Source: Flaccisagitta enflata | Lineage: Eukaryota | Length of the DNA: 64,000 nt | Assembly (NCBI GenBank): GCA_965153355.1 | Contig: OZ231126.1 | Location: forward strand, 18,042,001 to 18,106,000 | Reading direction: 5' to 3' | Shown here: piece after piece, positions 1 to 64,000 of the stretch | How positions within the stretch are numbered: the first letter of the stretch is position 1 | How the letters are laid out: every line of letters starts with the position of its first letter | Notes under the pieces: generated by a model | Seen by the model: only the letters and a program-made list of their open reading frames with translations | Told to the model about the DNA's origin: nothing | Database searches by the model: none | Position numbers and translations under genes: made by a program

Positions 1-3000
1 TGCACACCAAAAATCATCAACGTGGTTACATTTTTACAACTGTGACACAGCTTTGAAAATGCTCAAAATACACCTTATGTTTTCAGATGCACCCTATTGT
101 CTCCCTTCTTATAAGAGAGAATCGCGATATTATCAAACCTGTATTTTTGGCTTGTTTGTTTATTTTTTGACTAAGTAAGCATGCTAACATGTAAACAAGT
201 TAAAAATACCTTTTATTACCATTCATAGAACCCAGGGCCCAAGAGAAAAATCCACCAAATAAAGCCTAAATTCTCCTGTTTTTGACCTTCTCAATATTAG
301 GCAAAACAGGTGTTTTTCAAGCCAATTTTAACCTGTTTTGGGCCTGGTATGTCTAGCAAATGGCCCAAATCTTGTTTTTCAGCATTACAAGTTCTCTTTT
401 TCTCAGTTTCTGATGGTTTCAGATCAGTTCTTAAAAATATGTATAGTGACCCCCTCTTAATAAGAGAATCTTGATATTATCAAACCTGTATTTTTTGGCT
501 TGTTTGTTTATTTTTTGACTAAGTAAGCATGCTAACATGTAAACAAGTTAAAAATACCTTTAATACCATTCATAGAACCCAAAATTTGAGAAAAATCCAC
601 CAAATAAAGCCTAAATTCTCCTCAATTTTGACCTTCTCAATATTAGAGCAAAACAGGTGTTTTTCAAGCCAATTTTAACCTGTTTTGGGCCTGGTATGTC
701 TAGCAAATGGCCCAAATCTTGTTTTTCAGCATTACAAGTTTCTCTTTTTCTCAGGATTTCTATGGTTTCAGATCAGTTCTTAAAAATATGTATATTGACC
801 CCCTCTTAATAAGACAGGAGACAACACCCCTCGCGACCTCTCACGATGATCAGTTAGAACTAGGTAAACATAAGATCTTGTTCTGAGCCCAGAGGTTGAG
901 TAGGGTAGCAATTTTTTGAGTTGGCTCCTAAGCTGAAGTGCTGATGAGTGGATTGAAATAGTTTTGGACTTAGATTGTAGAATTTGACCGCAAAAAACTC
1001 AATTGGAAGTAATATACGATATTTATGCAAATTTGCCCAAAAAGTAGCTGAGTTGGCTTGTAGGCAATATCAGGAAAAATCAAACTGTTGTGTATTTGGA
1101 TTTTTTTAGCCCAAATCCCTTTAGTAACATCTAATTAGCATAACCCAAGTTCAGGATAACTTGGGAAAATTCATTTTTTGGATATATTGATGATGGATTT
1201 TGGGTTGTCAAGCTTCAAAAATCCGTATTTGGGAAGGTAGTACTACGTAAAAGGGGTGAATTGGTCATTTTAAAGGCAGTTCAGCCCAAAATTCAATTTT
1301 GTAGTCAGAAGTACACCAGTATTCAAGGAGGATGCACACCAAAAATCATCAATGTGGTTGCATTTTTACAACTGTGACACAGCTTTGAAAATGCTCAAAA
1401 TACCCCTTATTTTCAGATGCACCCTATTGTCTCCCTTCTTATAAGAGAATCTTGATATTATCAAACCTGTATTTTTGGCTTGTTTGTTTATTTTTTGACT
1501 AAGTAAGCATGCTAGCATGTAAACAAGTTAAAAACACCTTTTATACCATTCATAGAACCCAAAATTTGAGAAAAATCCACCAAATAAAGCCTAAATTCTC
1601 CTCAATTTTGACCTTCTCAATATTAGAGCAAAACAGGTTTTTTTCAAGCCAATTTTAACCTGTTTTGGGCCTGGTATGTCCAGCAAATGGCCGAAATCTT
1701 GTTTTTCAGCATTACCAGTTCTCTTTTTCTCAGTTTCTGATGGTTTCAGATCAGTTCTTAAAAATATGTATAGTGACCCCCTCTTAATAAGACAGGAGAC
1801 AACACCCCTCACGACCTCTCACGCTGATCAGTTAGAACTAGGTAAACATAAGATCTTGTTCAGAGCCCAGAGGTTGAGTAGAGTAGCAATTTTTTGAGTT
1901 GGCTCCTAAGCTGAAGTGCTGATGAGTGGATTGAAATAGTTTTTCGGACTTAGATTGTAGAATTTGACTTCCAAAAACCTCAATTGGAAGTAATATACGA
2001 TATTTGTGCAAATTTGCCCAAAATATAGCTGAGATTGGCTTCATGGGCAATATCCCAGGAAAAATCTAACTGAGTAGTTTGGATTTTTTTAGCCCAAATT
2101 CCTTTAGTAACATCTAATGAGCATAACCCAAGTTCAGAAGGATAACTTAGGAAAATTCATTTTGGATATATTGTTGATGATGGATTTTGGGTTGTCAAGC
2201 TTCAAAAATCCGTATTTGAGAAGGTAGTACTACGTAAAAGGGGTGAATTGGTGATTTTGAAGGCAGTTCAGCCCAAAATTCGATTTTGTAGTCAAAGCAC
2301 AATGTTCAAGGAGGATGCACAACAAAAATCATCAATGTGCTTGCATTTTTACAACTGTGACACAGCTTTGAAAATGCTCAAAATACCCCTTATTTTTCAG
2401 ATGCACCCTATTGTCTCCTTTCTTATAAGAGAATCTTGATATTATCAAACCTGTATTTTTTGGCTTGTTTGTTTATTTTTTTGACTAAGTAAGCATGCTA
2501 ACATGTAAACAAGTTAAAAATGCCTTTAATACCAAATTATAGAACCCAAGAGTTGAAAAATCCACCAAATAAAGCCTAAATTCTCCTCAATTTTGACCTT
2601 CTCAATATTGGAGCAAAACAGGTGTTTTTCAAGCCAATTTTTACCTGTTTTGGGCCTGGTATGTCTAGCAAATGGCCCAGATCTTGATTTTCAGCTTTGC
2701 AAGTTCTCTTTTTCTCAGTTTCTGATGGTTTCAGATCAGTTCTTAAAAATATGTATGGTGACCCCCTCTTAATAAGACAGGAGACAACACCCCTCGAGAT
2801 TATCAAATTACCTGCTGTTTTTTTTTTTTGGTATTTTTTGGCTTGTTTGTTTATTTTTTGACTAAGTAAGCATGCTAACATGTAAACAAGTTCAAAATAC
2901 CTTTAATACCATTCATAGAACCCAAAATTTGAGAAAAATCCACCAAATAAAGAAAGCCTAAATTCTCCCTCAGTGCATTTGACCTTCTCAATATTAAGAA

Positions 3001-6000
3001 CTTAAAACAGGTGTTTTTCAAGCCAATTTTAACCTGTTTTGGGCCTGGTATGTCTAGCAAATGGCCCAAATCTTGTTTTTCAGCATCACAAGTTCTCTTT
3101 TTCTCAGTTTCTGATGGTTTCAGATCAGTTCTTAAAAATATGTATAGTGACCCCCTCTTAATAAGACTGGAGACAACACCCATAAAGGCCTCTCACGCTG
3201 ATCAGTTAGGACTGGGTAAACCTCAGATCTTGTTCTGAGCCCAGAGGTTGAGTAGGGTAGCAATTTTTTAAGTTGGCTCCTAAGCTGAAGTGCTGATGAG
3301 TGGATTGAAATAGTTTTTGGACTTAGATTGTAGAATTTGACTGTAAAAACTCAATTGGAAGTAATATACGATATTTATGCAAATTTGCCCAAAAAGTAGC
3401 TGAGTTGGCTTGCAGGCAATATCAGGAAAAATCAAACTGGTGGATTTGGATTTTTTTAGCCCAAATCCCTTTAGTAACATCTAATGAGCATGACCCAAGT
3501 TCCGGATAGCTTGGGAAAATTCATTACTTGGACATATTGATGATGGATTTTGGGTTGTCAAGCTTCAAAAATCCGTATTTGAGAAGGTAGTACTACGTAA
3601 AGGGGAGTGGGAGTGGTCATTTGGAAGGCAGTTCAGCCCAGAATTCAGATGCCATAGTCAAAGTACAATGTTCAAGGAGGATGCACACAGAAATCGTAAT
3701 GTGGTTGCATTTTTACAACTGTGACATAGCTTTGAAAATGCTCAAAATACCCCTTATTTTTCAGATGCACCCTATTGTCTCCCTTCTTATAAGAGAATCT
3801 TGATATTATCAAACCTGTATTTTTTGGCTTGTTTGTTTATTTTTTGACTACGTAAGCATGCTAACATGTAAACAAGTTAAAAACACCTTTAATACCATTC
3901 ATAGAACCCAAAATTTGAGAAAAATCAACAAAATAAGGCCTAAATTCTCATAATTTTGACCTTCCTCAATATTAGAGCAAAACAGGTGTTTTTCAAGCCA
4001 ATTTTAACCTGTTTTGGGCCTGGTATGTCTAGCAAATGGCCCAAATCTTGTTTTTCAACATTACAAGTTCTCTTCTACTCAGTTTCAGATGGTTTCAGAT
4101 CAGTGCTTAAAAATATGTATAGTGACCCCCTCTTAATAAGACAGGAGACAACACCCCTCACGACCTCTCACGCTGATCAGTTAGAACTAGGTAAACATAA
4201 GATCTTGTTCTGAGCCTAGAGGTTAGGTAGGGTGCTTAATTTTTGAGTTGGCTCCTAAGCTGGGGGAGTGCTATGAGTGGATTGAAATAGTTTTTTGGAC
4301 TTAGGTGGCAGAATTTGACCACAAAAGCTCAATTGGAAGTAATATACGGAAATGTTGCTTCAAATTTGCCCAAAAAGTAGCTGAGTTGGCTTGTAAGCAA
4401 TACCAGGAAAAATCAAACTGGTGTATTTGGATTTTTTTAGCCCAAATCCCTTTAGTAACATCTAATTAGCATAACCCAAGTTCAGGATAACTACAGAAAA
4501 TTCATTTTTTGGATATATTGATGATGGATTTTGGGTTTTCAAGCTTCAAAAATCCGTATTTGAGAAGGTAGTACTACGTAAAAGGGGTGAATTGGTCATT
4601 TAGAAGGCAGTTCAGCCCAAAATTCAATTTTGTAGTCAAAGTACAATGTTCAAGGAGGATGCACACCAAAAAAAAATCATCAATGTGCTTGCATTTTTAC
4701 AACTGTGACTTCGCTTTGAAAATGCTCAAAAGAAATACCCATATTTTCAGATGCACCCTATTGTCTCCCTTCTTATGAGAGATACTTGATTATTATCAAA
4801 CCTGTATTTTTTAGCTTGTTTGTTTTTATTTTTTTTGACTAGTAAGCATGCTAACATGTAAAACAAGTTAAAAATACATTTAATACCATTCAACTTAGAA
4901 CTAATTTGAGAAAAAAATCACAAATAAAGCCTAAATTCTCCTCAATTTTGACCTTCTCAATATTAGAGCAAAACAGGTGTTTTTCAAGCCAATTTTAACC
5001 TGTTTTGGGCCTGGTATGTCTAGCAAATGGCCCAAATCTTGATTTTCAGCATTACAAGTTCTCTTTTTCTCAGTTTCTGATGGTTTCAGATCAGTTCTTA
5101 AAAATATGTATAGTGACCACCTCTTAATAAGACAGGAGACAACACCCCTCGAGACCTCTCACCCTGATCAGTTAGAACTAGGTAAACACAAGATCTTGTT
5201 CTGAGCCCAGAGGTTGAGTAGGGTAGCAATTTTTTGAGTTGGCTCCTAGCTAGAGTGCTGATGAGTGGTTAAGGAAATAGTTTTTGGACTTAGATTGGCA
5301 GAATTTGACCGCAAAAACTCAATTGGAAGTAATATACGATATTTATGCAAATTTGCCAAAAAAGTAGCTGAGTTGGCTTGTAGGCAATATCAGGAAAAAT
5401 CAAACTGGTGGATTTGGATTTTTTTAGCCCAAATCCCTTTAGTAACATCTAATGAGCATAACCCAAGTTCAGGATAACTGGGGAAAATTCATTTTTTGGA
5501 TATATTGATGATGGATTTTGGGTTTTCAAGCTTCAAAAATCCGTATTTGAGAAGGTAGTACTACGTAAAAAGGGTGAATTGGTCATTTTGAAGGCAGTTC
5601 AGCCCAAAATTCAATTTTGTAGTCAAAGTACAATGTTCAAGGAGGATGCACACCAAAAATCATCAATGTGCTTGCATTTTTACAACTGTGACACAGCTTT
5701 GAAAATGCTCAAAATACCCCTTATTTTTCAGATGCACCCTATTGTCTCCCTTCTTATAAGAGAATCTTGATATTATCAAACCTGTATTTTTTGGCTTGTT
5801 TGTTTATTTTTTGACTAAGTAAACATGCTAACATGTAAACAAGTTAAAAATACCTTTAATACCATTCATAGAACCCAAAATTTGAGAAAATCCACCAAAT
5901 AAAGCCTAAATTCTCCTCAATTTTGACATTCTCAATATTAGAGCAAAACAGGTTTTTTTCAAGCCAATTTTAACCTGTTTTGGGCCTGGTATATCTAGCA

Positions 6001-9000
6001 AATGGCCCAAATCTTGTTTTTCAGCATTACAAGTTCTCTTTTTCTCAGTTTCTGATGGTTTCAGATCAGTTCTTAAAAATATGTATAGTGACCCCCTCTT
6101 AATAAGACAGGAGACAGCACCCCTCTCGACCTCTCACGCTGATCAGTTAGAACTAGGTAAACATAAGATCTTGTTCTGAGCCCCGAGGTTGAGTAGGGTA
6201 GCAATTTTTTGAGTTGGCTCCTGAGCTGAAGTGCTGATGAGTGGATTGAAATAGTTTTTGGACTTAGATTATAGAATTTGACTGCAAAAAACTCAATTGG
6301 AAGTAATATACGATATTTATGCAAATTTGCCCAAAAGTAGCTGAGTTGGCTTGTAGGCAATATCAGGAAAAATCAAACTGGTGGATTTGGATTTTTGTAG
6401 CCCAAATCCCTTTGGTGACATCTAATGAGCATATGCCAAGTTCAGGATAACTTGGGAAAATTCATTTTTTGGATATATTGATGATGGATTTTTGGTTGTC
6501 AAGAAACAAAATCCGTATTTGAGAAGGTAGTACTACGTAAAAGGGGTGAATTGGTCATTTTGAAGGCAGTTCAGCCCAAAAGGAAATTCTATTTTTTCTT
6601 AGTCAAAGTACAATGTTCAAGGAGGATGCATACTAAAAATCATCAATGTGGTTACATTTTTACAACTGTGACACAGCTTTGAAAATGCTCAAAATACCGC
6701 TTATTTTTCAGATGCACCCTATTGTCTCCCTTCTTATAAGAGAATCTTGATATTATCAAACCTGTATTTTTGGCTTTTTTGTTTATTTTTTGACTAAGTA
6801 AGCATGCTAACATGTAAACAAGTTAAAAATACCTTTAATACCATTCATAGAACCCAAAATTTGAGAAAAATCCACCAAATAAACCCTAAATTCTCCTCAA
6901 TTTTGACATCCTCATTATTAGAGCAAAGCAGGTGTTTTTCAAGCCAATTTTAACCTGTTTTGGGCCTGGTATGTCTAGCAAATGGCCCAAATCTTGTTTT
7001 CCAGCATTACAAGTTCTCTTTTTCTCAGTTTCAGTTGGTTTCAGATCAGTTCTTAAAAATATGTATAGTGACCCCCTCTTAATAAGACAGGAGACAACAC
7101 CCCTAGCGACCTCTCACGCTGATCAGTTAGAACTAGGTAAACATAAGATCTTGTTCAGAGCCCAGAGTTTGAGTAGGGTAGCAATTTTTTGAGTTGGCTC
7201 CTAAGGCTGAAGTGCTGATGGAGTAGGGTCCAAAATAGTTTTGAACTAGATTGTAGAAATTTGACCACCAAAACTCAATTGGAAGTAATATACGATATTT
7301 ATGCAAATTTGCCCAAAAGTAGCTGAGTTGGCTTGTAGGCAATATCAGGGAAAATCAAACTGGTGGATTTGGATTTTTTTAGCCCAAATCCCTTTAGTAA
7401 CATCTAATGAGCATAAGCCAAGTTCAGGATAACTTGGGAAAATACCTTGGGAAAATTCATTTTTTGGATATATTGATGATAGATTTTGGGTTGTCAAGCT
7501 TCAAAAATCCGTATTTGAGAAGGTAGTACTACGTAAAAGGGGTGAAGTGGTCATTTTGAAGGCAGTTCAGCCCAAAATTCAATTTTGTAGTCAAAGTACA
7601 ATGTTCAAGGAGGATGCACACCCAAAATCATCAATATGCTTGCATTTTTACAACTGTGACACAGCTTTGAAAATGCTCATAATACCCCTTATTTTTCAGA
7701 TGCACCCTATTGTCTCCCTTCTTATAAGAGAATCTTGATATTATCAAACCTGTATTTTTTGGCTTGTTTGTTTATTTTTTGACTAAGTAAGCATGCTAAC
7801 ATGTAAACAAGTTAAAAATACCTTTAATACCATTCATAGAACCCAAAATTTGAGAAAAATCCACCAAATAAAGCCTAAATTCTCCTCAATTTTGACCTTC
7901 TCAATATTAGAGCAAAACAGGTGTTTTTCAAGCCAATTTTAACCTGTTTTGGGCCTGGTATGTCTAGCAAATGGCCCAAATCTTGTTTTTCAGCATTACA
8001 AGTTCTCTTTTTCTCAGTTTCTGATGGTTTCAGATCAGTTCTTAAAAATATGTATAGTGACCCCCTCTTAATAAGAGAATCTTGATATTATCAAACCTGT
8101 ATTTTTTGGCTTGTTTGTTTATTTTTTGACTAAGTAAGCATGCTAACATGTAAACAAGTTAAAAATACCTTTAATACCATTCATAGAACCCAAAATTTGA
8201 GAAAAATCCACCAAATAAAGCCTAAATTCTCCTCAATTTTGACCTTCTCAATATTAGAGCAAAACAGGTGTTTTTCAAGCCAATTTTAACCTGTTTTGGG
8301 CCTGGTATGTCTAGCAAATGGCCCAAATCTTGTTTTTCAGCATTACAAGTTCTCTTTTTCTCAGTTTCTGATGGTTTCAGATCAGTTCTTAAAAATATGT
8401 ATAGTGACCCCATCTTAATAAGATAGGAGACAACACCCCTCGCGACCTCTCACGCTGATCAGTTAGAACTAGGCAAACATAAGATCTTGTTCTGAGCCCA
8501 GAGGTTGAGTAGGGTAGCAATTTTTTGAGGTTGCTCCTAAGCTGAAGTGCTGATGAGTGGATTGAAATAGTTTTTGGACTTAGATTTTAGAATTTGACCG
8601 CTAAAAACTCAATTGGAAGTAATATACGATATTTGTACAAATTTGCCCAAAAGTAGCTGAGTTGGCATGTAGGCAATATCAGGAAAAATCAAACTGGTGG
8701 ATTTGGATTTTTTAAGCCCAAATCCCTTTAGTAACATCTAATGAGCATAACCCAAGTTCAGGATAACTTGGGAAAATTCATTTTTTGGATATATTGATGA
8801 TGGATTTTGGGTTGTCAAGCTTAAAAAATCCGTATTTGAGAAGGGTAGTACTACGTAAAGGGTGAATTCTGGTCATTTACAAAGAGAAGGCAGTTCAGCC
8901 CAAAATTCAATTTTCTTAGTCAAAGTACAATGTTCAAGGAGGATGCACACCAAAAATCATCACTGTGATTGCATTTTTACAACTGTGACACAGCTTTGAA

Positions 9001-9565
9001 AATGCTCAAAATACCCCTTATATTTCAGATGCACCCTATTGTCTCCCTTCTTATAAGAGAATCTTGATATTATCAAACCTGTATTTTTGGCTTGCTTGTT
9101 TGTTTATTTTTGACTAGTAGCATGCTAACATATGTGGCTTTCAAGTTAAAAATACCTTTAATACCATTCATAGAGGCTAAAATTTGAGAAAAATCCACCA
9201 AATAAAGCCTAAATTCTCCTCAATTTTGACCTTCTCAATATTGGAGCAAAACAGGTGTTTTTCAAGCCAATTTTTACCTGTTTTGGGCCTGGTATGTCTG
9301 GCAAATGGCCCAAATCTTGTTTTTCAGCATTACAAGTTTTCTTTTTCTCAGTTTCTGATGGTTTCTTCCAGGTCAGTTCTTAAAGAAATTTATGTATAGT
9401 GACCCCCTCCATGCGGGCTAAGGAGACAACACCCTAAAAGAGACCTCTCACGCTGATCAGTTAGAACTAGGTAAACATAAGATCTTGTTCTGAGCCCAGG
9501 GGTTGAGTAGGGTAGCAATTTTTTGAGTTGGCTCCTAAGCTGAAGTGCTGATGAGTGGATTGAAA
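1..9565. repeat. Tandem array (satellite) of ~980-bp units; some units carry an internal ~345-bp duplication
   Basis: Landmark 'gatgcacaccaaaaatcatc' recurs at ~1, 1333, 2315, 3681, 4660, 5647, 6627, 7615 and 8944, giving spacings of ~980 or ~1330-1365 bp. The same short ORFs recur in each unit. Confidence 0.97.
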
Positions 9566-12500
9566 GAAATGTACCCCTGATAATTGAGATGCCCCCTTCA
9601 ATATCAGTGGGTTTAGATCCCAAATGTACCCCTTACATTTGAAATGTACCCCCAGATTTTTTCCTTAGTTTTGGATTGCTCTCAGATGTACCCTCTTCAT
9701 TATAAGTGGGTTTTGATCTCAAATATGCCCCTGATAATTGAGATATACCCCCTTCAATATCAGTGGGTTTAGATCCCAAATGTACACAACTTACATTTGA
9801 TAACACTGAATTTTTCCTTAGTTGGATTGCTCTTAGATGTACCCTCTTCATTATAAGTGGGTTTCGATATCGTCTTCCCCTTGCATTTTGAGATGTACCC
9901 CCCTTCAATATCAATGGTTTAGATCCCAAATGTACCCCTTACATTTTAAATAACCTTTGATTTTAGATTTTGGATTGCTCTCAGGGTACCTCTTCGTATA
10001 AGTGGTTTCGATCTCAGAAATGTACCTGATAATTGAGATCTGCCCCTTCAATAGTGGTTTAGATCCGAAATGTACCCCTTACATTTGAAATGTACCCCAG
10101 ATTTTTCCTTAGTTTTGGATTGCTCTCAGATGTACCCTCTTCCGTATGAGTGGGTTTCGTCTCAAATGTACCCCTGATGATAATTGAGATGTACCCCTTC
10201 AATATGAGTGGGTTTAGATCGAAATGTACCCTTACATTGAAATGTACCAGATTTTTCCTTAGTTTTGGATTGCTCTCAGATGTACCTTCTTCATTATAAG
10301 TGGGTTTCGATCTCAAATGTACCCCTGATAATTGAGATGTACCCCTTCAATATCAGTGGGTTTAGATACTTAAATGCTTGCCTTACATTTGAAATGTACC
10401 CCAAGAATTTTTCCTTAGTTTTAGATTGCTCTTAGATGTACCCTCTTGGTTATCAGTGGGTTTAGATCTCAAATGTATTGCCCCTTGCATTTGAGATGTA
10501 CTGAATTTTCCTTAGTTTGGGTTTTCTCTCCAGATATGCCTTCTTCTGTTATGGGTGGGTTTAAATCTCAAATGTACCCCTGATAAATGAGATGTACCCC
10601 CTTCATTTTTAGTAGGTTTAGATCTCAAATGTACCCCTTACATTTGAGATGTACCCCCAAATTTTTTCCTTACATTGGGTTTCGGTTTAGATGTACCCCC
10701 TTCATTATCAGTGAGTTTAGATCTCAAATGTACCCCTTGCAGTTGAGATGTACCCCCAGATTTTTCCTTAGTTTGGGTTACATCTCAACTGCAGGAGTAC
10801 ATTTGAGATCTAAACCCACTGATAATGAGGGTATCTAAACAAGCAATGTAAGGAAAAATTTGGGGTACATCTGCAAATATGAAATTCTACAATTTAGTCT
10901 AAACCCACTAAAGGGGGTACATCTCATTTATCAGGGGTACATTTGAGATTTAAACCCACCCATAATGAAGAAGGTACATCTGAGAGAAAAACCCAAACTA
11001 AGGAAAAATCTGGGGGTACATCTCAAATGCAAGGGGTACATTTGAGACCTAAACCCACTGATAATGAAGAGGGTACATCTAAGAGCAATCTAAAACTAAG
11101 GAAAAAATCTGGGGGTACATTTCAAATGTAAGGGGTACATTTGGGATCCAAACCCACTGATATTGAAATTTGTACATCTTAGTTATCAGGAGTACATTTG
11201 AGATAGAAACACTACCTGTGAAGAAGGTACATCTGAGAAGCAGTCCAAGAACTAAGGAAAAAAATCTGGTATTCAAATGTAGGAGATACATTAATTAAAT
11301 ACCTCATAGAGGGGAACATCTCAATTATCGAGGAGTATTTGAGACCACTCATGAAGGGTACATCTGAGCTGTCAGAAGCTAAGGAAAATCTGGGGTATTC
11401 AAATGTAAGAGTACATTGGATCTAAACCACTCTCATGAAGGGTACATCTCAATTATCAGTATTGAATAAAGTACTTATAATGAAGAGAGGCCTCTGAGCG
11501 ATCCCAAAGCAGGAAAAAAATGAATTTACATTTCAATGTGAAGTACATTGAGATCTAAATGAAGGTACATCTCATCAAAGTGCATTTGATCGAGAAACTT
11601 CCACTTGTAATAGTACTGATATCCATAACTAAGGAAAGATCTGGGGAAAACCATTTCAGATGTAAGCTGGATCTAAACCGCTGATATTGAAGAGTATATC
11701 TCAGTATCAGGGAAGTGACGAATCTAAAACCACTTAGCAATGAAGATACATCTGAAGCAGTAAAACAGGAAAAAATCTGAAATTTATTTCAATGTAGGGA
11801 CAATTGAGATCTAAACCCACTGATATTGAAGAGGTATCTCAGTATCAGTGCATTTGAATGAAACACTGAGGGTACATCTAATCAAACAAGAAAATCTGAA
11901 ATTTATTCAAATGAAGAGAGCTGCATTTGAGTCTAAACCCATGATAATGAGGGTACATCTCAATTATCAGAGTACATTTGAAGATCGAAACCCCTTATAA
12001 AGTATCTGAAGCAATCCAAAACTGATTTATTCATATATGAGGTACATTTGAGATCTAAAACCACTGATATTGAAGGAGTATCTCAAATGCAGGAATACAT
12101 TGAATGAAACCCACTATAATGAAAGTGAGCGAAATCCGAGTACAAACCATATACGATGAGGGTGCATCTCAATTATCAGAATTGCATTTGAGAATCGAAA
12201 CCCACTTACTAATGAAGGGAACAATCCCATAAGAGAAAAATCTGGGAGTTACATTTCAAATGTGAGTACATTTGAGATCTAAACTCAACTGATGAAATTA
12301 TCACAGGTACATTTTAGATCTAGGCAACTTATAATGTTACATCTGACAATCAAAAACTATCTGAGTACATTTCATATGTAAAGGGAGTACATTTGGGATC
12401 ACTCCACTGATGAGTGTAGAAGTGCAATTTGAATAGAGCCCACTATGTGTACATCTGAAGCAATCAAAAGTAGGAAAAGAATGCGGAATTTACATTTCAA

Positions 12501-13462
12501 ATGTGAAGTACATCTATACTGATATTGAAGGGTTATCTCAATTATCGGGGTACATTTATCAACTATATAATGAAGTGCGGCGCTGGAAAGAGTATCTGGA
12601 GGCACATTTCAGATGTAAGGGAGCCCATTTGAGATCTAAATATGAAGGGTAAATCTCAATTATCAGGGGTGCATTTGAGGTCGAAACACTTATAATGAAT
12701 TATCGAAGCAATCAAAACAAAATCACAGGGTATTTCAAATGTAAGGGTACGTGAATCGCCATTGACCAGAGGGGTACATCTCAAATGCAAGAATTGCATT
12801 TGAATCAGCCCATAATGAAGGCCCATCTGAGCTTAATCATAACTGGAAAATCTGGGGCCATTTCAAATGTGAGGCATTTGGGATCTAAATACTGATATTG
12901 AAGAAATCTCAAATACAAGAATTGCATTTGGACATCGAAACACTTATATGAAGAAGGTACATCTGAGAGCAATCTAAAACTAAGAAAAAATCTGGGGTAC
13001 ATTTCAAATGTAAGAGTACATTTGGATCAAACCCACTCATATTGAAGGTACATCTCAATTATCAGGGGTACATTTTGGTTAAACCACTTATAATGAAGAG
13101 GAACATCACAATGAGAGCAATCCAAAACTAAGGAAAAAAATCTGGGGTACATTTCAAATGTAAGAAGTACATTTGGGATCTAAACCCACTGATATTGAAG
13201 AGGGTACATCCCAATTATCAGGGGTACATTTTAGATCAAAACCCACTTCAAAAGTAAGGGGGTACATCTAGGCAAAGGAGGGTACATTTCAAATCAATCC
13301 CCACTTATAATGAGGGGTACATCTCGGCAAAGTAGGGTACATTTCAAACAATCCCCAGTACATTGTAATGGGGTACATCTGGGGTACATTGCAGAAAATC
13401 CCCGGTTTTAGGGCCAGAATCTCATTTTGGGGTACATTTGGGAGAGGGTACATGAGGATCCC
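9566..13462. repeat. ~150-157-bp tandem repeat built of GTACCCC subunits, arranged as an inverted (foldback) pair centred at ~10765
   Basis: Unit 'aaatgtacccctgataattgagatgtacccccttcaatatcagtgggtttagatc...cagatttttccttagttttggattgctctcag' repeats on + up to ~10752 and as its reverse complement from ~10779. The junction reads tgcagttgagatgta...tacatctcaactgca. Confidence 0.93.
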
Positions 13463-13589
13463 TTCTTCCACAGATCAACCACAGCAGACCCACCAATCGA
13501 CCAAAGGACAACCCTTACAATCGCGTGCACGCCACCAAAAAGGTAATACTAAGGAAATCAAGGCCAAGTAGGCGGGTGGATTGTCAAAC

Positions 13590-13673
13590 GTTTGTGTGAC
13601 AGACAGACCGACCAACCGACGGACAGACGTGACCGGTTATACTTATATAGAGGTGCGTTGGCGCACCTAAAAA
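13590..13673 (-). mobile_element. Helentron/DINE-1-like short interspersed element fragment (family A)
   Basis: GACA/GACC microsatellite, terminal hairpin aggtgcg-ttgg-cgcacct and an A-run; same layout as the copies at 35969 and 44180. Confidence 0.55.
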
Positions 13674-13710
13674 GGTGCTGTATGACACGAATTCTACAAA
13701 AGAATCCTTG

Positions 13711-13801
13711 CAGTGCTTTCACGCTCAAAACCTGATAATAGTGGTTTATTCATTAAAAAAACATTATTATCATGATTTCTTCCTTGAGCGTGAAAGCACT
13801 G
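13711..13801. mobile_element. 91-bp MITE with 18-bp perfect TIRs
   Basis: cagtgctttcacgctcaa ... ttgagcgtgaaagcactg; CAGT termini with TA on the right flank (Tc1/mariner-like). Confidence 0.65.
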
Positions 13802-14121
13802 TAAGTTAACCATCGCATTAGTAATGCCATTACTTGCCATAATGGCAGATAGATTTGCTCAAACCGAATTTCCTCATTTACGTCGACAATCTTCGAGTTT
13901 GGGTTCAATTCAGCAAACAATTACTGCAGGGGCAACATCGGGGCCTTTGAGGCGTCAATACTTCGTTGTTTTCCATAAACTGTGTAATTAAAGAATAAAG
14001 CGCGCACAAAACCCTAAAACTTTCCACCGCGCTAATGAGGCTTTCTTAAGTCGCGTTCGCGCAACTCTTTGCTTCAATTGTTCTGTTATTTCGCCTAGTG
14101 CTTGATCAGTTTTTGCATCTC

Positions 14122-14123
<2 letters not shown>

Positions 14124-14174
<51 letters not shown>
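14124..14174. repeat. (GA)n microsatellite
   Basis: Pure GA run. Confidence 0.98.
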
Positions 14175-14177
<3 letters not shown>

Positions 14178-15002
14178 ATACGTCAAGAAAATAATAGGTA
14201 AGATATGACAAGAAATTCCTCTGTAACCTCAAAAAAATGCTCATTGATTCGCTAATTCAAGATTTGCAGAAAAATGGCATGACTATTGGGTGGATAAGAA
14301 CACAAAAGGCATTCATGGTGCTTCAGGTAGAAACCAGGAATGCAACATTCGGTGCAATAATTGATGAAAGAATGATACAGCACCACTTACCAGTTTTAAA
14401 GCACTCAGGTCTGAAAGTTGTTTTTTAAGCTATTCCTAGTTTTGGACATTTCAAAGATTTTAATGTATCCTCTAAAGAATTTGGCTGGTACAAAATTTTA
14501 GGTAATTTTCTACAACACTGCAAGAGATGAAATGTGATACTGTGGTAGTTTTGAAATCCTAAGCTTTTACTTTCCCCCACTTGAGCTTGTTTACCGTGTA
14601 TGCCTCATTTTCCTTTATTATATGTTGGCTGTACCAAGATTCAGCTTACAAACGATGAAATTTATTGTACCCTGATATCCGTTAGAGCGGGATTTAGCTG
14701 TACTACTTAACATCTAAGCTGAAGGAAATCTCATGACATACATGACCTGGATGAACCTAATCAACATCAAACAACAACAGCTATGATAAGGCATGATCAA
14801 TGAAAGTTTTACCAAATTTAAAGACATACATTCTTTGTACATACAGTTTTGATCAGAATCCAATTTACATCAAGAGACAACAGTTACGATCTATGTATGA
14901 TAATGAGATGATCTTAAAATGTCGCTTTGACCTTGTGATTCATTGGAATTACGACAAACACAGAAACGCTTCACTCGAGTGCATGTCGTATCGAGGTAAT
15001 TG

Positions 15003-15058
15003 CCGGGCCGGAACAACCGTGTGCGGGGCCCTAGGCACTTAAGGTAGCGGGGCCCCCT
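15003..15058 (+). mobile_element. hAT-like DNA transposon left end
   Basis: ccgggccggaacaacc followed by GGGGCCC subterminal motifs; 15/16 inverted match to 32463-32478. Confidence 0.5.
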
Positions 15059-17013
15059 ACTAGATGCAACATGTTGCAAGGTTGAAGCAAACATAAGATA
15101 CAGGCAAAATATTTGTATTGTTTTTTGTAATTAAGATAAAGCCATAGCTGTTTGATCAAGAATTCTAACACTCAATGCAAAAACATTATAATGAGACCAT
15201 TGCACAAGGAAATGGAGTGCATGAGCAACTTATGATCCTGTTCAAGCTCAGTATGAAAGCACTTTTAATTTGCCCAAGCAAGGGAGAATAGCAGAGCCAA
15301 TTTCTCTATAGGGATTCCTTGGTAAGCTTATTGATTTTGACAAAAATTGATTTTGACCAAAAACGATTTTTTTTATCAATTTCATAATAGTGGGGGGACC
15401 GTGGAGCCCCAAGGGGGTAAAAAAGAGAGATGCACCACCCAGTAGGCGACCAATGTCTGGCGGAACATCTCTCTCTACAATCCCAAACATCAGATGAACT
15501 TAATAATGTTGATAAAATCGCCCTCATCCAGCATCTTTTTCATCTATGTGAATTATCGAAATTCCCATCAAAATTGCTGCATTTTTTAGGGCTTTTCGGC
15601 ATAAAAAGTTTTAAATCCTGATCAATTTCAAAAATACCAAGCGTTATCTATTTATCTCTTGGTGGTCAATTAATGAAGCAAAACTAACTGCAGGGTGCTT
15701 TAAAGGTGCAACCTGTTGCTGCAAGCACCATGTCTAAACCAGAAGCAAGGCTGGTGCTGCATTGCAGAGTCACATGCAAGGCAGGAGACCGTAATTAGTC
15801 TTGATCATTTGGGCAGGTACGTGAGCAAGGGCAACCTGCAAAAACAAGGTGATCAACAGATGGACTGTCAGTGTGGACACTACGAACCAACAAGTGGAGG
15901 TATGTTAATTGCGTAACCTGTGACTAAAATGTTGCAATCTGAGCATGTGGGCTGATTATTTCTTTGTTTAACAGCTGTCAAAAGCGCAGCCTGTCAGGGA
16001 ATGCTGCCTTTTGGAACGCTGACTGGTATCCATCCGTCAAATCCCATCAGCATATCTGCTCATCATCCCCTCCCTTCCTACATTACAATACCACTCAATC
16101 GCGTAGCTAATGATCTACATCATTGTCTTGCCAGTATTCGTAACGACCAAACGGCAATGTAAGTCGCTCAAATGTAAATAGCCCGTTTATCTATCTGTCT
16201 GTTAATCAACCATCCATTCAACCACAGTCCATTCGACCATTCACCCGTACATCCAGATCCTAGCATTGTTTAAACAAGCGATAGGCAAAAGTTACTGTGG
16301 TAGGCAAAAACGTGAAAGGCAAAAGATGCGAAAAAACTATTATTAACAGACCAACCGACTGACAGCAGGGTGAATTCGCCAGCGTGTGACCAAAGTGAGG
16401 TGTCATGGTGAAGGTTCAAATACAGTGAAAGAATACGAGGTGAGCATGGTGAAATTCTAAAATATGGTGATGAAAACCAGTTGGCTCACTAAAGCAATAG
16501 CAAAGGACTGGGCCATCATGCTGCGAAGAGAGTGAGGTACGAAAAACAGTGCAAGCGTTAGATGGTCGCTTGTACCATTGCTATGTGAACATGTGTTGAT
16601 GTGTGATAGTGAAGGGCAGCTGCCCGAAAGAGTCCAGGTGACTATGCTCAGTAATTTTTGAGGATCTAGGCTTGAAAGTGAGCATCAATACTGAGATTTG
16701 AACCTTGAGGGTGTGATTTGAGCCTTGAGGGTGAGATTTGGGTGTTGAGGCTAGAATTTGAGCCTCAGGCTCAAATCCCAGCTCCCGATTGGCCCAGCAT
16801 AGGTCATTGGCTCCTTTGGGACCGCTGTCTCACCTTCATCTGCATTCACTCAGGAACGCTTGAGCACTGTATCCCTGACCGCACGACTATTAGGCATTTT
16901 GGCACGACATGCGGCTCCTGCTCAGGTGCTAGTGCTGCTGTTGCTCCACCCACCCCCATGCAAATAGGTGCTGTAATCTCTCCTTCCTTGCTCCCATCTC
17001 CAAACCACTGATG

Positions 17014-17732
17014 TGTTGATGTGATTACATGCAAACCTATATGCGCCGCGAGAAGTTTCTCGTGTGGCGTCTATCTGACTGACGGCGGTGAAGAAGTTGG
17101 CGAACGGAGGCGATCGTTCGTTTCATAAAAGACTCAGCAGCTGAAATGAGAGGGAAAGTGGGCGTTAATTGTGATCAGCAAGCATAAAGAATAACATGAG
17201 TAGAACAATGGACAGAAGCGGCACATGTTCAGGGCTTATGCCACTGATAATACTAACTGCCCGACTATCATAAAATTCTCATATCTCCTATAACAAGCTG
17301 ACTCGAACAACGTTCGCTCGCTATTAAAAACCGGCGTCATGCAAAGAGCAAGGCAAAAACCAGACCAGGCGTGGGCAAAACAGCGATGTAAAAGCGAACT
17401 GCGTCTATAAGCAGGCCGCTGTTTCAACCCGCCCGGTAATCGAAGAATCGTGCGTTATTATCGTTCATTAGTTATCTGCAACAAAGATGAGAATGACAAG
17501 TAGTGTGATCGCCAAGTAATCAATCACTCAAGCGATGCCGAGTAAATAAAGATCAATCAATCAAAAAGACGGATGATCGAGAGGCAGTGCATATGACTGC
17601 CTGCGTAATAGCACAAATGGCACAAAATCAGGCGCAATAATTACCCATCTAGCGTTCAATAAGCAAAAGCATCGACAGTGAAGAAAAAAACAGAAACGCG
17701 CAGAGGCACACACGCGGACAGTATATTTCAGC
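17014..17732 (-). repeat. 3' LTR of the BEL/Pao element
   Basis: Shares gcgttaattgtgatcagcaagc, ggcttatgccac, aatcaatcac, acaaatggcacaaa and cccatctagcgt with 26891-27641. The low-coordinate boundary (tgttgatgt) is approximate. Confidence 0.8.
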
Positions 17733-18347
17733 ATTCTGCCCCGACTGGGGCTAGTGACACCTGAACTTCCGGTCGAAGCCTAAGGCGATACTACCTTTCG
17801 CTAAAATTTACATAGGCCCCAACCCGCCCTCCCCGTCCACCGCTCTGCATCCCCACCTAACTATCAACGAATCGGCGACTGCGCAACTCGATATTCCGTC
17901 TGGCCACCACCAGCAGAACACAGCGATCAATGGCGGCAGATGAGGCGTTCTGAAAAAAGTTAAAGGGAGAGAGAAAGCACTCAAGCCTGGGATGAAAAGA
18001 TAGTGAGCCTCTACTAAAACATGTGTGCAGCTCATTATGTAATGACTAAAAGAACCATGTCTCGCAACAATAATACATGCAAGAACAAACAAAACAAACA
18101 GGTAAATAAATTATAACTATATGACAAAAGCGAATCTGTTGAATAGAAAAATTGTGAAGCATCATGGGCGACCACATCACCTGCGCCTTCTCCCATTACT
18201 ATCAATCCTTTGTCCAGCAGTGGTAAAAAATGATAGTATTAATGTCGCGTTTTCCACAGCAAGCAGTGTCTGTTAATCTAGTATCACCCGAAGGAAGAAA
18301 GGAAAAGAAAAATGAGGGCAGATGACAATCAAAGTTCTTAATAGATA

Positions 18348-20190
18348 CTATAATTCAATTACAACAGGTGGCGATTCGCCAGGCCGGGCGTCGTACGCCC
18401 GAAATCGCGCCGGCAGCGTCGCGTCGGGCGAGATGTGAAAGGTGGAGACTCGATATCGCGAAGATATGGCGCTCTCCATGTTGCAAGTGTAGTTAAATTG
18501 AACAGCAAGCGTATCAGCGTCTATTTTCAAGACCTGGTCGGTATATTCCCGAGCTGAGTGGCGAGTACTTGACCGTTTGCGGAAGGCGCGGAAGGCTGGA
18601 AGTGCATCGTGGCGCCGATCAAAAATTTCGGCGTGTGACGCGGTGGCGGCCGCCAACTGCTGGCGTTCGCTCATATGCCAGCCTTCGTAGCTGGCATGCC
18701 TTTCAACTGCTTCTCAATTCGCGACACAAACGTAGCTGACCACCTGTCGCGGCCATTGCTGCTCGGCATGAATGTTTTCCTTTGAATGTGCGACCGAAAT
18801 TAGCAGATGCAAAACGACGCTTCAACTGGCGGCGGAGGCGGCAGCGAAGCGATGGAATTCTTCTTACTGAACTGAAGTCGAAGTAAGCTTCTGTAACGAA
18901 TGACGGCGATGTGAAGGTGGATCCTGGCGAGAGATATGCTGCGGGCTGGGGAAGCTTCGCGGCGTCTGCGCCAGCGCAGTGTGCAACCTGTAACTGAACA
19001 AACCACCACAGCGGCCTGATGGCTGCTTGTGGCGACCATCTGCTGACCGGGAACTGAGTTGTGCAGCCAGGCGGCATCGCAGTAAGGCGCTCGCGATTGC
19101 CTTGTGCTTCTTCAGCTGCTGATGTGCCCTTTGCTGCGCTATGGTGCGCGTTGTCGTCGGCAACAGCAATGACACTGGCGCCTGGGAAGCGCGCTTGGCG
19201 GGCTGCTTTGGAATCTGGCCTTTTTATTGTTCGGCATTGGCGTTGTGGGGCACCGCGGCGGTGATCTCTTCATTTTGTGGTGGCGTTGGGGATGGTGGCG
19301 ATGGCGTATTGCTGTAGAATGAACGCGCTGATGCGAACTGCGGCTGGCGTCGGCTGCCCGCCCGAATCCCCGCAGTGAGGATGTGGCCAGCGGAGCCGCA
19401 TTCTTCTAACCGTCGCCTGCATCGACGATCACATCATCATATATTCTGCCTTGCTTTAATTCGCGCTTTCCAGAGTCTGACCGCTCTGTTTGATCTGTTT
19501 GTTGCAGCACCAGCTTTCAAATGCACGAAAGAAAGGAAGACTGCCGGCGTCCGGGTGATAATCAGTGCCAACGCGCCTGGGACGATGGCTGCAACAAATG
19601 CCGTGTCCCGCCCCTGCAGTCGTATCTGCATACATTCACCAACACCTCCTCCTCCATTCCATCTCGCCGCCGCCATTGCTCATCGTGACAATCTGCTTCT
19701 CTCGCCCGCTGCGTGTGTGCGGCTGGCCTGATCACGGACGCTGAAGCGCCGAAAATCAGGGCAGATGGCGAGAGGCAAATCGCTGATGACAACGCTGCGT
19801 GAGTAATGAATGAAGTCACGTCGGCCAGAAATCGCGCCGAACCTCCATCTCTGACCGACACCAATGGAAGCGGCATGGCAGATGCTGGCGTTAGATAACG
19901 ACCAGCGACCTCATCTTGTTGGCGCTGTCGCCATTTTGCGTCGGCGGCGGGCAGTGCCGATGAAGCTGCCAGCGGCGGCGGCCTCCTCGCCCGAGCGGCG
20001 TCGTGGTGCGAATCCCTCAGTTGAGCCGTCGTTGAGTCGATGAGCTCAGCCCGTCACGTCGACAATCGGCTCTTCAGGCATATGACGGAACATCTTGACT
20101 CGGCCAGCCTCAAAACTCACAGACGGCTTCGTGAATAGGTGGCGTCGTCAGCAGGCTTTGGGCCCAGCTGATAAAGTGGATTGGCCTGCA
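18348..20190 (-). pseudogene. Second, frameshifted ORF between pol and the 3' LTR (env position); product unrecognised
   Basis: GC-rich coding-like block with minus-strand ORF pieces 18348-18674, 18703-19077 and 19562-19876, separated from the pol stop (20411) by an AT-richer spacer. Confidence 0.5.
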
Positions 20191-20410
20191 TATGGGCAGA
20201 GCGAATGAATCAGTGTTTTGTAATGTATGAGTGGAAATGGACAGCATAAGTGACAAGAGGAAAGATGAAAGCATGGATAATCAGAACCAAATATGAATAA
20301 TGGCAACTAACGGCAAATATAACAAGTCAGAGCCTCAGTCACTCATATCTATAGGTGCTAATGGACAGGCCTATGCGCCTTTTTCTCTCTCTCTCAAAGC
20401 TTAGCATTTT

Positions 20411-21402
20411 TTATGAGTCCAATTCCAGCCGCACAAGCTTCGTGCGGTCTTTCGTCACGATCTTTCCATCTTGGCGCCGGATATGAGCCCTCGGGGCATG
20501 AGCTGGCGAACCCTCGGCGCCCATGTCACGTCCTAAACTCCAGTTGTGACGAGACGGCGTTTCGTCCATGGCGATGACCATGTCATCAATCGCACAGTCT
20601 GTCTCGGATCTCGGCCATTTACTTCGCGCGTGAAGAAGCGACAAATATCCGACCCTCCACGATTTCCAAAATGCATCCACACGCGAGTGCGCACGCCTCC
20701 ATTGAATCTTCGCGGAATCAACGTCAGGATTGGCGCCTTGTTGTACCAGATCTAGAAGGGCATGAGCGAATGTCGATGGATTGAGGATATGATTCGGTGT
20801 CAGGGCCAAAGAGTCAGCAGGATCATCGCTCAGCGCTGTTAGAGGACGGCGATTGAGAGTTCCTTCAACTTAGACGACGGCAGTGTTGAAGGCATCGACG
20901 TGGAGGATGGCGCCAGTAGAGATGGAAGCAAGATGGCGCTTGCAGAGAGCGACGATTCTCTCCCACACCCCTGCATAGTGGTATTCTCGCGTGATAAAAT
21001 CCACGAAGCTGTGCGCTGTGAGTGTGGATACTTCCATTCCTTCTTGAAAGGATGTTATTGAAGCTACCCCAAATTCGTCATAATCTAAGTGGCAGCCGGA
21101 GAATTCTAGGCCTGCACCACTAAGCCACATTGCATCAGCATCAGCTGACATGTTGAAGAGCAATTCCACATGGGCGCGCGTGAGCAGGCAGGTGGTACTG
21201 CGATCCCACACCTTCACTAGGAAATGCTATACCTCAATCCAGTCTCTACAAAAACAGGTGCGGGTAACTTTGTGATCCGATGGGCGATAACTTCATTTGC
21301 TGGTTCGCGTTCTTTGGCTTCTGGCATCTGGCTGCGTGTTGGCAGGCCTGAACGCCTGTATCCACACGCCAGCGTATCATTGTGATGATGGCGGCGAATC
21401 AA
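20411..21402 (-). pseudogene. BEL/Pao pol C-terminus: Zn-binding/integrase core plus DUF5641-like domain
   Basis: ORF pieces IRRHHH...PAPVFVETG, HYAGVWERIVALCKRHL and ALTPNHIL...FWKSWRVGYLSLLHARSKW...WSLGR...KLVRLE. Confidence 0.88.
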
Positions 21403-23427
21403 TATTCACATTCGTCTTCGCGGCGAATCGAAAGAAATTCGTCGTAATGCTGATCGGCGTTCTGTCGACTACCCGGCTAACTCAATAATTATCGGCGAAA
21501 ATTCCATTTCGCATCTCTGATGATGAAGTGTATTTCTAACTTGAACTTTCCCAGCTTCAATTATTCAAAGGCGTCTGGTATGTCTGTTTCGTGATGACGA
21601 AGCGTTGTAGCTCTCAAAGCGATCTTGGTCACTTCGAATCTTTATTTTCGATGTCTTCATCCTTGGTATCTCTCCTGCACTGGCGGCGATAAACCATGCG
21701 ATGATCTGGCTTATGCATCATTTCAGGCTGCTGCAGAAATATCGGCGTCAGCCGCTCTTTCTTTTCGCTCAGCCATGCAATAGCGGCGGCTTATGCGAAG
21801 TAGAACGCGTCAGCGTGCCATTGATGCGAGGTAAAAGTGCCGGATCCGTGAAGGTGGCGCCGTTTTAAACTTCGCGTGCCTGTTCTGCGTGATCGCCCGG
21901 GTGTTTGGCGAATCAGCCCAGCCACTGACGGTCAACCGCAGATGCTGGGTGCTAGCCTGTTAGCCAGATGCTAAATCATCTTCAGTGCAATAGAATCAGG
22001 CAAATCTGACGTATCAAATGATGGTCCTCGGCAGCGTTACCAGCTGCTCTGTGGATACAATCTCCGGCGGGCTGTTGTGATGGCTGCGTTTTGGGTGAGT
22101 GAATGACGTGAGATTTGGAGGCGATGAATGAAGTGTGAACATCGCCTCAGCGTCGATATCTCTTCGCTCCGCCTTTGGCATAGCATGTAGAAAGATCTCA
22201 GTGTTATTTCGTGTCTCATTGTCGGCGTATCATTCCATAGCGTTCAATTGATGTGTTGTGAAGAGGCAAATGAGTGGCGAAGAAGTTGCGCTCTTCAAAT
22301 CATCCCTTTCGGGCAGTGGCGATCTGCCGATATCGCGGCGAACTCAAAATGCGTGGGTCATGGTTGAACTGCATGAGACGGTGTTTTTAGCTAGCAGGAT
22401 TTTAATTCTTAAGTAAGCAGATGGCGATAATCGCCGGAAAATGACCTTAACTGCCGTCGGCGCATCATCTTAACTATCCTGGATAGGAAATTAATACGTT
22501 GAAGATCTCATCCATCAACTGCGCGCTGATGTTTCCGCCAGATCCATCCCGCCTTCAGCCATCGCAGCCACTAAATCCACCTTCAACTGCGCAGTGCTTA
22601 CGTCAGCGGTCCCCACCACTTCGTCGTCGGCGATGAAAGCACGAAAGCGAAATAAAGATAAATGATGCTGGCGTTACGCTCAGCATGCTCTGGCGGTAAA
22701 ATGAAGAAATAACTGAATTAACTGCCAAAAGAGCGTGTGCGAACAGTCAAGATAATACAATAAAATGCGATGTAACCAAAAAGAATACGAACAAATCAGC
22801 CGTCGGATAGACAGCGGTGTGGAAGAACGCCTTTATAATGCACATAAGCGATCTTCGCGGCGAAAGCGCATGAGAATGTCCGGCGACTATTCATCAAATT
22901 TGAACTCGGCGGCGAATCATTAGTGAATCGGTACGGCACCTGTTGCTGCAACGCGTTTTCCGCGGTCGGCGATATGGCGACGACTCTGGCAGCGTAGTAC
23001 GTCGTAAATGCGTGGCCGATTCAATAAATGCCGTCAAAACTCTCCGATTCATGACTCTTTTTGAGCTGGATCACGCTTGGCGAGCGATTTCATGCAGTTG
23101 GCTCGTGTTCACTCTTCTCAGGTCTCCATATTTCATGATGAAATTTCATGTGTTTGTGACTAATATTTTCACAGTAAATATATCTTTTTACTCTAACGTT
23201 GCTAACTCTGTGCATTTCAGGAACCCTCTCTCTTCTTGAGCATTGATGATAAAGTCATGTTGAAAATTGCGATGTTACTGTTGGTGCGACCGGATGCGGC
23301 TCGTCTTGCTCGTTGAGCGGCGATCGCATCGGCTCGCTTGATGGCGGTGTCGCGCGTGTCTCGTCCTCGCCACAGTCCAGCGAAGATGGAACACCACATC
23401 TGAAGCAAGAAGTCAAGTCTGAAAGCC

Positions 23428-24141
23428 CTACGGCGAATTTGCTGGCGGCAATGACATCGCGCTCGATGATGTCATCACACGCCTTCCTTCTGGGCCACTG
23501 CGCTTGATGGCCCAGTCGAACCGACCAGCGGAGAAGGCTTCGGCGTTATTCGTTAAATCACTTGCCAATCGCGTAAAGCTGATAACCGGCGGCGTATTCC
23601 TGATCGACCGATACATGGCAAAATGCGATAACGTCGCCGACAGCATGACTCCACGTATCTGCGTCATTTGCACTGTTTTTGTTGGAATCCGAAGACTGCG
23701 AATGACGCTGGTACTGATCACGTCGCGATCAGCGCCTGAGTCGATCATATATATCGTCCTCTCGCGCGCCCAGTATTTAAGATAGTCGCAGAGCGCGGTG
23801 GACGGTGCTGCGTCGCGTCCGAAAAGGCGGTTAGCGACATTGCCGTCAACCGCCGATGCGTGGCCTGTAGAAAATGGTGATCGGCTGCCTCGATAGAGTG
23901 GCGAAGATTGTGAGCAGCTGCTGGCGCATCTCTGACTTTGAAAGGGCGGCGACGCGCGCCTTTCTCGCCTTCCCCTTTCTTCTTGTCGCGCCGTGGAAGA
24001 AATGGTGCGTGCGGTTTTGGCAGAGTGTTTTCTGTTCCGCATCTGGCGATCAGCGGCGGATGGCAAGGCGACGCGTTCTGCGAACTCTTCCAGATCGCCA
24101 TCTGGCGGTTGATGACGCGGTTTTTCTGCGATGCATTCCAC
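23428..24141 (-). pseudogene. BEL/Pao gag-protease junction (aspartic protease)
   Basis: IYMIDSGADRDVISTSVIRSL contains the D(S/T)G aspartic protease motif. Confidence 0.75.
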
Positions 24142-26890
24142 TGCCAGGCATTGCAGCGATCGTCAAACAGTCTGCGCCGTTGGTCAAATCTTCTGTGATG
24201 ATGGCTCTTCTCTGTAATGCGACAACGCCGCGATACCTTTTGCAGCTGGCGCTGAATCGCTGCTAATCTCGATCAAGTTGACCAAATTATGTCTTTCATT
24301 CGAAACTGCTGTATTCTTTTTGCATTTATCTGCAGATGAGGGCCTAACTGACGAAAGTCTCCTGCAGCAGCTGTGATAGCGTGTTGCACTTCTCCACAGG
24401 CTCTGTAATAACTGCGCCTTTGCAACCTTGCAGACAAATGAAAATGCCTTGCATGGTCGACCGGCCTAGTTCGCCTCGCTGGCTGTTCGTTGAACAGCGC
24501 CGCAATGTTGAAGCCTTGCCGAAGGCGTAAGTCAAATCTCTCCTCTTGCTGTCGCTTCGGACATCAGTCGTCGCGAGGTGTGATATCGCCGGACCGGCGC
24601 TGGGCAATTCCAATGAGATGTCCGGTAGCGTCAGCAACCAAACTCACATCGCCAAGTCAATGGGCGCTGCGAAGGCTTCTCAGTCTTAACTATACTCCCA
24701 GCAGCCTCCTTTAACCGCGCCGAGATCATTCTCGTAAGTTTGCTCAAAAAACTACTGTCGAAGATGTCGGCAGCTCTGAACATGGCTCGGTGGCGCGAGC
24801 GATGCTCCCTTGAGGTATTTGGGCAGCGTAACGATTCGATCTCTTTTGGTGAACTGCGGCACCGCACTTCCTCTGCTGTTGCCGTTGTTGTGATTCATCT
24901 TGATAGGCTCGAGAGGCAGCGACCTCTACTGTGATTGTACAACTGCTGGCGCTGTTTTTTCTTCGCGCTGCAGCGTCAAAGTCTTCTTCATAACGAGTCT
25001 GGCCTTCAAGCGTCCCTTGCTGCTGGGCGACGATTCTGCTGAACTCCGCTGGCATTGCTAGAAGGCGAAACTGCGTGGCATAACGGCAATCCGATTGGTT
25101 AATCTTCGAGGCGACAACAACATCTTGCAGCTGTTGTCTGTACGTCAGCGACCTCCTCTGCCTCACTGCGCTCGCCTCCGTTACATGCCCGCTTCGGCTA
25201 TGACAACCTTTCTTGATGAAGACGGTGCCATACAGCAGAGCCAATGCCTGGGTACTTCGACGTGAAGAATAAGTTGCATGATGCTGATCTGTGCTGTTGC
25301 TATTGTTGGCGTTGCTGCTGCCGCTGGCTTTGCTGTTGCTGGTATCAGGCGCTGTTGCTGCGCTGCTGCGTGGCTTGCAGCGGCGTTGGCTCGCTGCTGC
25401 TGCTGCTGCTCCATCTGTAGCTGCTACGCTCGGCACTGGCAGGCGTTTCCACTGACTGCACATGTCATCTTCGCCGGTGGGTGTAGATCTCGGCGGTCTT
25501 TTGAATGCTGCGGCTGCTGCTATTCCAGCTCGAACAGTGCCCACAGCTTCATCCGCTGCTCGCCTGTACGCCCGTCGTTATTTATTCCGAGCCGCATTTC
25601 TGATATTCGTATTCATCTGTTGAGTACACGGCACGTGGAAGAGTCAGCGATAATTTCTTGAATGACTTCCGTTGTTGAATAATGTTTGCAGCGATGGCGC
25701 CTGCGAAACTGTGCTACATCTGCTGCCTTCAGCACCATCATGCGCAGTGGATTATTTCTTCTGTGCTCACTGCTGTGTTCATGCTTTCGTAAAATGGTGA
25801 TCTGGCTGGAGATCCACCACCCACAGCTGGGATTGCGGCGAGCCTTGTGCTGCTGCGTGCTGTGCATATTTTCCCCTGCATAGTTTTGTATTTATTTGTT
25901 GTTGTGCACTGCTGCTGCTGCTGTGTGTGTTTATTTACTGACTACCTTTCAGCCACAGGCTGTGGCTGCTGTTGTTGTGATGCTGGTGACAAAATTGGCC
26001 AGTGCTACTGGCTGCTCTTGCTGCAACTCTTTGCTGGGTCAGGCTGTCAGTTTGCTCTTTGCTCTGTGGTCGTGGGTTAACGTTGCTGTGGAGGGTGCTG
26101 CTGCTGCATGCTGCTGTTGCTGCTGTTGCCTTGTAAACATCTCCTCCGTTGACCGCTGCTACCTGTAATCAGCCCGGCGACACTATGCCTCAACTGCCTA
26201 CCCCTGTCTCAGCACTCGCAGCGATGCTTCGCCTGGCGTCAATCGTTGATGTCGCGACTGCTGAAGGCGTCCGTGAATCTGTAACAAGTCGGCAGCGTGA
26301 AGCGCTATAGCGGGATTTCGAGACCGTCTATTACGATGGCGGCATCTCTGAGTCGGCTGGGTGAAAGTGGCCGCCGATCGAAGATTAACGCGCCATCGCG
26401 GCGTGACCGGATCGTCATTTGCGGCATCTTGGAATCGGGCGCGGCTACTATTCCGTGAACCGTTGGCGAGTGCACTGGAGTTCCCCCAATAGTTGGCCGC
26501 ATCGTTCGCGATCATCGCGATGGAAAACCCTCTGGATATTTTCCGCGTCGGCGGCATGGAGTCCATTGGCGCCGGATGGCGCGAAAGGCGCGGGCGGGAA
26601 TTCGCCGGGCATCGGTCGGCGCCATTTCTCGCGTGCGATATGAAATGGGTGAACCCTGTCCCGAAGGCGTGTCGGCGTCATCTGATACGGCGGCGTCGAC
26701 AGTAAAGGCGGCGTCGGCGCGCTCCTTTCGCGAGTGACAACTCGTTCTTCGTGTGGCAAGCGACCTCCGGACGCTATTCAAACCAGGAAATAGTACAACG
26801 GCGTTGAGCGACCGGCACGATGTGCGTAGATAACGGCGCAGCGTCAATTTAGATTTTTGAAGTGGGAAAAAGAAGGCGAGTCGATTTTGG

Positions 26891-27641
26891 TGTTGATGTA
26901 ATCTCCCGCCCAGGTCAACTGGCACTAATCATGGCGTCATCGGCTGGCGACTTATTGGCGTGAAATGAAGGCGATCGTCATTGTTATAAAAATTTCAGCA
27001 ACTGAGAGGAAAGGCGAAAAGTGGCGTTAATTGTGATCAGCAAGCGCAAAGATAGCATGAAATCGAATGAGACACGTAAGGACAGAAGCAGCACATGACA
27101 ACATGTTCCGCTTCTTCGAGGCTTATGCCACCTGATAATACTGCTGCGACTATCGGTAAATTCGTATCAATCCTATAGCAAGCTGTCGAGCAGCAATGAG
27201 TAAAAAATACCAAAGGGCAAAGACGAAGCGAAGAACAATAACAAAAAGCGGCGCAACAAAACGAGCCGCTTCGCGTTGGTTTTCAACGCGATCGCGAAGT
27301 CAAAGTTTATCTGCAATAAAAAGATGAGAGATTATTGAAATTAGTGAATTCCAAGGGCGCATTCAAACGATCATAAAAATCAATCAATCACTTTAAGAAG
27401 CGATGCCATAATTAAATAAAATCAATCAATCCAAAAATAGGATGATACGAATGACGAGTTATGTATGTATGCCTACGTAGTAAAAACAAATGGCACAAAT
27501 CACAAGGCGCAACCATATGATTGCCCATCTAGCGTATAAAAAAATGGCGAAACAAGGCATCGAATGAAGAGAAAACCAAAGCACGCAAAAGAGACAGAAG
27601 GCACACACACCTAAAAGACGGACAGACATACATTTCTAACA
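26891..27641 (-). repeat. 5' LTR of the BEL/Pao element
   Basis: Begins TGTTAGAAAT on the minus strand (plus ...atttctaaca at 27641); direct repeat of 17014-17732. Confidence 0.8.
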
Positions 27642-30586
27642 AGGCCCGTAGAGTATTAGGTGTTAAGAAGTCGCGTGATTTGTGATGATAAAAGACGGTT
27701 TGTCCATTTCCAGACAAAATACTGCTGCTCGTGCATTGACCCAGCCCAGTTGTATGGGTCAGTCGCGTTTTGAAGGGTTCCCCTCCCAACAGACAGCCCG
27801 ACTAAGTGGCATATAGGATTGCATGGACGCAATTGATGATAGCATTCTAAGCTCATAAATCTGCTCCTTAACTTAGGTCTTTGTAATCAAGACTCTTGGT
27901 CAAAAACTTATTTTTACTGCATATCGATGTCAAGATTATTTCAACTGTCAAGCTTGACCAACTGGTGGAGAGCAAGCCCAGCAGTCTCAGTGTTACAAGG
28001 CCATTAACATGCAACCTTGGTTGTGGACAGGTGCGGAAAACCCTGAAAAGCAACTTTGTCACAGATTGACGGACCAATGGACCAATGGACATAAAAGCGA
28101 CTTAAAGAGTTGCATGTCTGCAACAAAATATTTAGAAAACCGTATTTTTTCCATTTAATGCCCCCCTGTCATTACTAAGGGTAATATGTGGTCAGCATTA
28201 TCCAATGACTAACCACTCATGATTGTGATAGTGAGTGTGAGGAGGCGATGCAGGGAGATAAAGTCCTGTACAACACATACTGCCATACTTGTGGTCACTA
28301 CAGCATTGGAGCAGGAGCAGTGAGGCCGGTGTTCACAAAAAATTGAAGAAAGAAAAAAAACGTGACAGACTGACCGACAGACAGTGGTGAATACCGTCGC
28401 ATAGCACGTGACTAAAACCCATCTTACTGAAAAGAAGCCTCTCATTGTAGTATATTTTTTTGTCAAATCCCGTGGTATTCATCCCTCTGCACCTTTTTAT
28501 CTACAGATGGAACCAATGACAGACTCACTTAGTGAATAAAAGAGTTACAAAGCATGCTTCTAAAAATGGTAGTGACTTAAATTTGTAAGTTACAATTTCA
28601 GGTGAAGGCATTTTCCATCTGTTTGTCTGTCCGTCAATTGCCTGTCAGTCCATAATGATTGCCCAGGAATGTGGAAGTTTGTGGGGAGGGGGGAAGTAGA
28701 TGCCCCTGTACTAATGTATGTTGCTGCACAGGTTATGAAATAGAATATCCCAAACCGATTGCCTTATGCTTCCCTGTGTCGATCTGTAGCAAGGAAAAAA
28801 TATCCCATGCAGCTAACTTGCTGTAGCCCGCAGCAGCGTGCAGCAGTATGCAGCAAAAGAAAATGTTTTCCAGCAGACATTCAACAAATTAAAACTGACT
28901 TTAATAAGATTTTGGACCAAATTTTCAAAAGCAATGACAGCTGGAATGGTAAAATATCACGAGGAGCTTGCTTGCTTGCTGCAACTTACTGCAGCTTTCT
29001 GCTTACTGACTGTAGCTTGCTGCAGCTTGCTACAAAAGTAGAATATACCCAGTAGTAATATACTTACAACGTTCTAATTGAGATTATTCAGTAAATCACA
29101 TCCACTAAATTGTGGTCTCGATTGTCTTTTTGATCAAATTTCAAAATCTATAGGACAATTAGGAAAGTGCTGCAAACCGGAAAAGCTTCAGCAGCTTATT
29201 CTCTTGCTGCAGGTAGGGCTTTGAAAAAGATCAAAATTCCAAAGCAAGTGCAATTCACAAAATAAAAACTGCAATCACTGGGTAAATCATTAACTTTAAA
29301 TTATGTTCTGCATTGCATTTTTCATCAAATTCTCAAACGACGGGAACTTGCGGTAATTCATCACCCAATGTACAGCAATTTGCAGCAACCACTGTATTCT
29401 TTAATGTTTCACTGTCTTTTGCACACAGCTACACAAAGCAGCATTACCAACTATCATTTTTTGTTACAACCAAAGCATTTATCATGTAACATGAGACCCA
29501 GAGGATCTAAGAGACATGATAAACTTAAGGTTTGGCCAAAAATTCTTAGGTCTTGTAAAGATGACAAACATAGTGGGTGAGGGCAATTTTTTCAGCAACT
29601 TTGGGCACAGGAAATGATGCAGATCGTTCAGGATGTTACTTCACCAGGGTTTGGTCGCCTACTGGGAAAGAAATTGGTTCCCTCCCGTCCCTATTCATAA
29701 AAATGGTTAGATTCCTTAAAATTCCCATTCATGTGTTGATAATCTAAACTTCCTCAACAAATAAGGTGATCTTGATTGTTGCGATTTATCACTGCTGGCC
29801 ACCATGTGTCGGAAGTGATGGTGTACTTTGATTTTCACGTAATCTTCAGAATGATTCAGTACATTTTCATTTGCAGTTTCATCAGCCTTTTCATTTTCAT
29901 CTTCATTTACATATTCACTTGCAATTACAATATCATTTTCATTAGCACTTCTGTTTTCATTTTCATTTTGACTTCCTCTTTCATTTGGACTTTCACTCTC
30001 ATTTTCATTTTCTTTTTTCATTTTCTAAGTCATTTTGGGCCAAAGATTGAGAGGAATCCAAAGACTGGGAGCTTTCACCTGCTTCCTGTGAGGAACTTCC
30101 ACCACGCTTAAAACAATTGTTTTATCTAGGCATCTTTGCCAAAAGCTTGTTTTCTTTTTTTTCTTTGTCATCTTTTGCTTTCCTTTTTGAAAAGCCAGAT
30201 AAATTATTACATCCTATATCTCTTGGTCGACCTTGACCAACCATCAATTGTATGATCAATTGCAAAGAAAAAAGTAGCCCTTCACAGAGAGCAGATTTCA
30301 GAGATCAAACAATTTTACAAACACAATTCACAAGAAACAGTGTTTTCAAACGATTTTCTAATTGTTTAAAAAGATGCGCAGGTTTGGGCAGAAAATGTGA
30401 AAAAAATACTGGTGAAATTAAAAACTCTGAGAAATTATGATTCATGAGGAGTAAAACAGTGTCTTTTGTTCATAAATCATGATTTGTCTAGAGAAAAAAA
30501 ATCTCATTCCTTTCCTCTGTTTCCTTTTTCGTTTCCTTTCTTCTTTTCCTTTTTTCTTTTTCTTTCTCTTTTTTTTTCTTCCCCTT

Positions 30587-31186
30587 TTTGGGCGGCGGCC
30601 CCAAAGGGCCGATGTCCTGTAGGACACAGGGGTGAATTTCCATACGTACGTACGTCCGTCCGTCCGCCCCCCCCCAAAGCTTCTCAAGCCTCTCAAATCC
30701 AGCCTCTCAGGCCTCAAATTTGGCCTCTCAGGCCTCAAATCCAGCCTCTCAGGCCTCAGATCCAGTCTCCCAGGCCTCAAATCCAGCCTCTCAAGCCTCA
30801 AATCCAGCCTCTCATGCCTCAAATTCCGCCTCTTGGGCCTCAAATCCAGCTTCTTGGGCCTCAAATCCAGCCTCTCAGGCCACAAATCCAGCCCCTTTGG
30901 CCTCTAATCCAGCATCTTGGGCCTCTAATCCAGCATCTTGGGCCTTATATCCAGCCTCTCAGACCTCAAGTTCCCATTGAATAACATGGAAAATTGACAA
31001 AAATTGAGAAAAATGCAAAATTCCCAAATGTGCCCTCTCAGGATGTAAAGGAGACCACCTCAGGAACTTACAGGACATCGTCTCTTGGGGCCGCTGCCCT
31101 GCTCTCTCACCCCACTTCTTCAGCTAATCACTCCAAGCAGGGCATCGGGTACCGCTTGACTCATGTGCGATCCTTGGATGACTTCT
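30587..31186. mobile_element. Interspersed element family B with 21-bp minisatellite core (Helentron-like non-autonomous)
   Basis: Ends gggcggcggccccaaagggccgatgtcctgtaggacacagg and ggccgctgccctgct...cagggcatcgggtaccgct; core (ggcctcaaatccagcctctca)n. Confidence 0.75.
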
Positions 31187-31220
31187 TTCTTCCCCCTTCC
31201 TTTTCTCGCAGCTCCCGGCG

Positions 31221-31752
31221 TGACGAGGTCCTGTAGAACACAGGGGACTTTGTTCTACATTTCCCGTCCGTCCGTTTGTCCGTGCTTGTCCATTCGGGTC
31301 CGTGCCTCTCAGGCCTGGAAACTATTCCTCTCAGGCCTGGAATTTACCCTCTCTGCCCCTCTCAGGCCTGAAATCTGCCCTCTCAGGCCTTGAATCTGCC
31401 CTCTCAGGCCTGAAATCTCAGGCCTGAGAGGACTTGCCCTCCAGGCCTGGGATATCGTCCTTCCTTGTGTACCTGAAATCTGCCCTCACAGATTCAAGGT
31501 CTGGAGAGGGCAGGATTTCTAGGCCTGAGGAGGGTAAATTTCAGGCCTGAGAGGGCAGATTTCAGGCCTGAGAGGGCCTTGGGGGAACTGGTTTGATGGA
31601 CGGACGGACAGAACTAGCCAATGAAAGTCCCCCTGTGTTCTACAGGACTTTGTCCCCTTCGGGGCCGCTGCCCTGCTTCCTCTCACTCCAATTCACAATC
31701 ACGCAAAGCAGGGCAACGGGTATCGCTGACCACATATTGCCCTTGGGCGACC
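31221..31752. mobile_element. Family B minisatellite-bearing element
   Basis: gtcctgtagaacacagggg ... ccctgtgttctacaggac internal inverted repeat; ends with gggcaacgggtatcgctgaccacatattgcccttgggcgacc. Confidence 0.75.
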
Positions 31753-31904
31753 TGTTCTCCTTTTCCACCCTTTGATTTTCTTCTTTATCTCCAAACTCTT
31801 TGATTTTTTTCCCTCCCTCCCACCGGTGGGGGGGAATACTCAACTTCATACACGACTGTATTAAATGATATGTGTTCTACATTGTATAAGCTAGTCATCC
31901 AAGG

Positions 31905-32390
31905 ATACCACATGGTCAGCGGTATGTGATATCATACTTGGAGTGATCAAGTGAAGAAGTGGAGAGAGCAGGGCAGCGGTCCCTAAGGGTTGATGTCCTG
32001 TAGGATACGGGGGTGAATTTTTTGACATCCCGAGGGATATCAATGATTTCCATCTGTACAATAGTATATATGCAATAGTATATGGTATCCGTGCTTAAAT
32101 CCCAGCCTCAAGGCGAATCCCAGCCTCAAGGCGAACTGCCTCAAGGCTCAAATCCCAGCCTTGAGGCTCGGGACCAGCCATGAGGCTCAAAATCTCAGCC
32201 ATGAGGCTCAATCTCAGCCTCGAGGCTCAAATCTCAGCCTCAGGCTCAAATCCCAGCCTAGTTAGTCTCAAATAAAATAAAGATAGGTCAGTCATGCCCT
32301 TCGGCCGCTGCCCTCTAACCCACCTTACACCCACACACTCACATAGGGGCAACGGGTACCGCTGACCATCTAACGCTTTTGCGACTATTT
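31905..32390. mobile_element. Family B minisatellite-bearing element(s)
   Basis: ggtcagcggta...gggcagcggtccctaagggttgatgtcctgtagga; (gaggctcaaatcccagcct)n core; ggggcaacgggtaccgctgaccatctaacgcttttgcgact end. Confidence 0.65.
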
Positions 32391-32399
32391 TTTTTGTTT

Positions 32400-32478
32400 C
32401 CCCCCTGAGGCGCGGGGCCCCCCTTGGGCGCGGGGCCCTAGGCAGTGCCTATTGTGCCTATAGGTTGTTCCGGCCCAG
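32400..32478 (+). mobile_element. hAT-like DNA transposon right end
   Basis: gcgcggggcccc twice, then ...ggttgttccggcccag, the inverted match to 15003-15018. Confidence 0.5.
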
Positions 32479-32995
32479 CCGGACATGCAACACTATAAGA
32501 GGTTTTGTCCCTCCGTTGGTCCGTCTGTTGTTCCGTCCGTTGCGTTCGTCCGTAGCGCACGAGTTGAAAAGTGGACGTCTTTTGGCTGTCTGTTGGTAAG
32601 GTGGTCTTTTTGCATTTTTTTTTTGTAACGCAGCAACTACACTATTCATTAAAGGTAGGGGCGCGCGTGTTGCCTGCTCACCAAACGACGTTTTCCTTCT
32701 TTTTCACTAGAAATATGTTTTTATTTCGCGGACACGCCACTCTATGCAGTGTTTTGTCGATCGGTCGTTGGTCCATTGATCGGCCCGTAACATCGTTGAA
32801 TTGCGAGCAGTTTTTTTATCGCTGCTCCTGCCCAGACATCCGCGAATACGGTGGCGATTATTCAGCATTATTTTTGCCGATTTAAAGGTCAATCAGCCAA
32901 ACGACCTTGACGAAGTCGGCCTTGACCTCCGCCGCAGAAACGGGAAAAACCTGACACTAAGCGTCTTAAGTATAAGCGTCTTATCATCCTATCAG

Positions 32996-33055
32996 GCTGC
33001 AATGGACACTTTCTGGTGAAACGCAGCTCACGATTCATCTTAAGGACAGTCGCAG
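32996..33055 (+). CDS. chs: Chitin synthase exon (RLQWTLSGETQLTIHLKDSR)
   Basis: cag|G...AG|gt. Resembles the animal CHS segment GRLxWTLPGxTxxxxHLKD. Its phase-2 end joins the exon at 43996 to give HLKDSRRIRHRKRWSQ. Confidence 0.85.
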
Positions 33056-33081
33056 GTGCCTCAAGAAAAGGGAAACATGAG

Positions 33082-33083
<2 letters not shown>

Positions 33084-33151
<68 letters not shown>
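33084..33151. repeat. (GA)n microsatellite
   Basis: Pure GA run just inside the intron. Confidence 0.98.
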
Positions 33152-33154
<3 letters not shown>

Positions 33155-33324
33155 TTGTAAGGGGAGAAAATGATAAGCGATGTACTGGATATCATCACCA
33201 GAAGCTTAGTTCAGGATACCATTAAGGGCAGCTATCGCCGACTGAAAAAAAGTCATAAATGAAGTCTCTTTTTTCATTGACATTGCGTGTGTGCATCTTA
33301 TGCTTTCTGGTTGATTGTTTCTAT

Positions 33325-33532
33325 TTCTAGTCGCGTGCTAAGCGACTCTACACCTCGCTTTGTTGTCCATCCATCCGTCCATCCATCCATCCGTTTGACA
33401 GTTTATCACACTTTACTTTTTTTAGGTTTTCCTGTCTTTGGCCTCACTGCTCCTGCCCAAATGATCCTATGACCTCAAATACTGCCCCTTCCCACCCGAA
33501 CGCAACTGGGGTAGCCGTGTACCCAGCCTTTA
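33325..33532 (+). mobile_element. Helentron/DINE-1-like element (family A)
   Basis: tagtcgcgtgctaagcgactcta hairpin, (CCAT/CCGT)n core, gctcctgccca...gccgtgtacccagcctt end. Confidence 0.65.
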
Positions 33533-33621
33533 TGTAATCTCTGTGTGTCAGTGTTTCTTTTTCTCTGTGTTTTTCTCTATTTTTGAATGTGTTTGTCTAT
33601 GGCTTTCTCTCGCTCTTTCAA

Positions 33622-33842
<221 letters not shown>

Positions 33843-34892
33843 AACCATAAGCAATTAGAGCGAAATGTAAAAGCTAGCAACAAAAAAGTTTGAGTCAATG
33901 TGTGTAACATGTTTACTTTTCTTTCTTGTTACATAGGACCCAAAATTAGGATCAATGAAGAATATTGTTCTTTGCAAAAAAACACAAAGAAAAATTCAAA
34001 ACATTATAAGACTTATAGCAAGGTCGTGAAAAAAACGTTTTTCGGTCACTTTTGGATCAATTTTTTGCATCAAAAAGTCCACTATGGACCAAAAAGATGG
34101 TCGTATATGCTTCTTGGAGCCTCACAACATTCCCACAATAAGAAATGGTCCTCAGTTGGACATTTTACTGCATGGAAAACAGTCTATACAACGAGGAAAG
34201 CCGGTGAACGAGTAAATTGTGTATGAGAATAATTTTAAGCGATCATTTTTCTATTTTTGCCTCCGATACAGTTGTGGAATTTAGATCATTTTTTTTCACC
34301 AAATGTTGTTATAATGATGATAACTGACTGTGAAAATTTTTTCCACCATGATTTTTACTGTTTTGTTACCTTAAGCCTTTCTCACCTGAGGGTGGTCAGG
34401 TGACAAAAGAAATTCTAAAAAATACAGGAGGAAGTTTATTATTTCTTTTTAAGATACTTTCCGTCGGAAAAAAGCTATGAAATTTCAACTGTAGTCGTGG
34501 AACATGTTCAACTACTTGCATGTCAATTTTTATGGTTGTAGGCCAATTTTAAGTATCGATTTCTCTCCCTGGATTTTAAAAAACGTTGCAAGAAGACATT
34601 TTTGAAAAAAAGATTTTTTGGCTCGTAAATAACAAATCTGTGAAATGGACAAACTTTTTGCATTTTTAAAAACATACGACGCGAGATATAGTGATTTGCT
34701 AGCGTCGCATGTTTTTGGATTTTCCATATTTTCATTTTCTATGCAAATTTGTTATTTATGGTGAGCATGGGTCAGGTGGATTTTTGCTCTGCCAAAAAAA
34801 GCAACAAAATGAAAACAACATTTGCCATTAGCAACGTTACTGGACAGATGCTGAGCCTTGCATTTGATAACTGGGCTTGCTATTATCAAAAT

Positions 34893-34893
34893 T

Positions 34894-34964
<71 letters not shown>

Positions 34965-35061
34965 AAAAAAAAAAAAAAAAAGGAAAAAAAGAAAAAAGCT
35001 AGGAAAAGAAAGAAAGAAAGAAGGAAAGAAAGAAGGAAAGAAAGAAAGAAAGAAAGAAGGA

Positions 35062-35097
<36 letters not shown>

Positions 35098-35189
35098 AAA
35101 ATGAAAAATGAATTACCGAAAGAAGGAAAGAAACAAATTGACGAAGAAATAAACAAAACAAAAAAAGAAAAAACAAAAGAAAGAAAGAA

Positions 35190-35228
<39 letters not shown>

Positions 35229-35346
35229 AAGAAAGAAAGAAAGAAAGAAAGAAAAAAGAAGGAAAGAAGGAAAGAAAGAAAGAAAGAAAGAAAGAAAGAA
35301 GAAGGAAAAAAAGAAAGAAGGAAAGAAAGAAAGAAAGAATGGGAAA

Positions 35347-35414
<68 letters not shown>

Positions 35415-35543
35415 AAAAAAGAAAGAAATAAGGAGCGAAGGATAGAAGAAAGGAAGGGAGGAAAGAAGGAAAGACATAGACAGCAGGAAAGAAAGAAAGA
35501 AAGAAAGAAAGAGAGAAGGAAAGCAGGAAAGAAAGAAAGAAAT
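34893..35543. repeat. (GAAA)n/(GACA)n compound microsatellite
   Basis: GAAA tetramer runs with a GACA block. Confidence 0.97.
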
Positions 35544-35797
35544 ACGGATAGACTGACAGCTACTGTTGGCTAAAAGTACACATATTTTTCTCTTTTCTTT
35601 TCTTTTTTTCCCTGGTCCTACTCACGGGTCATCTTAGATGGAGTTGTTCATTTGTTTAAAAAAAAAAGTTTAAAATATACGACGCAAGATGTCCTTTCCT
35701 GACAGGTCTCCTTTAATTTAAGGGTTTTCTTTTTCTGAGAACAAAAACAAAAGATCCTGAGATCGAGTAGAGGAAAAGGAAAGAAACGAAAGGAGAT

Positions 35798-35945
<148 letters not shown>

Positions 35946-35968
35946 AAACAAAATCAGATAGCTAGAAG

Positions 35969-36117
35969 AAACAAGGCCGGTTACACGGCAGGACAGTCGC
36001 GGACGGTTTGGCAGGGGCGGTAATGCAAAAAACTGCTCGCAATTTAAAAAGGTTACGTGACCGACCTACCGACCGACACGGCAAGGTGTAGAGTTGCGTG
36101 TCCGCAACTAAAAAAAA
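35969..36117 (-). mobile_element. Helentron/DINE-1-like element (family A)
   Basis: Reverse-complement copy of 44180-44341; hairpin agttgcg-tgtc-cgcaact. Confidence 0.75.
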
Positions 36118-36337
36118 GGAAGGAAAGAAAGAGAGGAAGAGAGAAATAAAGATAAAAGAGTAACACATAAAGAGCGACAAGAGGAAAGTAAGGAAGAAAG
36201 GAGAAAGGAAAGAGAGAAAGAAATAAAGGAAGAAAGAAAGCCTAGAAAGGAGATCGTGACAAAGGATACGCTCAAAATGACGCTTCTGTAATTATTCATA
36301 AATTTCATAGACAATGATTTCTTTAAATGCTCAGCTA

Positions 36338-36933
36338 ACAGGGTGTCCGATAAATTTGGCAAAATTTTATACAGAACTTAGAAAAACTATCTTGAACTGA
36401 TCTTTTCCATTAAAATAATAGTCAAACATAAATGTTGGTTAGTAGTAAATATCTAGTATCCAACAGGCAGCAAAAATCCATATTAAATGATCAATATAAG
36501 GAAGAAGAGTTTCACTTGAAGTTGTCTGGAAAAAATCGTTTTTGATGGACGAAAGAAAATGGATGGTTGATCTTAAATTATTTTAGCAGATTTGTTTCAA
36601 TGCGAATTTTGAGTAAGATGAACTGTCCTGCTTTAATGATGTATACCCACCTATTTATTGTCCTATTTTAGATACCAAATTTGATGTGAAACATAGCTAA
36701 AAAGTTACTATTCTCTGCTATGTTTTATTGGTAAAAATCTCACCAAAATAAAAAGTTTGTCTCAGGCATAATTCGTTTCCTTTCAAATCAGGGAAACCCG
36801 TATGAAAAACCGCGCATTCTAACATCTAAAAGATCTAATTGGAATGATACATACAAAATTTTAGCTTACTGGGTCGCTGAGAAGTAAGGTTTTAAAGAAA
36901 TTATGTATTTGCCAAATTTATTGGACACCCTGT
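36338..36933. mobile_element. ~600-bp Tc1/mariner-type MITE
   Basis: TA-acagggtgtccgataaatttggcaaa ... tttgccaaatttattggacaccctgt-TA; one mismatch in the TIR and a TA TSD. Confidence 0.88.
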
Positions 36934-38476
36934 TAAGTGTAAGGTAAGTATGATTGATATCTTGCATTGCTCACCCTTTTATTGAATTCCCTTCTTTAGA
37001 ATAATTCTTTTTGTTTGATCATTTTTGTATCCATTTTTATAAGGTATGTTTGTGCGCTGGCGTTCATCTATGTATTACATCACGTCAAAAACAGAGGGAA
37101 CATCCAATGAATGAAGTTTAAAATGAATGAATGAAAGAATTGACAAATGGAAGCACATACGAAAAGTTGAAAACATATTGCACTTACCATATAAGATGTG
37201 ATTGAATGTGAACAAAAGATAGATTGATTGAACATATGGATGAATGAATGAATGAATGAGTGAATGAATGAATGAATGAATGAATGAGAACACACTAGTC
37301 TGTATTTGCACCGTGTACTTTAAACTAGGAGTACTGCCACTTTTATGACGGTTTCTGGTGGTCCAACCCATGTGTAATCTATGGCAAATGAGTGCAAAAA
37401 ATTTCCCAGAGCGCTTTTTGAAATATTCACATTTTTTACTTTCATGAAGTACAGGTCATTGAATTTTCCCTTTTTTGGACGATCAACCTTGTTTTGCTTA
37501 TAACTTTTAAACGAATCGAGCTAGAAATGCCAGATTGGTCCCATTTTAAAGATCTCTTCAAGATCTTTCCAACCGTCACCGATTTTTTGTAAATCCGTTC
37601 AAAAACAACTGAGATATAACTTGTCAAACATAAGCAATTTCATGGGGATCGTGGACAATTTCCCAGGTTGTGGAATTTTTCTTATTTTTGGAACAATTTA
37701 CATGTTTTGCTTGTAACTTTTGAACGAATTAAGCTAGAATTGCCAGATTGGTCCCATTTTAAAGAATTTTTGAAGCTCTTTCAGACAGTCACAAATTTTT
37801 TGAGAATCCGTTAAGAAATGGCTGAGATTTGACTTGTCAAACATGAGTAATATCATGGTGATTTGAAGTGATTTTCCCACCATCTTTTTCAGTCTTATTT
37901 TGACTTTAGATACCTCCTTCGCTCCTTACATCTGTTTAAAAGTCATTATATGTATGTCAGCTCATCATTGTAGTCTGTCAGTCAGTCTGTTGGCCTTTGG
38001 AAAGGGCTGATTTGAAAATAGAAAGGGTTGATAAGAGGCTTGACAGTGCTGATTTGAAGCTTGGGAGGGCAGAATTGTCGATTGAGGTATAAAAGGGCTG
38101 AATTGAGGTATGATAAGGCTGAATCGAGGTTTGAGAAGGTTGAATTGAGGACTAAGAAGGCTGACCAGAGGAGGGGGGATGAACAAATGAAAGGAACCAG
38201 GCACTTAAGGGCAATGTGGTCAATGATACTTTATAGGTAGCGGTCCCTAAGGGGACAAACTCCTGGACTTTCGTTGGTCCATCCGTCCTTCCATCTATTT
38301 GTCTGTATTCTTGTCACCCCCATCAAGAATCTAGCCCTCCAAGGCCTGAATTCTGCCCTCTCAAGCCTGAAATCTGCCCTCTCAGACCCATAATTTGCCC
38401 TCTCATGCTTTTGATTTGCCCTCTCAGGCATAGTATCTTCCCTCGCAGGCTTCAGATCTGCCAACTCAGGCCTACA

Positions 38477-39240
38477 GGGAATACCCCGCAAAGTGCCACC
38501 AAAGAAAACGTCATATTTCTGCTTCAAGAAATGATAATCTAATTCTGAAAAAAGTTCCTGAAAGATATTTTAAACCGATTTTGTCTGTATCAAACTAGCA
38601 AATTGGGTTTTGAAAGAATAACCGACCCGGAATAAGAGAAAAATGCTCAATTTTTGAGAAAAGCTACTGTTTTTCTCAAAGAATTATTAAGAGTTGCTCG
38701 TTTTTTCTCTGCCATTTATCAACAAATTGTGCCATACTGCTGGAAATGGTCTCTAATTGAAGATATCTTTTTTAAACATCAGTATCTGAAAAGTTTTTTT
38801 AGTTTCCCATCGTATTTCTATCGAAATATTACATTTTTCACCGAGATTCCTAGAGCAAAAGTGTTGTTTTTGGCCTCTGATAGGCAAATTTCTAATCATA
38901 CATAGAATTACAGCCCGATCATTTTGGGCATTCATAATCTACTTCAAAATATCTTTCATTCAAGCCCAACCCTGGAGTCTTTGCTTGATAGGTTGAGAAA
39001 TTGTATCAAAATCAGTGAACCCACTCCAAAACCCCCAAAAAGTAAAATGCGTGCTTTGCCATTTTTAAGATTTATTTCATTGCTACAGTACAGACACAGT
39101 TTTGAAGTTGTGTTCATTTTTTGTTGTATCTCATAAAATTGGTTTACAAAAGCTTTTTAGAACTTTTTCAAAATTTGATTATCTCTTTTAGAAGCTGAAA
39201 TATGACATTTTCTTTGGTGGCACTTTGCAGGGTATGCCTC
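38477..39240. mobile_element. MITE with ~50-bp TIRs nested in the foldback element
   Basis: gggaataccccgcaaagtgccaccaaagaaaacgtcatatttctgcttc ... gaagctgaaatatgacattttctttggtggcactttgcagggtatgcctc. Confidence 0.8.
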
Positions 39241-40177
39241 TTAGGCCTTAAATTAGCCCTCTCAAACCTCAAATCAGCTCTCTCAGGTCTCAAATCAGTC
39301 CTCTAAGGCATCAAACAACTCTATTAGCCCTCAAATTGTCCCTTTCAGACCTCATAACTATCAGCCCTCTAAAGCTTCAACTCTGCCCTAACATGCTTCT
39401 GATCAGCCCTCTCTGGCCTCAAAACAGCACTCTGGCCTTGAATCAACAATCTGTGTCCTCAAATCAGCGCAGTTGGGCTTCTAATCAGCCCTCTCAGCCC
39501 TCAAATTAGTCTTTACAGGCACAAACTCAGGCCTCTGAGCCTCTCAGGTACAAAATCAGCCCTCCCAGGCTTAAAATCAGTCCCCTCAGGCTTCAAACCA
39601 GCTTTCTCAAGCATCAAATCTGCCAGCTCAGCTTGCAATCAGCCCTCTCAGCCTTCAAATTGGCCAAGTTGACTTTCTCAGACCTAAAATTATCCTTAAA
39701 GAGGCTTGCAGGCTATCAATCACCCCTGATCAGCTCTCTTGAGTACCTCATCTGGGTGAGCAAAAGTCCCTCTGTGTCCCAATTTACGCCTCTGCCCTGC
39801 TCCCTCTCACTCAAGAGTAATATGTGGTCAGCGATACCCATTGCTCCACTTTACATGATTTCGAGTTGGAGAGCGAGGAAGCAGGGCTGCTGCCCCAAAG
39901 GGGATTAAGTCCAGCAGAACACAAGGGAACTTCCATGCGTCCATCTGTCAGTCCATTTGTCATTATCTTCATTCTGAGGCTTGAGATGGCTGCTTTGAGA
40001 CCTGAGATGAATAATTAATGATTGTAAGTCTGCCAGGGCAAATTGAAAGCCTGAGAGGGCTGATCTTAGGCCAGGAACAGATTAGAGGCCTGAGATAGCA
40101 GAACTGAGTTCTGGCGGTTGATGTGAGGCCTGAGAAATCAGATATGAGGCCTGAGAGGGCAGGTTTCAGGCCTAATA

Positions 40178-40765
40178 GTCGCAAAAGTGTTAGATGGTCA
40201 GCAGTACCTGTTGCCCCTTTGTGAATGTATGTGGGTATGAGGTGGTTAGAAGGGCAGCGGCCCCGAAGGGGCCGATGACCTATGCTGTTTTTATTTGAGC
40301 CTCAAGGCTGGAATTGGGGCCTTAAGGCTGGGATTTGGGCCTTAAAGCTGGGATTTGAGCCTTGAGGCTAGGATTTGAGCCTCAAGGCTGAGATTTGAGC
40401 CTCGAGGCTGGGATTTGAGCTTTTTGGCTGGGAACTGAGCCATGAGGCTATGATTTGAGCCTCAAGGCTGGGATTTGAGCTTTGAGGCTGGGATTTGAGC
40501 CTCGAGGCTGGGTTTTGAGCCTGGAGGTTGGGATTTGAGGCTCAAGGCTGGGAGTTGAGCTTTTAGGCTGGATTTTGAGCTTTGAGGGCTGGAAAATGAG
40601 CCTTCAGGCTGGAAAATGAGCCCTGCGACTAGAATTTGAGCTTCGGAGCCGGGGGGGGGGGGACAGAGAAGGAGAAGAAGAAGAAGAAGAAGGAGGAGGA
40701 GGAGAAAATCTCCCATATGTGTGAGAGCATAGGTCATCCGCCCTTTCGGGGCCGCTGCCCAAAAG
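40178..40765. mobile_element. Family B minisatellite-bearing element
   Basis: agtcgcaaaagtgttagatggtcagc...gggcagcggccccgaaggggccgatgacctatgct; (gaggctgggatttgagcct)n core; inverse of 49334-49981. Confidence 0.8.
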
Positions 40766-43700
40766 GGCAGATTTGTAACCTGTGAGGACAGATTTTAGGC
40801 CTCAGTTGGCAGATTTGAAGCTTGTGAGGGAAGATATTATGCTTAAGAGGGCAAATTATGGGTCTGAAAGGGCAGATTTCAGGCTTGAGAGGGCAGAATT
40901 CAGGCCTTGGAGGGCTTATTCCAGATCTAGAAGGCTAGATTCTTAATGGGTGTGACCAAAATACAGACAAATGGATGGAAGGACGGATGAACCAACGAAA
41001 GTCTACTGAGTTCTACATGAGTTTGTACCCTTAGGGACCGCTGCCTATAAAGTATCAATTACCACATTGCCCTTAAGCACCTGGTTCCTTCTATTTGTTC
41101 ATCCCCCCTCCTCTGGTCAGCCTTCTTAGTCCTCAATTCAGCCTTCTCAAACCTCCATTCAGCCTTATCATACCTCAATTCAGCCCTTTCATACCTCAAA
41201 TCAGCACTGTCAAGCCTCTTATCGACCCTCTCTATTATCAAATCAGCCCTTTCCAAAGACTTATAGACTAACTGACAGACCAATAGATGAACTGACATAC
41301 ATATAATGACTTTTAAACTGATGTAAGGAGCGAAGAAGGCATCTAAAGTCAAAATAAGACTGTGAAAAAGGTGGTGGGAAAAATCGCCAAAATCACCATG
41401 ATATTGCTCATGTTTGACAAGTCAAAACTCAGCCAAAAAATTTGTGACAGTTTGAAAGAGCTCTGGTCAGCCTTCTTAGTCCTCAATTCAGCCTTCTCAA
41501 ACCTCGATTCAGCCTTATCATACCTCAATTCAGCCCTTTTGTACCTCAATTGACAATTCTGCCTTCCCAAGCTTCAAATCAGCACTGTCAAGCCTCTAAT
41601 CAACCCTCTCTTTTATCAAATCAGCCCTTTCCAAAGGCCAACAGACTGACTGACAGACTACAATGATGAACTGACATACATATAATGACTTTTAAACAGA
41701 TGTAAGGAGCGAAGGAGGTATCTAAAGTCAAAATAAGACTGAAAAAGATGGTGGGAAAATCGCTCCAAATCACCATGATATTGCCCATGTTTGACAAGTC
41801 AAATCTCAGCCATTTCTTAATGGATTCACAAAAAATTTGTGACAGTTTGAAAGAGCTTCAAAAATTCTTTAAAATGGGACCAATCTGGCAATTCTAGCTT
41901 AATTCGTTCAAAAGTTACAAGCAAAACAAGTAAATTGTTTCAAAAATGAGAAAAATTCCACAACCTGGAAAATTGTCCACAATCCCCATGAAATTGCTTA
42001 TGTTTGACAAGTTATATCTCAGTTGTTTTTGAATGGATTTACAAAAAATCGGTGACGGTTGGAAAGATCTTGAAAAGATCTTTAAAATGGGACCAATCTG
42101 GCATTTCTAGCTCGATTCGTTTAAAAGTTATAAGCAAAACAAGGTTGATTGTCCAAAAAATGGGAAATTCAATGACCTGTACTTCATGAAAGTAAAAAAT
42201 GTGAATATTTCAAAAAGCGCTCTGGGAAATTTTTTGCACTCATTTGCCATGGATTACACATGGGTTAGACCACCAGAAACCGTCATAAAAGTGGCAGTAC
42301 TCCTAGTTTAAAGTACAAGGTGCAAATACCGAGTAGTGAACAATGAATTTCCAAATCCATGAATCATTGAATACGCGGATTAATCAATGAGATGAGAGCA
42401 AAAAAAAATTACCAACAAAAAAAAATCTGTAAGACACAATGAAACATGTAAGACACAATGAAAAATATGCAGAAAATAGCCATTATCATAATGCTTATTC
42501 TTTATAAATTAGCAAATAGATTTCAAACTTGTAAAAAATGTTAAATAAAATAATTTTTTTATTTGTAGCTAACATTTCCAGACTTTTTTGATCACATCAA
42601 TATTACCGTTTGAGGAATAAGGTTCTGTAGAGCTTCATAAAAAGGGCAAGTCCAGGGACCCCTATTATGTTAGATCCTAAAATGTACATAGTACTTTAGA
42701 AAACACATATCTAGGCTTGCTTGAACCAATTTTAGGTGCGTATGAGAATGTCATAAAAAAATAGGCAAAATATGGCCATAATTAGTTAATTTTGGCTATT
42801 TTTTGCCCTAAAACCTATCTTTAACTTGGAAAAGAGCCTAGAAATTTTTAGGCGCCTAAAATAGACCCGAATTAGGCTGTATGTAAAAAATTTTGAGATT
42901 CTGACTGTTTCTAGATACTTAAATTTGATTCTGACTGTTTTTAGGTACTTAAATTTAAAAAAAAACATTGTTTTTGCAATTTTTTTTAAGAAAAAAAATA
43001 TTGTTACCCCCCTTATTGTTGACCGATTTTGACAAAATTTTTACTGGAGGTACTTGACATCATGGACTACCTTCATATAAGATTGTATTCAAATTGGAGC
43101 GCTGTAAGTACTGAAAATTACGTTCGAAATGAAAAAAATTGATAATTTGCATAAAAAATATGAAATTATCAATATTTAGCTTATTATAATAGATTTTGCA
43201 TAATTTTTTTTGTTTTGTAATCAAGAAGTAACATACTTACAAAAACTGTTTTCAAAAATGATTGAATTAGATGTAAATTTTTTGACCTTATTGAAAGCCA
43301 AATTTCTCGTGATCTTGCTCCGTGTCATAACTTGAAAAATAATCATCGTAGAAACCTCTGGTTGGCACCATTTGAAAGAAAAAAATAGCTTAGCTGTAAG
43401 TATCAAAAAAATATCACCCCAGCCCAAAAACTACCCAAAATTAAAAGTGGAAAACTTTATTTCTCCTCTACGTTTCAAAAAGTCGAATTACGTAATTCGA
43501 CTTTTTTTCAACAGTTATAAGTGATCTGAAGAATCGCTTGTACTCAAGGACATGGGAGAGTGATTTGATTTTTGGCTGAACATGGTTCACAACCACTGAA
43601 CATCCAATGTTGAGGCAGATGAGAGATAAAAAGAGAGAGAAAAGAAATTTTGACCATATGAAAACCATCACCGTTTGAAACCTCTGCAAATGATCTTTAC

Positions 43701-43995
43701 TGGTTAATCTGTAGATTTATTTGTTTAGAATGAGTAATCACAATTGACAAGAAGGTTTTGAAAAAGAGGTGTTCACTTTGAAAATATCTTACGTCGAAAC
43801 CATTTGAGATACTGACCTCAGTGACCTGGGACCGGTCTACAATGAAAGAAAATTCATAAAACATCTAAACAAAACAGCTCAAATAACTTTTTTCTTCTCT
43901 TTACTTTATGCAACTACAACTTTTAAATTCTTAACCACATTCTTGTGCCATTTCTTAATCAGTTAATGAATGGATTTTGCTTTGTCCTTTTTAAG

Positions 43996-44121
43996 GATTC
44001 GTCATCGGAAACGTTGGTCCCAAGTTCTGTATATGTACTACATTCTCTCCTTTCAACTTTCGGAAATGATCAAGAAGACCTCCCGTTGCTCATATTTGCC
44101 GGGGGCAACGCCTTGGCTAAG
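43996..44121 (+). CDS. chs: Chitin synthase exon (IRHRKRWSQVLYMYYILSF...)
   Basis: tttttaag|G ATT CGT CAT CGG AAA CGT TGG...CTA AG|gtgag; conserved RHRKRWSQ motif; phase-compatible with both neighbours. Confidence 0.95.
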
Positions 44122-44179
44122 GTGAGCTTGTTTACGTCATTCTTTATAAAGACTGAAATTTGAAGAAAAGCGCTCGTAA

Positions 44180-44341
44180 TTAGTCGCGGACACGCGACTC
44201 TACACCTTGCCGTGTCGGTCGGTCCGTCCGTCCGTCGGTCCGTCCGTCCGTCACATTTATGAATTGCGATCGGTTTTTGCATTACGGCTCCTGCCCAACC
44301 GTCCGCGACTGTATTGCCGTGTATCCGGCCTTGTTTTTTTT
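44180..44341 (+). mobile_element. Helentron/DINE-1-like element (family A)
   Basis: 5' hairpin agtcgcg-gaca-cgcgact, (GTCC/GTCG)n microsatellite and a conserved 3' end gccgtgtatccggccttgtttt in a T-run. Confidence 0.75.
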
Positions 44342-44899
44342 GGAAATCCAATATCCAACGTCCAATATCCCGAATTTTTTCTTTTTTTATCTTTTTCGGG
44401 CAGCGGCCCTATATGGGGAATTTTCTCCTCATTCTCCTCCTCCTTCTTCTCCGTACCCCCCCCCCTCATATCCTAGTTTCGAGCCCCAAGTCCCAGTCTC
44501 CAGGCCCAAATCTCAGTCTCCAGGCCCCAATCCCAGCCTCGAGGCCCAAATTCTAGCCAAAATCAAAGCCTAGAGGCCCAGAAATCAGCCCAAATCTCAG
44601 CCTCATGGTCCCAATCCCAGCCAATGTCCTATGTTTTTAGGTGCGACAAAGCACCTCTATAACTGGCTGTGTCCGTTGGTCGGTCGGTTGGTTGGGTAAC
44701 GCATTCGTTCGACGATCCACACGTCGCACCTTATTGGCCTACTTGGCCATGTTATGAATATAGTTAACTTTCGACCATTTCTGCACAATAATTAAAATCA
44801 ATTTCATGAATATTTCAGCAAACGTCTTTTTTGTTGCATACGACGAGATCTAAGTGTGCCTCATGTTCAACGCAAGCAGATTGATAATTTTCATTTATG

Positions 44900-44901
<2 letters not shown>

Positions 44902-44992
<91 letters not shown>
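44902..44992. repeat. (CA)n microsatellite
   Basis: Pure CA run. Confidence 0.98.
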
Positions 44993-44994
<2 letters not shown>

Positions 44995-45731
44995 TAGATA
45001 CAAAATTGAAATTTCCGTCATTCATTGCATCTTGAAAATCAAAGCCATGGGAATCCCTTCTAGTTCTACGATGATTTCCCTTGATTTAGAACAGACAGGA
45101 AATCTTCTCACTGTCACATCGGAAACACATCACAATTCACAAATGTTGAAAACTATGAGGAAAATTTTTATCAGAGGAGGTTGCATTGTCTAACTCGGGA
45201 AAAGAAGAAAGATAGAAACAGGAACAGACGGAGAGACATCACTTTGAGCAACAAGCAAATAACAACAAGCAACACTGAAATCACATAACACCATACACTG
45301 AATAAACAAAGCAAAAAAGGTCTTACACTGAAAAATATTTATTACAGACTCTCTCTCAGTATTGTAAATCTAGAGAAATTGACATTCCTGGAATACATTT
45401 TCGTGTAAACATTGTTCACTACTGTATATTGTATATAATACAAACTTGTATAATAACTGTGTCATGATATACCTGAGTGATGATCAAATGGGACACATAT
45501 GACTCACGTGTGTCTCCTACTGGACAGCAACACATTTACATTAGCCTAAGATCGCGCAGAGAGGAACGCAGAATCTGTAAAGAATTTATTTGATTAAAAC
45601 ATTCATTTATTGATGAGATAGCATTCATTGATTAAAGAATAACATTCATTCATAAAAAACATTCATTCGAAGCGGACGCATCATTGGCCATCTCGGCCTT
45701 GTTTTTTCATATGAACGTTTTCTCTCGGCAG

Positions 45732-46001
<270 letters not shown>

Positions 46002-46237
46002 CAGAGCGACAGAGCGACAGAGCGACAATAGGGCAGAGGTGTAGAGAAACAGACGGACAGATACAGAGAGGGACAGACAGAGAGATTTTAAAGTTTAAGA
46101 AGGGATTGTTTGACAGTACCTTCGACAGGCCCTCAATATATACCCATTACTATGTAAATATCATTCCTAAAACAACTGAGTGAGACAGATTAGGGAAAGC
46201 AATATCTGCCCTCATTCAGTAATTGTGCATTTTTAAG

Positions 46238-46385
46238 GTCCGTTGTGGTGGTATCAACTGTACGAGTACGCATTGGGTCATTGGCTCCAAAAGAGCGCGG
46301 AACACGTGTTAGGCAGCGTGTTGTGTGCCCCCGGATGCTTCTCTCTCTTCCGAGGCTCTGCACTCTCCGATGAAAACGTGATTCG
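46238..46385 (+). CDS. chs: Chitin synthase exon (GPLWWYQLYEYALGHWLQKSAEHVLGSVLCAPGCFSLFRGSAL)
   Basis: ttttaag|GT CCG...ATT CG|gtaaag; QxxEY and PGCFSLFR motifs. Confidence 0.97.
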
Positions 46386-46821
46386 GTAAAGGATATTTTG
46401 ATGGCTTTTGCGACGTAGTGGTGTCGCGATTCTGAGCTCTGTCGATCAATCCGCCCATCCATCCGTCCGTCCATCCAACTGTTTGTCCGTATCGTACGAG
46501 ACGATCAGTACAAAAGCTGCATTCGGAGTACTGCAGTTGTGTTGTGTTTGTGTATGAATGTGTGTCAGTATGTGTTTGTCTAGAAGAGAGGAGGGGTTGT
46601 ACGCTCATGTGGCCATGTCCACCCATCCGCGATGATATTTTAGCGGACGTTGTTGTTAGGTTTTGACATTTACTTTAAAATCTACCGAGTGCTTTCGTTA
46701 GTGGCTGAAATGGACCCATAGTTTCCCGTGAACGTTCGCGAGTATAAGATTAAACCATCTGGCTGTCCAATTGACAAAAGTAGCGTGAAAAAGTAGCTGA
46801 CAAACACGTTTTTGTGCAAAG

Positions 46822-46912
46822 GTGTTACACGCGTAACTCGGAAAAAGCGTCGCAGAGAATTCAGTTTGATCAAGGAGAAGACCGATGGCTTTCAACGCTC
46901 CTCATCCAGCAG
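46822..46912 (+). CDS. chs: Chitin synthase exon (…IQFDQGEDRWLSTLLIQQ)
   Basis: aaag|G TGT...CAG CAG|gtgt; catalytic GEDR motif. Confidence 0.96.
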
Positions 46913-46959
46913 GTGTGATAATTGATGGAATGGTCAAAGAAGACTGAAGAAAAAAAAGA

Positions 46960-46967
<8 letters not shown>

Positions 46968-47043
<76 letters not shown>
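46968..47043. repeat. (GA)n microsatellite
   Basis: GA run. Confidence 0.97.
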
Positions 47044-47044
<1 letters not shown>

Positions 47045-47346
47045 AAGGGAGCCATGCCAGAGAGAGCCAGAGAGAGCCAGAGGGAGAAATCCTCCATTAT
47101 GGGTCTTGATGTTTTTAAGTCTGGGTCTTTTCTATTTTGGTTATCTCTTGCTCCGCCTATGACTAAAGACCCTAATTTAGAACGAGCATAGATAAACTGA
47201 CACCAACGGCCAACTTACCAATGAGTAATATATTCTCGCTTATCCTCCAGTTTTCTTCTCCCCATACTGTTTCTGAAAGATAAGATGACAATCTAAGAAA
47301 AGAATAGAAGAAAAACGTCGTATAACTTTATGTATAAAGTTACAGT

Positions 47347-47362
47347 GAGAGAGAGAGAGAGA

Positions 47363-47445
<83 letters not shown>
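47347..47445. repeat. (GA)n microsatellite
   Basis: GA run. Confidence 0.97.
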
Positions 47446-47450
<5 letters not shown>

Positions 47451-48549
47451 GTTGATTTCGAGCAATCATGTTTCACTTAGTTTGCTCAATCTTGTTAAAT
47501 TGCGCGCGCGCCTGCGCATCTGAAAAAAAAGTAATAAAATCCGAAACTGAAATAGAATCCAAAGCTGCAAAGCTGAAATGAAATCAACAAAAGGGGATGT
47601 TTTTTCTGATGCGAACCAAATGGGGAACTTCGAGAGCTTCGTTGCACAACTTGAGCTTCCAAGATTAGCGTTTATTTCGCGAGTGCATAAAATGCGAGGG
47701 AGAAAAAAGAACAAGTGACGCGGGGTAACAATATCGTTGCGGACGGATGGGCAGGGGCATCCAACCCCCAACCTCACCCAAACAACACCCCTAACTGCAG
47801 CATCATAAATACGCGTTTTTTGCGTTTTCAACTCGAGCGTGACAACTCGAGCATGATGGACCAATGGACCAACGGATGGACGGAATAAGCTTCTTATAGA
47901 GTTGCGTATCCGCAACTTAAAAAAAAGTCATCCGAGGATTACACATGGTCATCGGTGCCCGATGCCCTGCGTGGAGTGACCAGCTGAAGAAGTGTAGTGA
48001 GAGCAGGGCAGTGGCCTCAAAGGGTCCATGTCCTGCAGGACACAGGGGTGAATTTCCTGACGTGATTTCAGGCCTCTGGGAACTAATTAAGGTTTTGAGG
48101 GTTGATTTATTACTAGGGGGGCAGGTATGAAGCATGAGGGATAACATGAGGGGTCTGAGGTCTCTTATGAGGTCAAAGCTGAGTTTAGGTTTGAAGCCTG
48201 AGGGGGCAAATTGGTAGGCTAAATCGAGACCTAAGAGGTCAGATTATAGGCTTAAGAGGACAAATTCGAGGGTAATTCAGAATGTAGATTGACTGGCACC
48301 AATGGCCAATTTACTTTTACATTTTCTTCCTGTCTCCTTTGTCCTACAGTGCGACTCATAAAAAAGGTTACAACTTTCAGTATAGTTTTATATACTTTAG
48401 ATTCAAGAAATCTTATTGTTATTCATGAGCATTTTAAAGAGCTTCAAAAAATAAACAATTTCCCATCAGTCAAAAGATCTTTCATTCTAGGCCAATCCCA
48501 GACTCCTAGCTTTATTTGTTTGGAAATGACATCTATTTGAAGTCAAATA

Positions 48550-49074
48550 CAGTAGGACCCCGCCTCATCGGTCCCAATGGGACTACAGATTTTTCACCTT
48601 TATCTCAGGTTTACCTTTAAAGAGAGGTAAAAAAACATTACCGTATTTTTTCCATTTATCGCCCCCCCTCCAATTAACGCCCCCCCCTTTCTTTCTGCTA
48701 CTCAGAATAATGATTTGAGGGAAGATGAAGAAGTGAATGACCATTGAAAGAGAAATGATTTTGCTTATTTCAGTGTCTATTATCAGGGATTGATTAGAAA
48801 ACAAGCAAAAAATATCACTCTGATACATTTAATATCACATTTCTGATATTCTAAATAGCATTCATTGTAAAAAACATAGGAAAAGAGAATGTTTATGAAT
48901 CAAAAGGGGGCGCTTATTGGAGGGTAAAATGACAATATTTTTTTCCAATTTCAAAAGCGCCCGGGGCGCTAATTAGAAAAAATACGGTAAATACTATCAT
49001 TTGGGACCTTAAAATGTTGACTTTTATTGATGGGGAACCTTTAAAGGCGGGGCTGTTATTGCGGGGTCCCACTG
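48550..49074. mobile_element. pogo/Tigger-like MITE (middle of the nest)
   Basis: TA-cagtaggaccccgc ... gcggggtcccactg-TA. Confidence 0.8.
48641..48987. mobile_element. MITE (innermost of the nest)
   Basis: TA-ccgtattttttccatttatcgcccc ... ggggcgctaattagaaaaaatacgg-TA. Confidence 0.8.
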
Positions 49075-49333
49075 TAGGTACATTTTGGTGTTGCGCCTTT
49101 TCAAAGTTGAAAATGAATACTCTTCAGTCTTTTCTTTACTGCGTCTAAACGAATTGAGCTAGAAATGTGAGATTGGCGGCAAATGAAAGCTCTTTTGAAT
49201 ATCTTTCAAATGATCTATGATTTCAATTGATTTCTTGCACCGCTAATGCTAAAAATCCAATAAAAAAGTTCCCTTATCAATACTTTTTGAGGAATTTATA
49301 TTTCAGACACAGATTTTGACACCACTATCTACT

Positions 49334-49981
49334 TTTGGGCAGCGAAGGGGCCGATGACCTATGCTTTCACACATAGGGGAAATTTCTCCTTCTCCTTCTT
49401 TTTCTCCTTCTTCTTCTCCTTCTTCTCTGTCCCCCCCCCCCCCTCAAGGCCCAAATCCTAGTCTCAAGACCCAAATCCTAGCTTCGAGCCTCAAATCCCC
49501 GCTTTGAAGCTCAAATCCCCGCTTTGAAGCTCAAATTCCAGCCTCGAGGCTCAAATCCCAGGCTAATATCCAAGCCTCGAGGCTCAAATCCCAGGCTAAT
49601 ATCCAAGCCTCAAGGCTCAAATCCCAGCCCTGAGGCTCAAATCCCAATCTCACGGCACAAATCCCAGCCTTGAAGCTCAAATCCCAGCCTCAAAGCTCGA
49701 ATCCCACCCATAAAGCTCAAATCCCAGCCTCGAAGCTCAAAACTCAGCGTCAAAGCTCAAATCCCAGCCTCAAAGCTCAAATTCCAGCCTCAAGGCCCTA
49801 ATCCAAGCCTCAAGGCCCCAATTGCAGCCTCCAGGCCCTAATTCCATCTTTGAGGCCCAAATAAAAACAGCATAGGTCATCGGCCCCTTTGGGGCTGCTG
49901 TCCCTCTAACCATCTCACACCCACAAACACTCACATAGGGGCAACGGGTACCGCTGACCATCTTACGCTTTTGCGACTATT
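49334..49981. mobile_element. Family B minisatellite-bearing element
   Basis: gggcagcgaaggggccgatgacctatgct; (gctcaaatcccagcctcaa)n core; ggggcaacgggtaccgctgaccatcttacgcttttgcgact end. Confidence 0.8.
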
Positions 49982-50371
49982 TATCATAGAATCTAAAATA
50001 ATTGATGAAAACTCATGGGATTTGTGACATTCGCTTCATTTGATGACAATCTTTCAAATTCTTACAAAAAAAATATTGAAAAGTCATTTTTTTCAAAAGA
50101 AATATCTTTTAGAACAGCTGTAACCTTTTTTATGGTTCGCAGTGTATGTCCAATTTCTCATATCTAAATTGTTGTGTCCAATATCAAGATCCGATTGATA
50201 TCACTTATGATTTTCAATATGGCTTGGTTTTAAACTTTTGATGCCGAACCTTCTACGTAACCAGGCCGGAAACGTGGCTACCCAAGTCGCGAGCGGGTTG
50301 GCAGGGGCAGGGGCTTGTGGAAATAGGCCTGACGTTAAGGAAATTCATATGTTTATATTCTTCATGCAAAG

Positions 50372-50576
50372 GGATGGCGAGTACAATACAATTACAACGC
50401 GGTTGCTTACACCAACGCGCCGAGCACCTTCGACGAATTCTTCAATCAACGTCGCCGATGGAGTCCTTCCACTTACGCCAACCTCCTCGACTTGCTGTCC
50501 AACTCCTCGGCCACATCCAAAAAGAACGAAAATATCTCTTGGGTCTACATGCTCTATCAGGGAACGATTCTTTTTG
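50372..50576 (+). CDS. chs: Chitin synthase exon (GWRVQY…FDEFFNQRRRWSPSTYANLLDLL…YMLYQG)
   Basis: aaag|GGA TGG...TTT G|gtaagt; diagnostic QRRRW motif. Confidence 0.97.
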
Positions 50577-50996
50577 GTAAGTATTAGCGCTGATAAGCAG
50601 GCCAAACGCTTAGTTCCACCAGATCTTATGCCCCGCTAACTTTGTCGGCTCTTTCATCGCATTTCATACTCTCCTTTAGCCTTCAGCTTTATATCTACCT
50701 TTACTATCTAAATTGGGAAGGATTAGGCGAGATTCTAGCTTGTTGAAGCGATGTTCAGACGATTTTTCGGAGAATCAAATGGATGAACAGACTACGGCAG
50801 ACAGACAGACTACGGCAGACAGACAGACAGACAGACAGACAGATTACAGATCCACTTTGCGCTCAAAATTGAATGGTTTCTCAGCATGCAGCATCCTCCG
50901 CACCTTTGACGATGAGATGAAAAGAGGGAGATAGAGAAGAGATAAGCAGAGTTCAATTCGACGGTTGATAAACGGCAAAATACAATAAATGATAAC

Positions 50997-51678
50997 TGGT
51001 CGCCCAAGGGCAATATGTGGTCAGCGATACCCGTTGCCCTGCTTTGAGTGATTGTGAATTGGAGTGAGGGGAAGCAGGGCAGCGGCTCCAAAGGGGAGGA
51101 AGTCCTGTAGAACACAGGGGGACTTTCGTTCGTCCTACCTAAAGAAGTGGATGAGATGCTATAGAGGGCTGACTGAAGGCATTCAAGAGCCTAAACTGAG
51201 GTCTAAGATGGCTGATATAAGGCCTGAGAATGCCAATTGGGAGCTTGAGAGGGCTGACTTGAGGCTTGAGAGAGCTGGATTAAGGCTTGAAAGGCTAGAG
51301 GACTGATTTGAAGCCTGAGAGGCCTAATATGAGGCATGAGAGGCCAGGTTGAAGGCCTGAGAATTTGGATTTGAGGCCTGAGAAGCCAGATTTGAGGCCT
51401 GAGAGGTCAGATTTGAGGCCTGAGAGGCCTGAGAGGCCAGATTTGAGGCCTAAGAGGCCAGATTTGAGGCCTAAGAGGCCAGATTTGAGGCCTCAGAGGC
51501 CAGATTTGAGGCCTGGGAGGCTGGATTTGAGACCTGAGAGAGCTGGATTTGAGAGGCCTGAGACCTAACTTTAGGCCTGAAGGGTCTGAGTGGGGGACTA
51601 TAACGGAAACGAACGGACGAACGAAAGTCCCCCTGTGTTCTACAGGACTTCGTCCCTTCGGGGCCTGCTGCCCAAAAA
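50997..51678. mobile_element. Family B minisatellite-bearing element
   Basis: ggtcgcccaagggcaatatgtggtcagcgatacccgttgccc; (gaggccagatttgaggcctaa)n core; inverse of 31221-31752. Confidence 0.8.
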
Positions 51679-52237
51679 AGCAGTCATGATGCCATCGATG
51701 ATCCATAGGCCGGTTGATCTTTTCCATCAAGGTAAATAAGGACTGGGCGAAAAGAAAAGAGTAAGAAATAAAAGAGTAAGAAATGAAGATGTAGCACGCA
51801 TAGCCTCTTTTCGAGAGATGGATGGACCGCGGACACAGATGTAGAATACGAGTTCAAAGCTTCGGACCGACCAACGAACGGAAAATACAACGCCTCTTAC
51901 TCTCAACATGTGCTTGGGCGCAACTGAAAATCTCCAATAAATCAATGTAAATAAAGGCTAGATTTGGTTTATTTTAAGAAAACAAATCGGAAATCTTTGC
52001 TGAAAAGATGGTTTACCCGTATTTTCACCCCAAAAATTTTTACCTTAAAAAATCTGAAAAAGAATATCATAACATGCTTTCAACCTCCAGGGCATCACAC
52101 AGACAATGCATTGATCCTTCTAAATGACTAGTAACCAAACTACAGCACGGTGGGAACAATAAGGGCAGTACAAAGAGGGCCTTCTATATTCTTACTGTTT
52201 GAAGGAAGAACCTAAAGCCTTTTTTTTTTCTGAAAGC

Positions 52238-52315
52238 TGATGGTTCAAGGTATTGAGTGAACATAAAATTCAACACTGATGGTTCAAGGTATTGAGTGAA
52301 TATAAAATTCAACAC
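52238..52315. repeat. 39-bp tandem duplication
   Basis: ctgatggttcaaggtattgagtgaaYataaaattcaaca twice. Confidence 0.9.
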
Positions 52316-53419
52316 CAAGTGATTCAAAACAAAACTGACAATTGATTTCGATTAATTGTACGCGACGCGATATCTCTGTTGGTAGAGCGCTGAACTTGAA
52401 AGAAACAATTTCATCTTTTCAGAATCACAGGTTCAATTTCAGAGAGGTGTTGCTCTTTTTATCTTTTCTACAGCTAGAGGTATGAAACTATATTCACTCG
52501 AAGCTCTTGTCCATCAGCTTTCAGAAAAACCTTAGTTCAAGCTACAACATTAAGATAGTGCAGCAGGAAATGACCCTCCATCGGAGGTTCTCATTGCTCC
52601 CATCGTACTGTAGACGATCCCCAAATTTCCAAGTCTTGACGACATCTACAGTGAACCGTGCCAATGACATGACAGTCGGACGGACTTGAGAGGAAAGAGA
52701 TAGAGAGAAAAGATAAAATGGCAAGGATAGAGAAGCCGCACAGGAAAGAAGTCAGAGGTTCAAAAAATTGAAATTCCAATCTCAAGGGAAAAATTCAAAT
52801 ACTCACATTGGTCAGCGTATCAAATAACATCAAGTAAACTGGAGAGAGTTTATTCAATAAATAACATATGCAAACAGGAATATCACAGAACTAGTGGGGG
52901 AGCGAAAGAGAGAAATAACAACGTACATGTACAATCGTACATGCAGCGCCGCGATACTAGAAAATTGATCGGAGCGTCTACTAGAAATAAAGATAATTTC
53001 GCGGGGAAAACAGAAGAAAGTCGACAGCGAGAAGTTCCCTTCCCATATCGTCATAGAGAAACGGCTGAAGATGATATGCACTATATACGGGTGAGAAATT
53101 GGAGGGGAGAAAATAGTGTTGAATTTACTTGACCGATTCATCGATTAAACAAATTTGAATCATGATTCGAATATCTCGCGCAGATTGAATCGCTCACAGA
53201 TTTATGATTTTGTTTTGCTTTGTAACATAAATTTTCAAATAAAGAAAAAGATGAAGCGCTTGACATGTAAAATGATTGCCTTTCTTTGGTTACGAACATT
53301 CGTCGGCGTCAGTGCGATTGCTCCAAATTGAGTTGACTAGAAGTAACATTTTGTCTCAAGTTAATAAATAATCTTGAATCTTCCGAATGGAGGAAACTTA
53401 ACTTCCGTGGTGTTACTGA

Positions 53420-53557
53420 CTAGACGTTAGAGGCGAATGCGGCGCCTCCTAGGGGAGAAAGGAGCGACGAAGGCGCGGTTGTTGACGGCGGTGACGACGG
53501 CAAAGAGCGAGAAAAATTGAACGGCTTCTTTTTCTTTTTTTGCGCGCCATCTTGCAT
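53420..53557 (-). CDS. Candidate terminal exon of the Ras-like gene (MQDGAQKKKKKPFNFSRSLPSSPP…ASNV*)
   Basis: ctcgcag acceptor in phase 0, matching the donor at 58313; GC-rich and polybasic; ends in TAG. The link to the Ras-like gene is inferred. Confidence 0.5.
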   Translation of the reverse strand: MQDGAQKKKKKPFNFSRSLPSSPPSTTAPSSLLSPLGGAAFASNV

Positions 53558-55160
53558 CTGCGAGGATTGAAACCAAAACAACCGAAATTGAAAACTAAGA
53601 GTAAGTGTTAGGGACAGAATAGTCCAAGAATATTACCACAACCATCCGGGCATTCGCCACAAGTCCGTTCTTGCACACTTGCTAGTGCAGTTCTAACTAT
53701 CTAGAAGAAGGAACAGGCTCAAATGCTTAGATTGTAGACGCAGAGGAAGAACGGAGAATATCGGACAGCCCAATGAGCTACTTGTAGAAAAAGCCCTCTA
53801 AAGAAGCCCCATCAATGCCAAGAACTAATGATAGCAAAGAGACACAGTTCAACATTGGCATTGGAAAGAATGGATATTTGTTAAGGGGCATTTATCAAAT
53901 GGCAATAACAGAATGCTGAATAACATTGGAACAATAGGGTAGGTCAATATGCGTTTTTGTCTCAGATTGCCATGTAAGTTACGGAGGACATCCGACTTGA
54001 AAAATGATGAGTAATGGCAAAAATCGCGTTCAAATCCTTGTATATTTGCATTGTTCATAACACTTTTCGCTTACAAAAAGCACAATAGACGCTGTTGGGT
54101 TCAATTAGAGTCACAGCTTGTCAGTAAATCTTCAAGTAGTTAATAACGATTAACTACCTCACTTAAAGCATATCCACTCTTCTCTTAAAACAAAAACATT
54201 CGTTCTACCTAGGAAGTTTCATCAGCAAATGTTCTCAACGAAAGTTCCGTAACCTTAGTTGAGGACTGACCGCATTATGCAAATTAGGGAAAAAGGAGAG
54301 CTTCCATTGCATCGGGACTGGGTGTTCCTTCTTGATAGCGAGTGTCTAGTTCTGATCGTAGTCGTCATTTTTCGCTCATCTTACCTTCAAACGGTTTTAC
54401 TACAAACATGCACGCAGTGGATATGTGAAGGCGTTGAAGAAAATGAAGATATTGTGGCGTTTCATTGACATCTTATCGTCATCGCGCGCATCAGAACCAA
54501 TTTTGTCATAACAACTCCGAAGTACTCTGCTAGTGCTATTCATTGTACTCCGCTAGTGCTAATCATTTTTAAATTTTTGAAAGTCGTATGATTGCTCACT
54601 GAGAACAATATGAGGCTCAGTGTGTTGGTCTATCTGTCAGTTAGTCTGTAAACATGAGTTGAAAATTGAAAGCCAAACATTTCTGCTCCTGCTCATGAGG
54701 TCCATTTTAGTCAATGAAACAAAATTGTGAACCAACGTTACTGGCTCGCTAGATCCATCAGTCCGTTGGTATGGCATGTCAGGCTGGTATCCATGTAACC
54801 ATTTTTAAATTGCGGACTAGTGACTTAAGAGGCTTTGTTTATCCCTCCGTTGGTCCGTCGGTCCATCGGTCACACACAAGTGAAAACAGGAAGTACGCAT
54901 TCTTTGGTATCGCGGGTGTGATACATTGTGTTGGGGGGGGGGGTTGCTGCTGCCCACCCGTCTGCGATGAAAGCGCAGCGAACGAACGCAGCGCATCGCA
55001 TTGAACAAATTAGGGGATCGGATGAAACTATTTGTACATAATCATTGCGTCTTAGCGTATAGTAGCGTCCTCAAATTGTCAGTTAAAACGTCCATTCTTT
55101 CTTTTATCCACTCGTTCATAATTCAGAATAACAGATACACGCGAATAAAACGGTCGTTTC

Positions 55161-55450
55161 TTTTTTAGATGCATCCGTCAGGAACGCATCTCTATAAGAG
55201 GGTCTGTCCGTCTGTCGGTCCGTCCGTCGGTCCGTATATCCGTTACGAAAGTACAAAAACCGCGTTTCTCAGCTGTTTTTAGCCATGGTGAGACCCTATA
55301 CTGAAACAAATGATCAACCAACATGTTTTGAGAGCTTCCTTTACTACTTAGTCGTTTCACCCGGCTGTTCGTCAATCTGTCTCTCCATATATGTCACATT
55401 ATCAATACACGCAGAGACACGGACGCATCTTTGCCTGGTCGGGCTTGTTT
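55161..55450 (+). mobile_element. Helentron/DINE-1-like element (family A variant)
   Basis: ttttttagatgc...gcatctctataagagggtctgtccgtctgtcggtccgtcc ... ggacgcatctttgcctggtcgggcttgttt. Confidence 0.65.
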
Positions 55451-56504
55451 ATGAACATGTTATTTGAGGTTCTTATTTCTAAGGGAATTTGAGGCTCAGA
55501 ACTGTTCTTACAATAAAGGCGGCTAATCGCCGTAGGGAAAAAGTCGTAAATGCTGAGAGAAAAAAAGAAAATTGCGGACAGGTAGACAGGGGCATCCAAC
55601 AAGTTTTTCCACTTTTCCACTCAGACGGCCAACGGGCCAACAGACCGATGGATGGACTGATGGACAAAGTCTCTCATAGAGTCCGGAGTTGAAATGAGAG
55701 ATAGACTGTGCTGCCAGGATGCACAATTATCACCTGGGACATTTCAAAGTTCAAATGGACTTCAACTAGCTCGATTCACGTTTTGGGAAGAATGTGAAAA
55801 ATGTGGAAAAATAAAAAAGATTAAAAATCATGGCTCCAGGACTATCAAATAAACACAAATTCTGCTTGGTGTCATCTGAAGAAAGGGAATTAGCTTTTTC
55901 TTGCCCATTAATTTCATACGTAGTACCATTATGACCCCAAAAAAAAGATAGTCAACTTCCGCAAACCACTCATGAAAAAGGAAAATCGATGTCCGCCGTA
56001 GGTCTCAAAAAGCCGAAGGTATTCTTCAACTTTTTTCCAAATAATGTTCTTTTTTTCCAATCACCAGCCTATACTGGAATGTTTTTTGTTATTTAACTCT
56101 GATCGCCAATTGGAAGGATAAGAATACAATAGTATTAATCGCAAACAAATCAAATTAAAGTGTAAGACTACTTGAAATCAATTATTACAAAAATGTAGTC
56201 ACAATGCTTTTTGTAAGTGCAGTTCCTTTACTTACCTAGAGCAGATGAAAGAAAAATGTTTTAATAATCCTTCTGTGAGGCTGATGATGTTCTTATGATT
56301 GTTCTTATTTTTCCTCATCTGAGCCTCAATGTTCTTATAAACAAGGTTCTTAGTCAACGAAAAAGAGTGTAACTCAAGTCATGTGTGGATAGCGATGAAG
56401 AAGACTAGATGGGCATTTTAAAAAGAGCAGAGGTCCGCTCATTCGTGAATCGCAAAAAATCGTGACCGACCGACAAACTAAGTCAGTGGCCATCTGCTTG
56501 GAAG

Positions 56505-57102
56505 AAAAAGAAAAAAAAACTTTAAAAAAAGAAAGAAAGAAAGAAAGAAAGAAAGACGGAAAGACGGAAAGAAAGACAGACGGAAAAAAAGACAGACGGA
56601 AAAAAAGACAGACGAAAAGAAAGACAGACAGACAGAAAGAAAGAGACGGAAAGAAAGACAGACAGATTGAAAGAAAGAAAGAAGGAAAGAAAGACAGACA
56701 GAAAGAAGGAAAGAAAGACAGACGAAAAGAAAGAAAGACAGAAGGAAAGAAAGAAAGACAAACGGAAAGAAAGAAAGACAAACAGACGGAAAGAATGAAA
56801 GACAGAAAGAATGAAAGACAGAAGGAAAGAGAGACAGACAGACGAAAAGAAAGACAGACAGAAAGAAATAAAGACAAACGGAAAGAAAGAAAGACAAAAG
56901 GAAAGAAAGACAGACAGAAGGAAAGAAATACAGACAGATGGAAAGACAGAAAGACACGGAAAGAACGAAAGACAGATGGAAAGAAAGAAAGAAAGACAGA
57001 CAGAAAGAAAGACAGACGGAAAGAAAGAAAGACGGACTGAAAGACAGAAAGACAGATGGAAAGGAAGGACAGACAGAAAGAAAGAAAGACAGACGAAAAG
57101 AG

Positions 57103-57180
<78 letters not shown>
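56505..57180. repeat. (GAAA/GACA/GACG)n compound microsatellite
   Basis: Purine-rich tetramer mosaic. Confidence 0.97.
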
Positions 57181-57733
57181 GAAGATACCGGAGATAAAAA
57201 GAGCAGAAAGAAAAGAAAAGCGGAAAAAGGTAAGCGAAATATGAGGGAAGGAAAGGAAAAAATTCAATCCGCATTCTGATCTAATCGCCAACGTGAAAAA
57301 ATTGACTGCTTCGCTTTGCTTGGCACTCTGCATAGCCTCTCTGTACACCACCGCACGTAGACTGCTGGACAGATGATTACTTAAGTTCCCGTTACATAAA
57401 ATGGGTATAGAAACTTGCTGTTGGAGATTCTAGGGGGGAAAATTGTCATACCGAACTGGTGAAATCGGAAGAAACTAAAGGTTCAATTTTTTTTCAAGAT
57501 TTTTTTCATTTTGTGAACGATGAAGAATACAAGAGGTTGAAGGTCGCGCAAGGTCTCAATCTTTTACAAATAGCATCTCGAATGTTTTTGCCAACTTACA
57601 TGAAGATCCATCAAGGTTCGCAATATGACCTTCCCTATTGGAACAATGACGCATGAAGCTACTTCTACTTCACTTGAATGAGAGTTCATTAATGCATGGC
57701 TCCATGGATATTACGCCATAACATGATACAGTA

Positions 57734-58161
57734 CAGACTGAATGAAAATACAACGTTAGCAGTCCAGAGGAGTGACCTAAATCTATATCAGTACCCCCTA
57801 CAGCCCATATAGGAAGTGATATGAGGTCAAATAGGGTATCAATCAAATGCTTGTGTTTAATTTAAGTGGCGCCATCGAGGCGATTTCCTCCTATTTACTG
57901 AGATACAGGCTATAGAAAGTGCTCAAAACAAGCTTTTTCAACTTTTTTTCAAAACAGCAAATTTGGACCCTTTAAGGGGCTGTATCTCATGAACTGAGCT
58001 GAATCTTCCAAATCCCTTCGATGGCGCCTCTTGTATTAACATAAGCTTTCGATTGGTACCCTACATGACCATGTAGCACCTCCTGAATTCGCTTTAGGGG
58101 GTACTGCTATAGATTGGGCTCACTCCTCTGGACTGCTCTCGTTGTATTTTCATTCAGTCTG
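57734..58161. mobile_element. Near-palindromic Tc1/mariner-type MITE
   Basis: TA-cagactgaatgaaaatacaacg...gcagtccagaggagtga ... tcactcctctggactgc...cgttgtattttcattcagtctg-TA. Confidence 0.88.
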
Positions 58162-58313
58162 TATCTTCTCCCTTACATCAGAAGTACCAATGGCAAATAC
58201 CATTTTCTTGATCATGTCATTCTAGCGCACTCGACCCAACATGCATCACAGCAACAGCTCTAGAAGCACACAAGTAACCAAAAGGTGAAAATAAATTGTG
58301 TAATGTTATTGAC

Positions 58314-58486
58314 CTGTTGTCGTGCTTTTTTGATCATATCGCATAGCCGTGAGAACACCTCGACGATGTTCATGGGCGGACTTTTAGGGCAGGCCTCGAT
58401 GTAGCCGACGTCGAGCTGCGACGCCATTGCTTTGCCTTGAGCACTCGAAACTTTGCGTATGAAAATCGGACCCACGTTATTCGCGA
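58314..58486 (-). CDS. Ras-like protein exon 4 (VANNVG…RKVSSAQGKAMASQLDVGYIEACPK…NIVEVFSRL)
   Basis: cccag|TC...CAA CAG|gtc. Aligns by eye to the Ras C-terminal half (VGNKxD, RxVxxxxG, YIETSAK, NVxxxFxxL). Confidence 0.85.
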
Positions 58487-58640
58487 CTGGGAATGGTTAA
58501 AACGTTTGTAAGATTGTGCTCGGTAAATAACCACGTTTGGCCCCAATCGCCCGGTTGTTGAGATTTTGAAAATAACACTTCAACGGCTTTTCCAAATTCT
58601 AGGGCCATTTTAAACATACATATTCATAATCAGACCTTAC

Positions 58641-58744
58641 CAAGTAACATCGGCGGCGGGCAAAAGGAATAGGACGAAGATTCTTCGCTTGGAACGAGGA
58701 GGGAATGTAACTGGCGGTGTTTTTGAGCTATTGATAAGATTTGC
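58641..58744 (-). CDS. Ras-like protein exon 3 (QILSIAQKH…PPPMLL)
   Basis: aacag|G...CTT G|gtaag; phases fit both neighbours; PMLLV precedes the G4 position. Confidence 0.82.
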
Positions 58745-58949
58745 CTGTTCGAGAAGAGAACGAAGACAAGGGGAAATTAGTTTGAGTCGATGCAAATACA
58801 TTTCCCACCTACAAAAAAACAATTGGTGGTTCATTGGAATTGCTAATTGAGAGCGGGTGAATAATTTAGACCAGTAACAAGGACTCAGAACTAGAGAGGC
58901 AGAAAACACTGGAGCTATGTTCGAGCTGATTCTTTGCAAATACACATAC

Positions 58950-59371
58950 CCGTGAATTTCCGGGATTTTATTGAAGCTTTCTAGGCTGGTGACGGAATAA
59001 ATGAGGAGAAATCCATCCGGGAAATTCTCCTCTTCTATGAAGCGCTTGTCGATAGACTCCCAATTGATGGTCCGACACGCGGACGATTGGGCAAAGAGGG
59101 CGGCGGCCGTAGCACCACCGGGTTCCCCCGTCGCGCCTTCGCCGGAAAACGAAAGGGCGATCGAATCGGTAGGTATATCGGCACCATCGCCGCCGCCATC
59201 GTCTCCACCAACACTTCCGCCGCTGCCGCGACCGTCCTCGGCTTCCCAGGACTCGATTGTTAGAAATGCGCTCTCTTTATTGATCTCTCTTTGCAACGTG
59301 TAGCTTTGATCCACTTGAGGGTCGAATTCATCGCAGTCCTGGTCGGTGGGTATACTATTGCCGAAAATGTA
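58950..59371 (-). CDS. Ras-like protein exon 2 (…EFDPQVDQSY…DGFLLIYSVTSLESFNKI)
   Basis: cgcag|TAC...CAC GG|gtatgt; DGFLLIYSVTSLESF is a typical Ras-family segment. Confidence 0.88.
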
Positions 59372-59553
59372 CTGCGAGGGTGAGAGAGAGAGACAAAGAA
59401 CGTAAGTCGTTAATAATCAGTTGCACGCGAGCAATTACTGTTCTACATAAATCAAGTCTCAAACTCAGTCTCTACTACGGTATATCGATACCCGACTCTT
59501 TGCAAAATACATGTATACCTTAAGCATAAGTACATGCATTAGTACATGTATAC

Positions 59554-59802
59554 CTTAAGCAGCAGCTCATTCTTGCCGATGGCGCCCTTTTCTCCGGCAG
59601 CGACTACGTGATACTTGGGCATCTTGTTATCGTCGTTGGCTTTTCTCCCACGGCCTCGGCCGCACGTGCATAAATCTCCGAGTACATCTTGACTGCTGGT
59701 CTTCCTCGCGGGCGGCGAGACGGCCGAGGACTCGTTAAAAGCCGCGTACTTCTGCGCTTGTTTCTTTTTCGATCCCGAGAAGAAGGAAAGTTTCGACGTC
59801 AT
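59554..59802 (-). CDS. Ras-like protein exon 1 (MTSKLSFF…KYHVVAAGEKGAIGKNELLLK)
   Basis: ATG at 59802 to AAG|gtatac, phase 0; degenerate P-loop. The start codon is inferred. Confidence 0.78.
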
Positions 59803-60075
59803 CGGCGTCCTTCCTCGAGACCGGGCTTTTTTTTTCAACTTTGAAACCAATTCTTTCTCTTTTTTAAGTTGTTTGGTTTGTTTATTTTCCTTTTCCAAAA
59901 GGAAATTGTTAATGACCAAATGAAACACGAAACATCCTCTTCGAAACGCAAGGCACGACTAGTCAATTTCACTCGTCCAAGAAGCCGGAATCGTTGGTAG
60001 CTGTAACATAACGCGGGACTAACAAGTTAGCAAAATAAATAAGTTTCATATCTTTTCATAACATCAATGAGAGCG

Positions 60076-61257
60076 TCAAACATCACTCAGTAATCGCGGC
60101 AAAACGACATTCTCAATGTGTTCCGAGTTCAACCGCTCCACGACCAATGTCGTCCTCGATCGACAACCGGCCGAGTTTTTCGCTTGACTGTTGCCGTAAG
60201 TCGGATCGTAATGTTCGAGCAACATCGATTCGACGAATTCGCTCCATCTTCCGTCGTCGATTAATGTATTCCATTTGTCCATCCTCTCCGTCGACACGAC
60301 TCTCGAAGACAGCGTCGACAAAGCAGCTTTCAGTAAAACCGGATCGCGGACGAAGTAATCGTAGTCTTCGATGGTATGTCTAACGCGTTCTTCCAAGGGC
60401 ACGACGAGATCGACACGAGGGGCTTCCTTCATCGCGTCAAAGAGTCGATCGGGAACCACGCAATTGCCGATTCTTTTGGATTCCGATTCGACCCAAACGG
60501 GAGCATTGACGTCGAAATTCCTCAATTCTCGCCAAAGCAGAGATTGCCATAGCAGAGATTCGAACACTTTTTGCTTCGGTTGGTCGTCGTTGGGATATCG
60601 TCCCAACACCGAGCCTTTGTGTTTGGCGAGATATTCCAAGTCTAGCACTTGCGCGCCGGCTTGGCGTTTCGCGTGACGCAAGATGGCGGATTTGCCGCTT
60701 CCAGTGGGACCGGAAATAACGCGAAAGTCAAATTTCGACGGCAACGTTTGTAAGTCGGCTCTCACACGCTCGCGATATCTCTTATGTCCACCTTCCAGGA
60801 CAACGACGTCGAAGCCGACGTTAGCCAGCACCAAAGCCAGGCTGTGAGATCGCAATCCGCCTCGCCAACAGTAAATCAAGGGCGAGTAATCTGCCGGATT
60901 ATCTAAAAACCTCTCGTCGATGATTCTGCCGATGTTGGCGGAAATGAGCGCTGCGCCCGTTTTGTGTCCCTGAAAAGCGTCTTTCGCGTGGAGCTTGCCC
61001 ACGGTGGCGCGCTCGGCCTCGTTGAGCACCGGAAGATTGATCGATCCGGCGATATGATCTTCCTGATACTCGGCGTTAGTTCGGGCGTCGATAATCTCGT
61101 GAAATCGAGGATGTTCATGACCATCATTGAGAGCTAATTGTGGAAACGCTTCGTCTACGGTGCAAATTTTGGGTACTTTCGTCTTACCAGAGTATCTAGT
61201 TACAGTAGCTATTGTCCTACGAAAGCTAGATGGCGGAAGTAGTCTCTTTGAGAACAT
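60076..61257 (-). CDS. selU: tRNA 2-selenouridine/geranyl-2-thiouridine synthase (SelU/MnmH/YbbB family), 393 aa, intronless CDS, with N-terminal extension
   Basis: Rhodanese domain (IIDARTNAEYQEDHIAGSINLPVLNEAERATVG; active-site loop YCWRGGLRS; LEGGHKRYR) fused to a P-loop domain (GPTGSGKS, DLEYLAKHKGSVLG, QPKQKVFE, VESESKRIG, HYDPTY). Confidence 0.95.
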   Translation of the reverse strand: MFSKRLLPPSSFRRTIATVTRYSGKTKVPKICTVDEAFPQLALNDGHEHPRFHEIIDARTNAEYQEDHIAGSINLPVLNEAERATVGKLHAKDAFQGHKTGAALISANIGRIIDERFLDNPADYSPLIYCWRGGLRSHSLALVLANVGFDVVVLEGGHKRYRERVRADLQTLPSKFDFRVISGPTGSGKSAILRHAKRQAGAQVLDLEYLAKHKGSVLGRYPNDDQPKQKVFESLLWQSLLWRELRNFDVNAPVWVESESKRIGNCVVPDRLFDAMKEAPRVDLVVPLEERVRHTIEDYDYFVRDPVLLKAALSTLSSRVVSTERMDKWNTLIDDGRWSEFVESMLLEHYDPTYGNSQAKNSAGCRSRTTLVVERLNSEHIENVVLPRLLSDV

Positions 61258-61802
61258 GTCTGGGAAAAAGATAATATCATTTTTATTAAGTTTTCGGAAA
61301 AAAGTAAAGATAAAGTGAAAATGATAAATAGGTCTTGTATTTGCATCATGATAATTTACATCTAGTGTGCTCGGAAATAAAATAATCTTTTGTTAGCGAA
61401 TGAGAATTTACAACGCAAAATACGGAAATTAAGAACAGCCTAACTAAGTTGAGTTTAATTGAAGCCGTTATAACGTTTGAGAAATGATTGAACTCAAAAG
61501 AAAAACAAACAAATACTTGAAAACAAAAATATTCGTAACTGGATTGGATATTCAGGGGAAACGACGTTCGAAAGCAAATCATCCAAAGATCTTTTTTTTT
61601 CAGTTTTGAATTAGGCGAAATTTACTCCATATTATGGAGATACAAATAGAGACAAATGTACGACACGCTATCAATATCTAAATCGTTGACGAAGTCAAAA
61701 TGGAGAAGCGTTTTTTTTTTTCGGTCGAATCGAAAATGCGATGTTACAGAGAGAAAAAGATTTGCGTGAGAAGAAAAGAAGCTTAGAAAAGCGATTGCGA
61801 AT

Positions 61803-61967
61803 TTAAAGGTTGTAATTCTTGGGATGCACGCTCTGGGGCGGTTTGGAGAAGGAAACCCTCAGGTGCATGCCGCGAAGTTCGCGGTTGTGCACGTAGATGA
61901 GCGCGTGGACGGCCTCTTCCAACGACGACATCGTGATGTGCGCCATTTTCCGGTTGTCCTGGAAAAA
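61803..61967 (-). CDS. PTB: Polypyrimidine tract-binding protein, last exon (RRM4 end)
   Basis: [28 protein letters not shown]…HLRVSFSK; gacag acceptor and TAA stop. Confidence 0.95.
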
Positions 61968-62107
61968 CTGTCGAGAGAAAAGAGAGGAATGGCAGAGTTA
62001 AGAATTTTCTGTCGAATTCAGCTTTCGCTGGAATTGTGGCAATTTAAGAGTGTCGGCCACGGACGCCTTCAAGAAGTGGAGTTTACAGTGGATAATCCCT
62101 TAGTCTA

Positions 62108-62511
62108 CAGGTAGGACCCTAATAAGAGCGGAGGAGGGACCCAAAGTTTTAGCATCACCCCCTACAGCTTATGTGGCTCAAGCAAATTTCTCACTTGCTG
62201 TGGCGGAATATATCTTGGGTGGATACAAGTGGCGCCACCGCGGCAATTTTTGAATTTCCACCTAGAACACCCCCAAATTATCAAAATTGAAGAAAAAATT
62301 GTTAGATTTTTTGGGGGGCCTCTGAGGGTGATTTTGCGAAATCTAAGGGTGTTCTAGGTGGAAATTCCAAAATCGCCACGGTGGCGCCAATTGTATCCAC
62401 CTGAGGTATAAACCGCCATAGCAAGTGAGAAGAATGTTTGAGCCATTTAAGCTGTAGGGGGTGATGCTAAAACTTTGGGTCCCTCCTCCGCTCTTATTAG
62501 GGTCCCGTCTG
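62108..62511. mobile_element. MITE with ~165-bp TIRs in a PTB intron
   Basis: TA-caggtaggaccctaataagagcggaggagggacccaaagttttagcatcaccccctacagctt ... reverse complement ...ggtcccgtctg-TA. Confidence 0.92.
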
Positions 62512-62680
62512 TAATTTGTTGAAAACGCCAAATCATTGTTTCCGGACTATTGCGCGTTGCTGTACATGAAATTAGCAGTGTTTGCGCGCACAGTTTCAAT
62601 GCAGTTTCAATGCAGTTTCAATGAGCGGAAAACAAAACGCACGTGCCATCGCGCCTTCGCCGTACGCGACGCACCGTTAC

Positions 62681-62838
62681 CTTGAAGAGGACAACTTGGC
62701 CGTGCTCCCTGAAGGGTGCCTGGATTTCGCCTTCCGTCGCGCCCTCGGCAATGTTGGAGATGTGCAACGTCGTTGACGGCTCGAAGATGTTGGAGGAGTT
62801 CTTGGAGCCGGGCTTCTTGAACCGATGGAGAGGTGAAC
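62681..62838 (-). CDS. PTB: PTB exon (SPLHRFKKPGSKN…PSTTLHISNI…)
   Basis: The highly conserved SPLHRFKKPGSKN linker; aacag|GT...AAG|gtaac. Confidence 0.97.
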
Positions 62839-62977
62839 CTGTTGTCGAAGAAAGGAATGATGAGCAAATTCAATTTCGCACATCGCCAAGTGACGTCAAA
62901 TTAAATTAGATTCAGGTGTTCGAACTTTTCATAGGATAGTTTTCCCAGTTCAATTCATCGCCTGTAACTAAGTATAC

Positions 62978-63134
62978 CGGTGTAATCCTTGGTCAGCTCG
63001 GCTCCTTCGAGGCGATCATCCTTGGTGCGCTGAACGTGTTCGTTCTTGGAAGGACTGACGTTCATCGGCTTGCCAAAGAGCGGAACCTTGTCGAGATGCT
63101 GACGCGAGATGGCCGCCATCCATGGCTCAGTCAT
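62978..63134 (-). CDS. PTB: PTB exon (RRM3 C-terminal half, …LFGKPMNVSPSK…LTKDYT)
   Basis: cacag|ATG...ACC G|gtatac; phases are consistent. Confidence 0.95.
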
Positions 63135-63272
63135 CTGTGGGGGAAAAGAGATTTAAGAGAGAGGGGGAATGATTGAAATTAGCCTATAGAAGTAGTTCAG
63201 GCAGATTGACGAATGTACACAAAGTCCAATTTTCATCAACCTATATCATTACAACTGTATCGATTTCGCCAC

Positions 63273-63517
63273 CTGAATGAGCGCGGTGTCTTTCTTGGCG
63301 AAAAGAATCTTGACTCTGAGGACGTCGCCGTAGACGCCAAAGAGTGTGAAGAGGACGTCGGGCGTCACTCGGGTTTCCTCCAAATTGGAAACGATGAGGA
63401 CGCAGCCGCCTCTTTGCATGCCACCTGGCATTCCCATCAATCCCATGCCCTCGGCGGGATTGCCGAATCCGCTCATGCCCCGGCCGCCGAACTGGTTGTT
63501 GTCGCCGCCACTTTGAT
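63273..63517 (-). CDS. PTB: PTB exon (RRM3 N-terminal half, [43 protein letters not shown])
   Basis: Close match to the PTB RRM3 consensus; cgcag|AT...CAG|gtggc. Confidence 0.97.
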
Positions 63518-63795
63518 CTGCGCGAAGAGACGAAGAGGATTAGGAGGAAATTATGAATGCTACTTGATGGGCACGAGGCGCGTGATAAGGTTGGTTAGAC
63601 AACCAACACGGTCGCGGTTTAAGAGGTTCTTCACATTTCTTAGGGCGCTACAAACGTGCAGACGGACTGACTATAAACACGCACATGGCATTGTGTTGTT
63701 GTCAGCGCGGCAGCCCGCGAAATGTCTCGATACAGTCAATTACACTTAAATTAATTACACTCAAATTCTGATTATCTTAAAAACACAGTACTTAC

Positions 63796-63879
63796 TTCCT
63801 GCGACGCTATTAAAGCCCTTTTGAAACATTTCTTGAAATTTCGACCAATCCCAGCCTTGAATCTCGTTTGGATTGGGAG
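63796..63879 (-). CDS. PTB: Probable PTB linker exon (PNPNEIQGWDWSKFQEMFQKGFNSVAG)
   Basis: tccag|CT...GGA A|gtaagt; 84 nt, open, phase 1-1, in frame with the next exon. The gene continues beyond the window. Confidence 0.7.
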
Positions 63880-64000
63880 CTGGATAAGTTTAAATTCAAA
63901 AAGATAGAAAAAGACATTGAATTCTTTTGCCACCATAATCACGAAACGAGATTGAAATTTGAGATTGGTCCAACGTTCTTAATTTAGGCGCTATGTCTCT

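Follow-up and report, generated by a model that had tools for sequence, protein, structure and literature searches.

A gene for tRNA 2-selenouridine synthase (SelU/MnmH) lies on the minus strand of the 64-kb stretch of Flaccisagitta enflata DNA analyzed here (64,000 nucleotides; hereafter, the window), where an open reading frame (ORF) of 393 codons plus a stop codon runs from ATG to stop at positions 60076..61257. The translated protein begins MFSKRLLPPSSFRRTIATVTRYSGK and includes the loop YCWRGGLRS, with Cys130, and the motif GPTGSGKS at residues 183-190. The coding sequence contains no intron, and transcript contigs are colinear with it over 59941-61259 (run X1, 60266-61259; run X2, 59941-60893 and 60864-61259); the intact, intronless 393-residue frame described in the initial annotation, which gave no strand, is thus borne out and assigned to the minus strand. 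Upstream on the same strand is an RRM/PTB-like gene whose last four coding exons occupy 61803-61967, 62681-62836, 62976-63134 and 63273-63517, with another exon beyond 63796. Four GT..AG introns of this gene are seen as transcript joints, and its exons match RRM_5 (E 1.9e-17; second exon, 25.6 bits, just below the cutoff of 27), which is consistent with a gene of the PTB/hnRNP-L type. Downstream, also on the minus strand, a weakly Ras-like gene extends over 58260..60006, with an ATG at 59802 and exons to 59554, at 59371-58949, at 58743-58641 and from 58486 down, which are connected by three GT..AG joints; its matches to the Ras Pfam model are sub-threshold only (E 0.22 and 0.037 on two exons, colinear in the profile). 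The earlier description of spliced genes on both sides, the first of PTB type, therefore stands, but its label "Ras-like" stays below the Pfam threshold. No tRNA genes were found in the window.

The window SelU is an expressed nuclear chaetognath gene in an operon-like array. Thirteen RNA runs from five studies contain part of the stretch, and transcripts were aligned to the window for 4 of the 14 listed runs. Across the ORF, marine metatranscriptome contigs of runs X1, X2 and X6 are 95-99+% identical to the window; they jump the introns of the neighboring genes at GT..AG, leaving the intron bins empty; from run X14, only six raw reads align, which are 90-95% alike, lie exclusively on a PTB exon and come from another species. 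The trans-splice acceptor AG (ttttcccAG|AC ATG, minus strand) is located at 61260..61261, and contigs end at 61259. The reverse complement of the 25 unaligned letters at 61259 in one X2 contig is the exact 3' end of the chaetognath spliced leader SL1, as are 24 of the 26 unaligned letters at 60006 in one X1 contig, so that the evidence for SL1 amounts to one assembled contig per gene rather than raw reads. The SL1 sequence has been published for two chaetognath species (PMC2481426 Table 3), and the window itself contains no match to this leader at up to three mismatches. Together with the GT..AG introns of both neighboring genes, the leader identifies the host as an arrow worm. The mature SelU mRNA accordingly reads SL1, AC and AUG, the leader being joined at an AG that precedes the start codon by two bases, and because of this position, the first AUG of the mRNA opens the 393-residue frame including its N-terminal extension. 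Coverage of the ORF by metatranscriptome contigs, one bearing SL1, also answers in the affirmative the question of transcription left by the initial annotation.

The 3' untranslated region (UTR) of the PTB-like gene occupies 61259..61802 on the minus strand, as judged from contig depth over 61298-61848, and contains an AATAAA at 61287-61282; one X1 contig stops at 61259 with 15 unaligned T, equivalent to an A-tail on the minus strand, although contigs cannot prove RNA ends. At this contig level, polyadenylation of the upstream transcript probably takes place right beside the SelU acceptor. On the other side, SL1 is added to the downstream transcript 70 nt past the SelU stop codon. We propose that the same-strand array would be transcribed in the order PTB-like gene, SelU and Ras-like gene and resolved into individual mRNAs by SL1 trans-splicing.

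The substrate of MnmH/SelU is (x)m5s2U34 of tRNA-Lys, tRNA-Glu and tRNA-Gln, which the enzyme turns into ges2U and se2U. The identity of the window gene as a genuine SelU/MnmH/YbbB orthologue in an animal nuclear genome, which the earlier annotation had recognized from the Cys loop of its rhodanese domain and from the Walker A motif, is confirmed by these motifs and by the NCBIfam MnmH equivalog models: NF008752 scores 391.3 bits against a cutoff of 266, with residues 48-383 matching profile positions 14-343 of 357, and TIGR03167 and NF008750 score 315.2 against 219.75 and 289.2 against 241, respectively. The rhodanese domain (residues 48-162; 60772..61116, minus strand) is matched by Pfam Rhodanese at E 4.2e-09 and carries the MnmH-type inserted helices, and the P-loop domain of the AAA_SelU type (about residues 177-383; 60109..60729, minus strand) is delimited by the equivalog alignment and fold matches; PF26341, the model for the latter domain, is precomputed on all relatives listed. 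The codon of the catalytic Cys130, the counterpart of MnmH C97, lies at 60868..60870, and the Walker A motif lies at 60688..60711, both on the minus strand. According to PMC4830565, selenation by Salmonella MnmH depends on C97, which geranylation does not strictly require; for geranylation, the Walker lysine K155 is needed. Cys130, G87 and the Walker A residues G183, G186 and K189 do not vary in any of the 57 aligned rows, including all animal rows.

The MnmH-type insertion in the rhodanese domain, of about 33-36 residues, is present, and the equivalog alignment continues unbroken across it; its residues G87, F95 and G101 do not vary in the 57-row alignment, and it is modeled as helices at residues 80-92 and 94-117 with a pLDDT of about 97. 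This insertion, which contains the G67 position of MnmH, is absent from single-domain rhodaneses; as we read the alignment, which has no Salmonella row, G87 of the window protein would correspond to G67. The AF2 model of the window protein has a mean pLDDT of 90.4 and a pTM of 0.86. In Foldseek searches, the best match of the rhodanese half was 3g5j, a SelU-type N-domain (TM 0.79), and the P-loop half matched NMP-kinase/dephospho-CoA-kinase-like folds; no full-length SelU structure was found in the PDB by sequence or fold, and the nearest clusters in the ESM Atlas are all MnmH, mostly bacterial. The window enzyme is full-length and apparently catalytically competent.

In the trees, the window SelU groups with homologues of six bivalves, two gastropods, one annelid and one flatworm. 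All 17 animal-type rows of a 64-row tree fall on one side of a branch with an SH-aLRT of 98. A 91-row mixture-model tree, from which three long-branch rows (P0288, P0315 and P0336) were dropped, recovers a chaetognath clade (99) and a mollusc/annelid clade (85), which belong to one larger group of 23 rows (94); the clade formed by the 19 animal rows is weakly supported (66). This tree supersedes a 94-row FastTree, whose backbone collapses into a polytomy and which does not resolve animal monophyly. When all 20 animal rows, including Macrostomum, were constrained to group together, the tree scored 35 lnL units above the free search, with a p-AU of 0.84, and was the best obtained. The scaffolds that carry several of the named homologues measure 1.5 to 104 Mb, and four anonymous orthologues, 96, 72, 60 and 56% identical to the window protein, have the N-terminal extension or its region in common with it. 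Twenty relatives that were looked up include three named animal records (P0211, P0234 and P0236) and one gammaproteobacterial MAG. Because a profile search with the SelU alignment returned no named non-animal eukaryote, the label "eukaryotic" for the anonymous extended rows derives from their N-termini only; the animal SelU clade belongs to a broader set of N-terminally extended, probably eukaryotic sequences.

These trees place the window SelU in an old animal lineage whose other members come from molluscs, one annelid and one flatworm, spiralians in every case. Of the two origins that the initial annotation had offered, horizontal acquisition or ancient retention, the grouping with other animals thus favors an old lineage, and recent horizontal transfer into this genome alone is ruled out; its expectation that homologues might already be auto-annotated in other invertebrates agrees with the database records. 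Base composition is indecisive as a test of horizontal transfer: the GC content of the ORF is 0.51 as compared with 0.53-0.57 in the neighboring exons, and its GC3 is 0.56 as compared with 0.70 pooled over 462 neighboring exon codons.

The N-terminal extension (about residues 1-29; 61171..61257, minus strand), which is delimited by alignment, composition and the model, is absent from bacterial MnmH. The conserved rhodanese start is at residue 54 in the window protein versus a median of 18 in bacteria (177 rows in which this start was found, 8 of them at 35 or more), and it falls at residues 34-71 in all 15 full-length rows of the animal clade, each of which bears some 30-50 extra residues that are basic and poor in Asp and Glu. 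The first 25 residues of the window protein contain six K+R, no D+E and seven S+T, which upholds the acid-free N-terminus noted earlier over that length; the corresponding means are 4.27 K+R and 0.40 D+E in the 15 animal-clade rows and 2.10 K+R and 3.80 D+E in bacterial rows starting with Met. Residues 1-20 are not part of the confidently modeled fold (pLDDT 51-58); a lone helix at 9-25 has low pLDDT, and the maximum 11-residue hydrophobic moment of the N-terminus is 0.75. Inspection by eye located R-[YL]-[SA] near residues 21-23 in the four chaetognath-clade N-termini, which we take to resemble the R-2 cleavage motif (MPP-type, Arg at -2 or -3). Many anonymous extended relatives likewise start with Arg/Ser-rich, acid-free N-termini. 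A signal peptide was ruled out by eye, the first 25 residues having no hydrophobic core. Since the window protein has no internal Met before residue 276, no shorter isoform could arise from a downstream start. Judging from composition, length and the apparent resemblance to a cleavage motif, the roughly 29-residue basic, acid-free extension probably acts as a mitochondrial presequence.

Taken as a whole, the locus is best explained as a genuine, expressed SelU of an old animal lineage in chaetognaths, the extension of which would direct its import into mitochondria, and we give this combined reading a slightly better than even chance. The substrate must differ from the one first proposed, the tRNA-Lys, tRNA-Glu and tRNA-Gln encoded by mitochondrial DNA (mtDNA): as written, this proposal cannot hold here, since the portions of PMC11886574 dealing with chaetognath mtDNA describe the loss of many or nearly all tRNA genes. 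With few or no tRNAs encoded in the mtDNA of chaetognaths, either the substrates would be nucleus-encoded tRNAs imported into mitochondria, on which a mitochondrial SelU would act in chaetognaths, or the enzyme would be cytosolic.

The second of these possibilities, that the same SelU is cytosolic or dually located and acts on cytosolic tRNA-Lys, tRNA-Glu and tRNA-Gln with mcm5s2U34, the extension being a eukaryote-specific appendage, strikes us as appreciably less probable, though it deserves serious consideration. Selenophosphate synthetase is a cytosolic enzyme in animals, which favors a cytosolic SelU, as do the missing mitochondrial tRNA genes, many or nearly all of them according to those portions of PMC11886574, and the only partial dependence of bacterial SelU on the C5 side chain reported in PMC4830565. 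However, a presequence-type composition has been kept in 15 of 15 full-length animal-clade proteins that are otherwise only 40-73% identical, and the extension has no hydrophobic core and no other recognizable function; moreover, no internal start codon would yield a shorter form, and Arg/Ser-rich, acid-free N-termini recur in the many anonymous extended relatives. A selenophosphate synthetase (SelD/SPS) would be expected alongside SelU in the same organism; nothing of the kind was seen within the 64 kb.

Retention of the enzyme for a role other than selenation, either S-geranylation of 2-thiouridine only or S/Se transfer on another substrate, appears unlikely. The two activities of MnmH are separable, geranylation requiring the Walker motif and not the Cys (PMC4830565), and the chaetognath clade has Leu (CWRGG-L-RS) where molluscs and most bacteria have Gln (CWRGG-Q-RS). 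Both points would suit such a role, but the catalytic Cys is invariant throughout the 57 rows, with every animal row included, and the MnmH equivalog score is that of a full-length protein.

The allele in the window also carries an in-frame, imperfect tandem duplication of 15 nt (60529..60546, minus strand), recognized from transcript contigs and alignment, which adds the residues QSLLW at 238-242. It is particular to this allele, being missing from the X1 and X2 contigs and from all other alignment rows, including P0002 and P0003, and it falls within a helix of the P-loop domain, where the local pLDDT drops to 65. If this five-residue insertion disabled the enzyme, the gene would be decaying, and both the position of the insertion in that helix, with its dip in pLDDT, and its absence from wild transcripts and all homologues could be read in this way. 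We nevertheless consider decay very improbable, given that the reading frame is unbroken by any stop or frameshift and that wild transcripts, from the same or a sibling species, are without the insertion and otherwise 95-99% identical, on which account SelU would be intact at the species level. Among 40 of the 93 rows of the comparison between wild transcripts and the window ORF, 17 differences are listed, of which 9 are synonymous and 8 non-synonymous, 6 of the latter falling outside the conserved core; this count is indecisive and shows no clear sign of purifying selection over the short term.

An artefact, whether through contamination with bacterial DNA, a chimeric assembly or the very recent horizontal insertion of a non-working gene, can be given next to no credence, despite the intronless ORF, its 45-51% identity to bacterial MnmH and a GC3 (0.56) below that of neighboring exons (0.70): the mRNA bears the chaetognath SL1 at an AG acceptor, the upstream 3' UTR reaches this acceptor, trans-splicing of the downstream gene takes place 70 nt past the stop, four orthologues at 96, 72, 60 and 56% identity have the extension or its region, and the gene is placed in the animal clade. 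The transcript contigs and SL1 together rule out contamination or chimera.

In the passages of PMC4561486 and PMC1273633 that concern it, the selenouridine trait (SelD plus YbbB) is treated as prokaryotic in comparative genomics, and the abbreviation list of bioRxiv 10.1101/014928 gives "ybbB: selenouridine synthase (prokaryotes)". We found no paper describing an animal SelU in the searchable literature, although the ybbB-profile datasets of PMC4561486 may already list eukaryotic matches, and literature searches returned none discussing the mollusc, annelid or flatworm annotations. More tentatively, and with less than even confidence, we suggest that spiralians, and probably several protist lineages, may run a selenouridine/geranyl-thiouridine pathway on organellar tRNAs through a presequence-bearing SelU and, in chaetognaths, on imported cytosolic tRNAs. 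If true, selenium-modified tRNA in eukaryotes would thereby gain its first genetic basis, and because chaetognaths have lost mitochondrial tRNA genes, SelU would bear on the modification of imported tRNAs, re-modifying cytosolic tRNAs inside mitochondria. If the enzyme is mitochondrial, selenophosphate must enter or arise in the organelle, an addition to known selenium biology. The animal SelU proteins are concrete candidates for finding out whether se2U or ges2U is made in any eukaryote, and in what part of the cell, and the bivalves that possess SelU make the biochemistry practical.

Bacterial MnmH/SelU/YbbB of E. coli and Salmonella resembles the window protein in its rhodanese domain with insert, P-loop domain, Cys loop and Walker A motif; many bacterial members are 43-51% identical to the window protein, which passes the equivalog cutoffs. 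Unlike the bacterial genes, the window gene is animal-nuclear, SL trans-spliced and part of an operon-like array with eukaryotic genes, and its product has the roughly 29-residue basic, acid-free N-terminal extension and the Leu of the chaetognath-clade active-site loop in place of Gln. The same tree clade contains the auto-annotated mollusc proteins (Mercenaria, Ruditapes, Mactra, Tegillarca, Mytilus, Mizuhopecten, Batillaria and Babylonia) and the annotated SelU of the annelid Owenia and the flatworm Macrostomum, which have a presequence-like extension in all full-length proteins examined; they are, however, only 40-49% identical to the window protein, and the chaetognath branch is separate and deep. 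The spiralian homologues carry the annotation names "tRNA 2-selenouridine synthase-like", "mnmH" or "SelU". The split SelU of archaea (Methanococcales), encoded by two adjacent genes, comprises the same two domains, which are fused in the window protein as in bacteria, and its models TIGR04568 and TIGR04569 match only weakly (59 and 23 bits versus cutoffs of 200 and 180).

MTU1/TRMU, GTPBP3 and MTO1 are eukaryotic mitochondrial wobble-uridine enzymes of bacterial descent that are near-universal and experimentally localized, whereas SelU is patchy, the named animals all being spiralians, and its location is a predicted one. If import holds true, SelU would resemble these enzymes, by description, as a further nucleus-encoded, bacterial-type U34 enzyme with a presequence acting on tRNA-Lys, tRNA-Glu and tRNA-Gln.

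The gene for tRNA 2-selenouridine synthase (SelU, also MnmH or YbbB) runs through positions 60076..61257 of the window as 393 codons from ATG to TGA, as the initial annotation had it, and lies on the minus strand; the predicted rhodanese Cys loop (YCWRGGLRS, Cys130) and Walker A motif (GPTGSGKS, residues 183-190) are both present. Its product, P0001, begins with MFSKRLLPPSSFRRTIATVTRYSGK in translation. Three NCBIfam MnmH equivalog models matched P0001, all above their curated cutoffs, the best being NF008752 (391.3 bits against a cutoff of 266, E 3.3e-117), which aligned in a single stretch (residues 48-383 on profile positions 14-343 of 357); Pfam Rhodanese was also matched. Across 57 aligned rows of animal-type and bacterial proteins, there is no variation at Cys130, at the Walker A residues G183, G186 and K189, or at G87, F95 and G101 in the rhodanese insertion specific to MnmH; the features reported to define MnmH are C97 (selenation), the Walker Lys (geranylation) and a 36-aa insertion (PMC4830565). 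The AlphaFold2 model (mean pLDDT 90.4, pTM 0.86) places the core from about residue 50 at pLDDT >90 and residues 1-20 at 51-58; residues 9-25 are modelled as an isolated helix. Foldseek matched it to the SelU-type rhodanese domain 3g5j (TM 0.79) and to NMP-kinase-like P-loop folds, and sequence and fold searches of the PDB returned no full-length SelU structure. Judged by every sequence feature examined, the gene is a clear member of this already known enzyme family, and the assignment by sequence is secure, the matches being far above chance.

The proposed extra, presequence-like N-terminus held up: it is absent from bacteria, and basic and acid-poor in all 15 full-length animal-clade proteins. 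In these, the rhodanese domain has its conserved start 34-71 residues in; for 177 bacterial proteins, the median position is 18, and eight of them start at 35 or beyond. Among their first 25 residues, the animal-clade proteins have on average 0.40 acidic and 4.27 basic ones, as against 3.80 and 2.10 in bacteria, a character kept despite an overall identity of only 40-73% among the animal-clade proteins. Homology of P0001 to bacterial proteins sets in near residue 30 (ICTVDEAF), which leaves about 29 residues as animal-specific. The extension contains no signal-peptide-like hydrophobic core, and P0001 has no internal Met before residue 276. We lean towards reading the extension as a cleavable mitochondrial presequence.

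The function and location of SelU we infer from its sequence. Molluscs and annelids have full sets of mitochondrial tRNAs, and for them the idea first proposed, with tRNA-Lys/Glu/Gln encoded in mtDNA as substrates, stands unchanged. It does not stand as worded for this chaetognath, since chaetognath mtDNAs have lost many or nearly all tRNA genes (PMC11886574). Given this loss, a mitochondrial SelU would need imported nucleus-encoded tRNAs, and SelU in chaetognath mitochondria may act on these. The alternative to imported substrates is a SelU that is cytosolic or dual-located, which we regard as rather unlikely.

The closest relatives of P0001 are four anonymous sequences (96, 72, 60 and 56% identity), presumably other chaetognaths, that form a tight clade with it. 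Named animal homologues come from bivalves (Mercenaria, Ruditapes, Mactra, Tegillarca, Mytilus and Mizuhopecten), the gastropods Batillaria and Babylonia, the annelid Owenia and the flatworm Macrostomum, all of them spiralians, among which chaetognaths are now placed; several lie on scaffolds of 1.5-104 Mb. Auto-annotation in other invertebrates had been anticipated, and records are indeed already titled 'mnmH', 'SelU' or 'tRNA 2-selenouridine synthase-like'.

In a first tree (64 rows, LG+C20), all 17 animal-type rows fell on one side of a branch with SH-aLRT 98. An exhaustive profile search yielded 1973 relatives (E <= 1e-30); of the 149 new top representatives, 37 have their conserved start at least 33 residues in, and many of these 37 extensions resemble organellar targeting peptides. 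A FastTree run including the newly found extended relatives was unresolved. In a mixture-model tree of 91 rows, with three long branches left out, the chaetognath clade (support 99), a mollusc/annelid clade (85) and four anonymous extended proteins formed a 23-row group (94), nested in a 29-row group (92) in which all but one gammaproteobacterial MAG are extended; 16 further extended rows lay outside. The 19 rows from chaetognaths, molluscs and annelids formed one clade with a support of only 66, and constraining all 20 animal rows together, including Macrostomum, gave a likelihood 35 lnL units better than a free short search (p-AU 0.84). What the trees support best is one SelU lineage that is old and shared by these animals (spiralians); it belongs to a broader assemblage, probably eukaryotic, and the trees do not place its root and bacterial sister. 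Between the two origins considered in the initial annotation, recent horizontal transfer and ancient retention, the phylogeny points to an old lineage, and recent transfer into this genome is excluded by the grouping with it. The anonymous SelU homologues P0241 and P0246 and their relatives (512-546 aa; 10-13 environmental records each) group near the animal clade and have Asn/Ile/Lys-rich extensions of about 170-185 residues; they may come from protists whose SelU bears a long targeting domain or an additional one.

Five studies of marine metatranscriptomes supplied 13 RNA runs that contain part of 59300-62300, and four of 14 listed runs were aligned to 57800-64000. Assembled contigs of three marine runs (X1, X2 and X6) span the SelU ORF colinearly, mostly at 95-99+% identity, without a joint within 59941-61259. 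Seven joints occur in the neighbouring genes, each of them GT..AG when read on the minus strand, and their intron bins are empty or nearly empty of contigs, so the contigs represent spliced RNA and not DNA. The described setting between spliced PTB and Ras-like genes is thus upheld for the splicing of both and for the upstream gene, which has RRM_5 exons; the Ras likeness of the downstream gene is weak.

Contigs end at 61259, directly after genomic ttttcccAG and two bases before the SelU ATG, and 25 non-genomic letters extend one X2 contig beyond this point. The same leader letters occur in one X1 contig at the downstream gene's 5' end (60006), and have no match within the 64-kb window at up to three mismatches. 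Reverse-complemented, they are the exact last 25 nt (SelU) or 24 nt (downstream gene) of chaetognath SL1, published for Spadella cephaloptera and Flaccisagitta enflata (PMC2481426 Table 3). SL1 on the transcripts therefore identifies the host as a chaetognath; in this phylum, trans-splicing affects about half of all genes, and 18% belong to operons (PMC12460157). Transcription, which the initial annotation had left for checking, is confirmed by metatranscriptome contigs covering the ORF, one of them SL1-bearing. Because the printed SL1 sequence lacks an ATG, no AUG precedes Met1 in the mature SelU mRNA, and translation includes the N-terminal extension. One X1 contig terminates at 61259 in a 15-T run (a minus-strand A-tail), upstream of which lies AATAAA (61287-61282, minus strand); at the level of a single assembled contig, this suggests that the poly(A) site of the upstream gene abuts the SelU acceptor in operon fashion. 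Contamination as the source of SelU is rejected, given the colinear transcripts, SL1 and the spliced flanking genes. At the downstream gene, the SL1 contig has two additional letters, GC, where it meets the genome at 60006 (60001-60012, minus strand); the window has no AG directly before 60006, the closest ending at 60001, and since several contig/window differences lie nearby, this acceptor may differ between alleles.

The window allele of SelU carries an imperfect in-frame tandem duplication of 15 nt in the P-loop domain (60529-60546, minus strand), adding QSLLW; it is missing from the X1 and X2 transcript contigs and from all homologues, and could reflect variation between individuals or strains, or an artefact of the assembly. 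Within the loop of the active site, residue 135 (60853-60855, minus strand) is Leu in chaetognath-clade proteins (CWRGG-L-RS) and Gln in mollusc/annelid rows and the bacterial consensus (CWRGG-Q-RS), a clade-specific difference adjoining the catalytic Cys.

Elsewhere in the window, a GC-rich block at about 18300-26900 (GC 0.49-0.54, compared with 0.35 over the first 16 kb), with dense medium ORFs on both strands, is probably a decayed retroelement. One of its ORFs matches DUF5641 (20411-20869, minus strand), a C-terminal domain of BEL/Pao retrotransposon polyproteins; the match is likewise consistent with an animal genome. Long purine/pyrimidine microsatellites, (AGAA) x 162 at 34894-35542, (AAAG) x 164 at 56524-57185 and (TC) x 119 at 33606-33842, account for strong local GC/AT skews and spurious all-frame ORFs (KKERKKER, FLSFFLSF). 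Further repeats are two different 213-bp units of about 1.9 tandem copies each (37490-37901 and 41754-42143), a 20-bp minisatellite of 17 copies (40293-40641) and a 114-bp repeat of two copies (51313-51540). Positions 1-16000 are AT-rich (GC about 0.35-0.39), contain no stop-to-stop ORF of at least 110 aa, and may represent a long intron or a gene-free intergenic region next to the gene-dense, operon-like window end.

Taken as a whole, the earlier interpretation is partly supported and has been sharpened; it holds for the family, the old origin and the presequence-like extension, and gives way on mtDNA-encoded tRNA substrates in the chaetognath. We found no description of an animal or mitochondrial SelU in the literature searched; supplements and subscription journals lay outside it and may hold an earlier mention. 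The string 'selen' is absent from the chaetognath genome paper. Comparative papers use ybbB as a prokaryotic marker (PMC4561486, PMC1273633, bioRxiv 10.1101/014928), and a microalgae review describes mnmH as mainly bacterial (PMC10215577). Three things are new: the chaetognath setting of SelU, SL1 trans-spliced and operon-like; a spiralian-wide clade bearing presequence-type extensions; and the tension with the loss of mitochondrial tRNA genes.
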